Shown here: positions 1 to 32,000 of the stretch, in pieces
How positions within the stretch are numbered: the first letter of the stretch is position 1
Layout of the letters: every line of letters starts with the position of its first letter
Assembly (NCBI GenBank): GCA_963718045.1
Contig: OY970350.1
Location: 120,001-152,000 of the forward strand
Direction: 5' to 3'
Length of the DNA: 32,000 nucleotides
Source of the DNA: Candidatus Saccharimonadota bacterium
GTDB lineage: Bacteria; Patescibacteriota; Saccharimonadia; Saccharimonadales; UBA4665
The notes under the pieces: model-generated
What the model saw: only the letters and a program-made list of their open reading frames with translations
Databases searched by the model: none
Told to the model about the DNA's origin: nothing
Made by a program: the position numbers and the translations under genes

Positions 1-917
<917 letters not shown>

Positions 918-919
918 CT

Positions 920-3472
920 ATGGACAAAGACGTTAACAAAGAAGAACCGGAGATAATCCTTCCTCTAGAGGCGAGCAAGCAAGTCCACTCCCGAATAGTC
1001 GAGAGGCGGACAGCTGAAGACGTCATGGAAGATAACTATCTTCGTTACTCAATGAGCGTTATTGTGGCCCGAGCTCTACCAGACGTTAGAGACGGCCTGA
1101 AGCCAGTACATCGTCGTATTTTATACACCATGAACAGGGATGGACTCCGTTCGTCAGCCAAGACACGTAAAAGCGCAAATGTTGTTGGAGCTGTCATGGG
1201 TGACTTTCATCCGCACGGTGATGCCGCTATTTATGAGGCTATGGTTCGTATGGCTCAGGACTGGAGTATGCGCTACCCATTAGTTAACGGGCAGGGTAAC
1301 TTTGGTTCAATGGATGGGGATCCGCCTGCTGCCATGCGTTATACCGAAGCAAAAATGGCTCGTTTAGCTGAAGAACTGCTGCTGGACATAGATAAAGAGA
1401 CGGTTGACTTTCGGGATAACTACGATGGACGGATGCTAGAGCCTACTGTCCTGCCGGCTAAACTACCTAACTTACTTCTAAATGGCCAGCTTGGAATTGC
1501 TGTCGGTATGGCAACTAATATTCCGCCTCACAACCTGGGTGAATTAGTTGACGCAACCGTTTACCAGATTGAAAACACCGATGCTGTACTTGACGATCTA
1601 CTTAAGTTTGTTAAAGGACCAGATTTCCCAACTGGCGGTGTAGTTTACGGTAAAGAATCACTGCGCGTTGCTTATGCCACTGGTAAGGGCGGGGTTGTTA
1701 CCAGGGGTGTAGCCGAAATTATTGAGGATGCCAAGAATAGGCAGAAGATAATCATTAACGAGATACCTTACGCCTTAAACAAAGAATCGCTGATCATTAA
1801 AATTGCCGATTTAGTCAGGGAAAAGAAGATCTCTGGAATTAGCGATATAAGAGATGAAAGCTCTCGCGGGCAGGTCCGGATAGTAATCGATTTAAAGAAG
1901 GATGCTTTTCCCAGCAAGCTGCTTAACCAGTTATTTAAACTAACACCACTGCAAACGACCTTCCACTTCAATATGCTGGCCTTAATCGACGGCATTCAGC
2001 CCAGAGTCCTAGGCCTTCAAGACATTATTAAAGAGCATATTAAACACCGTCAATCTGTTGTCCGAAGGCGAACAGAATTCGAACTAAGAAAAGCCGAAGA
2101 ACGAGCCCATATCTTAGAGGGACTTAAGATAGCCCTTGATCACATTGACGAAGTGATTGCTACTATCCGGGCCTCTAAAGACTACGATGAAGCCCTGGCC
2201 AACCTTATCAAGAAGTTCAAACTGACCGATATCCAAGGGCGGGCAATTCTCGCCATGCAGCTAAGGCGGCTGACGGGACTAGACCGTAAAGAGATTGAAG
2301 ATGAACTAGCTGAACTTATAAAACTGATCGAGAACTTAAAGGGCATTTTAGCGGACGAGAAGAAGATACTGGCTATAGTTAAAGACGAGCTGATTGAACT
2401 TAAGAAGCAGTATGCCGATGCCAGAAGGACTAAGGTTGTTGCCTCAGAACTAGGCAGATTAAGTGATGAGGACCTTATTGCAGATGAACAAGTAGTGGTT
2501 ACCTTAACGGCCGCCAATTATATAAAGAGGAGCCCCATTGCTGAATACAAGCGGCAAGGCAGAGGCGGTAAGGGACGCAGGGGTATGGTAACCAGAGAAG
2601 AAGACGTTATTGAACATGTCGTTAACGCTTCTACTCATGATTTCTTACTGTTCTTTACCAATAAAGGTCGTGTCTTTAGATTAAAGACATATGAGGTTCC
2701 ATCAGTCTCTCTAGGCGCTAAAGGCGTAGCTTTAGTGAACTTACTGCAGCTGCAGCCCGAAGAGACTGTCAACTCAGTTATAAACATCAGTCAAAGTGAC
2801 CATGCTGCTAACTTGATCATGTGTACTATGAGAGGTGTTATTAAGAAGACACCGTTCGAACAATATAAGAACGTCCGTAATTCCGGTCTAATTGCTATCA
2901 ATCTGGATGCTGGCGATGAACTGAAGTGGATTAGAATGACTACCGGTGATAACGAGGTTATTATCTCTACATCTCAAGGACAAGCTATCAGATTCCACGA
3001 AAGAGATGCCCGCCCAATGGGACGTGTCAGCCGCGGTGTCAGAGGTATTAGACTGAGAACAGATGACCATGTCATCGGTATGGATATTGTAAAAGAGAAC
3101 TCCAGTATCTTTGTAATCAGCCGGTATGGCTATGGTAAGCGAACTAAGGTTGCCCAGTTTACACCTCACGCTAGAGGCGGAGTAGGTATCCGTTCAGCAG
3201 TGGTTAACTCTAAGACTGGCGAACTGGTAGGTGTTAAGACACTGGGTGAGACAGCTGACCAGGAAGTCATCATAATTAGCCAAATGGGCCAGACAATTAG
3301 ATTAGGCATTAAAGACATTCCTAGCCTAGGCAGGGCTACTCAAGGCGTAAGAATTATGCGTCTCAATGACGGTGACGAGGTAGTTTCATTAGCTCTAGTT
3401 GACAAGATTGAGGAAGAAGATAACGAAGGTGATATAGAAGAAAGTGTTGATAAAAACGCTACAAATGAGTGA
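920..3472 (+). CDS. gyrA: DNA gyrase subunit A
   Basis: 850-aa ORF with GyrA signatures: [17 protein letters not shown] (QRDR), catalytic-Tyr context AAMRYTEAK, and a C-terminal repeated beta-pinwheel-like region. Confidence 0.97.
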
Positions 3473-3506
3473 CATTTGGCCGTAGATATTTACTCTCAAA
3501 AATTCT

Positions 3507-3521
3507 GATTATTAACAATTT
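3507..3521 (+). promoter_or_regulatory. boxA-like element inside the relic rRNA leader (GATTATTAACAATTT)
   Basis: Resembles E. coli rrn boxA TGCTCTTTAACAATTT as I recall it. It is a paralog of the elements at 18759-18773 and 23357-23371. Confidence 0.35.
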
Positions 3522-3618
3522 GGCAATGCGCTTCATCATCAGCTCATTTTTTAATTGTTTTAAACAAATTATATTTTTAAGAGTTTAATCTTAACTTAGG
3601 ATGAACACTGGCAGTGTG
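3511..3618 (+). pseudogene. Decayed copy of the rRNA leader plus the first ~45 nt of 16S
   Basis: Hand alignment to 18763-18869 gives about 85 of 108 columns identical with one 1-nt gap. Shared blocks are ATTAACAATTTGG, TCATTTT, AATTGTTTTAAACAAATT, AGAGTTT, AGGATGAAC and CTGGC. The similarity ends abruptly ~45 nt into 16S. Confidence 0.7.
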
Positions 3619-3702
3619 AATTATCTACCCCTATACTTTCACCTGTACTGACAACACCTGTGGATAAGTGGTGAAATTAGATTATTTTTGTGTTCAATTT
3701 TC

Positions 3703-3731
3703 TTGCACTAATATACCCAGAGTTATACAAT
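3703..3731 (+). promoter_or_regulatory. Possible sigma70-type promoter for the giant-gene pair (TTGCAC-17 nt-TACAAT)
   Basis: Hexamers and 17-nt spacing read directly, ~55 nt upstream of the ATG at 3785. AT-rich context, so chance matches are common. Confidence 0.3.
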
Positions 3732-3784
3732 AAAACTACGGATAACAATACCAAGAACTAAAAAGAACAAATAAATAATAAAAA

Positions 3785-6700
3785 ATGAAGCCTGAAGATA
3801 ATAGCTTGGAATCGGGTTCTGAAGCTTCCCAGTACAACTCTTCTTTAGAGGGTGGTTATCAGACGTCGAATGCGCCAAATATACCAATTAAGTCTCCGAA
3901 GGTAAGTATATCGCTGTTTAAATTTAATAAACTGGCAATACTTATAACGGTCAGTACCTTACTTTTCATTGGTTTACTCGGTGGCGGGGCTTTTATTTAC
4001 GATAAAACACATAGTAAAGCATCTTCATTAAACAGCTTAGAAGCAAGTGGTACTTACAAAAATGGCAGCACACTTGCCGTTAACCAAGCGCAACAAGCTG
4101 ATTTATTAACGCTCGGACAAGTTAATCAGCTATCAGTCAACGGACAGCTAACCGTCAACAAAACTCTTGTGTTGACACCATCAACCACACCAACTTCGCC
4201 GATTGCCGGAGAAATTTACTTCGATAGCACCACTAATAAACCGTACGTCTATAATGGTTCACAGTTCGTAAGTCTTCAAATACCCGCACAGTACGTTGCT
4301 AACGTTGGCGGCATCACGGGGAATATCGTGCTTGGCAATGGCCTAACCATTAACGGTAACACCGTAAATGTTTCGAATAGTTTATTGCAATCAATAAGCT
4401 CGGCAGCTTCCAGCACTTCCGTTGTCAGCAGCCTGCAAGGCGCTACTGGTAACGTTACGCTATCCTCTGGATCGGGTATATCTATAAATGGTACTACGGT
4501 TAGTAATACCGGGGTGCTGAATTTGACGTCTTTGAATGGCAGTATAGTTATTACTAATAGCGGCAGTGGAAGTTATAATTTAGCACTTTCTGGAGGTGGC
4601 GGGGTGATTCTTGGCCCTAATGCCGCTCAAATCGATAATTCAAACAACCCGTCTATTTACATAAACAAAACAAACAATGGTAATTTGTTAGAACTTCAGA
4701 ACAATGGAGTAGACCAATTTGTTGTTAATCAGAGCGGTAACCTAGGTATTAACGGCAGCTTTACGCAAAATGGTACTGGCACGTTTAGTACTGGTTCTGG
4801 AGCAGTATCGCTTAACGGTAATACCACCATAACTGGTGGTAACAGCTTAACAGTTTCTAGTGGAGCTACAACACTTAGAGGTACATTGGGAGTAACAGGG
4901 GTCTCAACATTGGGCTCACTCGGTGTTAGTTCATTTAGCGATTCCGGTGCGGCGAGCGTTACTGGCAACACTTCTCTTACTGGAACTTTATCTGTACAGG
5001 GAGCTGTAACCTTAGGGAGTAACTCTCCAGCCACTCAAGGTAGTTTAATATTTGACAACGGCACCAACAATAATGTTATTTCTATTGTGCCATCAGTACC
5101 GACAGGTTCTGGAGACGTCAGTGTTGAGTTTCCAGCGTTAACAGGTGGTTCTTCTGACTATTTCTGTGTTACAGGGCCGGATGCTAACTGTGGTACGTCA
5201 GCTACTACTGTTACAACTTCGTCTAGCGGCACTAGTGGCGATATCGCCGAATTCACTGGTGCAAATCAAATTGCGAATTCCCCCATAACAGACAATGGCA
5301 GTAATGCTCTGACTATACAATCCGGTTATACCCTAAATGTAGGTACGTTGGCTAGTGTTGGTGATCTAAATATTACGCCCAGTGGTAAAGTTAACATTAA
5401 TGATACAGCTCAAGAAGTAGAAATTCAGGGTAATGCTAGCTCATATTTCTCTGTGTCAGCAAATGGCAAGACAAATAAGCTGGCATTTACTTCGCCGACC
5501 TCTGCTCAACCAACAAACTATACGATAACTGTTCCAGATGAGAGTGGTACGATCTGTCTCGATAATGACGCGGCAAACTGTGGTTTTGCCACCAGTGGGA
5601 GTGGTGTAACTGATGTTAACGGCTACACAGGAGTTATATGTATCCAAGATGCAAATGATAATGGCTCCTGCAGCGGCAACAACGTAACTATTAATAATGC
5701 TACTTCTTCAGCTTTGGGTATAGCGTCATTTAGTTCTACAGATTTTAATGTATCAAGCGGAGCAGTTACTACTGTCCAAAATATATCTACAAGCGGTGAT
5801 GTACAATTTGATGGCTTATCACTGGGTAGTGGCTACAACTGTACTGCTCCAGAGACAGGGAGCCTTTGTTTGTCTACTGGCGGCACGGTTTACACTTCGA
5901 ACATAGTAAATCCGAGCAGTACTGCGCCGCTACAAGTTACCAGTGCCAATTCTATTTTCCAGTTTGATCAAGAAGGTACGACTTTCGAATTCCCAACAGG
6001 TTATGGTAACACTACGCATGACATCTGTGTATCTGGTGTAAGCTGTGCAACTGGTACCGGTGCTGCCGTTATTTTACAGCCTAGCTCAGCACAGGCCGAT
6101 GACGGAAGCATAGCCGGTATATTTATAAACGACATTAACTCTAACTGTACTCTTGGAACAAACTGTAAAGATTTGGTTGATTTACAGAACGGCGGTAGCG
6201 ATGTCTTTACAGTTGATCAGTATGGTAACGCTCAGTTCGATCAGACTTTATACGCTAACACAATTCAACCAATAAGCGGTGCAGGTGGAATTACTGTCGG
6301 TACTTCAGGCACAAGTCAAACATTTACGCTCCAAGGTAACTCTGGTTCAGAAATAGAGATAACTAATCCTAATGGCGGAGTATCATATATTGGCATCGAG
6401 AACCCTTCTGGCGGCACTGCTTCTAGTCAGAGTGTGTACTATGCCCTAGACGATACGCAAGCACCCTCTTCAGGTACTAATGGTGGCAACGCTGCTGCAA
6501 ACCCAATATTTATTTGCACGAGTGCTAATAGTTACTGTACGGCAAGCAGTGGCATAACTGGTACAGGTACGACAGGTGACCTACCCCTGTTCAATGGTGC
6601 CCACTCATTAGCTAATTCAATACTGTCTCAATCTTCTTCAAATATAGCAATTGCCGGATCTTCCTCAACCTCCTCGCTGACTATAGGCAATATTTCATCG

Positions 6701-9700
6701 ACAGCCGGTCAACTTGTATTTAACAATGGTATCAATAGTAACTCTATAACCTTTACTCAACCGGCTTCCCAGCCATCAAGCGCAATCAATATTGGTTTAC
6801 CATCTGTAGCTGGGACTGTTGCAGTTAAAGGGACTGGGCCCATATCAGTTGATAATACCGGTACAATAAGTTGTAGTGACTGTGCTGTTACTGGCAGCGG
6901 CGGCTCGGGAGCAAACGTAGTCACAACTTTAAATGGCTTAGATAATGCAGTCAGCATAACTGATTCACTTAATAATGCATTTAGTACCAGTGGCCAAAAC
7001 GTACAAATAGCCAATGCTTCAACCAGCAATTTAGGTCTCGTTAAGATTAACAATGACGGGAATCTAACCGTTTCTAGTGGCGTCGTAGATACCGCACAGA
7101 ATATCCAAACTAGCTCTAGCCCACAATTCGCAAGCGTATATCTGGGCAGTGCTGGTCCTAGCGGGAATGATGGCCAACTAGTCTTCTATGATGGTAGCAC
7201 TGGCTACAAACTAACTCTAAATCAGCTTACTTTAACCAATAATCAGACTATACACATACCAAACAACTCTGGTACTTTAATTGTTGCTGTCGGTTCATCT
7301 AATAACTTAACCCTAAATAATGGTGTAGTAGATACTGCTAACGCAGTAAACTTCCCAACATCAGTAACTACAGCAGAATTACTATCGGGTTCAAGTTCAC
7401 TACAGATTGGTTCGACTTCTTCAGTTCAGCCCTTTACCTTAAATGGTACAGCAGGCACAAGTGGTAGCTACTCATCATTGGATTTATATAGCGGCACTTA
7501 CAACACTAAGATAGATTTTGCAGTACCGGCAACAGGCAATAACGTCTACACATTCCCTGATGCAGGCGGCATTTCAGCAACTGTTTGTTTGCAAAATACA
7601 GGCAGTAGTTATAACAGCTGTACCTATGGATCAGGCTTAAATGGTATTGGTAGTTCAAATCAAGTAGCCTATTTCTCGGGTACCGGCACTCTATCAAGCG
7701 CAACGAATTTCTATGATAACGGCTCCACCGTAGGGCTTGGTGGTGTATCGTCAGGTTTTGGTACCCATACTCAGTTAACAGTTAATACAAATGCCACAGC
7801 AGTCAATAGTGCAGTTACTCAGCTTAACAGCGGCACCAGTAATCCGACTTACATACCTTTAGTTGTTGAAGGTGCTTCCAGTCAAACAGCTGATCTATTA
7901 GATATAGATAGTAATGCTGGAACCCCACTTGCCGGCTTTAATAGTACCGGAAACCTATATTTTAGCGGTTCTTCAAATAACACCATTACCGGTGCTAGCA
8001 ATGAAAACCTTACATTACAGAGTCAGGGCGCTGGTCAGTTACTTCTTAATTCTGCTGGCAGCAGCCTAGCGCTACAAGTAGGCGGTACGACAGAGGCTAC
8101 CGTAAGCAGTGCAGGCAACTTCAACCTACTTAATGGAAGTTATCAATTGGGGGGAAGTACTACATTATCGTCAGCAGCCTTAACCTTCACAGCTAGTACC
8201 GATAGCATTACCGGCCCATCAGGTAGCAGCATTACCTTAGATACTACTGGCTCAGGTATCCTATATCTAGGCAATACTAACGCTCCTAATATATATCTTG
8301 GTAATGGTAACTCAACCACTACAGTAGCCGGGCAGTTGTCTCAGAGCTACTCTAGTCCATCAGCTAGCACAGCAGATACTATTGGCTTTACAAATAGTAA
8401 CAGTGCAGCCGGGGTAGCTATTCAAGGTATTAGTCTAACACCTGCTAACACCACTCCATCCTCAGGTACTAACACTCTGAATGTTCTTAACTTTGTCGCT
8501 GGATCAGGAACGAATGCCACGGCCATCACCAATGGTGTTAACTTTGCTAGCAGTACTGGCTATTCTAACTTTATTAACGCACCAAACTTTGTAGTAGGTA
8601 GTAATGGGGTAATAACACTTGGGACTGTAGGTACAACAGAAGGAGAGCTTACCCTGAATAGTAGCCATTCTGGTGGGTCATTTAGTATTGAGCCAAGTGT
8701 TAATCAGGCTAAATCTACTATCTTATATTTACCAACAGACAGTTCCAGTACCGATACAGTTTGTCTAGTTTCTGATTGTACCGGTGCTGGTGCCGGCTCC
8801 GGTGATAGTAGCTATATATATAACACTTATTCCAGCCAACAATCACCTGGCAACATAGATATCGAGAGTGCTGTAGGGTATGTAGCCGCTAGTATTCAGG
8901 GGGCTTCTGGCCAAGACATAATGGATCTATATTCTAATGGTGGTACTCTTGTAGCCCACTTTGACAGTAGTGGAAATCTTAGCGCGGGCACTATCAATGG
9001 AGCAACTATTACTAGTACTGCCTTTGACGGTGCTACTCTAAGTGGCGGTTCTCTAAGTGGCAGCAGTCTATCAGCAACTCAGTTACTATTCAGTGGCGTT
9101 ACCGGTACAGTTACTACTAACTCTGGAGATAATTTAACAATTGATACTGGTGGTGGTACTTCCACACTTAACCTTGGCAATGCTTATGCTACAACCATAC
9201 AAATTGGTAACACCACCTTAAGCTCAGGTACCCAGACAATCAATATTGGCAATAACAACACATCAGGTGGTACTACCAATGTTAATATAGGCAATGGTTC
9301 AACGGCTCTTGGTACGGTAGCTATTCAGGGTGGGAACATAACACTTACAACCGTAGGGTCTGGTACTACCACTATAAGCAATATTTATAATAATACCGGT
9401 ACAGGAACTGCGCTTAAAGATAATGCTTCAGATATCCAAAGCGGCAGTTCTGGCAGCAGTACTGTTAATGCTGACACTATAAGTTTAACCGGCAATGCTA
9501 CTTCCGGTGAGACTATTAATCTAAACGGTATAAACTTTGCTAATGTTTCAGCAATTGCTAACAACACTTTCAACGGTCTTTACTTTGGTACTGGCTATAA
9601 TAATGCCATTCAAGGTGTCGGATCCCTTAACATAACCGGAGCAGGAGCCAGTACTTGGGATATAGGAGCTAACACTTTATCTCTCCAAACACTTTCTGGC

Positions 9701-12700
9701 GGCGCAATCACTACCGGTACGGGGTTATTTACCCTCGGAGGTAACGTTGCCTTATCTGCAGCCGCACCTTCAATATATAGCTCTACTACTAACTCTGGAT
9801 TAACGTTACAAGCAAACGGTACGGGAGCATTAACACTTAATTCATCTGGAACAACTGGCACAATTGGTGCTATCCAGATTGGTAACGCAAGTACTGCATC
9901 TGTAACCCAGAGCATAAATATAGGGAACAACGCAGGTGCATCATCTGTCTCGACCGTTACTGTTGGCTCAGTTCTAGGTGCCAGTGCTCTTACCCTACAA
10001 GCCGGAACAGGCAACCTAGCCCTAACTACCGGTAGTACCGGTGGTAGTAATATCACCCTAACAACTGATTATGCCTCTTCTAAAATAATTGCTAAATCTA
10101 CTATTAACTCTATTACTGCCTTCCAGATACAAGGGAGCAGTAGCACTGTCTTAACGGCTGACACAACGAATAGCCGGCTAGGAGTGGATAACTCTTACAC
10201 CCAGATAAGTACGCCTGCTTCAGCGCCGACAGTCAACGGTCCATATGCTGGAGGGAGCTTAACATATCCGAATACTTATTACTACGAAATTACAGCTGTT
10301 GATTCAATGGGCGGTGAAACTACTCCTAGCTCGCAAGGAGCTAGCGGTACTCAAACCAGCAGTGCTAACAGAACATATACCATCACATGGAGTGCAGTAA
10401 GTGGAGCTAGTGCTTATAAAATCTACCGCTGTTATGGGACAAGCGGTTGTACTGAAGTTTACATTGCTTCAACCTCAACAACCAGTTATACAGATAACGG
10501 TGTTACAGCTGGCACAGCTATACCGCCAACTACAAATACTGCCTATGTATCGACTAATAGCTCCAACAACAACGGCCAAGTAACCATTGGCGGCAATGGT
10601 ACTCCGACCGGACAGCTATATGTATCAGGTACCGTGCCATCAACGCTCACGGGGGCAACTGGTTATAATATTAGTAACCCAATCTCTACATATGTCTCTG
10701 GCCACTATGCCTACACAATCAGCAATGGCAATAGCGAATTAGTAATTGATGATATTTCCAACCCAGCCAGTCCAACTTATATTAGTGAAATAGGTACTAA
10801 CATTAGCGGCGGACGCTATGTCTATGTTTCTGGTCACTATGCTTATGTTGTCTGCGGTGGCACTACCGGTGAACTAATAATATTTGATATTTCCAATCCA
10901 TTCAGCCCGGCATATGTCAGTGAAACAACCACTAACCTGAATACTCCAAATGATATCTATGTCCAAGGTAATTATGCCTATGTAACAAGCGGCACTAACG
11001 GCACTAATAGCGATTTAGTAATCTTCAATATTTCCAATGCATTCAATCCAGCTTATGTTAGTGAAATAAGCACTAACCTGAATACGCCAAAAACTGTTTA
11101 CATTCAGGGTAATTATGCCTATATCACTAGTTATGGTAGTGGTTACCTAGTAATCGATAACATCTCCAACCCCGCCAACCCAACCTATGTTGGCGAAACA
11201 AACTCTAATTTAGACGGACCTTGGGGTTTATTTGTCTCTGGCAGTTATGCTTACATTGGTGAGGCCACACTTGGTTACCTAGTAATCGATAACATCTCCA
11301 ACCCCGCCAATCCAACCTATATTACCAAAACTAGTACTAATATAAATTACCCGGTATCCGTCTATGTCCAGGGCCGCTATGCCTACATTGCCAATAACGA
11401 AGGTAACTCTATGTCAATCGATGATATCAGCAACCCCTACAATCCAATCAGTGTAGGATTAACTGTCTCTAATTTAAGCTATCCAAGCGGTGTTTTCATC
11501 TCCGGACGCTATGCCTACGTAGATAGCAGCAATAATAACTCATTAGTAATTTATGATTTAGGCGGCACATATGATCAACAGCTGCAAGCTGGCGGGGCAG
11601 AATTAGGTACTTTGCAGGTAGATGGTAACTCGATTATGAGTGGCGATGCTTCTGTACAGGGTGGTCTGGCAGTCGGCAGTAATGCCCAAATACAGGGCGG
11701 CCTTAGCGTGGCCGGTTCTTCAACTCTTGGCAGTTTAAGTTTGAGCGGACTGGCCACACCGGCTGCTCCGACCGAAACAGTAACTTGTAGCGGTACTTGT
11801 GCTACCTCGTACAATTATGCCGTAGCGGCTATCAATGTCAGTGGTGTAACGGCTGCCTCTGCCAGTACTTCAACCGGAGCTACAGCTAATGCCTCACTAA
11901 ATACCACAACTGAATACAATAGAACTGGCTGGACTGCTGTAACCGGTGCTACTGGCTACAATATATATAGGACAGCCGGCGGGGCCGCTCAGGGCCTGAT
12001 AGGTACAGTCCCAGCTTCCAGCATTACCGCTCCGACTCCCACCTCAGGTAGTGAAACCGGTGCTACCTTGACCCTAAACTACTCCATACCACCACCATTC
12101 GTAATCGGCCAAGCCATTACTCTGGCTGGCTTTACTATGAATACCGGATCAGTTAACGGTACCTGGCCAATCCTATCGGTAACCTCTTCGGCTATTACTA
12201 TCAATATACTGAGTGGTGTTACTTCTACTATCAGTACCATGGGTACGGCTACCGGCATACTAGGTTTCTATGACACTGCCCAGACTGCCGGAACCTCAGC
12301 CCCGACCACGACTACTGCCGGAAGCTTAACAGTTAATGGCCCTGGCTTATTTGAGAATGCTTCTAACTCCACTACAGCCTTCCAGGTACAGAATGCCAGT
12401 GGCTATACATTATTGGGGGTAGATACAACAAGTGCAGACAATGACGTAATAATAGGCCAATCTAGTAATCTTACCGGTAACCTTATATTTGCCAACGCTA
12501 GTAATTCCTACACATTTAGTTTGACTGCCTCAACTGCGGCGAGCGGAAATATCTCTCTAATCTTGCCGTCTGTTGCACCGTCAGCTGGCCAATGTTTGAC
12601 AGCAACAAGCAGTACGCAATTAGCTTTTGCAGGCTGTGGTACATCTCACGCTAAACAGATAACGCTAGCAGCCGAATATGCTGGGGCTGTATTGGATAGC

Positions 12701-13159
12701 GCCGGTGATTCAAGTTGTTCTAGTGCTAATGTCGGGACAATGACTAGTGGCTATAATGATACAGATTCTACACCTCAATCATATTACCAGTGGTCAACTG
12801 TTCAAAGCTCGGCACGATGTTACGATGTTGTTGTTCAAATACCTATACCTAGCGACTGGTCTTCTTGGACTGGTACACCAACCATTTATGCATCTGCGGG
12901 TACGGGTGGCAGTATTGCCATAGCTGCCATAGCATCAAACGGTACCGAGGAATCAAACTACGGTACCATGTCGGCTGGTGTTGCAGCTTACCATAGCGAG
13001 ACAACAACTGGCTCTCTGGCGACTGTAACCCTACAAGGACTAACCAGCGCTAGCGATTCTGCAAATGGCGTACTCACTCTAAAAATTAGGATGTCCGCAA
13101 CCAGTAGCGGTAATACAGAAATAGGTACAATTATCATTCCGTATACATCGGCCTATTAA
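3785..13159 (+). CDS. Giant (3,124 aa) N-terminally anchored surface protein: long G/S/T/N-rich repetitive stalk, FN3-like modules, LVIVD-repeat beta-propeller, C-terminal domain of unknown function
   Basis: Single uninterrupted 9,375-nt ORF. It has one hydrophobic segment at aa ~49-72 (nt ~3929-4000). More than 2,000 aa are low-complexity strand-like repeats (e.g. GNTSLTGTLSVQGAVTLGS). FN3-like stretches occur at nt ~10230-10500 (..YYYEITAVD..AYKIYR) and ~11790-12000 (..YNYAVAAIN..GYNIYR). No SD is seen before the ATG. Confidence 0.9.
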   Translation: MKPEDNSLESGSEASQYNSSLEGGYQTSNAPNIPIKSPKVSISLFKFNKLAILITVSTLLFIGLLGGGAFIYDKTHSKASSLNSLEASGTYKNGSTLAVNQAQQADLLTLGQVNQLSVNGQLTVNKTLVLTPSTTPTSPIAGEIYFDSTTNKPYVYNGSQFVSLQIPAQYVANVGGITGNIVLGNGLTINGNTVNVSNSLLQSISSAASSTSVVSSLQGATGNVTLSSGSGISINGTTVSNTGVLNLTSLNGSIVITNSGSGSYNLALSGGGGVILGPNAAQIDNSNNPSIYINKTNNGNLLELQNNGVDQFVVNQSGNLGINGSFTQNGTGTFSTGSGAVSLNGNTTITGGNSLTVSSGATTLRGTLGVTGVSTLGSLGVSSFSDSGAASVTGNTSLTGTLSVQGAVTLGSNSPATQGSLIFDNGTNNNVISIVPSVPTGSGDVSVEFPALTGGSSDYFCVTGPDANCGTSATTVTTSSSGTSGDIAEFTGANQIANSPITDNGSNALTIQSGYTLNVGTLASVGDLNITPSGKVNINDTAQEVEIQGNASSYFSVSANGKTNKLAFTSPTSAQPTNYTITVPDESGTICLDNDAANCGFATSGSGVTDVNGYTGVICIQDANDNGSCSGNNVTINNATSSALGIASFSSTDFNVSSGAVTTVQNISTSGDVQFDGLSLGSGYNCTAPETGSLCLSTGGTVYTSNIVNPSSTAPLQVTSANSIFQFDQEGTTFEFPTGYGNTTHDICVSGVSCATGTGAAVILQPSSAQADDGSIAGIFINDINSNCTLGTNCKDLVDLQNGGSDVFTVDQYGNAQFDQTLYANTIQPISGAGGITVGTSGTSQTFTLQGNSGSEIEITNPNGGVSYIGIENPSGGTASSQSVYYALDDTQAPSSGTNGGNAAANPIFICTSANSYCTASSGITGTGTTGDLPLFNGAHSLANSILSQSSSNIAIAGSSSTSSLTIGNISSTAGQLVFNNGINSNSITFTQPASQPSSAINIGLPSVAGTVAVKGTGPISVDNTGTISCSDCAVTGSGGSGANVVTTLNGLDNAVSITDSLNNAFSTSGQNVQIANASTSNLGLVKINNDGNLTVSSGVVDTAQNIQTSSSPQFASVYLGSAGPSGNDGQLVFYDGSTGYKLTLNQLTLTNNQTIHIPNNSGTLIVAVGSSNNLTLNNGVVDTANAVNFPTSVTTAELLSGSSSLQIGSTSSVQPFTLNGTAGTSGSYSSLDLYSGTYNTKIDFAVPATGNNVYTFPDAGGISATVCLQNTGSSYNSCTYGSGLNGIGSSNQVAYFSGTGTLSSATNFYDNGSTVGLGGVSSGFGTHTQLTVNTNATAVNSAVTQLNSGTSNPTYIPLVVEGASSQTADLLDIDSNAGTPLAGFNSTGNLYFSGSSNNTITGASNENLTLQSQGAGQLLLNSAGSSLALQVGGTTEATVSSAGNFNLLNGSYQLGGSTTLSSAALTFTASTDSITGPSGSSITLDTTGSGILYLGNTNAPNIYLGNGNSTTTVAGQLSQSYSSPSASTADTIGFTNSNSAAGVAIQGISLTPANTTPSSGTNTLNVLNFVAGSGTNATAITNGVNFASSTGYSNFINAPNFVVGSNGVITLGTVGTTEGELTLNSSHSGGSFSIEPSVNQAKSTILYLPTDSSSTDTVCLVSDCTGAGAGSGDSSYIYNTYSSQQSPGNIDIESAVGYVAASIQGASGQDIMDLYSNGGTLVAHFDSSGNLSAGTINGATITSTAFDGATLSGGSLSGSSLSATQLLFSGVTGTVTTNSGDNLTIDTGGGTSTLNLGNAYATTIQIGNTTLSSGTQTINIGNNNTSGGTTNVNIGNGSTALGTVAIQGGNITLTTVGSGTTTISNIYNNTGTGTALKDNASDIQSGSSGSSTVNADTISLTGNATSGETINLNGINFANVSAIANNTFNGLYFGTGYNNAIQGVGSLNITGAGASTWDIGANTLSLQTLSGGAITTGTGLFTLGGNVALSAAAPSIYSSTTNSGLTLQANGTGALTLNSSGTTGTIGAIQIGNASTASVTQSINIGNNAGASSVSTVTVGSVLGASALTLQAGTGNLALTTGSTGGSNITLTTDYASSKIIAKSTINSITAFQIQGSSSTVLTADTTNSRLGVDNSYTQISTPASAPTVNGPYAGGSLTYPNTYYYEITAVDSMGGETTPSSQGASGTQTSSANRTYTITWSAVSGASAYKIYRCYGTSGCTEVYIASTSTTSYTDNGVTAGTAIPPTTNTAYVSTNSSNNNGQVTIGGNGTPTGQLYVSGTVPSTLTGATGYNISNPISTYVSGHYAYTISNGNSELVIDDISNPASPTYISEIGTNISGGRYVYVSGHYAYVVCGGTTGELIIFDISNPFSPAYVSETTTNLNTPNDIYVQGNYAYVTSGTNGTNSDLVIFNISNAFNPAYVSEISTNLNTPKTVYIQGNYAYITSYGSGYLVIDNISNPANPTYVGETNSNLDGPWGLFVSGSYAYIGEATLGYLVIDNISNPANPTYITKTSTNINYPVSVYVQGRYAYIANNEGNSMSIDDISNPYNPISVGLTVSNLSYPSGVFISGRYAYVDSSNNNSLVIYDLGGTYDQQLQAGGAELGTLQVDGNSIMSGDASVQGGLAVGSNAQIQGGLSVAGSSTLGSLSLSGLATPAAPTETVTCSGTCATSYNYAVAAINVSGVTAASASTSTGATANASLNTTTEYNRTGWTAVTGATGYNIYRTAGGAAQGLIGTVPASSITAPTPTSGSETGATLTLNYSIPPPFVIGQAITLAGFTMNTGSVNGTWPILSVTSSAITINILSGVTSTISTMGTATGILGFYDTAQTAGTSAPTTTTAGSLTVNGPGLFENASNSTTAFQVQNASGYTLLGVDTTSADNDVIIGQSSNLTGNLIFANASNSYTFSLTASTAASGNISLILPSVAPSAGQCLTATSSTQLAFAGCGTSHAKQITLAAEYAGAVLDSAGDSSCSSANVGTMTSGYNDTDSTPQSYYQWSTVQSSARCYDVVVQIPIPSDWSSWTGTPTIYASAGTGGSIAIAAIASNGTEESNYGTMSAGVAAYHSETTTGSLATVTLQGLTSASDSANGVLTLKIRMSATSSGNTEIGTIIIPYTSAY
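10660..11565 (+). repeat. Seven LVIVD-type repeats (predicted 7-bladed beta-propeller) inside the giant CDS
   Basis: The motif YAY(V/I)..(n)..L(V/I)I(D/F)(D/N)ISNP..P.Y(V/I)(S/G)E recurs seven times by my count. Two units share a near-identical ~47-nt DNA block (about 11146-11192 and 11274-11320). Confidence 0.75.
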
Positions 13160-13235
13160 AAGGAGCTAACTATCAAAGTGCAGAACCTTTTTTAGGATCA
13201 TAACTTAGGCCTAGAAGTAAAAATTAAACAAAAAT

Positions 13236-16200
13236 ATGTCTAAAAAGTCGGCAACATTAAATCAAAAGGATAAAGCAAATGGAGATGTAACTACTAGCGA
13301 AATAGCAGCTAGATTAGTTCCATCTCGTAAATATGCCCAACTGACAACCAAAACGAAGTTTATTAATAAATTCGTTCAGACTAAGAGAAAAGTAACCAAA
13401 ATTGGTAATTCTAAATATCTATTAGCCACAAGAAGGGAACTTAGAAAAACAATTAAACAAATAACCTGTAGTCCGGTGACTATAAAATTTGTATGTATAT
13501 ATAAAGGACTAACTAAAACAGTTATCTATCGGACTGATTTTATTACAAAACCAATTAAGAAAAAGCTCCAGCCACCAATTAGTCTATTTATCCGTCGGTT
13601 TAACAAAGTAGTTGACCGGCTTGGCCGAAAACGCGTTAAGTGGGTAAGCTACGGATTATTTAGCACCCTAGTGGTTGTAGCTATAGCAGTTGGTTCCATA
13701 GCCTATATCCATAACTTGATTAATTCCAGCTATAATCTGCCGGTTAACGAACAAGCTTTGATCGGATCCCCTGACACTGCCTTAATGAAATCCCAATTAA
13801 CCTATAACTCTAAAACTAAAACATACTACCTAGACAAATCGGGCATAGACAAGAGTTCCAGTTCTACTCCCGGAGTCCCATCTGGAGATAACAGTATTAG
13901 CATCGGATCTAAATCTAATTCAGCCTTTAGTCTAGTAATACCTACTAACATCCATCAAGGCTTTACAGCTTATGACAATACCTACGGACTATCCTTCACC
14001 CTAACTCCTGAGTTTGACGCTATGAACGCCAAGATGGTAGACGGTCATCTAGTCTATCCAATGGGACTAAATTCAACTAAAGACGTCTACACCATTAAGG
14101 CTAATGGTCTCCAAGAAAACATAGTCTATAACTCTGCGCCAGCGGGAACAGTCAAACTAGCCTATAAACTGGAATTGCCCAGTACCCTCCAAGCTAAAAT
14201 GATGCCAGGCGGTAACATAGGTATTTATTCAGCCAGTCCATATTTATTCGGTAACATCAGCTACGGCTCAGCTAAAGACCAAGCCCTGGTAGCTAAAGCC
14301 AGACTTAACGCCGCTAAAACTAACCTGGTCTTTGTCTTACCAGCTCCGGAAATAACCGACAACGACGGAATGGCTCCAACTAACGTTCAACAACAAACTA
14401 AATTCAGTCTTAAAGGGGACATCTTAACCTTAACTGCCAGCGATTTAGGCGGTATCCATGGCCCGATCTCCATCGACCCGAGTGTTATTGATGCCAGTGC
14501 CAGTTCTTTTGGCCAGGGTAATAACGAAAGTGATATATCATTTGCCAATTCCAGCATATCTGAAGCCGGACTTAGCGGCGGCGGTCTAGCTGGCAACACC
14601 AATAGCTGTGGGGCATCTTGGTGTGCCTCGAACGGTACTGCCGGCACGGGCGCCAACCTGCCGGCTGCTACCTACGAAGCCACCGCTGTCGCCTACAATG
14701 GCTACGTCTATCAGATAGGGGGGTATGCTGGCAGTCCCACCGCCGTAGTGGACTACGCGGCACTCACCAGCAGTGGTGCGCTGGCCGCACCGGGTTCGGC
14801 TGCCTGTACCGCTGGCGGCGGTTCTATTGCCGGTGACTGGTGTGCCTCGAACGGTACTGCCGGCACGGGCGCCAACCTGCCGGCTGTCACCTCCCAACCC
14901 ACCGCTGTCGCCTACAACGGCTACGTCTATCAGATAGGGGGGTGTTCTACTGCTTGCCCCACCGCCGTAGTGGACTATGCGGCTATCACCAGCAGCGGGG
15001 CGCTGGCCGCACCGGCTTCGGCTGCCTGTACCGCTGGCGGCGGTTCTATTGCCGGTGACTGGTGTGCCTCGAACGGTACTGCCGGCACGGGCGCCAACCT
15101 GCCGGCTGCCACCGACTACGCCACCGCTGTCGCCTACAATGGCTACGTCTACCAGATAGGGGGGTATACTACCGCTGCCACCGCCGTAGTGGACTACGCG
15201 GCTATCACCAGCAGTGGTGCGCTGGCCGCACCGGGTTCGGCTGCCTGTACCGCTGGCGGCGGTTCTATTGCCGGTGACTGGTGTGCCTCGAACGGTACTG
15301 CCGGCACGGGCGCCAACCTGCCGGCTGCTACCTACGAAGCCACCGCTGTCGCCTACAATGGCTACGTCTATCAGATAGGGGGGTGTTCTACTGCTTGCCC
15401 CACCGCCGTAGTGGACTACGCGGCTATCACCAGCAGTGGTGCTCTGGCCGCTCCCGGCAGTTGTGCTGGTACTATCACCGGCTATTGGTGTGCCTCAACT
15501 TCTACGGCTAACGGCAGCCTGCCGGCTGCTACCTACGTCGCTACCGCTGTCGCCTACAATGGCTACGTCTATCAGATAGGGGGGATGGCTGGCGGTGCCA
15601 CCGCCGCAGTGTACTACGCCCCGATATACAATGGTGGCAATATTGGCCCCTGGTCATCCACCACTAGCCTACCGGCTGCTACCTACTACGCTACCGCTGT
15701 CGCCTACAATGGCTACGTCTATCAGATAGGGGGGTATACTACCGCTGCCACCGCCGTAGTGGACTACGCGGCTATCAGCAGTCCAGGAGATGTTGCTCCT
15801 TGGACAGCCTCAACTTCTACGGCTAACGGCAGCCTGCCGGCTGCTACCTACGAAGCCACCGCTGTCGCCTACAATGGCTACGTCTATCAGATAGGGGGGT
15901 ATACTACCGCTGCCACCGCCGTAGTGGACTACGCGGCTATCACCAGCAGTGGTGCGCTGGCCGCTCCCGGCAGTTGTGCTGGTACTATCACCGGCTATTG
16001 GTGTGCCTCAACTTCTACGTCTAACGGCAGCCTGCCGGCTGCTACCTACGGCGCCGCCGCTGTTGCCTACAACGGCTATGTCTACCAGATAGGGGGGTAT
16101 GCTGGCAGTGTCACCGCTGTAGTGGACTACGCGGCTATCACTAGCAGTGGGGCGCTGGCCGCTCCCGGCAGTTGTGCTGGTACTATCACCGGCTATTGGT

Positions 16201-18518
16201 GTGCCTCAACTTCTACGTCTAACGGCAGCCTGCCGGCTGCTACCTACGGCGCCGCCGCTGTTGCCTACAACGGCTATGTCTATCAGATAGGGGGGTATAC
16301 TACCGCTGCCACCGCCGTAGTGGACTACGCGGCTATCACCAGCAGTGGTGCGCTGGCCGCTCCCGGCAGTTGTGCTGGTACTATCACCGGCTATTGGTGT
16401 GCCTCAACTTCTACGTCTAACGGCAGCCTGCCGGCTGCTACCTACTACGCTACCGCTGTCGCCTACAATGGCTATGTCTACCAGATAGGGGGGTATGCTG
16501 GCAGTGTCACCGCTGTAGTGGACTACGCGGCTATCACTAGCAGCGGGGCGCTGGCCGCACCGGCTTCGGCTGCCTGTACCGCTGGCGGCGGTTCTATTGC
16601 CGGTGACTGGTGTGCCTCGAACGGTACTGCCGGCACGGGCGCCAGCCTGCCGGCTGCTACCTACTACGCCACCGCTGTCGCCTACAATGGCTACGTCTAT
16701 CAGATAGGGGGGTATGCTGGCGGTGCCACCGCTGTAGTGGACTACGCGGCTATCACCAGCAGTGGGGCGCTGGCTGCTCCCGGCAGTTGTGCTGGTACTA
16801 TCACCGGCTATTGGTGTGCCTCAACTTCTACGGCTAACGGCAGCCTGCCGGCTGCTACCTACGTCGCTACCGCTGTTGCCTACAACGGCTATGTCTATCA
16901 GATAGGGGGGTATGCTGGCAGTCCCACCGCCGTAGTGGACTACGCGGCTATCAACAACGGCGGGCCGGCGACGTTGAGTGCTTGGGCTGCCACCGGCAGT
17001 CTGCCGGCTGCTACCTACCAAGCCACCGCTGTCGCCTACAACGGCTATGTCTATCAGATAGGGGGGTATGCTGGCAGTGTCACCGCTGTAGTGGACTACG
17101 CGGCTATCACTAGCACTGGGGCGCTGGCCGCTCCCGGCAGTTGTGCTGGTACTATCACCGGCTATTGGTGTGCCTCAACTTCTACGTCTAACGGCAGCCT
17201 GCCGGCTGCTACCTACTACGCTACCGCTGTCGCCTACAATGGCTATGTCTATCAGATAGGGGGGTGTTCTACTGCTTGCCCCACCGCCGTAGTGGACTAT
17301 GCGGCTATCACCAGCAGCGGGGCGCTGGCCGCACCGGCTTCGGCTGCCTGTACCGCTGGCGGCGGTTCTATTGCCGGTGACTGGTGTGCCTCGAACGGTA
17401 CTGCCGGCACGGGCGCCAACCTGCCGGCTGTTACCTACGGCGCTACCGCTGTCGCCTACAATGGCTATGTCTATCAGATAGGGGGGTATGCTGGCATTGT
17501 CACCGCCGTAGTGGACTACGCGGCTATCACCAGCAGCGGGGCGCTGGCTGCTCCCGGCAGTTGTGCTGGTACTATCACCGGCTATTGGTGTGCCTCAACT
17601 TCTACGTCTAACGGCAGCCTACCGGCCGCTACCTACCTCGCTACCGCTGTCGCCTACAACGGCTACGTCTATCAGATAGGGGGGTGTTCTACTGCTTGCC
17701 CCACCGCCGTAGTGGACTATGCGGCTATCAATTCCAGCACCGGTGCTGTCGGTACCTGGACTGCCACTGGCAGCCTGCCGGCTGCTACCTACTACGCTAC
17801 CGCTGTCGCCTACAATGGCTATGTCTATCAGATAGGGGGGTGTTCTACTGCTTGCCCCACCGCCGCAGTGTACTACGCCCCGATATACAATGGTGGCAAT
17901 ATTGGCCCCTGGTCATCCACCACTAGCCTGCCGGCTGCTACCTACCAAGCCACCGCTGTCGCCTACAACGGCTATGTCTATCAGATAGGGGGGTATACTA
18001 CCGCTGCCACCGCCGTAGTGGACTACGCCGGATTGCAATCCATGCCCCGAATTGGCTTTTACTCACAGTTAATCGACATGTCCGGCTCATCAACCGAAGA
18101 TCCAGCCGCCGATTATATACTTGCCAATGGCTCCCAAACAGGGGATCCTGGCATAGGCGGTCTTAGCGGCCCAGGTACTGGGGGTATATCTATAAATTAC
18201 CAATTTGCCTCTAATGCTTGCCCGACCTTTAATAGCTCAACTGCGCTAACTACTAGCGCGCTAGTACTCGGTACTCCTTACCCCATGACTTCTTCTTCCA
18301 ATGGCTGCAGCAGTTCTTCAGATACTAATTTTGGCCGTTGGGTTTGGGTTACTGTCAAACTCGATGATTCCCAAACTGCGACATTCCCGGACTCTAGCGG
18401 TAACCATGCTACAATAACGGGATTCACGTTGTATTATCACCCGGCGACTAATGGAAGACTGCGTGGCGGAGCCACTTTTAGCAATGGTTCTTTACAAACG
18501 CTTGATGCACCACCTTGA
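13236..18518 (+). CDS. Giant (1,760 aa) membrane-anchored surface protein with 18 Kelch-like tandem repeats
   Basis: Uninterrupted ORF 76 nt downstream of the previous giant gene. It has a Lys/Arg-rich ~135-aa N-terminus, one TM segment (VSYGLFSTLVVVAIAVGSIAYI), a ~300-aa unique ectodomain, the repeat array, and a ~250-aa unique C-terminal domain. Confidence 0.9.
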   Translation: MSKKSATLNQKDKANGDVTTSEIAARLVPSRKYAQLTTKTKFINKFVQTKRKVTKIGNSKYLLATRRELRKTIKQITCSPVTIKFVCIYKGLTKTVIYRTDFITKPIKKKLQPPISLFIRRFNKVVDRLGRKRVKWVSYGLFSTLVVVAIAVGSIAYIHNLINSSYNLPVNEQALIGSPDTALMKSQLTYNSKTKTYYLDKSGIDKSSSSTPGVPSGDNSISIGSKSNSAFSLVIPTNIHQGFTAYDNTYGLSFTLTPEFDAMNAKMVDGHLVYPMGLNSTKDVYTIKANGLQENIVYNSAPAGTVKLAYKLELPSTLQAKMMPGGNIGIYSASPYLFGNISYGSAKDQALVAKARLNAAKTNLVFVLPAPEITDNDGMAPTNVQQQTKFSLKGDILTLTASDLGGIHGPISIDPSVIDASASSFGQGNNESDISFANSSISEAGLSGGGLAGNTNSCGASWCASNGTAGTGANLPAATYEATAVAYNGYVYQIGGYAGSPTAVVDYAALTSSGALAAPGSAACTAGGGSIAGDWCASNGTAGTGANLPAVTSQPTAVAYNGYVYQIGGCSTACPTAVVDYAAITSSGALAAPASAACTAGGGSIAGDWCASNGTAGTGANLPAATDYATAVAYNGYVYQIGGYTTAATAVVDYAAITSSGALAAPGSAACTAGGGSIAGDWCASNGTAGTGANLPAATYEATAVAYNGYVYQIGGCSTACPTAVVDYAAITSSGALAAPGSCAGTITGYWCASTSTANGSLPAATYVATAVAYNGYVYQIGGMAGGATAAVYYAPIYNGGNIGPWSSTTSLPAATYYATAVAYNGYVYQIGGYTTAATAVVDYAAISSPGDVAPWTASTSTANGSLPAATYEATAVAYNGYVYQIGGYTTAATAVVDYAAITSSGALAAPGSCAGTITGYWCASTSTSNGSLPAATYGAAAVAYNGYVYQIGGYAGSVTAVVDYAAITSSGALAAPGSCAGTITGYWCASTSTSNGSLPAATYGAAAVAYNGYVYQIGGYTTAATAVVDYAAITSSGALAAPGSCAGTITGYWCASTSTSNGSLPAATYYATAVAYNGYVYQIGGYAGSVTAVVDYAAITSSGALAAPASAACTAGGGSIAGDWCASNGTAGTGASLPAATYYATAVAYNGYVYQIGGYAGGATAVVDYAAITSSGALAAPGSCAGTITGYWCASTSTANGSLPAATYVATAVAYNGYVYQIGGYAGSPTAVVDYAAINNGGPATLSAWAATGSLPAATYQATAVAYNGYVYQIGGYAGSVTAVVDYAAITSTGALAAPGSCAGTITGYWCASTSTSNGSLPAATYYATAVAYNGYVYQIGGCSTACPTAVVDYAAITSSGALAAPASAACTAGGGSIAGDWCASNGTAGTGANLPAVTYGATAVAYNGYVYQIGGYAGIVTAVVDYAAITSSGALAAPGSCAGTITGYWCASTSTSNGSLPAATYLATAVAYNGYVYQIGGCSTACPTAVVDYAAINSSTGAVGTWTATGSLPAATYYATAVAYNGYVYQIGGCSTACPTAAVYYAPIYNGGNIGPWSSTTSLPAATYQATAVAYNGYVYQIGGYTTAATAVVDYAGLQSMPRIGFYSQLIDMSGSSTEDPAADYILANGSQTGDPGIGGLSGPGTGGISINYQFASNACPTFNSSTALTTSALVLGTPYPMTSSSNGCSSSSDTNFGRWVWVTVKLDDSQTATFPDSSGNHATITGFTLYYHPATNGRLRGGATFSNGSLQTLDAPP
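14601..18029 (+). repeat. In-frame tandem array of 18 Kelch-like units (about 150-222 nt each), markedly GC-rich
   Basis: The core AVAYNGYVYQIGG occurs 18 times in the translation. DNA periods of 219-222 nt show in the regularly spaced alternative-frame ORFs (14840, 15062, 15281). Long stretches are near-identical between units. Confidence 0.95.
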
Positions 18519-18596
18519 TAATAATTATCGGCATCATATAAACAAAAACTTAATTTCTACCTACCAAACTGTAGCAAGTTCAACATCAGATTTAGC

Positions 18597-18625
18597 TTGA
18601 CCATATCTGTTAAAATTGCTAAAAT
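18597..18625 (+). promoter_or_regulatory. 16S promoter (TTGACC-17 nt-TAAAAT)
   Basis: Near-consensus hexamers with 17-nt spacing, ~200 nt upstream of mature 16S, and duplicated exactly upstream of 23S. Confidence 0.7.
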
Positions 18626-18758
18626 GTTTATTGATTGTTTGAGTTTAGGTAGAGCCTTAAGCCAGGCTTTAAGTTTCAGTCGTAAACTCAAGCACCTAGA
18701 GAGACTTACTTAGGCGGTGAAGATTCACCCTAAGTTTTGGACCGAACGCTAGAGTTTC

Positions 18759-18773
18759 GATCATTAACAATTT
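18759..18773 (+). promoter_or_regulatory. boxA-like antitermination element in the 16S leader (GATCATTAACAATTT)
   Basis: 12 of 13 match to the E. coli rrn boxA core TCTTTAACAATTT as I recall it. Conserved in the 23S leader copy. Confidence 0.55.
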
Positions 18774-18790
18774 GGTAGTGCAAATCAACG
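18766..18790 (+). other. 16S processing-stem, 5' half (pairs with 21656-21680)
   Basis: AACAATTTGGTAGTGCAAATCAACG is almost perfectly complementary to CGTTGAAATGCACTACCAAGTTGTT downstream of 16S. This geometry is typical of an RNase III stem. Confidence 0.65.
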
Positions 18791-18827
18791 TCAGTTCATT
18801 TTGAATTGTTTTAAACAAATTCTTTTT

Positions 18828-18874
<47 letters not shown>

Positions 18875-19689
18875 TACATGCAAGTCGAGCGGTAAGGCTC
18901 CTTCGGGAGTACACGAGCGGCGGACGGCTGAGTAACGCGTAGGAACCTACCCTAAAGTGAGGGATAAGCACCAGAAATGGTGTCTAATACCGCATATGCT
19001 CTTTGGAGTAAAGCTACGGCGCTTTGGGAAGGGCCTGCGTATGATTAGCTTGTTGGTGAGGTAAAAGCTCACCAAGGCGACGATCATTAGCTGGTCTGAG
19101 AGGATGATCAGCCAGACTGGGACTGAGAACGGCCCAGACTCCTACGGGAGGCAGCAGTAGGGAATCTTCCACAATGGGCGAAAGCCTGATGGAGCAACGC
19201 CGCGTGCAGGATGAAGGCCTTCGGGTCGTAAACTGCTTTTATATGTGAAGATTATGACAGTAGCATATGAATAAGGATCGGCTAACTCCGTGCCAGCAGC
19301 CGCGGTCATACGGAGGATCCAAGCGTTATCCGGAATTACTGGGCGTAAAGAGTTGCGTAGGTGGCATAGAAAGCGGGCAGTGAAATTGTATGGCTCAACC
19401 ATATAGACATTGTCTGAACTACTAAGCTAGAGGACGAGAGAGGTACCTGGAAGTCCCAGTGTAGGAGTGAAATCCGTAGATATTGGGAGGAACACCGATG
19501 GCGTAGGCAGGGTACTGGCTTGTTTCTGACACTAAGGCACGAAAGCTAGAGCAGGGACCCGGATTAGATACCCGGTTACTTCTAGCTGTAAACTATGGAT
19601 GCTAGCCGTTATCGGTATCGACCCCGGTAGTAGCAAAGCTAACGCGTTAAGCATCCCGCCTGTGGAGTACGGTCGCAAGACTAAAACAT

Positions 19690-19725
<36 letters not shown>

Positions 19726-19830
19726 GTGTTGTTTAATTCGAAAGTAAGCGAAGAACCTTACCCAGGCTTGACTTCCTGCGAATTTCTCCGAAAGGAGAGA
19801 GTGCTTTTATTAGAGCGCAGTGACAGGTGG

Positions 19831-19877
<47 letters not shown>

Positions 19878-20161
19878 TCAACGAGCGCAACCCTTATGTT
19901 TAGTTGAATTTTTCTAAACAGACTGCCCTGGTAACAGGGAGGAAGGAGGGGATGATGTCAGGTCCGTATCTCCCTTACGTCTGGGGCCACAGACACGCTA
20001 CAATGGCCGATACAAAGGGCAGCCAAGTCGCGAGACGGAGCTAATCCCATCAAAATCGGTCTCAGTTCGGATAGTAGGCTGAAACTCGCCTGCTTGAAGC
20101 TGGAATCGCTAGTAACGGTAAGTCAGCATATTACCGTGAATACGTTCCCGGGTCTTGTACA

Positions 20162-20568
20162 AAATAAATGCGCCTGGCAGTGCATTGGACTAGATGGTGT
20201 AAATCCATCCTTAGTAGCTGCGAGCAGGACATCTTTGGCAACAAAATGTCTGAAGGGCTCTACATGCGAAGAATAGCCTTTACAGATTGATGACAACAAT
20301 CAAGTGGCTCTTTCGACTCTACTAACGTGTACGTAGGGGAAGAAAGCTAGATAAGCCGGTAAGGAATGTTTGAAATAGCCCAGTGTATAACCCAGGGAGA
20401 TCCTCATAACGAGTGTAATCAGTGTGGTTATGAGGAAGTCAGCTGAGTTCATAGTACCTTTATCTAAAGGGAAGGAACGAACTTTATGTCTAACAAAACA
20501 TAAAGACTCGCTGGATGCGTTAGACGCGCACGTCCAGTGGGGAGTACCCGAGATTACCGGAGTACAGT
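20162..20568 (+). other. 407-nt ORF-less insertion in 16S after E. coli position A1396; class unresolved
   Basis: The universal block CTTGTACA|CACCGCCCGTCA is interrupted. The junction is unambiguous. No group I core blocks are seen. Several perfect hairpins are present (20402-20410/20427-20435 and 20482-20489/20498-20505). Confidence 0.8.
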
Positions 20569-20655
20569 CACCGCCCGTCAAATCATGAAAGTCGCCAATA
20601 CCCGACGTGTAAGCTTTGTCTTGCCCTAAGGTAGGGGAGATGATTGGGATTAAGT

Positions 20656-21469
20656 TTAACGGCTTCTTATGCGAGTAATTGCATATGCCTATCCAACTAT
20701 ATCGGTGAACTCCTATTGCATCTCAAGCTATAATGCGTAGTAGATATGCAAGGACAATACCGAGGGAAGTTGGGCTAGAAACTAAAATGGCACACACAAG
20801 AGCAGCTAATTACCTGAAAACTATACAACTACTAGCTTTTGAGAAGGAAGTAGCTACAGCATGTTTAATAGGTGATGGCACGCTCGTAAAGTCTGGCAAA
20901 CAATATCGACTTAGGATTAGTCATACTATTCGTCACAGTGACTATGTACGCTGGAAGTATCATTTACTTCAGCGTATATGCGTTACCGCTCCACAGTATG
21001 TCTCAATGACTTCGTCGCTTCGATTTGGTACAGTAGGTCATCCAGATTTGTCAGAGATGCGACATCAGTGGTATGAAAACGGAGTAAAACATATTCCATC
21101 AAGTTTTCAATTAACGCCATTGATGATTGCAGTCTGGTTTATGGATGATGGCTGCAAACATAGCAAGACAGTAGATTTCTCAGTACATTGCTTTTCCGTA
21201 AAGAGCATTAATATCCTACAGAGAGCTTTGTCAGAATTCGATATTGCTACAACCATTAACTTCGACGGAAAAGGAAGTAGGTTATATGTCAGACAAAATA
21301 GCTATTTTAAGTTCAAAGAACTTGTTAAACCATACATACAACCATGTATGGCATACAAGTTGCCCTAACCCCGTAGAGGCCATACGTTGGCTCCATCGAA
21401 AGGTGGATGAAGATATGGTCCGACACCCTTAGTAATAAGGGGTCTTAGAGAATAAGACGCAACAGTAAG
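20656..21469 (+). mobile_element. Group I-like intron in 16S after U1495, carrying a homing-endonuclease ORF (family 2)
   Basis: It interrupts GATTAAGT|CGTAACAAGG. The 5' exon ends in U and the insert ends in G. It shares the blocks AATACCG.GGGAAGT (20753-20771) and AAGATATGGTCC (21410-21421) with 23S introns D and E. Confidence 0.8.
20733..21368 (+). CDS. LAGLIDADG homing endonuclease, two-motif type (intron-encoded)
   Basis: Motifs TACLIGDGTL and IAVWFMDDGCK. The ORF lies wholly inside the 16S intron. The true start may be the ATG at 20787, downstream of an intron core block. Confidence 0.85.
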   Translation: MRSRYARTIPREVGLETKMAHTRAANYLKTIQLLAFEKEVATACLIGDGTLVKSGKQYRLRISHTIRHSDYVRWKYHLLQRICVTAPQYVSMTSSLRFGTVGHPDLSEMRHQWYENGVKHIPSSFQLTPLMIAVWFMDDGCKHSKTVDFSVHCFSVKSINILQRALSEFDIATTINFDGKGSRLYVRQNSYFKFKELVKPYIQPCMAYKLP

Positions 21470-21686
21470 CGTAACAAGGTATCCGTACGGGAACGTGCGG
21501 ATGGATTACCTCCTTTCTAGGGAGTAAAACTAGCAATCAGTTGAGCAATCTCTGATCAGCTAGGTCGATCTCGATAAGTTGTTTATTTCAGTACTGACAA
21601 CTTATATAGCTAAGATTTATCTTAGACGAGACATCAGTTCTGAGCTAACGAACAACGTTGAAATGCACTACCAAGTTGTTAAATAG

Positions 21687-21720
21687 AAAAGAGCTCCGAT
21701 TTACCGAAGCTCTTTTTTTA
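21687..21720. terminator. Bidirectional intrinsic terminator between 16S (+) and tRNA-Ile (-)
   Basis: AAAAGAGCT..(12-nt loop)..AGCTCTTTTTTT: a stem flanked by an A-tract on one side and a T-tract on the other, between convergent transcription units. Confidence 0.6.
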
Positions 21721-21727
21721 TTCCATT

Positions 21728-21804
21728 TGGTGGGCGATGGAGGACTCGAACCACCGACCTCGTCATTATCAGTGACGCGCTCTAACCAGCTGAGCTAATC
21801 GCCC
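21728..21804 (-). tRNA. tRNA-Ile (anticodon GAU), CCA encoded
   Basis: The reverse complement folds as a cloverleaf: acceptor GGGCGAT/ATCGCCC, anticodon arm CGTCA-CTGATAA-TGACG, T-loop TTCGAGT (one U-U mismatch in the T stem). Confidence 0.93.
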
Positions 21805-21817
21805 TTATTTATTCCTA

Positions 21818-21894
21818 TGGTGGAGCATATCGGACTCGAACCGATGACCCCCTGCTTGCAAAGCAGGTGCTCTAGCCAACTGAGCTAATGCCCC
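21818..21894 (-). tRNA. tRNA-Ala (anticodon UGC), CCA encoded
   Basis: The reverse complement folds as a cloverleaf: acceptor GGGGCAT/ATGCTCC with the G3:U70 Ala identity pair, and anticodon arm CCTGC-TTTGCAA-GCAGG. Confidence 0.95.
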
Positions 21895-21930
21895 GAAGCC
21901 AAGGAAGAAACAAACCAAACTACCGGTGTA

Positions 21931-21959
21931 TTTTATCTTAACAGTGCTAGTCATACAAG
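21931..21959 (-). promoter_or_regulatory. Possible promoter for the antisense tRNA pair (TTGTAT-17 nt-TAAAAT on the minus strand)
   Basis: Read from the reverse complement, ~36 nt upstream of the tRNA-Ala 5' end. The -10 hexamer is the same as in the rRNA promoters. Confidence 0.4.
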
Positions 21960-22161
21960 TTTTACTATCTAATCAAAGGTATACTCTAAAAAGAAGGTCT
22001 ATAAGTAAATAATATGAATACAAAAGCAGGGTTCATAAATAGTTGTATATATACCAACATTAGTTACCATGTTACAGATAGAGACTTTATTAACTTATAA
22101 ATTGAATAGTAGAATTACTAAGTATTGTTGGTATCCGTACTGCAAGATAACCGATCTCTTA

Positions 22162-22170
22162 TGATATAAT
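22162..22170 (+). promoter_or_regulatory. Extended -10 element TGATATAAT immediately upstream of the 22181 ORF
   Basis: Exact TGnTATAAT ending 10 nt before the ATG, with no SD between them. This implies a leaderless or near-leaderless mRNA. Confidence 0.4.
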
Positions 22171-22180
22171 CGTTAGCGTT

Positions 22181-22999
22181 ATGCAAAGATACTCAGTATT
22201 GATTATCACTCTATTATCTTTGCCGTTGATGCTTATCGGTCTGGTAAGTACGAATGTTAGTGCCGCATCACCGAACATATCACGATCATATAATTCAACC
22301 ACTTCTATACCTACCGGCAGCATAGTCAGCCTTGTTAGTGACAAATCAGGGTATGTTGAGCCGTCCAATATTGCTAACGGCCAAAAAATGGCTGGAGTAG
22401 TAGTTAACAGCGACGAGTCTCTTCTGGCTGTTAATCCGTCAAGTGGTAAGGTTCAAGTTGCTACCGATGGTAATGTTAATACACTCGTCAGTACTGTTAA
22501 CGGTAATATAATAGCTGGTCAAGAGATAGCTGTGTCACCGTTTAACGGAATTGGTATGATGGCTAGCCCTGGTGACCGAGTTGTAGGTACTGCTCTGACT
22601 AATTTTAATAGTAAAACTTCAGGCGCAGCAGTTGAACAGGTGAGGGATAGTTCTGGCACTAGCCATAATATTACTGTTGGCTACATTAAACTGTCTATTA
22701 GCATTGGGGTGGACAATAATACGGGCAATTCTTCACTACAAGCTATTCAACAGTTCATAGAGAGTTTGACTGGTCACTACGTTTCTACTTTTAGGGTTAT
22801 AGCTGCCATGGGCATATCATTCTTAGCAATTATTTCCATAGTAACGTTGATCTACGCTGCAGTTTACAGCAGCATTATATCCATCGGCCGCAATCCTTTA
22901 GCTAAGTTTGCCGTATTAAGAACACTGACATCTGTAATAGGTATGATAGTGCTAATTGCCGGCGTAGGTTCTCTATCCTTATATCTTCTATTATATTAA
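22181..22999 (+). CDS. Hypothetical secreted/membrane protein (signal peptide, ~190-aa ectodomain, two C-terminal TM helices)
   Basis: N-terminus MQR + hydrophobic core + VSA|AS. The C-terminal hydrophobic segments are VIAAMGISFLAIISIVTLIYAAV and SVIGMIVLIAGVGSLSLYLLLY. I recognise no family. Confidence 0.8.
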   Translation: MQRYSVLIITLLSLPLMLIGLVSTNVSAASPNISRSYNSTTSIPTGSIVSLVSDKSGYVEPSNIANGQKMAGVVVNSDESLLAVNPSSGKVQVATDGNVNTLVSTVNGNIIAGQEIAVSPFNGIGMMASPGDRVVGTALTNFNSKTSGAAVEQVRDSSGTSHNITVGYIKLSISIGVDNNTGNSSLQAIQQFIESLTGHYVSTFRVIAAMGISFLAIISIVTLIYAAVYSSIISIGRNPLAKFAVLRTLTSVIGMIVLIAGVGSLSLYLLLY

Positions 23000-23187
23000 C
23001 AAACCCGAGAATAAGTGGCAGAAATGGACTATTCTTGTGCTTATTTTCTTTTATTTATTGAAGGTGGTTACCAAACAGCAAATATACCATATGCCCCGCT
23101 TAGTCCCTAAAAGTAACCAATCCTAATTAACAAAACCCAGCATATCTTCATCTACCAAACTGTAGCAAGATCAACATCAGATTTAGC

Positions 23188-23216
23188 TTGACCATATCTG
23201 TTAAAATTGCTAAAAT
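23188..23216 (+). promoter_or_regulatory. 23S-5S promoter (TTGACC-17 nt-TAAAAT)
   Basis: Exact duplicate of the 16S promoter core. Confidence 0.7.
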
Positions 23217-23356
23217 GTTCATTGATTGTTTGAGTTTAGGTAGAGCCTTAGGGTTCATGAACAAACCTTAAGTTTCAGTCGTAAACTCAAGCACCTAGAG
23301 AGACTTACTTAAGCGGTGAAGATTCACCTTAAGTTTGGAACGAACGCTGGAGTTTC

Positions 23357-23371
23357 GATCATTAACAATTT
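23357..23371 (+). promoter_or_regulatory. boxA-like element in the 23S leader (GATCATTAACAATTT)
   Basis: Identical to the 16S-leader element. Confidence 0.55.
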
Positions 23372-23379
23372 GGTAAGAT

Positions 23380-23426
23380 AAGCAATTAGACAAACGGCTA
23401 TTGGTTAACACCAATGACCAGTCAAT
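23380..23426 (+). other. 23S processing-stem, 5' half (pairs with 28480-28525)
   Basis: AAGCAATTAGACAAACGGCTATTGG and CCAATGACCAGTCAAT are complementary to CCAATACGTTTGTTATAATTGCTT and ATTGACTGGTCATTTG downstream of 23S. Confidence 0.6.
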
Positions 23427-25382
23427 TGCACTTTTTGTAATACCTCGTTTGAGGTATTGCTAATCGTAAAAAGTTACTCAAGCGCGCACAAAGGATGCCT
23501 TGACGTAAGATACCGACGAAGGACGTGATGAGCTACGAAAAGCTTCGGGGAGCAGCTACATATGCTTTGATCCGAAGATATCCGAATGGGGAAACCTTGA
23601 TAGAGTTATGTCTATCAGCATCTGTCTGAATTCATAGGATGGAGAGCGGTAAGTGGGGGAACTGAAACATCTTAGTACCCCGAGGAATAGAAAATAATCA
23701 ATGATTCCGTAAGTAGTGGCGAGCGAACACGGATCAGCCCAAACCTTAATGACTTTCATCTGGCAATTTGCCAGTTGAATAAGTTGGTAGACGAATGTTT
23801 TTAAGGGGTTGTGACACATAAATTACCGATGTGAAGTTCTGGATCTTCCAGCATTTCATATTGGCTATCAGATGCTACCACCAATCTGAATAAGGTCAGA
23901 AATTTGCGAGGCGAGCAGAAGTGCCTGGAAAGGTACGCCATAGACAGTGACAGCCTGGTATGCCAAGTATCGCAAACCTTATTATTTATGTTTGTCGAGT
24001 AGGTCGGGACACGTGCAACCCTGACTGAAGCTAGGGGGTCCACCCCCTAAGGCTAAATATATCTTACGATCGATAGTGTACAAGTACCGTGAGGGAAAGG
24101 TTAAAAGAACCCCGGAAGGGGAGTGAAATAGACCCTGAAATTGTGTGCGTACAAGGAGTCGGAGCCAGTTTACTGGTGACGGCGTGCTTTTTGTAGAACG
24201 ATCCAGCGAGTTATTTGCTGCTGCAAGCTTAAGGCTTAATGCCGGAGGCGTAGTGAGAGCGAGCCTGAATAGGGCGTAAGTAGTAGTAAATAGACCCGAA
24301 ACCGAGTGACCTAACCATGGGCAGGCTGAAGCGTAGGTAAAACTGCGTGGAGGGCCGAACCGTAGCGAATTGCAAAACGCCCGGATGACCTGTGGTTAGA
24401 GGTGAAATGCCAATCGAACTCGGAGATAGCTGGTTCTCCTCGAAATAGCTTTAGGGCTAGCGTTGTACGGTAGCTGGTAGGGGTAGAGCAATGTTTCGGA
24501 ATGGGGACCGTAAGGTAACCCACCCTTGACAAACTACGAATACTATCAGTGGAACTACGGCAGTCAGAACGGCGGGGCTAAGCTCGTCGCTCGAAAGGGA
24601 AACAGCCCAGACCATCGTCTAAGGTCCCTAAATATATGCTCAGTGGGAAACGAGGTGAGATTTCTTAAACAACGAGGATGTTGGCTTAGAAGCAGCCATT
24701 CATTCAAAGAGTGCGTAACAGCTCACTCGTCAAGAGATCTTGCGCGGAAAATGTAACGGGGCTAAGCATATTACCGAAGACATGGATGTGTATAGCAATA
24801 TATGCGTGGTAGAGGAGCGTTCCTATAACAGTGAAGTTAGATTGTGAGATCTGATGGAGTTTTAGGAAGTGAGAATGCTGGAATGAGTAACGATAAGGCA
24901 GGTGAGAATCCTGCCCACCGAAAGAGCAAGGTTTCCTGGGCCACGATAATCGTCCCAGGGTTAGTCGGTCCTAAGCCGAGGCAATGAAGCGTAGGCGATG
25001 GACAACGGGTTAATATTCCCGTACTAGTGTAGTTTTGTTTTGTAGTGCGCGGCATGTTAGTAGAAGCGGATTTATGGTTATATCCGTCTAAGTAGGAGAA
25101 AAGCCTACTAATGAAAGGACCTTTTGGTTCGATTTCTATGATAGTGCTGACTAGAAAAGCTATTAAACGCATGGACTATACTATCCGTACCGCAAACCGA
25201 CACAGGTGCTCAGGTCGAGTAGACCAAGGTGTACGAGTGATTCTTCGTCAAGGAACTCGGCAAACAAGCGGCCGTAACTTCGGAATAAGGCCTGCCCTCT
25301 TTTAGAGGGCCACAGCTAAGGAACCCATGCAACTGTTTACCAAAAACACAGGTCTCTGCTAACACGAAAGTGGATGTATAGG

Positions 25383-25415
<33 letters not shown>

Positions 25416-25467
25416 TGAGAGGTTTACGCCTCGAACTGAAGCCCCGGTGAACGGCGGCCCTAACTAT

Positions 25468-25711
25468 TGACATACTAGTAGTTATAAAACTTGGCTATTT
25501 GCTGGAAACTCTCGCTAGGCTGATATGCCCAAACAGTAATCCGAAAGAATAAACTGAGTGGCTTAAAGAATATCAGATAGAGACAATCAGCAGGAAAGAC
25601 TCCTACGTTTCGTTATGAAATATGGAGAATCCTCAGAGACTATACGCCAGGCTCACTCATAGTGAGATGATATAGTCCGCTCTACATGGAGACATGTAGC
25701 TAACATTAAGG
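25468..25711 (+). mobile_element. Group I intron A at 23S L1917 (helix 69), 244 nt, no ORF (family 1)
   Basis: It interrupts CTAACTAT|AAGGGTCCT, with U before the insert and G as its last nt. Core blocks: TTGCTGGAAACT (P-like, 25499-25510), AATCAGCAGG (Q, 25585-25594), TCCTCAGAGACTATACG (R, 25630-25646) and ATGATATAGTCC (S, 25667-25678). Confidence 0.85.
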
Positions 25712-25725
25712 AAGGGTCCTAAGGT

Positions 25726-26538
25726 AGAGTGCTGCCTTAGTGGGATGAAAGATCCCCTCCTAGTTCACCTCAGCCATTGAGGTTTTAAGGAGAAAATTTG
25801 GCTATATGCTGGAAACTCCGTGCCTTTTTAAAAGGCTCTAGTATCTTGCACTACCTTGTGATAAGCTACTAGGTTTTACTGATTATGGTAAAGCCTATGT
25901 AAGTGGAAACGAGGTAACAAAGTGACAAGTGCGGACAATCAGCAGGAAAGACTAGTTAAAAACATAGGATGGATTGTAGGTTTTGTAGACGGCGAAGGCT
26001 GTTTTTCTATAGGGTTTGTTAAACAACCCAATAGAATAAATCGCATCGGCTATAAAACTGGCTATCAAGTCGTACATAGGTTTGTAGTGACGCAAGGTGT
26101 TAAAAGTATCTCCTGTATCGAGGACATGCAAAAGTTCTTCGGTGTAGGCAGGATATCTATAAACAAGCGTCATGACAATCATAAAGAAGATCTAGCCCAA
26201 TATATTGTTAATAGTCGAACAGATTTGCTCGAAACAATAATTCCATTTTTTGAGCAAAATAAACTTCAGACTTCAAAACAATATGACTTTGAGCAGTTCG
26301 CTAAATGCATACGAAAGATAGAAAATGGTGATCATTTAACTATAAATGGGCTGATCGAAATAATTGAGATCGCTCAAACTATGAATCACCGTAGATCCAG
26401 ACTTGCAATAATTAGAATCCTCAGAGACTATACGCCAAACCTTGTGAATAACAGGGAAGATATAGTCCCATCTGCATAGCGATATGCAGGTTCGGTAACA
26501 GCGAACGTCTACTTGACAAAAGTAGGTAAAGATGTTAG
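25726..26538 (+). mobile_element. Group I intron B at 23S L1931, 813 nt, with homing-endonuclease ORF (family 1)
   Basis: It interrupts AAGGT|AGCGAAATT, with U before and G last. Core blocks: P-like ATGCTGGAAACT (~25808), Q 25937-25946, R 26418-26434, S 26457-26468. Confidence 0.85.
25922..26479 (+). CDS. LAGLIDADG homing endonuclease, single-motif (homodimer-type), intron-encoded
   Basis: Motif IGWIVGFVDGEGCF plus a typical C-terminal region (IIPFFEQNKLQTSKQYDFEQF..HLT..GL..I..I...MN). GTG start with GAGGT 8 nt upstream. Confidence 0.85.
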   Translation: MTSADNQQERLVKNIGWIVGFVDGEGCFSIGFVKQPNRINRIGYKTGYQVVHRFVVTQGVKSISCIEDMQKFFGVGRISINKRHDNHKEDLAQYIVNSRTDLLETIIPFFEQNKLQTSKQYDFEQFAKCIRKIENGDHLTINGLIEIIEIAQTMNHRRSRLAIIRILRDYTPNLVNNREDIVPSA

Positions 26539-26558
26539 AGCGAAATTCCTTGTCAGGT

Positions 26559-26844
26559 AATAACTTGCCTGATTGTGTTGTAAGACACATGCACTTAGGA
26601 GGTAAACATTAAGCGACGTGCGTTAAGTGTGAAACTTGGCTATATGCTGGAAAATCTCTTAAATTCCAACGGGAAACCGGTTGGACTATGGAGACAATCA
26701 GCAGGGAAGGCCTAAGAGTAATCTTAGGAACCCTCAGAGACTACACGCCAAGCCCCATCTATATGGGTGAAGATATAGTCCGATCTCTGCGGTGACGTAG
26801 AGAGCACAAATAGCAGTGCTATAAAAACAAGCAAAAGTTAGATG
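26559..26844 (+). mobile_element. Group I intron C at 23S L1951, 286 nt, no ORF (family 1)
   Basis: It interrupts TGTCAGGT|AAGTTCTGACC, with U before and G last. Core blocks: P-like 26644-26655, Q 26696-26705, R 26732-26747, S 26770-26781. Confidence 0.85.
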
Positions 26845-27432
26845 AAGTTCTGACCCGCACGAATGGCGTAATGATATGGGTACTGTCTCGACGAAGAGCT
26901 CGGTGAAAGTGCATTGACGGTAAAGATGCCGTCTGTCCGCAGCAGGACGAAAAGACCCCGTGCAGCTTAACTATAGTTTGGCATTGAGCCGGGAGTATAC
27001 ATGTGTAGCATAGGTGGGAGACTTTGAAGCTTGGACGCTAGTCCGAGTGGAGTCTTCAGTGAAATACCACCCTTGTATGCTTCTTGTTCTTACTGGGGCC
27101 ACAATTTGTACATAATTTGTTTGTGTATAAATTCTGGCTCCAGGACCGTGTCTGATGGGTAGTTTAACTGGGGCGGTTGCCTCCTAAAGAGTATCGGAGG
27201 CGTTCAAAGGTTAGCTAGGTTCGGATGGAAATCGAATCGATAGTGTATACGCATAAGCTAGCTTGACTGTGAGGGCGACAACCCAAGCAGGGACGAAAGT
27301 CGGAGTAAGTTTTCCGCTGTCTGTACATAGTACAAGAGTGTGGTATCGGCAGCGCTTTCGGATAAAAGTTACGCCGGGGATAACAGGCTTATAGCGCCCA
27401 ATAGTTCACATAGACGGCGCTGTTTGGCACCT

Positions 27433-27723
27433 TAACAAATCGGGGTGCTACGGAAGTAATTCCGTACTAAAAATGTGGCTTATAACGGTGAATCCCGACT
27501 ACTTCAGTGTGATATTTAAGAAGTAAGGGTAATACCGTGGGAAGTCTAGGTTAGTTTAGCTAACTGATGACCCTGTAACGACTGAGTTGAAAAACAAGAT
27601 CTTGAGTTTATCAAGATAATACGCCACCTCCTATCAAATAAAACTAGAGAATGGTTGAGTACCTTAACTCTGGTGGTAGGAAGAAGATATAGTCTACGCC
27701 ATAAGTAATTATGGAATGAAGTA
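27433..27723 (+). mobile_element. Group I-like intron D at 23S L2500 (peptidyl-transferase centre), 291 nt, no ORF (family 2)
   Basis: It interrupts GTTTGGCACCT|CGATGTCGGCTC. It shares ATGTGGCT.ATAACGGTGAA, GGTAATACCGTGGGAAGTC (27528-27546), GACCC.GTAACGACT and AAGATATAGTCT (27684-27695) with intron E. The last intron nt appears to be A rather than G. Confidence 0.75.
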
Positions 27724-27798
27724 CGATGTCGGCTCATCTTATCCTGGGGCTGAAAACGGTCCCAAGGGTCCGGCTGTTCGCCGGTTAAAAAGGTACGT

Positions 27799-27832
<34 letters not shown>

Positions 27833-27880
27833 TTATATCCGCTGTGGACGTTAGGAAATTTGAGAGGATTCGCTTCTAGT

Positions 27881-28200
27881 AAGAGATTGCTACTTCGCAT
27901 TGAGAGATGTGATGACAATGTGGCTAATAACGGTGAAACCTTCGCATGGTTAGTTCGTAGAGTCGTATAAATGCTGGTCCATATTATATGATTTGATTGA
28001 TGAATTAATCCTCTGACAGGTAATACCGTGGGAAGTCGAATGCTAGATTTATTCTAGCTAGTGACCCCGTAACGACTTAGTGCATTTTATGCACGGACTT
28101 AGCAGCAAGATTAATAATTAGGCTAGGTAATACGCCGCTGCCCTACTTTTATAGAGGGTAAAGATATAGTCTGCGCCTTTAGAAATAAAGGAACAAAGTG
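27881..28200 (+). mobile_element. Group I-like intron E at 23S L2656 (sarcin-ricin loop), 320 nt, no ORF (family 2)
   Basis: It interrupts CTTCTAGT|ACGAGAGGACCG, with U before and G last. Family-2 blocks lie at 28019-28037 and 28161-28172. Confidence 0.8.
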
Positions 28201-28581
28201 ACGAGAGGACCGAAGTGAACGCACCGCTGGTGTACCAGTTGTTCTACCAAGGGCATTGCTGGGTAGCTATGTGCGGACCAGATAAGCGCTGAAAGCATAT
28301 TAAGCGCGAAACTGACCTCAAGATTAGATTTCCCTATGAGGACACTGAAAGACGATCAGTTTGATAGGCGCAAGGTGGAAGCACGGTAACGTGTGCAGCC
28401 AAAGCGTACTAACAGTCCCATTGACTTTTTACGACTAGAACATATGATGCTTTAGCAACATGTGTTCTAGGTAAAGTGTATTGACTGGTCATTTGTATTT
28501 GCCAATACGTTTGTTATAATTGCTTTCCGATCTTTGCTATTCTTGGACACCAAGAAATCTTTGAAAGATTCAAGGATTAAA

Positions 28582-28693
28582 TTGGTGCCCATAGCGTGAG
28601 GGAAACACCTGTTCCCATGCCGAACACAGCAGTTAAGCCTCATAGCGGTTACAATACTTGGGGTTCACCCCTGGGAAAATAGCAAGGTGCCAA
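28582..28693 (+). rRNA. rrf: 5S rRNA
   Basis: TTGGTGCCCATAGCG..CCCATGCCGAACACAG..GTTAAGC..GGGAAAATAGCAAGGTGCCAA. The terminal helix pairs TTGGTGCC with GGTGCCAA (includes G-U pairs). Confidence 0.93.
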
Positions 28694-28702
28694 ACTATAA
28701 AA

Positions 28703-28735
28703 GCGGCCTCCGAGCGGGGGCTGCTTTTCTTATTT
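28703..28735 (+). terminator. Intrinsic terminator after 5S
   Basis: 9-bp stem GCGGCCTCC/GGGGGCTGC (with G-U pairs), a 4-nt loop, then TTTTCTTATTT. Confidence 0.7.
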
Positions 28736-28765
28736 ACAAAATAACCTTTATATTGCTAAAGATTA

Positions 28766-28794
28766 TTGACTTAAAAACAATAGCATGATATCAT
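28766..28794 (+). promoter_or_regulatory. Possible promoter for the KGG-repeat gene (TTGACT-17 nt-TATCAT)
   Basis: Hexamers and spacing read directly, ~90 nt upstream of the ATG. Confidence 0.45.
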
Positions 28795-28883
28795 AAAAGT
28801 AATTCGCGTTAGGAGGGGATGGTGTCTCTTTAGTCGCATCCTCTTTTTTATACACGAGAAGCATTAACAAGGAGGTCATAACA

Positions 28884-29075
28884 ATGGCTGGAACAAAAGC
28901 TGGCGGCAAAGCTGCTGCTGCAACTAACAAGAAAAAATATGGATCTGACTTTTACGCTAAAATTGGCGCAAAAGGCGGTAAATTAGGTCGAACTGGCGGA
29001 TTCTTCGCTAACCGTGAACTAGCTCATGTAGCTGGTGCCAAGGGCGGCAGAATCTCTCGTCGAACTAAGAAATAA
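28884..29075 (+). CDS. Small basic KGG-repeat protein (stress-induced YciG/Con-6-like family)
   Basis: 63 aa with repeated ..GAKGG(K/R).. and GGFFANRELAHVAGAKGG, resembling the KGG stress-protein repeat. Strong SD (AAGGAGG) 7 nt upstream. Confidence 0.7.
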   Translation: MAGTKAGGKAAAATNKKKYGSDFYAKIGAKGGKLGRTGGFFANRELAHVAGAKGGRISRRTKK

Positions 29076-29096
29076 GGTATTTTACCTTGTTATTAA

Positions 29097-29126
29097 AGGC
29101 TTCGGATAACATCTGGGGCCTTTTTG
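29097..29126. terminator. Hairpin terminator between convergent genes
   Basis: AGGCTTCGGA-TAACA-TCTGGGGCCT (10 bp including G-U pairs) followed by TTTTTGTTAT. It sits between the stops at 29075 (+) and 29127 (-). Confidence 0.5.
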
Positions 29127-29612
29127 TTATATAAAGACCTGGCGGCTAGCAAGGCTGTTATCGGCCATTCGGTATGTCCGGCAAAACCTTGAAGTAGTAA
29201 CCCGCCATCTCATATGGCAGTTGAAGCAGAAGTAATGGTTGAAATCACTTTGCTGTAAGCATTTGGTTGAGCATTTTGGACAAATACTTCTTTTGTATAG
29301 CCAATCCCTGTAAGTATCCAGGCAATCCTGGATGTGGTTATCATCGATAGAAATATCAAAATTGGTAGCTATTTCTTTAGCTTTTTGCCAAGCCTCTATT
29401 TCTAGCTTCAGGAGCATATAGTCGGCGTCATAATGGTGATGGTTCAAAAGGGCATGGCCAACCTCATGAAGCAGTGACCATTTATTAAGCTTTCCCTTTG
29501 AATCTGCCTTATAAAACACCTCATTGGTCTCTGGTGACCAATAAAAGCTGTCAGAAGGGCTTAAATTAAGTTTAGGGTACCTTTTTTTAATCTTTTGAAC
29601 TAACTCATCCAT
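29127..29612 (-). CDS. HExxH metallopeptidase-like protein (ImmA/IrrE-like motif) with C-terminal CxxC..CxxC zinc ribbon
   Basis: Contains LLHEVGHALLNH and CPKCSTKC..(12)..CFNCH. Its start overlaps the upstream gene's stop by 8 nt. Confidence 0.65.
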   Translation of the reverse strand: MDELVQKIKKRYPKLNLSPSDSFYWSPETNEVFYKADSKGKLNKWSLLHEVGHALLNHHHYDADYMLLKLEIEAWQKAKEIATNFDISIDDNHIQDCLDTYRDWLYKRSICPKCSTKCLQQSDFNHYFCFNCHMRWRVTTSRFCRTYRMADNSLASRQVFI

Positions 29613-30423
29613 TCTTTAGTGTCTGTTTAATATATTCATAGCAGCCGTAAACTACCGCATCATTAGCAACTTTTGCCTGTTCAAACTGCGGCATCTTTAT
29701 TAGGGGCAGATTATAGTCATTTATGGCATCTTTCAGAAAATCTACATACTTATAAAGGTATGCGCCGACACTTCCGCCAATAACTACCACTTGTGGCTGG
29801 GATATAGCTATCAGCCAGATTAAGCCTTCTGCTAAGTCCTTAGTGAATGATCGCCAGATTTCTGGGTCGTCTATGTCTTTTGCTAATTTGCCATATTTCT
29901 TAAGCAGAGATTTGCCTGAAGCTAAGGATTCCCAAGGTACAATTTGATCACCTCTTCTAAGAGGCAGGCTGCTTCCGCCGGGGTCACCAATGTCTGTATC
30001 TATTTTCAGATTGTCTATAACGGCAAAGCCAATACCTGTGCTGACCGTTAAATAGAGTACTCTTGAATACTTATCCTTAACCTGAACTGCTTCGTAAAGG
30101 CCAGCCATTTTGGCATCATTTTCAACTAGGATAGGGCAGTTAAGTATCTTCTTTAAATCATCAACTACACTGACATTTTGCCAAGGTAGATTAGAGAAAA
30201 TTATTCCTTTTCCTTGTTGTCTGTCTAACTGGGCGGCAGGAAGACCGATAGCGCCTTTTATGAAGGTTTTATCGTTGAACTTGCTTACAACAGCTTCTAC
30301 ATCTTTTAAGAAATCATCATAGTTTTTTGAGGTTGGAATTCGTACCTTTTCAACAAGATTACCATCATCAGTAAAACTGGCAACAAGTGTCTTAGTCCCC
30401 CCGACATCGATACAAATATACAT
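29605..30423 (-). CDS. ROK/glucokinase-like sugar kinase (ASKHA fold), short form
   Basis: N-terminal phosphate-1 motif ICIDVGGTKT, ENDAKMAGLYE, TVSTGIGFAV and IGGSVG. It lacks an HTH and the ROK Cys-rich zinc motif. Confidence 0.7.
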   Translation of the reverse strand: MYICIDVGGTKTLVASFTDDGNLVEKVRIPTSKNYDDFLKDVEAVVSKFNDKTFIKGAIGLPAAQLDRQQGKGIIFSNLPWQNVSVVDDLKKILNCPILVENDAKMAGLYEAVQVKDKYSRVLYLTVSTGIGFAVIDNLKIDTDIGDPGGSSLPLRRGDQIVPWESLASGKSLLKKYGKLAKDIDDPEIWRSFTKDLAEGLIWLIAISQPQVVVIGGSVGAYLYKYVDFLKDAINDYNLPLIKMPQFEQAKVANDAVVYGCYEYIKQTLKNG

Positions 30424-30529
30424 AATGCTAGTTTATCACGTGACTTAACTATTTTGACTTAATAAGGTGTAAAGGTGTATATTCAAGGTAATCTTATTAG
30501 TTGGTAATTAATTAAATCATGAGGATTTG

Positions 30530-30550
30530 GGGATAAATTTATCCCTTTTT
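30530..30550 (+). promoter_or_regulatory. Perfect palindromic hairpin + T-run in the rpsA 5' region (attenuator- or operator-like)
   Basis: GGGATAAATTTATCCC followed by TTTTT, ~40 nt upstream of the rpsA start, with no plus-strand gene upstream to terminate. Confidence 0.35.
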
Positions 30551-30589
30551 GCTAGCTAGGAGATACTTTGAAAGGGAGGATCTTTTTAA

Positions 30590-31726
30590 GTGAGTAGTAC
30601 TGCTACAATGGATGATCTGCTTGCCGGTTCAGATATTAAGGGCCTGGAAGTAGGTGATGTAGTCGAAGGAAAGATTACATCTGTAAAAAAGAATGAAATA
30701 TGGGTTGACCTTGGTGACAAGGGTGTTGGTGTTGTTATGCGCCGAGAAATTGGTCACGGCCAGGAATTAATACCAGGCCAGGATATAACAGTCAGTGTAA
30801 TTGACCCAGAGCTAGAAAACGGCCAGGTGCTATTAAGCATGAAGAGAGCCGCTAAAGACCGAGGCTGGGATGAGATTCAGCGAATCTTTGATGCCCAGGA
30901 AATTATTGAAGTTGCACCATACGATGCTAACAGAGGCGGCCTATTAGTCGAACTAGAAGGGATTAGAGGTTTTCTGCCAGTTTCCCAGCTAGCAGCCGGA
31001 CATTATCCAAGGGTATCTGGTGCCGACAAGGATGAGATATTGCAGAAATTAAGTGCCTTAACCAATGTCGGTATTAGAGTCCGTATCCTTGATGTTAGCC
31101 GTAAAGATAATAAGCTTATATTCTCTGAGAAAGAAGCTGTTAAAGATGACATGCAGTCCCGCTTTGCCGAGATTAAGGTTGGCGATGTAGTTGAGGGAAC
31201 AGTCACCGGTGTTATAGACTTTGGAGCCTTTGTTAATGTTGATGGCATTGAAGGGCTGATCCATATCTCTGAAATCTCTTGGGAAAGGGTAGACAATCCA
31301 AGAAGTTACCTTAAGGTTGGCGATAAAGTTAAGGCTAAGATCATTTCTATAGATAAAGACAGACTAAGCCTAAGTCTTAAGCAGACAACCGAAGACCCAT
31401 GGCTAGAACAAGTTAAAGCCTTTAAGAAGGGCAGTGTTGTTGAAGGCAAAGTAACTAGAATTACTCCTTTCGGCGCATTTGTTCAGCTAAGCCCAAGTGT
31501 TGAAGCATTAGTCCATGTCAGTGAAATGAGTGATGATGAAACAATCGATCCCGAGAAACTCTTCCAGCTTAATGAAAAGAAAGAATTTAAGGTCTTAGAC
31601 ATCGATGCCGATAACCGTAAAATAGCTTTGTCTTTAAAGGATGCTAAGCTTAAGACTAAAGCTAAAGAAGTTAAGGCGCCTAAGACTACCAGTGCAGATA
31701 AAAAGAAGAAGACTACCAAGGAATAA
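30590..31726 (+). CDS. rpsA: 30S ribosomal protein S1 (four S1 domains)
   Basis: Four S1/OB repeats (GDVVEGKITSV.., GFLPVSQL, VGDVVEGTVTGVIDFGAFVNV..GLIHISE, GSVVEGKVTRITPFGAFVQL..ALVHVSE). GTG start with GGGAGGA 9 nt upstream. An alternative ATG lies at 30608. Confidence 0.9.
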   Translation: MSSTATMDDLLAGSDIKGLEVGDVVEGKITSVKKNEIWVDLGDKGVGVVMRREIGHGQELIPGQDITVSVIDPELENGQVLLSMKRAAKDRGWDEIQRIFDAQEIIEVAPYDANRGGLLVELEGIRGFLPVSQLAAGHYPRVSGADKDEILQKLSALTNVGIRVRILDVSRKDNKLIFSEKEAVKDDMQSRFAEIKVGDVVEGTVTGVIDFGAFVNVDGIEGLIHISEISWERVDNPRSYLKVGDKVKAKIISIDKDRLSLSLKQTTEDPWLEQVKAFKKGSVVEGKVTRITPFGAFVQLSPSVEALVHVSEMSDDETIDPEKLFQLNEKKEFKVLDIDADNRKIALSLKDAKLKTKAKEVKAPKTTSADKKKKTTKE

Positions 31727-31770
31727 TATGTCGCTTAAGTAATCCGGGATTAACCCAGAAAGGAGTGTCA

Positions 31771-32000
31771 ATGGCAGCAAGCACACAGATCGAAATCGAA
31801 GACATGATAACCGTTGGCACCCTAGCCGAGCGATTATCTATACCTGTTACCAGACTTATAACCGAACTAATGAAGAACGGTGTTATGGCTACTGTTAACG
31901 AAAAAATAGACTTTGATACTGCTCAAATTATTACCGAAGAACTAGGACTAGACATAGAGCTTGTCAGAAAATCTGAAGACTCAGGCAGTAATAGATCAGG
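31771..32000 (+). CDS. infB: Translation initiation factor IF-2, N-terminal part (runs off the window)
   Basis: ATG with AAGGAG 6 nt upstream. My translation is MAASTQIEIEDMITVGTLAERLSIPVTRLITELMKNGVMATVNEKIDFDTAQIITEELG.., which is the IF2 N-terminal domain pattern. No stop before the window end. Confidence 0.7.
   Translation, partial: MAASTQIEIEDMITVGTLAERLSIPVTRLITELMKNGVMATVNEKIDFDTAQIITEELGLDIELVRKSEDSGSNRS

Follow-up and report, generated by a model that had tools for sequence, protein, structure and literature searches.

Probable remnant of a relocated 16S rRNA locus downstream of gyrA in a Saccharimonadales genome

The window analysed here, a continuous stretch of 32,000 nucleotides, carries immediately behind gyrA a short repeat of the leader and 5' end of its own 16S rRNA gene. 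Judged from its sequence and its position, this repeat appears to be a remnant of the original 16S locus that was left in place. Very probably, a block containing the 16S gene was copied beside the 23S gene, the old copy was disabled and its two ends were left at positions 3497-3651. The preliminary description of this DNA had offered two histories for the repeat. One of them, the decay of an rrn copy that once followed gyrA, was borne out for a 16S copy by the gene order of relatives and by the native flank of the stump. The other, a Campbell-type integration, had to be rejected in view of the gene order of the closest older-layout relative, the presence of a second remnant at 3619-3651 and the lack of a mobility gene. 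In what follows, the letter W denotes the genome of the window, S that of its sister (loci L083 and L163) and O that of the closest relative retaining the older layout (loci L001 and L166), whose GyrA is 95% identical to that of the window.

Repeat pair and features of the window

Global alignment of positions 3511-3618 with 18763-18869 gave 86 identical columns out of 108 with one 1-nt gap, practically the figure (about 85 of 108) that had been obtained by hand. The best local alignment was slightly longer, pairing 3503-3618 with 18756-18869 at 92/116 columns (79%). Its score of 108 was far above those of 500 dinucleotide-preserving shuffles (20.5 ± 2.5, maximum 32; z = 35), which answers the shuffle test suggested in the preliminary description. 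The same pair was also recovered independently by a repeat search (families D9 and D11). Beyond the repeats, the 40-nt flanks matched at 9/40 and 7/40 positions, which is the chance level, and therefore the repeat boundaries are abrupt within the window, as had been stated. In the right-hand copy, a boxA and the remaining leader are followed by 16S nt 1-46; the Rfam SSU match begins at 18824. The two direct repeats bracket two giant genes and an rRNA promoter, and this part of the earlier description was likewise confirmed by the ORFs, by Pfam and by a promoter scan.

All features of the window are on the plus strand unless otherwise indicated. The gyrA gene (920-3472, an ORF of 850 aa) is the upstream anchor of the ancestral gyrA-16S junction. 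After the stump, which is described below, the region upstream of giant1 (3652-3784) contains a putative promoter (TTGCAC-17-TACAAT, 3703-3731) and the 5' UTR. This promoter was recognised by eye and its role is presumed; its -35 hexamer matches at 3/6 positions, so the consensus scan omitted it. The giant genes follow, giant1 (3785-13159) with LVIVD repeats and giant2 (13236-18518) with Kelch repeats, both identified with Pfam. The next element, P1 (18561-18758), is a 23S-type promoter/leader that would drive 16S; it is a copy of 23152-23356, upstream of the 23S boxA, to which it is 94-98% identical, and the promoter scan located in it a sigma-70-like promoter (TTGACC-17-TAAAAT, 18597-18625). 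The boxA of the working 16S leader (18759-18777), which a four-way alignment points to as the crossover interval, is followed by the working 16S unit (18778-21682). This unit includes the leader, the 16S exons (18824-20161, 20562-20655 and 21466 to ~21600, delimited by collinearity with the uninterrupted 16S of relatives) and the 3' strand of the processing stem (21655-21682). The remainder of the relocated block (21728-22999) holds tRNA-Ile and tRNA-Ala, both on the minus strand according to ARAGORN, and orf272 (22181-22999 in the ORF list), and the block is collinear with O 14496-17965. Then come a second copy (23000-23053; decaying, with similarity ending at the -35 region) of the stretch that precedes the giant1 promoter, an unmatched filler of ~70 nt at the right-hand joint (23054-23125), which is kept in S, and P2, the 23S promoter/leader (23152-23375; repeat families D7, D8 and D14). 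P2 ends in a third copy of boxA (23357-23375), standing before the 23S gene, which starts at 23467. Neither this third boxA nor the P1/P2 duplication had been noticed in the preliminary description.

A pattern search with the 19-mer GATCATTAACAATTTGGTA yielded three matches in the window, at 3507 (with 2 mismatches), 18759 and 23357, against 0.02 expected. The processing stem of 16S is formed by 18764-18791 and 21655-21682 (28 nt, 89% complementary; inverted repeat I1), and that of 23S by 23399-23426 and 28480-28507. Given their separate promoters, boxA elements and stem pairings, 16S and 23S would be separate units, each equipped with its own set.

A mis-join in the assembly, placing 16S-related reads behind gyrA, could be suspected on the grounds that rRNA regions are frequent points of breakage and mis-joining, that many related contigs terminate inside 16S and that one hybrid contig was found. 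It is, however, hardly credible in this case. The 312-nt spacer between gyrA and giant1 is identical across 7 independent assemblies, 3 of them long-read (ENA) and 4 from Logan, thus covering both long and short reads. Identical breakpoints are present in a second genome (L083) that comes from a different project and shows ~91% nucleotide identity, that is, ~9% divergence. Moreover, a divergence of 21% separates the stump from every real 16S leader, which means that misplaced reads are not its source. The exact orf272 protein of the window was found on 7 contigs in the same order (6 of these were read), and on one 789-kb long-read contig gyrA and orf272 are 21.3 kb apart, as in the window. Contig_22778 (L165/L168), considered as a third genome with the layout of the window, matches the window at 100% upstream of P2 and resembles O downstream of it; being either a recombinant or an assembly chimera, it was set aside and left out of the evidence.

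Gene order in related genomes

With GyrA as the query, 80 genome loci and 80 metagenome loci were fetched, and gene order was compared in 158 related Saccharibacteria gyrA loci. Many of the related contigs break off inside 16S. Wherever the downstream sequence was long enough, 16S was found downstream of gyrA, and among the 158 loci only the window and L083 presented a giant gene instead. As 16S follows gyrA in the relatives, these two excepted, the gyrA-16S junction is in all probability ancestral, in agreement with what had been proposed for a gyrA-rrn junction.

At least four layouts of gyrA, 16S, the orf272-giant module and 23S were distinguished among the relatives. In layout I the order is gyrA-16S-tRNAs-23S-5S-orf161m-ROK-S1 (e.g., L024, L039 and L149). 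Layout II, gyrA-16S-tRNAs-orf272-giant, was found in L001, L002, L005, L059, L080 and L146; L012 and L008 are variants of it with extra sequence between the parts, and L008 is without an orf272 match. Layout III is that of the window and L083. Finally, in layout IV gyrA is followed by an inverted giant fragment, an inverted orf272 and 16S (e.g., L157 and L023).

O belongs to layout II, and its locus L001 contains, in this order, gyrA, a promoter, boxA, 16S, the tRNAs, orf272 and giant1. BLAST comparison of the window with L001 gave five matching segments: 1-3496 with 9082-12577 (86%), 3489-3618 with 12641-12770 (81%), 18759-19570 with 12660-13471 (97.8%, the leader being 100% identical), 19585-23053 with 14496-17965 (88%) and 3621-8284 with 17879-22547 (87%). 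The 23S side of O was reached through the orf161m cluster. There, L166, located 8.8 kb further on the same contig, shows the end of a giant1-like ORF and then a single P, boxA, 23S and 5S; the giant-gene block of O was thus read at its two ends only, with 8.8 kb between them, and its content is partly known. The single P homologue of O lies before 23S at L166rc 327-559, and P homologues were also found upstream of 23S in L024 and L006. A search for the giant2 orthologue of O gave as its best match a sequence, only 61% identical, that belonged to S. As for S, L083 is 91% identical to window positions 1-10789 and has the same stump and the same two joints. The tail of L083 is the head of L163 (100% identity over 2204 nt), in which the order is giant1, giant2, a third giant gene, P1, 16S, orf272, P2, 23S and 5S.

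The orthologue of giant1 in O is downstream of 16S-tRNAs-orf272 and has 87% nucleotide identity, and the junction between orf272 and the giant1 promoter in O is homologous to that of the window. Since O already has the giant genes at this locus, the element that changed place must be the 16S-to-orf272 block, and the giant genes would be residents. The earlier claim that the giant-gene block is secondary therefore fails, as the orf272-giant module is at the locus in O, L002, L005, L059, L080 and L146. Likewise, of the two expectations put forward for synteny in relatives, that 16S directly follows gyrA and that the giant genes are absent or elsewhere, only the former held. A foreign origin of the giant genes was also considered on the basis of base composition and discarded: the G+C content of giant1 (0.44) is that of gyrA (0.45), and the value for giant2 (0.55), a repeat-rich Kelch gene, is uninformative.

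These data bear directly on a Campbell-type history, in which the giant genes, a leader and a 16S 5' end would have arrived on a circular element that integrated into the 16S leader after gyrA. Such an event would produce direct repeats of ~110 nt bracketing the giant genes and the promoter, as 3503-3618 and 18756-18869 do, and it is in keeping with an ancestral gyrA-16S order. However, we consider it very improbable. An empty site was not found among the relatives, because in O and in the other relatives named above the orf272-giant module already stands directly behind 16S and the tRNAs. In addition, what follows the left repeat is not element sequence but the 3' remnant of orf272, and the left repeat has the native flank while the right one has a 23S-derived flank, so that the crossover was boxA to boxA. 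Furthermore, the Pfam search of the block did not find any integrase or mobility gene, only the LVIVD and Kelch repeats of the two giant ORFs, and the G+C content of giant1 does not differ from that of gyrA. The window thus resembles Campbell scars in having direct repeats around ~15 kb, and departs from them in the empty site, the mobility genes and the element-type junction, all three of which are missing, as well as in the second remnant that lies beside the left repeat.

Ends and joints of the old and new 16S blocks

The reading of the post-gyrA repeat as what is left of the native 16S locus agrees with the internal structure of the stump. It occupies the position of the intact 16S in relatives, its homology extends beyond the working leader (z = 35) to the leader and 16S of O (81%), and it is truncated, with nt 1-46 as the only part of 16S and with the promoter and 4-5 kb of the interior gone. 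The post-gyrA spacer (3473-3496) ends in TTTACTCT (3489-3496), the surviving direct-repeat copy of the promoter deletion. The following ten positions (3497-3506), CAAAAATTCT, are leader of the native 16S type and match AAAAAATTCT in the 16S leader of O, whereas the working 16S copy carries there the 23S-type CTAGAGTTTC. Next come the relic boxA (3507-3525), the relic of the remaining 16S leader (3526-3572), which aligns to 18778-18823, and the relic of 16S nt 1-46 (3573-3618), which aligns to 18824-18869 and ends at a deletion joint. Within this part, 3512-3539 is the counterpart of the 5' strand in the 16S processing stem. On its right, the old block finishes with the 3' end of orf272 (3619-3651), reduced to approximately its 11 last codons and the stop codon.

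The identity of this second remnant is supported by alignments. Positions 3621-3704 align to 22969-23050 at 72%, and both of them align to O 17868-17965. At the right end of the relocated block, the longer segment 22901-23053 aligns to O 17811-17965 at 77%. The region upstream of giant1 (3652-3784) is highly conserved among W, S and O, and the copy at 23000-23053 has diverged from its conserved counterpart at 3652-3707.

Both deletions that shaped the stump have short repeats at their ends. The 16S promoter of O (TTGACA-18-TACAAT) is at L001 12579-12608, and its -35 TTGAC is conserved at this position across relatives. The window is collinear with O up to 12577, after which 63 nt that hold the O promoter are absent. 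In O these 63 nt are flanked by TTTTCTCTG and TTTTCTCTC, and the window retains a single copy of the repeat (3489-3496). The interior deletion joint is marked by CAGTGT at 3612-3617, ancestrally CGGCGT, a microhomology common to 16S (CTGGCGGCGTG) and to the 3' end of orf272 (TTGCCGGCGTAG). The same 63-nt promoter deletion and the same interior joint were found in S. An Rfam scan of 3400-3800 at E <= 10 returned only noise, as the 46-nt stump of 16S is too short and too decayed to be matched. Between 3300 and 3900, the promoter scan gave two weak matches, no more than in shuffles, and the terminator scan gave none.

The joints of the new copy are elsewhere. The working 16S leader is of 23S type to the left of boxA and of 16S type to its right, where it is 100% identical to O. 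As the switch between the two types occurs at boxA, the left joint is a crossover inside the 19 nt common to the 16S and 23S leaders, and the actual recombination joint is accordingly located at the working leader and not at the stump. On the other side, the relocated block ends at 23053, inside the -35 region of giant1, and is separated from P2 by the ~70 unmatched nt. The sequence 23054-23151 was searched with BLAST-short against the window and the loci, and by shuffled local alignments against the region upstream of P1 (W and S), the region upstream of P in O and the 3' end of giant1. For 23054-23125 no significant match appeared in the window, the loci, the O region upstream of P or the 3' ends of the giant genes; some 20-28 nt next to the core of P were weakly similar, in S only (p ~0.013). 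These searches of the right joint brought up no direct remnant of a second copy of the giant genes. Regarding P, identity amounts to 96.5-96.8% between orthologues (W vs S) and to ~93.4% between paralogues, and an 8-nt deletion is specific to P1. Because orthologues are closer than paralogues and P1 has its own deletion, the duplication of P, and with it the rearrangement, predates the W-S split. The two copies have not been homogenised since then.

From these observations the following history can be proposed. The ancestral layout would have been gyrA, 16S promoter, boxA, 16S, tRNA-Ile/Ala, orf272, giant gene(s), P, boxA, 23S and 5S, an order that O retains. The copying of the 16S-to-orf272 block into a site between the giant genes and 23S would have taken place in the common ancestor of W and S. 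The simplest route would be an unequal crossover between the two boxA elements, or the excision of a circle and its re-integration between them, and the intermediate that we infer is a tandem duplication of a unit formed by the 16S block, the giant genes and P. Of the redundant parts, the second giant-gene set would subsequently have been lost, as would what lay within the first 16S block. A first short-repeat deletion, between the TTTTCTCT repeats, removed 63 nt with the promoter, and a second one, at the CGGCGT microhomology, 4-5 kb from nt 46 of 16S to the last codons of orf272. Since these deletions the drift of the stump has been neutral in rate and biased towards AT.

In E. coli, 17-19 nt just reach, or fall short of, the length that efficient RecA-dependent homologous recombination usually requires. 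As the shared boxA has only 17-19 nt, the event must have been rare, or else it took another route such as template switching. We regard as rather unlikely, although less so than the other alternatives treated here, that the same outcome arose by a replication template switch or a non-homologous duplicative insertion, with P doubled separately and without a tandem of the whole unit. The ~70 nt of unmatched filler at the right joint, the failure to find a remnant of the second giant copy and the mere 17-19 nt of homology at the left joint would all be expected from it, and the two deletions show that microhomology events did occur in this lineage. However, extra steps are needed in that case to have P duplicated exactly to boxA and the block ended inside the giant1 promoter region, whereas a tandem duplication plus one deletion explains both the boundary of P and the block end together.

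Decay of the stump and meaning of the rearrangement

As W, S and O have identical working leaders, the ancestral sequence of the stump is known. Over 129 columns, the stump has 21 substitutions common to W and S, 5 (+2) present only in W and 3 (+2) present only in S. Changes from GC to AT affected 18 of 47 GC sites, and those from AT to GC 7 of 82 AT sites. The divergence between W and S is 10/129 in the stump vs 51/504 at the 4-fold sites of gyrA and gyrB (Fisher p = 0.50), and the stump shows 9 substitutions and a 1-nt insertion within a leader block that is nearly unchanged in 14 working leaders. These data show that the stump drifts at the neutral rate of synonymous sites, with an AT bias. 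The one-sided Jukes-Cantor distance from the stump to the ancestor is ~0.24-0.26, and half of the W-O distance at 4-fold sites is ~0.29-0.30. The comparison of these values indicates that the old copy lost its function soon after the lineage of W and S left that of O, and before W and S split. This age is an upper bound, given the AT-biased decay of a GC-richer sequence. The suggestion of the preliminary description that the repeat is a datable scar with ~20% divergence was thus well founded, the one-sided value being ~21% and the date falling after the split from O and before that from S.

Decay at this rate would make the stump an ordinary, non-functional scar. A role for it is unlikely but was weighed, since boxA/Nus antitermination acts on long transcripts: the relic boxA might load Nus factors on gyrA read-through for the 15-kb giant operon, or the stump might serve as the 3' UTR or terminator of gyrA. 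The relic boxA (GATTATTAACAATTTGGCA) is consensus-like and differs at 2 positions from the working 19-mer. It is also the best-preserved part of the stump (2/19 changes in W and 2/17 in S), and read-through is conceivable since no intrinsic terminator was detected between gyrA and giant1. Nevertheless, 1-2 changes in 17-19 nt vs ~3.6 expected are not significant with two stump-bearing genomes only, and they fit the Poisson expectation. The overall W-S divergence equals the synonymous rate, the substitutions lean towards AT, and the stump has lost positions that hardly vary in working leaders. Besides, the stump's own promoter is deleted and no convincing one stands upstream, which leaves gyrA read-through as the sole route to its transcription, and the conserved giant1 promoter is downstream of it, so that the main giant transcript does not include the relic boxA. 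In its near-intact 19-mer, homologous to both working ones, the stump is like the boxA sites bound by NusB-NusE; unlike them, it is promoterless, placed upstream of a giant-gene promoter and neutral, and the homology is one of sequence alone.

A more speculative proposal, to which we give little weight, is that boxA may be a portable recombination site that has repeatedly reshuffled 16S, 23S and the giant module in Saccharimonadales, and that the relic boxA may be kept for Nus antitermination of gyrA read-through over the 15-kb giant operon. If it were true, the giant genes would be in the rRNA locus because they use the rRNA antitermination machinery.

Unlinked rRNA genes are common and widespread, including in Patescibacteria (Brewer et al., bioRxiv 10.1101/705046). 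In a term search of this preprint, 'recombination' and 'relic' were absent, and it appears not to address the origin of unlinked layouts. The survey reportedly applied a criterion of 1.5 kb between 16S and 23S. In the window, the distance from the 3' end of 16S (~21600) to the start of 23S (23467) is ~1.9 kb and includes the opposite-strand tRNAs, orf272 and P2, so the genes count as unlinked under a criterion of more than 1.5 kb or separate transcription; in O the gap holds the giant genes. As in unlinked rRNA genes, 16S and 23S of this clade each have their own promoter, boxA and stem. Unlike the cases in that survey, the present one is a transition that has kept its breakpoints and a fossil, and its direction is towards bringing 16S back together with 23S.

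Copies of rRNA operons recombine in chromosome rearrangements, as in the rrn-mediated ones of Salmonella, and Rickettsia has unlinked rRNA genes. A search of the literature available here for boxA-mediated rRNA rearrangement and for a recombination model in Rickettsia gave nothing usable. The window is like the rrn-mediated rearrangements in that rRNA-locus sequence was the substrate of duplication, relocation and loss, but here there are a single 16S and a single 23S, the substrate is a boxA of 17-19 nt and the stump is still visible. The stump is thus a genuine molecular fossil left by a rearrangement of the rRNA locus, but an ordinary one of a known kind, and it leaves known rRNA biology unchanged.

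In practical terms, rRNA-adjacent synteny is fluid, so gyrA-16S linkage should not be assumed in binning or scaffolding, and annotating the giant-gene block as a mobile insert should be avoided. The arrangement also suggests that a 23S promoter/leader module can drive 16S, which returned beside 23S after the giant genes had separated the two. Transitions between linked and unlinked rRNA layouts are rarely documented, and here one step can be read base by base, with the donor site, the joint in a 19-nt boxA, two microhomology deletions and a fossil that dates the event between two speciations.

Insertions in the 16S and 23S rRNA genes

The 16S rRNA gene (18824-21682) is broken close to its 3' end by two insertions. 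One of them (20162-20561) contains a match to the Rfam family group-II-D1D4-1 at 20400-20477, and the other (20656-21465) carries a LAGLIDADG_2 ORF at 20733-21368. As a consequence of these insertions, the Rfam SSU match, which extends over 18824-20213 and comprises 1390 nt against a model of 1533 positions, places the 3' end of the gene wrongly; the actual end was located at about 21600. An additional, third insertion of about 1 kb was found around 16S position 750 in genome O, the closest relative with the older layout. The 23S rRNA gene (23467-28433) contains three group I introns (25415-25699, 26549-26802 and 27423-27715) and one LAGLIDADG_1 ORF (25922-26479), and its intron content is not the same among the window genome, its sister genome S and O.

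Spacer tRNAs and the orf272-giant module

Two tRNAs known as the classical spacer tRNAs of rRNA loci, tRNA-Ile(GAT) and tRNA-Ala(TGC), are encoded at 21728-21894, in the orientation opposite to that of the rRNA genes. Some relatives (loci L039, L117, L149 and L161) carry them on the rRNA strand, so the pair has undergone inversion in some members of the clade. In a fourth layout, the region between gyrA and 16S holds two inverted pieces, a gene resembling orf272 and an N-terminal fragment resembling giant1 (L157/L158, L023, L042, L067, L088, L089, L121, L122, L128 and L143). The orf272-giant module recurs beside rRNA genes in varying positions and orientations.

The right-hand joint and contig_22778

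The relocated block (16S-tRNAs-orf272) is followed, ahead of P2, the promoter/leader module of 23S, by a filler of about 70 nt (23054-23125). No match to this filler was found within the window, among the relatives or at the giant-gene 3' ends. Despite matching nothing else, it is kept in genome S (L163, about 20344-20414). Upstream of P2, the long-read contig_22778 (L165/L168; ENA ERZ25039481) matches the window at 100% identity over the 328 nt compared, and the orf272 protein that it encodes is exactly that of the window; from P2 on it is O-like, including the two AAA_14/DUF4143 genes of O. This contig is either a natural recombinant, with the rRNA promoter as its switch point, or a chimera produced in assembly.

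Giant surface-protein genes

The 5' UTR of giant1 (3734-3784) contains GGATAACAATACC, whose counterparts are GGATAAAAATATC in S and GGGTAACAATATC in O. Its loose likeness to the boxA core of the clade, TTAA[C/A]AAT, is probably due to chance. In genome S giant1 is longer (3888 aa), and there is a third giant gene (2060 aa) without counterpart in the window. Within giant2, long diverged Kelch-type tandem-repeat arrays (14519-18028) have a period of 198-222 nt and units 60-97% identical to one another; giant2 gene calls are broken into fragments in several long-read assemblies. Divergence of giant1 at 4-fold sites (3785-8284 compared with L083 of S and L001 of O) was at odds with that of gyrA, being 0.26 vs. 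0.405 between the window genome and O, and 0.18 vs. 0.109 between the window genome and S. This mismatch suggests recombination or exchange inside the giant gene.

Follow-up and report, generated by a model that had tools for sequence, protein, structure and literature searches.

The locus and its domain architecture

The window analysed here is a 32-kb stretch of DNA (32,000 nt) from a Saccharibacteria-type (CPR/Patescibacteria) bacterium; the Kelch gene described below, its parts, and its upstream neighbour lie on the + strand. An open reading frame at 13236–18518 encodes a protein of 1760 aa that carries a Kelch-like repeat array and is predicted to be membrane-anchored. The gene begins 76 nt after that of a 3124-aa LVIVD-repeat protein (3785–13159), which has an N-terminal hydrophobic stretch and matches LVIVD at 1.6e-30 over six stretches. 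We found no promoter-like site on the + strand in the gap between the two. The g1 genes of two related loci, L002 and L004, are orthologs of the Kelch gene, and there too the counterpart of this neighbour precedes the Kelch genes (3888 aa in L002, with LVIVD). The genome of the window gene lacks the second paralog of loci L001–L004; in L002 and L003 this paralog occupies the interval from g1 to the 16S gene, and in L001 and L004 it comes immediately after g1. A conserved operon context was sought in distant family members and was not found, so the operon gives no support to any particular function.

The protein starts with a basic tail (aa 1–136; 13236–13643) marked by an excess of lysine and arginine (thirty-six K/R against six D/E within aa 1–138), which the positive-inside rule would place in the cytoplasm. 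The sole strongly hydrophobic stretch, a putative transmembrane anchor, follows at aa ~137–160 (13644–13715). Its Kyte–Doolittle profile (19-residue window) peaks at 2.19 at aa 140, GLFSTLVVVAIAVGSIAYI, and all windows above 1.6 start within aa 134–146. Judged from these sequence features, the protein would have a single membrane anchor with the bulk of about 1600 aa outside the cell. The predicted ectodomain contains thirty-eight cysteines in nineteen local pairs, which probably form disulfides.

Two conserved domains flank the array. The beta-rich N-terminal ectodomain (aa 165–455; 13728–14600) has a confident AF2 model (pLDDT 84.3, pTM 0.81). Foldseek returned weak matches for it (E of at least 1.5e-3), to the beta-sandwich N-domains of GH92, GH63, and PL33. 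It had no Pfam match and no PDB match by sequence, and nothing in Pfam matched the first 473 aa at E ≤ 0.1. The C-terminal domain (aa 1602–1760; 18039–18515) has one Cys pair and ends in the family motif YHPA...RLRGG.TF.NG.L..LD..P. At least 90 per cent of the family keep the R, L, and G of this motif, as well as the DD of an upstream DDSQTATFPD stretch; Pfam and PDB sequence searches with this domain were both empty. Both terminal domains are 88 per cent identical to those of the L002 ortholog, whereas the array is just 56–61 per cent identical. The window protein itself is absent from the database searched, where its best match is 61 per cent identical.

Anatomy of the repeat array

The exact core AVAYNGYVYQIGG occurs eighteen times in the reading frame, between aa 484 and 1574, the same count that the first-pass annotation of this DNA had reached. 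Successive cores are separated by 73, 74, 73, 67, 50, 55, 66, 66, 66, 73, 66, 52, 66, 74, 66, 52, and 51 aa, followed by a terminal unit. These spacings reproduce the three unit sizes and the order reported earlier, L L L M S S M M M L M S M L M S S T. The Cys-bracketed loops are also as described, with SCAGTITGYWC in the units of 66–67 aa and AACTAGGGSIAGDWCASNGTAGTG in those of 73–74 aa. Tandem Repeats Finder recovered periods of 219/441, 198, and 156 bp over 14619–18029. The array proper spans 14604–18038, so that the limits first given for it (14601–18029) were off by about 10–60 nt. The short S-type units (50–55 aa) read as Kelch blades of the form ...AVAYNGYVYQIGG-x5/6-TAVVDYA...W....

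A leading half-blade, SCGASWCASNGTAGTGAN (14604–14657), supplies a lone outer (D) strand ahead of blade 1 and has the same sequence as the tail of an L-type unit. The array thus opens with a D strand, and its last strand is C; the half-blade is a likely closure (‘velcro’) strand. Blades 1–6 (L L L M S S; 14658–15833) would make up the first propeller, a division based on unit parsing, ortholog blade lengths, and matches to six-bladed Kelch domains. Unit parsing and Kelch matches likewise place a putative second propeller at blades 7–12 (M M M L M S; 15834–17000), and the third would consist of blades 13–18 (M L M S S and a terminal blade without a D strand; 17001–18038). About thirteen blades bear an extra outer hairpin, inserted between strands C and D, and the inserts contain a local Cys pair and, in L-type blades, a short helix. 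Blades 5, 6, 12, 16, 17, and 18 are plain, without the insert.

Kelch fold and number of propellers

Profile searches and structure prediction both bear out the proposal that the units are Kelch blades. PF24681 scored 99.8 bits (cut-off 50) over five stretches, and PF01344 (Kelch_1) scored 24.6 bits, above its gathering score of 20.1. The AF2 model of the array has a pLDDT of 85.9 and a pTM of 0.73. On this model DSSP assigns strands A, B, and C in 18/18 blades. The outer strand is clear, at 3–5 residues, in the roughly thirteen insert-bearing blades and in blade 12; it is reduced to bridges of 1–2 residues in blades 5, 6, 16, and 17, and blade 18 has none.

We compared the model with the PDB using Foldseek. 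The best single-domain matches are all six-bladed Kelch propellers with target TM-scores of 0.75–0.84, in alignments that span 320–385 columns, one third of the array query. LZTR1 (9mez), NS1-BP (5yy8), KLHL12 (6v7o), KEAP1 (1u6d), and the designed SAKe6 proteins matched with E of 1e-15 to 6e-19 and target TM-scores of 0.74–0.84. Among the matches listed, ranks 2–50 are single Kelch domains of ~275–360 aa (target TM-score 0.70–0.84 over 320–390 columns), comprising LZTR1, NS1-BP, KLHL12, KLHL2, KLHL3, KLHL17, KEAP1, KLHDC10, and designed SAKe6. Only the top-ranked match differs: a flagellar microtubule-repeat chain of 4407 aa, with a TMt of 0.07. A PDB sequence search with blades 1–6 matched SAKe6 designs alone (E about 1e-6). 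A fold search of viral structures yielded only generic Kelch propellers from jumbo phages and poxviruses, and so gave no pointer to a phage origin for the array.

The earlier suggestion that eighteen blades could form three six-bladed propellers is supported by the one-third length of the six-bladed matches, the short blades recurring with a period of six in two orthologs, and blade counts of 18 and 24 in the family. On this basis the array probably folds as three consecutive six-bladed propellers, with ring closure predicted from the strand topology and scores of the model.

Orthologs and blade counts across the family

The L002 ortholog also has eighteen blades, with lengths of 70, 65, 70, 66, 51, and 50 aa, then 70, 71, 70, 68, 66, and 59 aa, and finally 73, 73, 73, 73, and 50 aa. 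Its short blades are at positions 5, 6, 12, 17, and 18. In both orthologs the L L L M S S pattern holds for blades 1–6, and the sixth, twelfth, and eighteenth blades are always short or terminal. Across 121 relatives the most common blade count is eighteen (46/121), and the paralog P0002 has twenty-four. The L001 gene corresponds to the L002 gene in three exact blocks but has lost two in-frame stretches (405 and 210 nt), which leaves it with fifteen blades rather than eighteen; it is known from a single contig (k141_2455400), and the difference may reflect a collapsed assembly as well as genuine variation.

A metagenome scan recovered only L004, the ortholog with 88 per cent identity, and a scan of genome contigs with the N-terminal domain found no relative. 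The family defined by this domain comprises 506 clusters at 50 per cent identity, in which the domain is always N-terminal and the proteins are about 1400–2000 aa long. Members with a named organism are almost all Saccharibacteria. A literature search found no publication on this Saccharibacteria Kelch-array family.

Recombination and concerted evolution

Sequence cassettes directly after the GG doublet (described below) have recombined with the loop types, as had been proposed. All nine combinations (9/9) of the cassettes CSTACP, YTTAA, and YAGS* with L, M, and S units are present. In addition, 85 of the 190 informative pairs of sites violate the four-gamete test. The idea that the two assort independently stands insofar as cassettes and loops combine, but shuffling is not free and the order of blade lengths is partly fixed.

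Framework identity is 92 per cent within the window array, 63 per cent within that of the L002 ortholog, and 70 per cent between the two. Repeats within the window gene are therefore more alike than they are between orthologs, the pattern of concerted evolution. Synonymous divergence tells the same story, with a blade-to-blade pS of 0.17 below the pS of 0.32–0.34 in the ortholog flanks. On the other hand, the blades had been described as near-identical DNA, and this overstates their likeness, the framework being only about 92 per cent identical between blades at that pS. The synonymous GC content (GC4) of the arrays is strongly raised.

Variable positions on the blades

Two residues before inner strand A, each blade has a hypervariable codon, column 7 of our alignment. 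The eighteen codons lie between 14676 and 17948, with first bases at 14676, 14895, 15117, 15336, 15537, 15687, 15852, 16050, and 16248 in blades 1–9 and at 16446, 16665, 16863, 17019, 17217, 17439, 17637, 17793, and 17946 in blades 10–18. The codon that precedes AT-AVAY is TAC in six blades, GAA, CAA, and GGC in three each, GTC in two, and CTC in one. The formal alignment upholds the claim of a hypervariable residue, as column 7 ranks first among all columns scored. Its mean pairwise difference is 0.84 for amino acids and 1.68 nt per codon, where no other framework column exceeds 0.31, and its pN of 0.64 far exceeds both the pS (0.17) and the pN (0.027) of the framework, an excess of non-synonymous diversity.

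Column 7 is not the only such site, however, as the claim of one hypervariable residue per blade would have it. The B–C loop, a cassette of 5–6 codons directly after GG, ranks second in variability (pN 0.43, pS 0.11). The eighteen cassettes lie within 14724–18008 (the first at 14724–14738, the last at 17994–18008) and read CSTACP (five blades), YTTAA (five), YAGSV (three), YAGSP (two), and MAGGA, YAGGA, and YAGIV (one each). The first-pass list of cassettes was correct in every entry and had overlooked YAGGA in unit 11.

The same sites vary elsewhere in the family. Two D–A residues vary in the relatives, and in P0013, P0012, P0008, and P0105 columns 5–6 and 22–29 are likewise hypervariable in blades that are otherwise near-identical. 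The window array is the most homogenised of 118, yet its column 7 holds 2.40 bits (family mean 2.73). The six codons at column 7 recur among blades, in partial linkage with the codon that follows (GCC or GCT); this recurrence and linkage suggest standing alleles that have been reshuffled, and not newly arisen hypermutation. In a hand tally by blade position, column 7 agrees between the orthologs in 4/18 blades; chance alone would give about 2.8, so there is no positional signal.

The two loops that vary in the window array, D–A and B–C, are those that build the ligand pocket of KEAP1 (PMC12314335). By this analogy and from the blade topology, the variable D–A and B–C loops would share one propeller face, the usual Kelch ligand face, and the variable positions may be ligand contacts. 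Selection is a plausible cause of the retained diversity, though relaxed constraint, or conversion tracts ending at mismatched patches, may account for part of the excess at a single codon.

Alternative explanations

Long runs of similar repeats invite doubt about assembly, and the gene could be real while the number and order of its units come from mis-joined or collapsed short-read repeats. The framework similarity of the units makes this conceivable, two unit pairs share exact repeats (184 and 168 bp) longer than common k-mers, and the clean in-frame deletions of the L001 gene are what a collapse would leave, although real variation would look the same. These two are, however, the only exact repeats above 150 bp, and the reading frame is unbroken over 5.3 kb, through to the conserved C-terminal domain. 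Eighteen blades and the placing of the short ones agree with the ortholog, and eighteen is the family mode; the ortholog’s own eighteen-blade array is identical (100 per cent nucleotide identity) on contigs of two separate metagenome datasets, and the pattern of scaffold plus variable patches recurs in four proteins from other assemblies. We regard an artefact as unlikely. Somewhat more credible, if still improbable, is that the array is sound and the variable positions are unconstrained surface residues, where short conversion tracts stop at or skip mismatched patches and leave old divergence behind. The linkage of column-7 alleles to a neighbouring synonymous site (NAA-GCC versus NNC-GCT) resembles inherited fragments of haplotypes, the variable columns are the least conserved family-wide, and column 7 lacks positional conservation between orthologs. 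But an unconstrained site in a converting array is expected near the framework pS of 0.17, well short of the column-7 pN, and a lone divergent codon in identical flanks is unlikely to block heteroduplex formation. Moreover, five independently homogenised arrays spare exactly these columns.

The remaining candidates concern what the protein is and how its variable codons arose. A JGI automatic label, ‘N-acetylneuraminic acid mutarotase’, on seven listed homologs (P0002, P0007, P0011, P0032, P0033, and P0075 among them), a sub-threshold match to the Pfam NANM profile, and the weak likeness of the N-terminal domain to accessory domains of sugar enzymes would suit a bacterial Kelch-type enzyme, either a mutarotase or a galactose-oxidase-like protein. 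We consider this very unlikely and rejected the NanM label, since NANM (PF24996) reaches 27.8 bits where its cut-off demands 45, its best stretch covers only 46 residues, and a transmembrane anchor, eighteen blades, and about 1760 aa are unlike a single six-bladed NanM domain; near-identical blades that differ at loop residues also favour a repeated binding surface over one active site. A BTB-Kelch (KLHL) adaptor was rejected as well, as Pfam detected no BTB or BACK domain at E ≤ 1. Diversity-generating retroelements (DGRs) are frequent in CPR genomes, and four of the six column-7 codons (TAC, GTC, GGC, CTC) have the NNC form that a DGR would write from an AAC template codon. Even so, authorship by a DGR or another programmed mechanism is extremely improbable. 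No reverse transcriptase is encoded among the non-overlapped open reading frames of at least 100 aa in the 32-kb window, which belong to other families save for a 272-aa frame at 22181–22999 that has no Pfam match. GAA and CAA fall outside the NNC pattern, the B–C cassettes differ by several bases and a one-codon indel, the same alleles turn up in several blades and have recombined with flanking sequence, and eighteen separate single-codon targets over 3.3 kb are ill-suited to one template repeat. Within the 32 kb examined, we therefore rejected the array as a DGR target.

Discussion

We think it probable that this gene encodes a membrane-anchored triple-propeller surface protein whose scaffold is homogenised by conversion and which retains variable patches on a putative binding face. 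Such a protein would consist of a basic cytoplasmic tail, a transmembrane anchor, the N-terminal domain, three six-bladed propellers, and the C-terminal domain. Its blade scaffold would be kept uniform by intragenic homologous recombination or gene conversion, and the concerted evolution of the window array would postdate the split from its nearest known relative. Recombination would re-deal a small set of alleles among the blades, while the residue or residues at the end of the D–A loop and the B–C loop remain different from blade to blade. The product could be a multivalent module for recognition or adhesion that faces a host or the environment, with the variable patch of each blade setting specificity.

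The array shares with the eukaryotic BTB-Kelch proteins (KEAP1, KLHL12, KLHL2/3, NS1-BP, and LZTR1) a common fold with a GG doublet, Tyr, Trp, and four strands per blade. It differs from them in placing what would be three propellers in one bacterial chain, probably extracellular on a membrane anchor, in lacking BTB and BACK domains, and in having Cys-stapled outer hairpins and blades that are about 92 per cent alike. The canonical D–A loop Arg, kept in the family consensus, is Thr in the window blades. A further comparison is with other Kelch giants of Saccharimonadales/Saccharibacteria (P0001–P0120), which share the transmembrane anchor, the N-terminal domain, about eighteen blades, and a C-terminal domain with the RLRGG end; the window array is the most homogenised among them. 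The SAKe6 designs (PDB 8pjt, 8pjv, 7onc, and others) likewise approach a repeated consensus blade, but each of these engineered proteins is one ring of six blades with full symmetry, from which the window array departs through its variable patches and loop inserts. NanM/YjhT, about 370 aa long and with one propeller, is also a bacterial, non-cytoplasmic Kelch protein, without the homogenisation of repeats.

Repeat proteins that combine a fixed framework with variable contacts include the LRR internalins, lamprey VLRs, and ankyrin/DARPin-type consensus repeats, and in the bacterial surface proteins of the streptococcal Alp/Rib family near-identical tandem repeats evolve in concert. As the window array probably does, these systems have a conserved scaffold, variability on one face, and recombination between repeats that alters their content or number. 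They are solenoids or Ig-like tandems, however, and not closed propellers, and in the window family the number of blades is apparently set by ring closure (18 or 24), with no somatic assembly machinery. A hypervariable Gracilibacterium protein with PTD repeats (PMC6851277) resembles the window protein as predicted here: it lies at the surface of a CPR bacterium, has an N-terminal transmembrane anchor, and carries extracellular repeats that evolve oddly and trouble assembly. Its repeats are 9-nt units whose DNA varies while the encoded peptide, a disordered PTD motif, is conserved, in contrast to the folded 50–74-aa blades, conserved DNA, and few variable residues of the window protein.

A bolder and rather doubtful reading is that the family is a natural combinatorial receptor, in which each of eighteen or twenty-four blades contributes a two-patch ‘pixel’ (its variable D–A residue or residues and its B–C loop) on a near-invariant Kelch scaffold, ordinary intragenic conversion re-deals the alleles, and host recognition is retuned as a result. 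Such a receptor may need neither a reverse transcriptase nor a dedicated recombinase, and ring geometry may hold its blade number to multiples of six. Continual conversion would then have left its footprint in the raised GC content of the arrays at synonymous sites.

Whatever the merits of the combinatorial receptor, the variable-patch surface protein that we favour may offer, within one gene, a clean natural case of concerted evolution combined with retained diversity. Kelch arrays of this kind may be informative about bacterial GC-biased gene conversion, and the window array is a natural counterpart to engineered consensus Kelch scaffolds. Among ultrasmall episymbiotic bacteria, the main candidates to date for recognising and holding the host are type IV pili, including a beta-propeller-bearing pilin that contributes to host binding in Saccharibacteria (PMC11623550). 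Several propellers forming a rigid scaffold, with a handful of variable residues per blade on the putative ligand face, are what would be expected of a binding protein that determines specificity, and the protein described here is for this reason a concrete candidate, with a putative role in host adhesion or recognition.

Results

Anatomy of the repeat array

The array lies inside a single long plus-strand gene (13236-18518) encoding a protein of 1760 aa. The exact peptide AVAYNGYVYQIGG occurs eighteen times between aa 484 and 1574, with core-to-core spacings of 73, 74, 73, 67, 50, 55, 66, 66, 66, 73, 66, 52, 66, 74, 66, 52, and 51 aa, followed by a terminal unit. These spacings reproduce the order of long (L), middle (M), short (S), and terminal (T) units read by the first-pass annotation, L L L M S S M M M L M S M L M S S T, and both of the Cys-bracketed inserts it had described are present. 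Every cassette it had listed after the GG motif (the B-C cassette) was recovered, but the list was incomplete, having overlooked YAGGA in unit 11. Tandem Repeats Finder gave periods of 219/441, 198, and 156 bp across the array, where GC content is 0.60-0.62 versus about 0.42 in the surroundings. Two further ORFs overlapping the array (103 aa, 14586-14897, minus strand; 80 aa, 17684-17926, plus strand in another frame) encode low-complexity peptides that stem from the GC-rich repeat, and we regard both as spurious.

Blades 2, 4, 14, 16, and 17 have a C-x3-C pair in the B-C loop, supplied by the CSTACP cassette (14943-14960, 15384-15401, 17265-17282, 17685-17702, and 17841-17858, all plus strand). 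Its counterparts in the ortholog, CATACP/CTTACP, are in blades 3, 9, and 10; judged from sequence, the cassette type is kept between orthologs and its blade position is not.

Hydropathy windows above 1.6 all begin at aa 134-146 (peak 2.19), marking one hydrophobic stretch. The tail ahead of it has thirty-six K/R versus six D/E, and the thirty-eight cysteines downstream all fall in local pairs (C-x3-C, C-x8-C, C-x11-C, a leading C-x4-C, and one pair in the C-domain). Because of the single hydrophobic stretch, the basic tail, and the locally paired cysteines, we infer an N-in membrane anchor and a disulfide-bonded ectodomain. Neither of the conserved flanks of the array, the N-domain and C-domain, had a Pfam match or a PDB sequence match; the modeled N-domain (aa 165-460, pLDDT 84.3) weakly resembles beta-sandwich accessory domains of glycosidases.

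Kelch fold and blade number

Pfam profiles recognized the array as Kelch, as had been proposed (PF24681, 99.8 bits against a cut-off of 50; Kelch_1, 24.6 against 20.1). An array model (aa 445-1615), built with a 61-sequence alignment, had a mean pLDDT of 85.9 and a pTM of 0.73. DSSP assigned strands A, B, and C in 18/18 blades, the long units having a helix and a hairpin in addition. In a Foldseek search of the PDB, ranks 2-50 were single Kelch domains of ~275-360 residues, which points to a beta-propeller in the predicted structure; they include LZTR1, NS1-BP, KLHL12, KLHL2/3, KEAP1, and the designed SAKe6. E-values for these Kelch matches ranged from 1e-15 to 6e-19 and target TM-scores from 0.70 to 0.84, over 320-390 columns, or one third of the query. 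The designed SAKe6 propellers were the sole matches in a PDB sequence search with blades 1-6, which fits an array close to a repeated consensus blade.

Three indirect lines favor the earlier suggestion that eighteen blades may form three six-bladed propellers: the high target TM-scores to six-bladed rings, the blade pattern of an 18-blade ortholog, and blade counts across the family. The ortholog, the first Kelch gene of related locus L002 (L002_g1), has exactly eighteen blades, with spacings of 70, 65, 70, 66, 51, 50 / 70, 71, 70, 68, 66, 59 / 73, 73, 73, 73, 50. Its first six blades read L L L M S S, as in the window protein, and short blades at 5, 6, 12, 17, and 18 are common to both. Scanning 121 family members with a blade HMM gave a mode of eighteen blades (forty-six proteins), with seventeen in twenty-six and sixteen in another sixteen, these two lower counts being partly due to missed blades; a small cluster has 22-25 (paralog P0002 has twenty-four). 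The array opens on a lone D strand (SCGASWCAS...) and its last strand is a C strand, which fits a putative 1+3 'velcro' closure of the rings: the C-to-D connections of blades 6 and 12 would pass from one ring to the next, and this would explain the lack of an insert in these two blades.

Variable positions

The eighteen units were codon-aligned and Nei-Gojobori proportions computed over blade pairs. The residue before ATAVAY, said in the first-pass annotation to be hypervariable, ranks first in this per-site alignment. This position (column 7, at the end of the D-A loop) has six codons (GAA x3, CAA x3, TAC x6, GTC x2, GGC x3, CTC x1) and the highest diversity of all scored columns, with a pairwise amino acid difference of 0.84 and 1.68 nucleotide differences per codon; other framework columns reach at most 0.31. 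Its pN is 0.64 (pS not applicable), versus a framework pS of 0.17 and pN of 0.027. The B-C loop is a second hypervariable patch (pS 0.11, pN 0.43). Averaged over 117 homologs, within-protein entropy is likewise highest in the B-C loop and at the pair of residues that precede strand A. Of 118 arrays, that of the window is the most homogenized (mean 0.38 bits), yet column 7 still has 2.40 bits (family mean 2.73).

Recombination and concerted evolution

The three main cassettes, CSTACP, YTTAA, and YAGS*, are each seen in combination with L, M, and S loops (9/9 combinations), and four gametes were seen in 85/190 pairs of informative sites. Since cassette states differ by several bases and indels, recurrent mutation cannot account for the nine combinations. 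The proposed assortment by recombination thus stands, though not as free shuffling: exchange among blades is constrained, since part of the blade-length order is conserved. Blades share 92 per cent framework identity within the window array and 63 per cent within that of the ortholog; between the two arrays the figure is 70 per cent. Blade-to-blade pS (0.17) is half that of the orthologous flanking domains (0.32-0.34), and homogenization is therefore later than the split of the two species.

Column 7 (14676-17948) is linked in part to the next codon, NAA going with GCC and NNC mostly with GCT. GAA and CAA are followed by GCC (CCC in unit 2), GTC and CTC by GCT, and TAC by GCT in four of six units; GGC is mixed. 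This suggests two old haplotype lineages re-dealt at these codons.

GC at four-fold degenerate third positions (GC4) is 64 per cent in the array (14604-18038), versus 38-39 per cent in the gene's own N- and C-domains (13236-14600, 18039-18515); it is 32 per cent in the upstream LVIVD gene and 39 per cent in gyrA, which the window encodes together with gyrB. Across the window and loci L002, L005, L006, and L007, the array exceeds the N-domain by +0.25 (window), +0.22 (homolog P0012), +0.18 (L002_g1), +0.18 (g2, the second Kelch gene), and +0.13 (P0008), with -0.03 in the diverged array P0034. Amino acid composition does not account for the difference. GC-biased gene conversion is a candidate cause of the raised GC4.

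Family and gene neighborhood

A word-indexed search returned 121 homologs, few of them with an organism name, and almost all of these few from Saccharibacteria or Saccharimonadales. The N-domain alone retrieved 506 clusters at 50 per cent identity, in each case close to the N-terminus of a ~1400-2000-aa protein. By sequence, the window protein is a g1 ortholog; its N- and C-domains are 88 per cent identical to those of L002_g1, and its array 56-61 per cent. In the nearest relatives the gene order is LVIVD giant, Kelch g1, Kelch g2, 16S, while in more distant genomes the neighbors differ. In L002 and L003 the second, paralogous Kelch gene (twenty-four blades in P0002) separates g1 from the rRNA operon; in L001 and L004 it is the next gene 3' of g1 (segments compared: L002 10001-16183, L001 7845-14102, L004 15056-20890). 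It is absent from the window, where g1 directly adjoins the 16S gene (18519-18823 between). Upstream, 76 nt separate the Kelch gene from an ORF (3785-13159, plus strand) for a 3124-aa protein, probably a co-expressed surface giant, which has six LVIVD repeats and, N-terminally, a hydrophobic stretch. A giant gene is also directly 5' of the Kelch gene(s) in L002 (3888 aa, LVIVD) and L004, with a partial 906-aa ORF in L001.

The rRNA operon downstream of the Kelch gene (18824-28695) is unusual and intron-rich. Downstream of the plus-strand 16S gene (18824-20213) come a group II intron D1-D4 fragment (20400-20477) and a LAGLIDADG_2 ORF (20733-21368). Minus-strand tRNA-Ile and tRNA-Ala (21728-21894) lie between the 16S gene and the plus-strand 23S gene (23467-28433), which has three group I introns (25415, 26549, 27423) and a LAGLIDADG_1 ORF (25922-26479) between the first two. 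A 272-aa ORF between the tRNAs and the 23S gene (22181-22999) has no Pfam match; L002 and L003 also have a called ORF of this length, situated between the Kelch genes and those downstream.

Discussion

Of the readings considered, the data best support a triple Kelch propeller anchored at the surface, in which gene conversion keeps the scaffold uniform while patches on the ligand face are kept diverse. The original observation of the array is confirmed, and its interpretation supported with qualifications.

We think it improbable that part of the array is an assembly artefact. The longest exact repeats within it are 184 and 168 bp, so short-read resolution is possible but delicate. The ortholog array is nucleotide-identical on contigs of two separate JGI metagenome datasets (L002 4367-9733, L004 9509-14875). 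A third contig (ENA k141_2455400, L001 2901-7652) has the same gene minus in-frame blocks of 405 and 210 nt, leaving fifteen blades versus eighteen (blades 2, 3, and 9 missing), through either real copy-number variation or assembly collapse.

That the variable patches are neutral islands of divergence is unlikely, if less so. Four other homogenized arrays (P0013, P0012, P0008, P0105) vary at exactly the columns found variable here, with hardly any variation elsewhere. Strand topology puts the D-A and B-C loops on one blade face and the C-D insert on the opposite side or the rim. In KEAP1 it is the D-A and B-C loops that make up the ligand pocket (PMC12314335). Column 7 alleles show no positional match between orthologs (4/18 in our tally, versus ~2.8 expected) and look like standing alleles re-dealt, not new mutations; a DGR-like writer producing the variable codons seems barely credible. 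We also consider it very doubtful that the protein is an enzyme, and the mutarotase model NANM stayed under its Pfam cut-off (27.8 versus 45 bits).

On the reading of a triple propeller with diversified patches, the protein may serve in host or substrate recognition. In Saccharibacteria a pilin bearing a propeller contributes to host binding (PMC11623550), and an arms race over epibiont surface ligands has been proposed (PMC13622651); our literature search turned up no publication on Kelch proteins of this group. The Kelch fold itself is already familiar. Undescribed so far are the family, its putative extracellular 3 x 6 architecture, its Cys-stapled inserts, and a scaffold-plus-variable-patch design that would be maintained under concerted evolution.

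Follow-up and report, generated by a model that had tools for sequence, protein, structure and literature searches.

The 32,000-nucleotide stretch of Saccharibacterial DNA analysed here (the window) contains an open reading frame (ORF) in which a long array of tandem repeats lies between two unique regions. A preliminary description, based on third codon positions counted by hand, proposed that the array favours GC-ending codons and that its flanks do not, and it offered two explanations: either the repeat module came from a high-GC donor, for instance an actinobacterial host, or GC-biased gene conversion operates inside the array. The counts themselves are sound; 10 of the first 41 codons end in G or C, as stated, and 48 of 73 do so from nucleotide 14679, given earlier as roughly 47. 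The question that this locus raises is what sets the codon usage of the array apart from that of the rest of its own reading frame.

The GC3 shift is synonymous and confined to the array

Computed GC content at third codon positions (GC3) rises from 0.369 in the N-terminal part of the ORF to 0.626 in the array and drops to 0.401 in the C-terminal part. The array lies above the other ORFs in the window (0.33–0.44) and the neighbouring giant ORF (0.341), and the flanks are close to these values. From the amino-acid composition of the array and background synonymous usage, a GC3 of 0.365 would be expected. The shift therefore sits at synonymous sites, as had been proposed, and amino-acid composition alone is rejected as its cause.

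A maximum-likelihood fit with two change points places the boundaries at nucleotides 14574 (support 14541–14643) and 18086 (support 18047–18113), with a gain of 54 lnL; GC3 is ~0.63 between them and ~0.37 over the remainder of the ORF. These boundaries agree within tens of bases with the two ends of the repeated DNA, at ~14601/14619 and 18032. GC content at codon positions 1, 2 and 3 of the array is 0.55, 0.67 and 0.62, respectively (~61% overall). Relative to background, C at third positions (C3) is increased by 0.175 and G3 by 0.093, A3 and T3 are both lower, and GC1 and GC2 are raised; these are the changes that a general GC drive would give.

The 1143 codons of the array represent ~18 copies of one 74-codon unit with a consensus GC3 of 0.65, so that the effective independent sample is only ~74 codons. 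Even for a single unit, the binomial probability of its GC3 is 7e-7, and the unit residual of +0.28 exceeds those of all 2639 null windows of 74 codons (SD 0.074, maximum 0.273) taken from non-family ORFs at Saccharibacteria loci. An internal control is provided by the adjacent gene for a 3124-aa LVIVD protein, similar in amino-acid composition but without DNA-level repeats, in which the GC3 residual ranges from −0.11 to +0.10. An assembly chimera was rejected, since the array joins both flanks in frame, is recovered in L052, an independent assembly of the same species (flank 99.3% identical, array GC 0.60–0.66), and has a counterpart in the gene of a sister species that is identical in three samples.

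The array lies within a predicted Kelch-type surface protein

The features of the ORF are as follows.

13236..18518, + strand: whole ORF, 1760 aa; Kelch-array surface protein with a predicted membrane anchor, from a family specific to Saccharibacteria
13236..13640, + strand: basic N-terminal tail, aa 1–135, 36 K+R and 6 D+E; presumed cytoplasmic; GC3 low, 0.20–0.33
13644..13715, + strand: predicted membrane anchor, the sole hydrophobic segment, ~aa 137–160; peak Kyte–Doolittle 19-mer GLFSTLVVVAIAVGSIAYI
13716..14600, + strand: conserved N-domain, ~295 aa; present in 118/120 homologues; GC3 at background
14574..18086, + strand: GC3-rich block from the maximum-likelihood fit; GC3 0.627 inside, 0.365 outside
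14601..14657, + strand: half-linker ahead of the array, NSCGASWCASNGTAGTGAN; homologue of the 3′ half of the long Cys-loop linker; start of the repeated DNA
14658..18032, + strand: array of Kelch-type blades, 18 units of 50–74 aa each
14658, 14877, 15099, 15318, 15519, 15669, 15834, 16032, 16230, + strand: unit starts, blades 1–9
16428, 16647, 16845, 17001, 17199, 17421, 17619, 17775, 17928, + strand: unit starts, blades 10–18
18033..18515, + strand: conserved C-domain, ~160 aa, ending in RLRGGATFSNGSLQSLDAPP; phmmer match in 35/120 homologues

The Kelch profile PF24681 matches the ORF product in five stretches with 99.8 bits (curated cut-off 50), and PF01344 matches it with 24.6 bits (curated cut-off 20.1). 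Taken together with the 18 units and their conserved core, these matches above cut-off identify the array as a series of Kelch-repeat β-propeller blades. As in other proteins with these profiles, a hydrophobic strand is followed by an aromatic and double-glycine core, here YNGYVYQIGG; unlike them, the present protein has 18 blades per chain with inserted Cys loops, is predicted to be membrane-anchored and holds its blades between two family-specific domains. Homologues carry the JGI name 'N-acetylneuraminic acid mutarotase', which is unjustified because the NanM profile PF24996 stays below its cut-off in the ORF product (27.8 versus 45 bits). Neither this score nor the 18 blades and extra domains fit the epimerase/mutarotase NanM, a single six-bladed propeller enzyme.

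The N-domain was modelled by AF2 as a β-sandwich (pLDDT 78) that weakly resembles the N-terminal sandwiches of GH92 and GH63, and the C-domain as a β-sandwich of low confidence (pLDDT 67). Foldseek searches of the PDB with the two models gave no match at E≤0.001, and the likeness found is that of a generic β-sandwich, to GH92/GH63 N-domains and jelly rolls. The N-domain alignment contains 20 invariant columns and the C-domain alignment 19. Within the C-domain, GC3 is back at background ~20–80 nucleotides past the domain start.

The architecture common to the family is a TM anchor, the N-domain, a Kelch array and the C-domain. Judged from its sequence, the ORF product is a native Saccharibacteria surface protein comprising a basic tail, a membrane anchor, a β-sandwich N-domain, 18 Kelch blades and a C-domain. 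The literature searched contained no account of such a Kelch family in Saccharibacteria. It represents a large, conserved and uncharacterised surface protein and a candidate for host contact. The neighbour of the ORF, the LVIVD gene, encodes another giant propeller protein.

The blades evolve in concert

The blade core has the consensus LPAATYxATAVAYNGYVYQIGG..TAVVDYAAI. Linkers are of three kinds, a long Cys-loop in five units, a short Cys-loop in seven and a form without Cys in five, the final unit is truncated, and there are 18 G6 tracts; the Cys loops suggest disulfide-type structures. The units are mosaics of shared cassettes, and CSTACPT, YTTAAT and others are found with every linker type. 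Among the units, 531 of 1176 informative site pairs (45%) do not pass the four-gamete test, and recombination is likewise indicated by a PHI-type permutation (p<0.0005). We conclude that segments are exchanged between blades, through unequal crossing-over or gene conversion, and that the array undergoes concerted evolution. L001 and L002 are near-identical strains whose differences all fall inside the array, 5 kb of flanking sequence being 100% identical. Codons ending in T are as homogeneous across the units as those ending in C, and unit homogeneity is therefore caused by concerted evolution and not by codon selection.

GC3 excess follows array homogeneity across the family

In 47 non-redundant family genes, the GC3 excess of the array over its own flanks is correlated with its 12-mer repeat fraction (rep; Spearman 0.62, p 4e-6), and the window gene tops both homogeneity (0.88) and GC3 excess (+0.27). 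The GC3 residual of 50-codon windows increases monotonically over bins, from −0.03 at rep<0.02 to +0.16 at rep>0.6. When the clade of the window gene is left out the trend runs from −0.019 to +0.10, and it is also found within genes (r 0.23, p 1.5e-9). The excess is positive in 12 of the 14 arrays with rep>0.2; L020:7674 and L009:8086 are homogeneous but not enriched.

The family-wide signal resides in C. Against homogeneity, the correlation is +0.51 for the C3 residual and −0.22 for the G3 residual, G3 is positive in just 3 of the 14 homogeneous arrays, and in the GC-rich genome L030 the array gains 0.23 in C3 and loses 0.125 in G3. Neither GC1 and GC2 nor the fraction of Gly, Ala, Arg and Pro (GARP) rises outside the clade of the window gene. 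Other repeat-bearing ORFs of the same genomes, one with near-perfect repeats included, are shifted by merely +0.02 to +0.06. In the sister gene, blades without DNA-level repetition still have a GC3 of 0.50–0.56.

The GC3 of the core consensus is 0.70–0.78 in the window gene, in the sister (flank dS 0.44), in L005 (dS ~1.1) and in L006 (dS saturated). The bias is thus maintained over long times, out to saturated dS; neutral decay from a single founder unit or an old transfer should have erased it. That the GC3 bias is endogenous and tied to repeat homogenisation is well supported.

Biased conversion as the preferred explanation

In the mechanism that we propose, exchange among blades would go together with a force that drives synonymous sites toward codons ending in G or C, for the most part in C. 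This force would keep the array much richer in GC than the AT-rich equilibrium composition of the flanks with which it shares a reading frame. The likeliest molecular cause would be GC-biased resolution of heteroduplex mismatches between diverged repeat copies, so that biased conversion opposes AT-biased mutation pressure. The suggestion of GC-biased conversion made in the preliminary description fares well as regards the boundaries, the recombination of units, the dose–response across the family and the lack of C-preference in highly expressed genes. It fares less well in that the family-wide excess is specific to C3 and not strand-symmetric, and that other repeat genes are barely shifted; a strand-symmetric repair bias predicts a gain in G3 of ~0.06, but G3 is not raised family-wide. 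A mismatch glycosylase that acts one-sidedly could account for such C-specificity. We consider the chances evenly balanced that the bias is an endogenous by-product of concerted evolution, with GC-biased conversion as its most likely cause. That the array bias represents GC-biased gene conversion (gBGC) in the strict sense we propose only tentatively.

Substitution patterns provide few events. With S for G/C and W for A/T, the 31 synonymous events among the 18 units include three S>W and two W>S singletons, a count for which polarisation by the majority state is circular. Comparison of the core in the window gene with the sister consensus, polarised by L005 or by type-2 units as the outgroup, places two to three S>W changes and one W>S change on the window lineage, just three to four events in all and without an excess of W>S. 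Causality could also run in reverse, with GC-rich units homogenising more efficiently.

In bacteria, gBGC has been proposed from the higher GC3 of recombining genes (Lassalle et al. 2015, PMC4450053). That study deals with recombination of alleles between genomes and draws its comparisons among whole genes, with no mention of paralogues, repeats or concerted evolution. Common to both cases are a GC3 that is raised where recombination occurs, an AT-biased mutational background and a pattern that is not codon selection in highly expressed genes. Here, however, tandem repeats of one ORF exchange with each other, the contrast is internal to a single frame and the family signal is C-specific rather than symmetric. 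The existence and strength of bacterial gBGC are still debated, and prior evidence consists of correlations among genes that are unlike one another in many ways. An array and its flanks within one frame share transcript, expression level and replication context, and the contrast between them is graded by a conversion proxy over dozens of relatives. If population data confirm a fixation bias, this family would constitute an unusually clean test system.

In eukaryotic multigene families that evolve in concert, such as histone, Hsp70 and rDNA arrays, copies homogenised by conversion are GC3-rich relative to their single-copy surroundings. Those families differ from the present one in that meiotic or ectopic conversion acts on whole genes, and not on protein-domain repeats within a bacterial gene. 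The PE_PGRS (polymorphic GC-rich repetitive sequence) genes of Mycobacterium encode surface proteins in which a unique N-terminal domain precedes a repeat region that is GC-rich, rich in Gly/Ala and prone to recombination. The GC-richness of PGRS is usually ascribed to Gly-Gly-Ala codons, in a genome that is already high in GC. A unique N-terminal domain and GC-rich recombining repeats in a surface-protein gene are shared with the window gene, but PE_PGRS proteins are without a Kelch fold and the PE domain is absent here, so that the likeness would be one of analogy, not homology. The literature searched contained no GC-rich intragenic repeats in bacteria attributed to conversion.

It is doubtful, though conceivable, that protein-coding tandem repeats in bacteria of the candidate phyla radiation (CPR) undergo inter-repeat conversion with an intrinsic fixation bias toward G/C, chiefly toward C, which lifts GC3 by 0.25 over the flanks and is held across saturated divergence. 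If this were true, the Kelch family would be a natural assay for bacterial biased conversion with a built-in control, the array being compared with its flanks over a range of homogeneity, and a strand-asymmetric repair bias would be indicated, which is absent from the current gBGC model.

Selection on synonymous sites and founder effects

Selection on synonymous sites is a serious rival to biased conversion, even if we regard it as unlikely. Either C-ending codons, read by G34 tRNAs with full Watson–Crick pairing, or a C-rich and G-poor mRNA/DNA strand would be favoured in the blades, possible gains being the accuracy or pace of translation over many identical blades, or the stability of the mRNA or the repeats; homogeneity and codon bias would both stem from strong constraint. 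The restriction of the family-wide excess to the third position and to C resembles codon preference more than a GC drive, as does the gain of C3 at the cost of G3 in L030, and the effect is largely missing from other repeat genes. Some synonymous states are also deeply conserved, for example TAT at the third Tyr of YNGYVY in 8/8 consensus groups. Nevertheless, no bias is seen in the N-terminal and C-terminal portions of this mRNA, and the preference in the window array is uneven, Ala being still 49% GCT and Cys 86% TGT. Codons ending in G have risen there as well (CTG 0.94 of Leu, CCG 0.58 of Pro, GGG 0.28 of Gly), together with GC1 and GC2, and the equal homogeneity of T- and C-ending codons points to concerted evolution. 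In a small sample of S1, ribosomal-protein, RNA polymerase, Tig and ClpP genes, C/(C+T) is 0.34–0.43, equal to that of other genes. Ordinary translational selection is rejected as a sufficient cause, since these highly expressed genes have no preference for C-ending codons.

In a founder effect, a unit that was GC3-rich by chance would have been amplified and its composition inherited, with no continuing force. The array is effectively one 74-codon unit, homogeneous arrays contain few independent codons and so have a high sampling variance, and some arrays deviate downward (L020:7674, L043, L009:11547). The residual of the unit is nevertheless beyond every null window, the direction of deviation is asymmetric, with 12 of the 14 homogeneous arrays going upward, and GC3-rich cores survive in lineages with synonymously saturated flanks. 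The founder effect is therefore already disfavoured, and we hold it to be improbable.

The family is native to Saccharibacteria

The least probable of the explanations is that the repeat module was acquired from a high-GC donor, whether an actinobacterial host or a higher-GC Saccharibacterium by recombination in conserved flanks. The composition of the array is indeed atypical, with GC up at all three codon positions, and some Saccharibacteria have a background GC3 of 0.62–0.69. One L090 unit is 80% identical in DNA to the window consensus unit, though the L090 N-domain is only 42% identical; by our estimate, such a match is about what a conserved core and C-biased codons would be expected to give. 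Unit similarity to the window consensus falls with the background GC3 of the donor (rho −0.33), GC-rich genomes being dissimilar (0.55–0.56). Import from a higher-GC Saccharibacterium was rejected, as unit similarity does not lead to GC-rich genomes. The compositional boundaries coincide with repeat edges inside the ORF, and mobility genes are absent. For repeat genes of CPR genomes, a sharp change of GC within the gene should not be taken as horizontal transfer or assembly chimera.

The actinobacterial donor put forward in the preliminary description is largely refuted by the family itself, on grounds that the description had named in advance. The closest homologues of the window gene are all from low-GC or mixed-GC Saccharibacteria and conserve its architecture, the N-domain directly upstream accompanies the array in all but two of the 120 matches, and both the Cys-loop linkers and the Cys..WC motif ahead of the array are native features of the family. 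The sister species, also low in GC, has the same unit types and the same GC3 bias at a flank dS of 0.44. Full-length and array-only searches of 5.8 billion proteins returned members of the Kelch-array family alone, and those with a taxon name are all from Saccharibacteria, save one from another CPR lineage. As found here, the distribution of the predicted family is restricted to Saccharibacteria. A search of 185,579 species genomes with an alignment of eight sequences located 44 N-domain loci, which belong to Saccharibacteria/Saccharimonadales or unnamed bins, bar one. The single exception is a 'Burkholderiales' contig that is apparently misbinned.

Synonymous composition of the repeat array

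The ORF at 13236..18518 (+) encodes a product of 1760 aa. In 500-nt windows, GC content rises from ~0.35–0.46 to 0.59–0.65 between ~14500 and ~18000 and then falls to ~0.41. The N-terminal 455 codons have a GC3 of 0.369, the 1143 codons of the array one of 0.626 and the final 162 codons, at the C-terminus, one of 0.401, compared with 0.341 in the neighbouring 3124-aa ORF and 0.33–0.44 in the remaining ORFs of the window. Full computation thus bears out the preliminary description, in which only the array departed from the composition of the window; its hand counts of G- or C-ending codons, 10 in the first 41 and roughly 47 in a ~73-codon unit from ~14679, were recounted as 10/41 and 48/73. The amino acid composition of the array combined with background synonymous usage predicts a GC3 of only 0.365, which places the shift at synonymous sites and excludes Ala/Gly richness as its cause; the preliminary description had likewise said that Ala/Gly richness was not the whole explanation. 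A-ending codons are nearly gone (GCA 0.03, GGA 0.01, ACA 0.01, CCA 0.02), and both C-ending and G-ending codons are increased. A maximum-likelihood two-change-point fit places the GC3-rich block at nt 14574–18086 (support intervals 14541–14643 and 18047–18113), and these limits coincide with the edges of the repeated DNA.

Because the array consists of 18 copies of one unit, the independent sample is ~74 codons, not 1143. The consensus 74-codon unit has a GC3 of 0.65 (binomial P = 7e-7), and not one of 2639 null windows of 74 codons, drawn from ORFs outside the family at Saccharibacteria loci, reaches its amino-acid-corrected residual of +0.28. We regard the observation as solid and beyond chance. 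Assembly chimerism is ruled out by an independent assembly of the same species (L052; upstream region syntenic and 99.3% identical), whose array GC is 0.60–0.66, and by the gene of the sister species (L002 version), which is 100% identical across three samples.

Architecture of the protein

Features of the product, from the N-terminus
Basic tail: 135 aa, with 36 K+R versus 6 D+E
Hydrophobic segment, one only: ~aa 137–160
N-domain: ~295 aa, between the hydrophobic segment and the blades
Kelch-type blades: 18 (Pfam PF24681, 99.8 bits against a cut-off of 50)
C-domain: ~160 aa, after the blades

From this architecture we infer a membrane-anchored cell-surface protein. The N-domain is modelled by AF2 as a β-sandwich (pLDDT 78) that resembles the N-terminal sandwiches of GH92/GH63 enzymes only weakly; the C-domain was also modelled as a sandwich, with low confidence, and a structure search gave no significant match for it. 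The gene adds a member to a known fold class; the Saccharibacteria family to which it belongs is uncharacterised. Its units share the blade core LPAATYxATAVAYNGYVYQIGG..TAVVDYAAI and vary in the short cassette that follows IGG (for example YAGSPT, CSTACPT or YTTAAT) and in the linker, which is a long Cys-loop in five, a short Cys-loop in seven and without Cys in five, the last unit being truncated. TAT rather than TAC encodes the third Tyr of YNGYVY in 8/8 consensus groups (units of the window gene and of loci L002, L004, L005 and L006), a synonymous state conserved over deep divergence despite the surrounding C-ending bias.

Distribution of the family and origin of the array

Among 5.8 billion proteins searched, 121 matched; those named to a taxon are nearly all Saccharibacteria/Saccharimonadales, the one exception being another candidate phyla radiation (CPR) lineage. 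The N-domain is common to 118 of 120 homologues and the C-domain to 35. An N-domain scan of 185,579 species, each represented by a single genome, identified 44 loci, all from Saccharibacteria bar one apparently misbinned contig, and a metagenome scan identified 40 more. That contig, L031 (JBBRSA010000063.1), is labelled a Burkholderiales MAG yet carries the family gene; its gene length, identity and E-value match those of the Saccharimonadales contig L030, and it is probably misbinned.

Searched on its own, the array matched nothing but fragments of family members; no actinobacterial protein was retrieved. In the sister species (flank dS 0.44), whose genome is equally low in GC, the array is built of the same types of unit, Cys-loop linkers among them, and a Cys..WC motif precedes the first blade throughout the family. 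The units closest to those of the window come from low- or mid-GC genomes; those of GC-rich Saccharibacteria are dissimilar. Closest homologues found only in low-GC CPR relatives with the same bias were what the preliminary description had said would count against its proposal of acquisition from a high-GC donor, such as an actinobacterial host, and on these sequence comparisons we judge that proposal wrong.

Recombination and GC3 enrichment

The array units recombine with one another: of 1176 informative site pairs, 531 violate the four-gamete test, the incompatibilities are clustered by distance (permutation p<0.0005), and all combinations of cassette and linker type occur. Among 47 non-redundant family genes, homogeneity, taken as the fraction of recurring 12-mers, correlates with the amino-acid-corrected GC3 excess of the array relative to the flanks of the same gene (Spearman 0.62, p = 4e-6). 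The residual in windows of 50 codons increases monotonically, from −0.03 in unique sequence to +0.16 where the repeat fraction exceeds 0.6; the trend persists without the window's clade and within genes (r = 0.23, p = 1.5e-9). The excess is positive in 12 of the 14 arrays with repeat fractions above 0.2 and averages −0.02 in the 23 below 0.05, and the window array has both the highest homogeneity (0.88) and the highest excess (+0.27) of the family genes compared. The adjacent giant gene serves as an internal control: it is similar in composition and repetitive at the protein level but not at the DNA level, and its GC3 residual lies between −0.11 and +0.10.

A GC3-rich core (0.70–0.78) is present in lineages whose flanks are synonymously saturated, which neither a lone founder unit nor an ancient transfer, decaying neutrally since, can explain. 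Something keeps the bias in place. No C-ending preference was found in the genes for S1, ribosomal proteins, RNA polymerase, Tig and ClpP, so that translational selection of the ordinary kind appears weak in these genomes. Overall, recombination, the dose trend across the family, the control gene, the saturated lineages and the codons of highly expressed genes support a bias that is endogenous and linked to the concerted evolution of the blades.

GC-biased conversion, proposed in bacteria by Lassalle et al. (PMC4450053), is the simplest candidate cause and the best reading available, but it is unproven. The earlier suggestion that it operates in the array gains from the recombination of the units and the scaling of the excess with homogeneity; its plain form leaves unexplained that the family-wide excess is C-specific. 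The C3 residual correlates with homogeneity (+0.51, p = 3e-4); the G3 residual shows no such correlation (−0.22), and just 3 of 14 homogeneous arrays have a positive one. The array of L030, from a GC-rich genome, has C3 +0.23 and G3 −0.125; under a strand-symmetric repair bias, G3 would be expected to rise by ~0.06. Outside the window's clade neither GC1/GC2 nor the GARP (Gly, Ala, Arg, Pro) fraction rises. In the window array, effectively one 74-codon sample, C3 is +0.175, G3 is +0.093 and GC1/GC2 are raised. Two homogeneous arrays lack GC3 enrichment, and sister-gene blades unrepeated at the DNA level have raised GC3 nonetheless. Other repeat-bearing ORFs at the family loci (19 windows, ~5 ORFs, one with near-perfect repeats) show residuals of only +0.02 to +0.06; their repeats may be too young, or the effect may be specific to this Saccharibacteria family. 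The L043 ORF at 1195–7545, which lies upstream of the family gene and is not itself a member, has near-perfect DNA repeats (repeat fraction 0.93) and a residual of only +0.025, contrary to the idea that repeats of any sort turn GC-rich.

Selection on synonymous sites within the blades is therefore a real rival, favoured by the C-specific excess and the small shift in other repeat ORFs; the highly expressed genes speak against selection of the ordinary translational kind. Causality could also be reversed, GC-richness driving homogenisation. Direct polarity tests of array changes were underpowered. GC enrichment of concertedly evolving repeats is an already-known phenomenon, met here in a bacterial intragenic array, a setting for which our literature search found no description; its significance would grow substantially if population data revealed fixation bias.

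Array length variation and G6 runs

The sister-species loci L001 (2901–7652) and L002 (4367–9733) show no differences over ~5 kb of flank, and their products are of 1583 and 1788 aa, with ~70 mismatches within the array. The L052 array (~8488–12871), which contains frameshifts, is ~900 nt shorter than that of the window although its flank is 99.3% identical. Such differences between near-identical strains reflect either very fast array turnover or repeat collapse in assembly.

A G6 run (GGG GGG, conserved Gly-Gly) is present in 18/18 units of the window array, GGG being the rarest Gly codon in the background (0.08–0.09). Only two G or C runs of at least six occur in the remaining 28.5 kb of the window. 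The G6 runs could be slippage or phase-variation sites, or merely sequencing-error hot spots.

G6 runs in the window array
Units 1–9: 14718, 14937, 15159, 15378, 15579, 15729, 15894, 16092, 16290
Units 10–18: 16488, 16707, 16905, 17061, 17259, 17481, 17679, 17835, 17988

Gene neighbourhood

The gene lies between the 3124-aa LVIVD-propeller gene (3785–13159, directly upstream; synteny kept in L002 and L052) and the rRNA operon, with gyrB and gyrA upstream. In the sister species, a second tandem paralogue of 2060–2085 aa separates the Kelch gene from the rRNA operon (L001 7845–14102; L002 10001–16183), its array less homogeneous and its GC3 excess ~+0.09; it is absent from the window and L052. 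The rRNA region of the window, 18824–28695, is unusual in organisation.

Features of the rRNA region
18824–20213 (+): 16S gene
20400–20477: group II intron D1–D4 match, after 16S
20733–21368: LAGLIDADG ORF, after the group II intron match
21728–21894: tRNA-Ile(GAT) and tRNA-Ala(TGC), on the strand opposite to 16S
22181–22999: conserved 272-aa ORF without Pfam match
23467–28433: 23S gene, with three ORF-containing group I introns (25415–25699, 26549–26802, 27423–27715)
28581–28695: 5S gene

Follow-up and report, generated by a model that had tools for sequence, protein, structure and literature searches.

The window analysed here, a stretch of 32,000 nucleotides from a Candidatus Saccharimonadota bacterium of the candidate phyla radiation (CPR, Patescibacteria), carries a 23S rRNA gene that is interrupted by five insertions. 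Three of these insertions, referred to below as introns 1, 2 and 3, are predicted group I introns and are packed into a span of 34 nt of mature 23S sequence. Their sites were mapped by a global alignment of window positions 23467-28433 to rrlH of E. coli MG1655, and are named L1917, L1931 and L1951 after the E. coli (Ec) nucleotide that precedes each of them; three-digit handles such as L029 denote the loci used for comparison. The features of the gene and of the cluster are as follows.

23467..28433, + strand: 23S rRNA gene, 4967 nt with five insertions (RF02541, 2205 bits, model positions 1-2925)
25468..25711, + strand: intron 1 (244 nt), a predicted group I intron that follows Ec U1917 and has neither ORF nor P2 (RF00028, 85.8 bits, E 1e-20)
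25478..25484, + strand: internal guide sequence of intron 1, GTAGTTA (direct read)
25712..25725, + strand: micro-exon 1, 14 nt, AAGGGTCCTAAGGT, Ec1918-1931 (13/14 match E. coli)
25726..26538, + strand: intron 2 (813 nt), a predicted group I intron that follows Ec U1931 (RF00028 match in the 3′ half; class A blocks in the 5′ half)
25730..25740, + strand: P10 strand of intron 2, then its guide sequence (direct read)
25922..26479, + strand: ORF of 185 aa with a GTG start, predicted to encode a single-motif homing endonuclease of the LAGLIDADG_1 type (PF00961)
26539..26558, + strand: micro-exon 2, 20 nt, AGCGAAATTCCTTGTCAGGT, Ec1932-1951 (19/20 match E. coli)
26559..26844, + strand: intron 3 (286 nt), a predicted group I intron that follows Ec U1951 and has no ORF (RF00028, 86.3 bits, E 7e-21)
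26562..26573, + strand: P10 strand of intron 3, then its guide sequence (direct read)
26638..26749, + strand: central P3-P4-P5-P6-P7 domain of intron 3 (identity to L1931 introns)

The three insertion sites and the two exon pieces between them had been proposed in an initial annotation of this DNA, and the rrlH alignment reproduces them to the base. The same annotation held that each intron follows a U and ends in a G, and direct reading bears this out: a T ends each upstream exon, and the intron-terminal G (omega G) is found at 25711, 26538 and 26844. Micro-exon 1 comprises the 3′ strand of helix 69 and the nucleotides that follow it. The compensatory pair that had been claimed for this helix is genuine, as C1910/G1920 truly compensates the G1910-C1920 pair of E. 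coli, and relatives show a further compensatory change, C1909G with G1921C. Chance matches of the exons can be ruled out on two counts, namely that matches of 14 and 20 nt, with one mismatch apiece, occur in the right order, and that complementary guide sequence abuts each micro-exon.

The same 23S gene contains two more group I introns, after Ec2500 and Ec2656, and the 16S gene of the window contains a group II-like intron; none of these appears in the initial annotation. Introns like those in the 23S gene also cause the Rfam model to delimit the 16S gene of the window wrongly.

Relatives were drawn in part from a GTDB sample of at least 120 loci, which had been selected by the pattern of class A, the core type of L1917 and L1931 introns. 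The nearest sampled 23S genes for the host taxon are those of L029, from Saccharimonadales (88.7% identity), and of L135 (87.4%). Each of the three sites is found empty, with the same junction, in at least one relative: L1917 in L131 and L132, L1931 in L141, and L1951 in L029. The complete triple arrangement recurs in the independent assemblies L126, L127 and L134, and all three sites are occupied together in at least four other lineages. An assembly artefact is ruled out, as ENA and JGI assemblies that derive from separate samples contain the same arrangement.

Group I identity was assessed with the Rfam covariance model RF00028 at its gathering threshold of 50 bits. Introns 1 and 3, which had been called group I introns together with intron 2, pass this threshold; intron 2 as a whole falls below it, with a match of 27.6 bits to its 3′ half alone, because an ORF insert (469 nt in P6) splits the intron. 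Its ORF-less counterpart at the same site in L138, to which it is 92% identical in the 5′ part and 83% in the 3′ part, scores 85.7 bits, and all three neighbouring introns of L138 reach the gathering score (79.1, 85.7 and 91.5 bits). The 5′ half of intron 2 contains the P3 and P4 blocks of class A, and its P3 strands TTTGGC and GCCAAA pair across the ORF. Among 66 class A introns, more than half of which (34/66) carry a P6 insert of over 150 nt, each of the six P3 pairs is formed in 64-66 cases, also across ORF inserts. Double compensatory changes occur in this set at five of the six P3 positions, and the pairs P4.4 and P7.4 vary between TA and GC and between TA and CG, respectively. On these features, all three insertions are structurally complete group I introns.

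Intron 1 is 95% identical to the L1917 introns of L138 and L134 and 88% identical to that of L029. Its best BLAST partners among the loci sampled are the L1917 introns of L029, L115, L117, L086 and L093, and its guide sequence is present in 22 of 29 L1917 introns. On these similarities, intron 1 is assigned to a widespread, site-specific L1917 lineage.

Intron 2 possesses P2/P2.1, a long P5 and an ORF within the P6 loop. The ORF begins in P5-P6 and continues across P7, P3′ and P8 as far as P9, and hence overlaps the ribozyme core. Its product matches Pfam PF00961 with one domain (81.9 bits, E 7e-23), and its relatives in the PDB include I-PanMI (1.5e-34), I-OnuI and I-SmaMI; the same gene call is obtained in L126 and L127. 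The intact ORF is a predicted LAGLIDADG homing endonuclease gene of the single-motif, homodimeric type. Activity has been demonstrated only for a CPR homologue, the L1931 endonuclease I-ShaI (PMC11270868). Among the loci sampled, the best partners of intron 2 are the L1931 introns of L059, L064, L051 and L018, those of L098 and L077 give matches that extend over the length of the ORF, and its ends, including the 5′ part, are 78-93% identical to the L1931 introns of L029, L134 and L135. Both the ribozyme ends and the ORF are accordingly placed, by similarity, in a widespread and site-specific L1931 lineage.

Intron 3 is composite in its affinities. As a whole, it is 95% identical to the L1951 intron of L138 and 89% identical to that of L134. 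Its core is of class A, which is atypical at this site: the usual L1951 lineage has a class B core, GGCTAATAACGGTGAA ... AATACCGTGGGAAGTC, which intron 3 lacks. Class B is found in 9 of 12 L1951 introns in the sample of at least 120 GTDB loci, a set that is biased towards class A, and the L1951 introns of L132 and L135 are of class B as well. The central P3-P7 domain of intron 3 is 92% identical to the L1931 intron of L135, 95% to that of L138 and 87% to that of L039, and 59% identical to window intron 1. In contrast to this centre (0.92-0.95), the ends of intron 3 are 0.54-0.66 identical to L1931 introns. The centre also carries, in common with L1931 introns, a rare P5 module with a GAAA-capped hairpin, ATTCCAACGGGAAACCGGTTGG, a 22-mer that was found in 11 metagenome contigs only. 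The same P5 module is present in two L1917 introns (L133 and L140), so it could be an older module that is either mobile or ancestral.

A close relative bears on how this composite might have arisen. The 23S exons of L138 are 99.2% identical to those of the window, and its neighbouring L1931 and L1951 introns have 121 nt in common with at most two differences. This near-identity spans the variable P5 and P6 hairpins, and the ends of the two introns are diverged. Such a pattern is, on its face, a recombination signature, and it points directly to exchange between neighbouring L1931 and L1951 introns. The catalytic centre of intron 3 would then come from the L1931 lineage, and two routes to L1951 can be envisaged. 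An L1931-type intron may have switched site, the sequence AGGU being common to both 5′ exons; or the centre may have been transferred by gene conversion between neighbours via identical core blocks, in which case breakpoints would be expected at GGCTATATGCTGGAA and CTCAGAGACTAYACGCC. Neither the 5′ nor the 3′ end of intron 3 is closely related to any sequence beyond its own clade, so a switch of the whole intron looks the same as a conversion of the centre alone.

Alternatively, intron 3 could represent an old, independent class A lineage that is native to L1951, its P4-P6 module being ancestral or convergent and no transfer having taken place. Class A introns do occur at L1951 in Peregrinibacteria-type genomes too (L053 and L098), the P5 module is found at all three sites, and the ends of intron 3 are not L1931-like. 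However, the core of intron 3 is only 0.66 identical to that of the L053 L1951 intron, the P5 of which differs, and its centre is 0.92 identical to the L1931 intron of L135 although the 23S exons of the two hosts are only 87% alike. The near-identity of the L138 neighbours across P5 and P6 hairpins, between diverged ends, argues in the same direction, and we consider a native origin at L1951 unlikely.

A second alternative is that all three introns are recent paralogues, one element having multiplied within the gene into adjacent sites, and the initial annotation had described them as copies of one family that had spread locally. They do have their core class in common, and the four sequence blocks named in that annotation are all found in each of the three; the centre of intron 3 does appear to derive from an L1931-type intron, and the neighbouring introns of L138 do exchange sequence. 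Yet the four blocks belong to the generic class A core, present in 66 of 66 class A introns from many phyla, and since they are invariant across dozens of phyla they are uninformative on recent copying. By MAFFT, introns 1-3 are 0.55-0.66 identical to one another; because a global MAFFT alignment of the five introns of the window misaligned the 5′ half of intron 2, it was replaced by an anchor-based partition. In a similarity ranking based on p-distances from a MAFFT alignment of ORF-trimmed cores, in which the core is too conserved and P5 too poorly aligned for the site clades to separate, each window intron takes a place between 7th and 43rd (of 51) in the lists of relatives of the others. 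The three are not mutually closest, and the rankings point away from a clade made up of them. Introns 1 and 2 are instead closest to introns at the same sites elsewhere, as shown by the 88% identity of intron 1 to its L029 counterpart and of 78-93% for the ends of intron 2. The idea of local copies is therefore unsupported for introns 1 and 2 but gains support for the L1931-type core of intron 3, and recent multiplication of a single element into all three sites is quite improbable.

The initial annotation had raised the concern that the introns, each of which must pair with exon sequence 14-20 nt from another ribozyme, might interfere with one another's splicing. The guide GTAGTTA of intron 1 pairs with exon nucleotides TAACTAT (Ec1911-1917) to form P1, in which a U.G pair marks the splice site, and no obvious P10 is present in the intron 1 sequence. 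For intron 2, P1 is formed by the guide GCCTTAG and CTAAGGT, the last 7 nt of micro-exon 1, and P10 by TGCT and AGCG, the first 4 nt of micro-exon 2; guide and exon covary at L1931 in other genomes (CTATGGT/GCCATAG and CTACGGT/GCCGTAG). For intron 3, the guide GCCTGA(T) pairs with (G)TCAGGT, the last 6-7 nt of micro-exon 2, and the P10 strand AACTT with AAGTT of the downstream exon, and L1951 introns likewise covary across genomes (GTCAGGT/GCCTGA versus GTCGGGT/GCCCGA). As the automated search for P1 partners was noisy, owing to chance complementary runs, recurrent classes alone were relied upon.

Each intron would thus recognise its own 5′ splice site by a P1 of 6-7 bp with a U.G wobble, and introns 2 and 3 would additionally use P10 helices of 4-5 bp. 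P1 and P10 of the different introns draw on separate exon nucleotides, and each ribozyme could therefore in principle fold and splice alone. Two of the guide sequences are cross-complementary over 4 bp, which might cause exon skipping that joins 25725 to 26845 or 25467 to 26539. Splicing would religate the micro-exons of 14 and 20 nt and restore helices 69-71; we infer the splicing of the three introns, its order and its efficiency from sequence. That the insertions stay unspliced, either retained in the rRNA or excised without ligation to leave a fragmented 23S rRNA, is very improbable: although the Simkania L1931 intron is reported to stay in the rRNA (Everett et al., 1999, as cited in PMC11270868 and PMC1995217), the intact cores, the U.G pair and terminal G of all three introns and the covariation of guides and exons indicate selection for splicing, insertions that add up to 1.3 kb would hardly be tolerated in the bridge region of helices 69-71, free fragments of 14 and 20 nt are unlikely to assemble into a ribosome, and earlier work found CPR rRNA insertions to be removed from transcripts (PMC11270868).

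The best overall explanation is that the cluster consists of three independent introns, of which introns 1 and 2 are site-specific and intron 3 has obtained its centre from the L1931 lineage. We put the probability of this reading at roughly 0.78. A broader generalisation is more tentative and, in our estimation, falls somewhat short of even odds: tightly packed 23S introns of CPR bacteria may swap their P3-P7 centres by conversion through identical core blocks and so not be strictly bound to their sites, an L1931-type intron may have colonised L1951 by this route or by a site switch through reverse splicing, and the cluster may behave as one mobile unit. Useful recombination homology is longer than either micro-exon, and homing driven by the one endonuclease would therefore probably mobilise the three introns jointly. 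If this is true, the mobile unit would be driven by whichever intron keeps the endonuclease gene.

For the folding and splicing of several ribozymes whose substrates are separated by 14 and 20 nt, within a bridge region (helices 69-71) that is critical to function, the cluster provides a natural test case. The 99%-identical relative adds bacterial evidence, at the sequence level, for a change of site or the exchange of a catalytic module with a neighbour; support for the site-change step in intron spread has so far been mainly circumstantial and has come from eukaryotic rDNA. In practical terms, such introns break the rRNA-based detection and annotation of CPR bacteria.

Different introns of phage T4 reportedly recombine through shared core sequences, an observation ascribed to Hall, Liu and Shub in 1989. 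Reverse splicing is also known to carry related group I introns ectopically to new sites in rDNA (Bhattacharya et al., 2005, PMC1299323; review in PMC3984707), and it requires 4-6 complementary bases (PMC3984707). The cluster resembles these cases in that related introns reside at different sites and conserved core blocks serve as putative recombination substrates. Those cases concern fungal nuclear rDNA or phage genes, whereas here the setting is a bacterial 23S gene with sites 20 nt apart, and the exchanged unit would be a P3-P7 centre between diverged ends.

Two of the three sites are jointly occupied in Coxiella burnetii. This had been stated in the initial annotation, and is confirmed by Table 1 of Haugen et al. 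(2007) and by the title of Raghavan et al. (2007) as it appears in PMC11270868. Cbu.L1917 and Cbu.L1951 occupy the same sites with the same 34 nt between them; this 34-bp exon is unsplit in Coxiella, whereas in the window it is divided again by the L1931 intron. The endonuclease gene lies in the L1951 intron of Coxiella, in contrast to the L1931 intron of the window, and one of the two Coxiella introns lacks the canonical terminal G, going by the title of Raghavan et al. (2007), whereas a terminal G is present in each of introns 1 to 3.

In Synechococcus sp. C9, 23S introns are located at L1917, L1931 and L2593 (Haugen et al., 2007, PMC1995217). The co-occupancy of L1917 and L1931 implies the same 14-nt exon, and, much as in intron 2 of the window, the ORF begins in P6 and continues across P7, P3 and P8 as far as P9. 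Unlike the window, Synechococcus C9 has no L1951 intron, and it carries endonuclease genes in all of its introns, as opposed to intron 2 alone in the window cluster. The same study found that introns group by insertion site and, unlike the situation in L138, reported no exchange between sites. It also mentions "three introns/positions" among four sites for Acanthamoeba mitochondria, without naming which. A literature search for a described L1917, L1931 and L1951 triple, or for rRNA micro-exons, returned nothing directly relevant.

A further close parallel is provided by the 23S insertions of CPR bacteria, which concentrate at 1917, 1931 and 1952 and often encode LAGLIDADG_1 proteins (Tsurumaki et al., 2024, PMC11270868). 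The sites 23IS6-8 of that study agree with the cluster in phylum-level group, in the three positions, in group I identity and in single-domain LAGLIDADG_1 ORFs, and the study also lists two other features of the window, a 23S insertion at 2657 and, at position 1400 of the 16S, a group II intron that holds a LAGLIDADG gene. In its accessible sections, site frequencies are given, and neither the co-occupancy of three sites in one gene nor micro-exons, intron class per site or exchange between neighbours are described, all of which are reported here. CPR rRNA introns at L1917, L1931 and L1951 are already catalogued, and the cluster in the window is an extreme example of this known pattern.

The 23S rRNA gene of the window spans 4967 nt, against 2925 positions in the bacterial Rfam model. 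Global alignment to E. coli (Ec) MG1655 rrlH, with cheap gap extension, places five insertions of more than 240 nt within it, each named after the Ec position that it follows:

23467-28433: bacterial 23S rRNA gene (Rfam match)
25468-25711: intron 1, 244 nt, after Ec1917 (L1917)
25712-25725: micro-exon 1, 14 nt, AAGGGTCCTAAGGT
25726-26538: intron 2, 813 nt, after Ec1931 (L1931)
25922-26479: intron 2 ORF, 185 aa, inserted in the P6 loop and continuing through P7, P3′ and P8 into P9
26539-26558: micro-exon 2, 20 nt, AGCGAAATTCCTTGTCAGGT
26559-26844: intron 3, 286 nt, after Ec1951 (L1951)
27433-27723: L2500 group I intron, after Ec U2500, class B core, RF00028 51.5 bits
27881-28200: L2656 group I-like intron, after Ec U2656, RF00028 45.3 bits, slightly below the gathering score

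The coordinates proposed in the initial annotation for introns 1-3 and the two exon pieces agree exactly with this alignment. Its U(-1)/terminal-G rule also holds in the sequence, with T ending each upstream exon and G ending each insertion, as does its compensatory pair in helix 69, where the window has C1910 and G1920 in place of E. coli G1910-C1920. A further compensatory change in this stem, C1909G paired with G1921C, is present in related genomes.

Related loci were sampled from GTDB and metagenomes (handles such as L029 and L138; L138_L1931 is the L1931 intron of L138). A GTDB scan for the core pattern P7-P3′...P7′ returned at least 120 loci, in each of which the four exon motifs were located, and the listed loci span many bacterial phyla and DPANN archaea. 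All six junctions are confirmed, because natural intron-less alleles exist for L1917 (L131, L132), L1931 (L141) and L1951 (L029, the closest 23S among the matches listed, at 88.7% identity). Double occupancy is common among the matches listed, and all three sites are filled in at least five kinds of locus across the listed GTDB loci and metagenome contigs: the window with its near-identical copies L126 and L127; L134; L138; L135/L137; and Berkelbacteria L039 with Patescibacteria L117 (same contig as L139). The triple arrangement is therefore real and recurrent. In L078 (CAWCDZ010000003.1, uncultured Gammaproteobacteria), the 20-nt segment Ec1932-1951 occurs twice, 342 nt apart (reverse-strand coordinates 7044-7064, AGCGAAATTCCTTGTCGAGT, and 7386-7406, …GTCGGGT), which may represent an exon tract duplicated in or next to an intron, or else a genuine triple whose micro-exon is a variant.

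Introns 1 and 3 match RF00028 at 85.8 and 86.3 bits (gathering score 50), and intron 2 matches only partially, from P7 onward (27.6 bits). The intron 2 ORF encodes a LAGLIDADG_1 endonuclease of the single-motif type (Pfam E 7e-23) whose PDB relatives include I-PanMI (1.5e-34), and cyanobacterial introns at these sites have the same ORF layout (Haugen et al., PMC1995217). The 5′ half of intron 2 has P3/P4 blocks identical in kind to those of introns 1 and 3; its P3 is formed across the ORF by TTTGGC and GCCAAA, with a compensatory change relative to intron 3 (CTTGGC/GCCAAG); and a score of 85.7 bits is reached by the ORF-less L138_L1931, which is 92% identical to intron 2 in the 5′ part and 83% in the 3′ part. 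Together, these blocks, this pairing and this score show a predicted complete ribozyme in intron 2. Intron cores fall into two sequence classes, here named A and B. Across the 66 collected introns with a class A core, each of six P3 positions is paired in 64-66, double compensatory changes occur at five of the six, and more than 150 nt are inserted in P6 in 34. Contigs of Woesearchaeota, Nanoarchaeota and Pacearchaeota (L006, L008, L013, L015, L056, L070, L072, L118) also carry a class A core, consistent with the wide distribution of group I introns in archaea (PMC6125680).

The initial annotation took near-identical core blocks as a sign that all three introns are copies of one family spread locally. 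These blocks (TGCTGGAAA, AATCAGCAGG, CCTCAGAGACTA.ACG and GATATAGTCC) constitute the generic class A core, present in every listed L1917 and L1931 intron of any phylum, bar five truncated or divergent sequences not classable by core anchors, and are therefore uninformative on local copying. Overall identity among introns 1-3 is 55-66%, and in the sample listed their places among one another's relatives lie between 7th and 43rd of 51. The best partners of intron 1 are L1917 introns elsewhere (L029, 88%; L138 and L134, 95%) and those of intron 2 are L1931 introns, ORF included, its P1-P2 part being 0.78-0.93 identical to those of L029, L135 and L134; both partnerships agree with the published clustering of these introns by insertion site (PMC1995217). 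The argument for local spread of the three introns together is thus wrong. Judging from sequence, it can be kept in modified form for the L1951 intron, through its L1931-type centre, on evidence beyond that first put forward.

A class B core (GGCTAATAACGGTGAA ... AATACCGTGGGAAGTC) is found in 9 of the 12 L1951 introns among the GTDB matches listed, a sample chosen by the class A pattern and thus overstating class A at L1951, if anything. The metagenome scan adds the L1951 introns of L132 and L135 to this class, and the window L2500 and L2656 introns also belong to it. The core of window intron 3 is class A, and its P5 module is a rare GAAA-capped hairpin, ATTCCAACGGGAAACCGGTTGG. In the metagenome collection, exact matching recovered this module from 11 contigs; with GTDB locus L039, it occurs in L1931 introns (L131, L132, L135/L137, L136, L138, L139, L039), L1951 introns (window clade, L134, L138, L141) and L1917 introns (L133, L140). 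With introns partitioned at core anchors, the centre of intron 3 (P3 to P3′) is 0.92, 0.95 and 0.87 identical to those of L135_L1931, L138_L1931 and L039_L1931, and only 0.59 to that of window intron 1. Over the 5′ and 3′ parts of intron 3, identity to the same L1931 introns is 0.54-0.66, and no close relative of these parts was found outside its own clade in the sequences compared.

The most telling example is L138, whose 23S exons are 99.2% identical to those of the window and whose three neighbouring introns all pass RF00028. Its L1931 intron (290 nt, without ORF) and L1951 intron (287 nt) differ at no more than two positions over a stretch of 121 nt that takes in the variable P5 and P6 hairpins, while their ends are only about 60% alike. 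The ends of this L1931 intron match window intron 2 (0.92, 0.83) and its centre is of intron 3 type. This is most simply read as gene conversion between neighbouring introns ~300 bp apart, with crossover at the identical core blocks; the endonuclease gene and the long P5 would have been lost in the same step. In an older event, the L1931-type centre could have reached L1951 by conversion of the same kind or, alternatively, by a whole-intron site switch. The L1931 and L1951 5′ exons, CUAAGGU and GUCAGGU, have AGGU in common, and the reported requirement for reverse splicing is four to six complementary bases (PMC3984707).

At about 9-11 nt from the 5′ end, introns 1-3 each carry a guide sequence complementary to the final 6-7 nt of the upstream exon, with a U.G pair at the splice site (GTAGTTA with TAACTAT, GCCTTAG with CTAAGGT and GCCTGA with TCAGGT, respectively). 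Candidate P10 pairings lie directly upstream of the guide in intron 2 (4 bp, TGCT with AGCG) and intron 3 (5 bp, AACTT with AAGTT); none is evident in the sequence of intron 1. Exon and guide covary across genomes at L1931 (CTAAGGT/GCCTTAG, CTATGGT/GCCATAG, CTACGGT/GCCGTAG) and L1951 (GTCAGGT/GCCTGA versus GTCGGGT/GCCCGA), which is good evidence that both P1 helices are under selection. Only nt 8-14 of micro-exon 1 are used, for P1 of intron 2; micro-exon 2 provides nt 1-4 for P10 of intron 2 and nt 14-20 for P1 of intron 3, and the introns have no exon nucleotide in common. A single hazard is apparent: the guides of introns 2 and 3 can each pair over 4 bp with the exon of the other, since AGGU ends both exons. 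Introns 1-3 are predicted to splice, and any order of splicing is likewise a prediction. The L1931 introns of L039 and L117 place guide GCCTTAG opposite exon CTATGGT, leaving a U-U mismatch in P1, where other genomes with this exon have the matching guide GCCATAG; they may be recent arrivals with adaptation to the host exon still to come.

LAGLIDADG endonucleases have targets of about 20-22 bp. A target centred on L1931 would fit within the 34 bp of exon, so that the intron 2 enzyme could recognise an empty allele regardless of what adjoins it. In repair from a triple donor, homology would extend for just 14 and 20 bp before introns 1 and 3 are met, so all three introns would probably be copied together, with the ORF-less introns 1 and 3 hitch-hiking. 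The position of the ORF varies among triple loci (L1931 only in the window; L1917 and L1951 in L039 and L117; L1951 only in L135; none of the three in L138, which has one in its L2500 intron), consistent with the familiar cycle in which endonucleases are gained and lost.

In the E. coli alignment, the window L2500 intron ends in A, not G (…ATGAAGTA/CGATGTCGG, slash at the junction), and may thus be without the canonical terminal G. The L2656 intron lies within the sarcin-ricin loop (CTAGT/AAGAGA…AAAGTG/ACGAGAGGACC), with U preceding and G ending it. At 57% identity, the two make up a second pair of related introns within this gene. The window also carries one 16S gene, one 5S gene and two tRNAs. 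The Rfam 16S match (18824-20213) mis-delimits its gene, the 16S region being 18824-21515: conserved …CCCGGGTCTTGTACA is interrupted near 20165, with the anti-Shine-Dalgarno end, GGATTACCTCCTT, at 21503-21515. Within the ~1.2 kb in between are a match to group II D1-D4 (20400-20477, 42.8 bits) and an ORF of LAGLIDADG_2 type (20733-21368), and this stretch looks like the CPR '16IS9' position-1400 group II intron, although LAGLIDADG_1 is reported for 16IS9 in the excerpted CPR survey. Between 16S and 23S, tRNA-Ile(GAT) and tRNA-Ala(TGC) are on the opposite strand (21728-21894; in L135 they are on the rRNA strand), followed before 23S by a 272-aa ORF without Pfam match (22181-22999), and the operon is therefore rearranged. 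Two very large ORFs (3785-13159, 3124 aa; 13236-18518, 1760 aa) lie directly upstream of 16S, after gyrB and gyrA.

The finding is of a known kind, namely group I introns of CPR rRNA at sites already catalogued, and the exchange of ribozyme centres that sequence comparison suggests between neighbouring sites is modestly novel. A description of the L1917, L1931 and L1951 triple was not found in the literature searched, including the excerpted CPR survey (PMC11270868), in which 1917, 1931 and 1952 are frequent insertion sites, often with LAGLIDADG_1. The initial annotation stands fully as an observation, and its interpretation in part, for the sites and the intron type. Bacterial precedents have two of the sites occupied: L1917 and L1931 in Synechococcus C9, and L1917 and L1951, with a 34-bp exon between them, in Coxiella, the comparison rightly drawn at the outset (PMC1995217).
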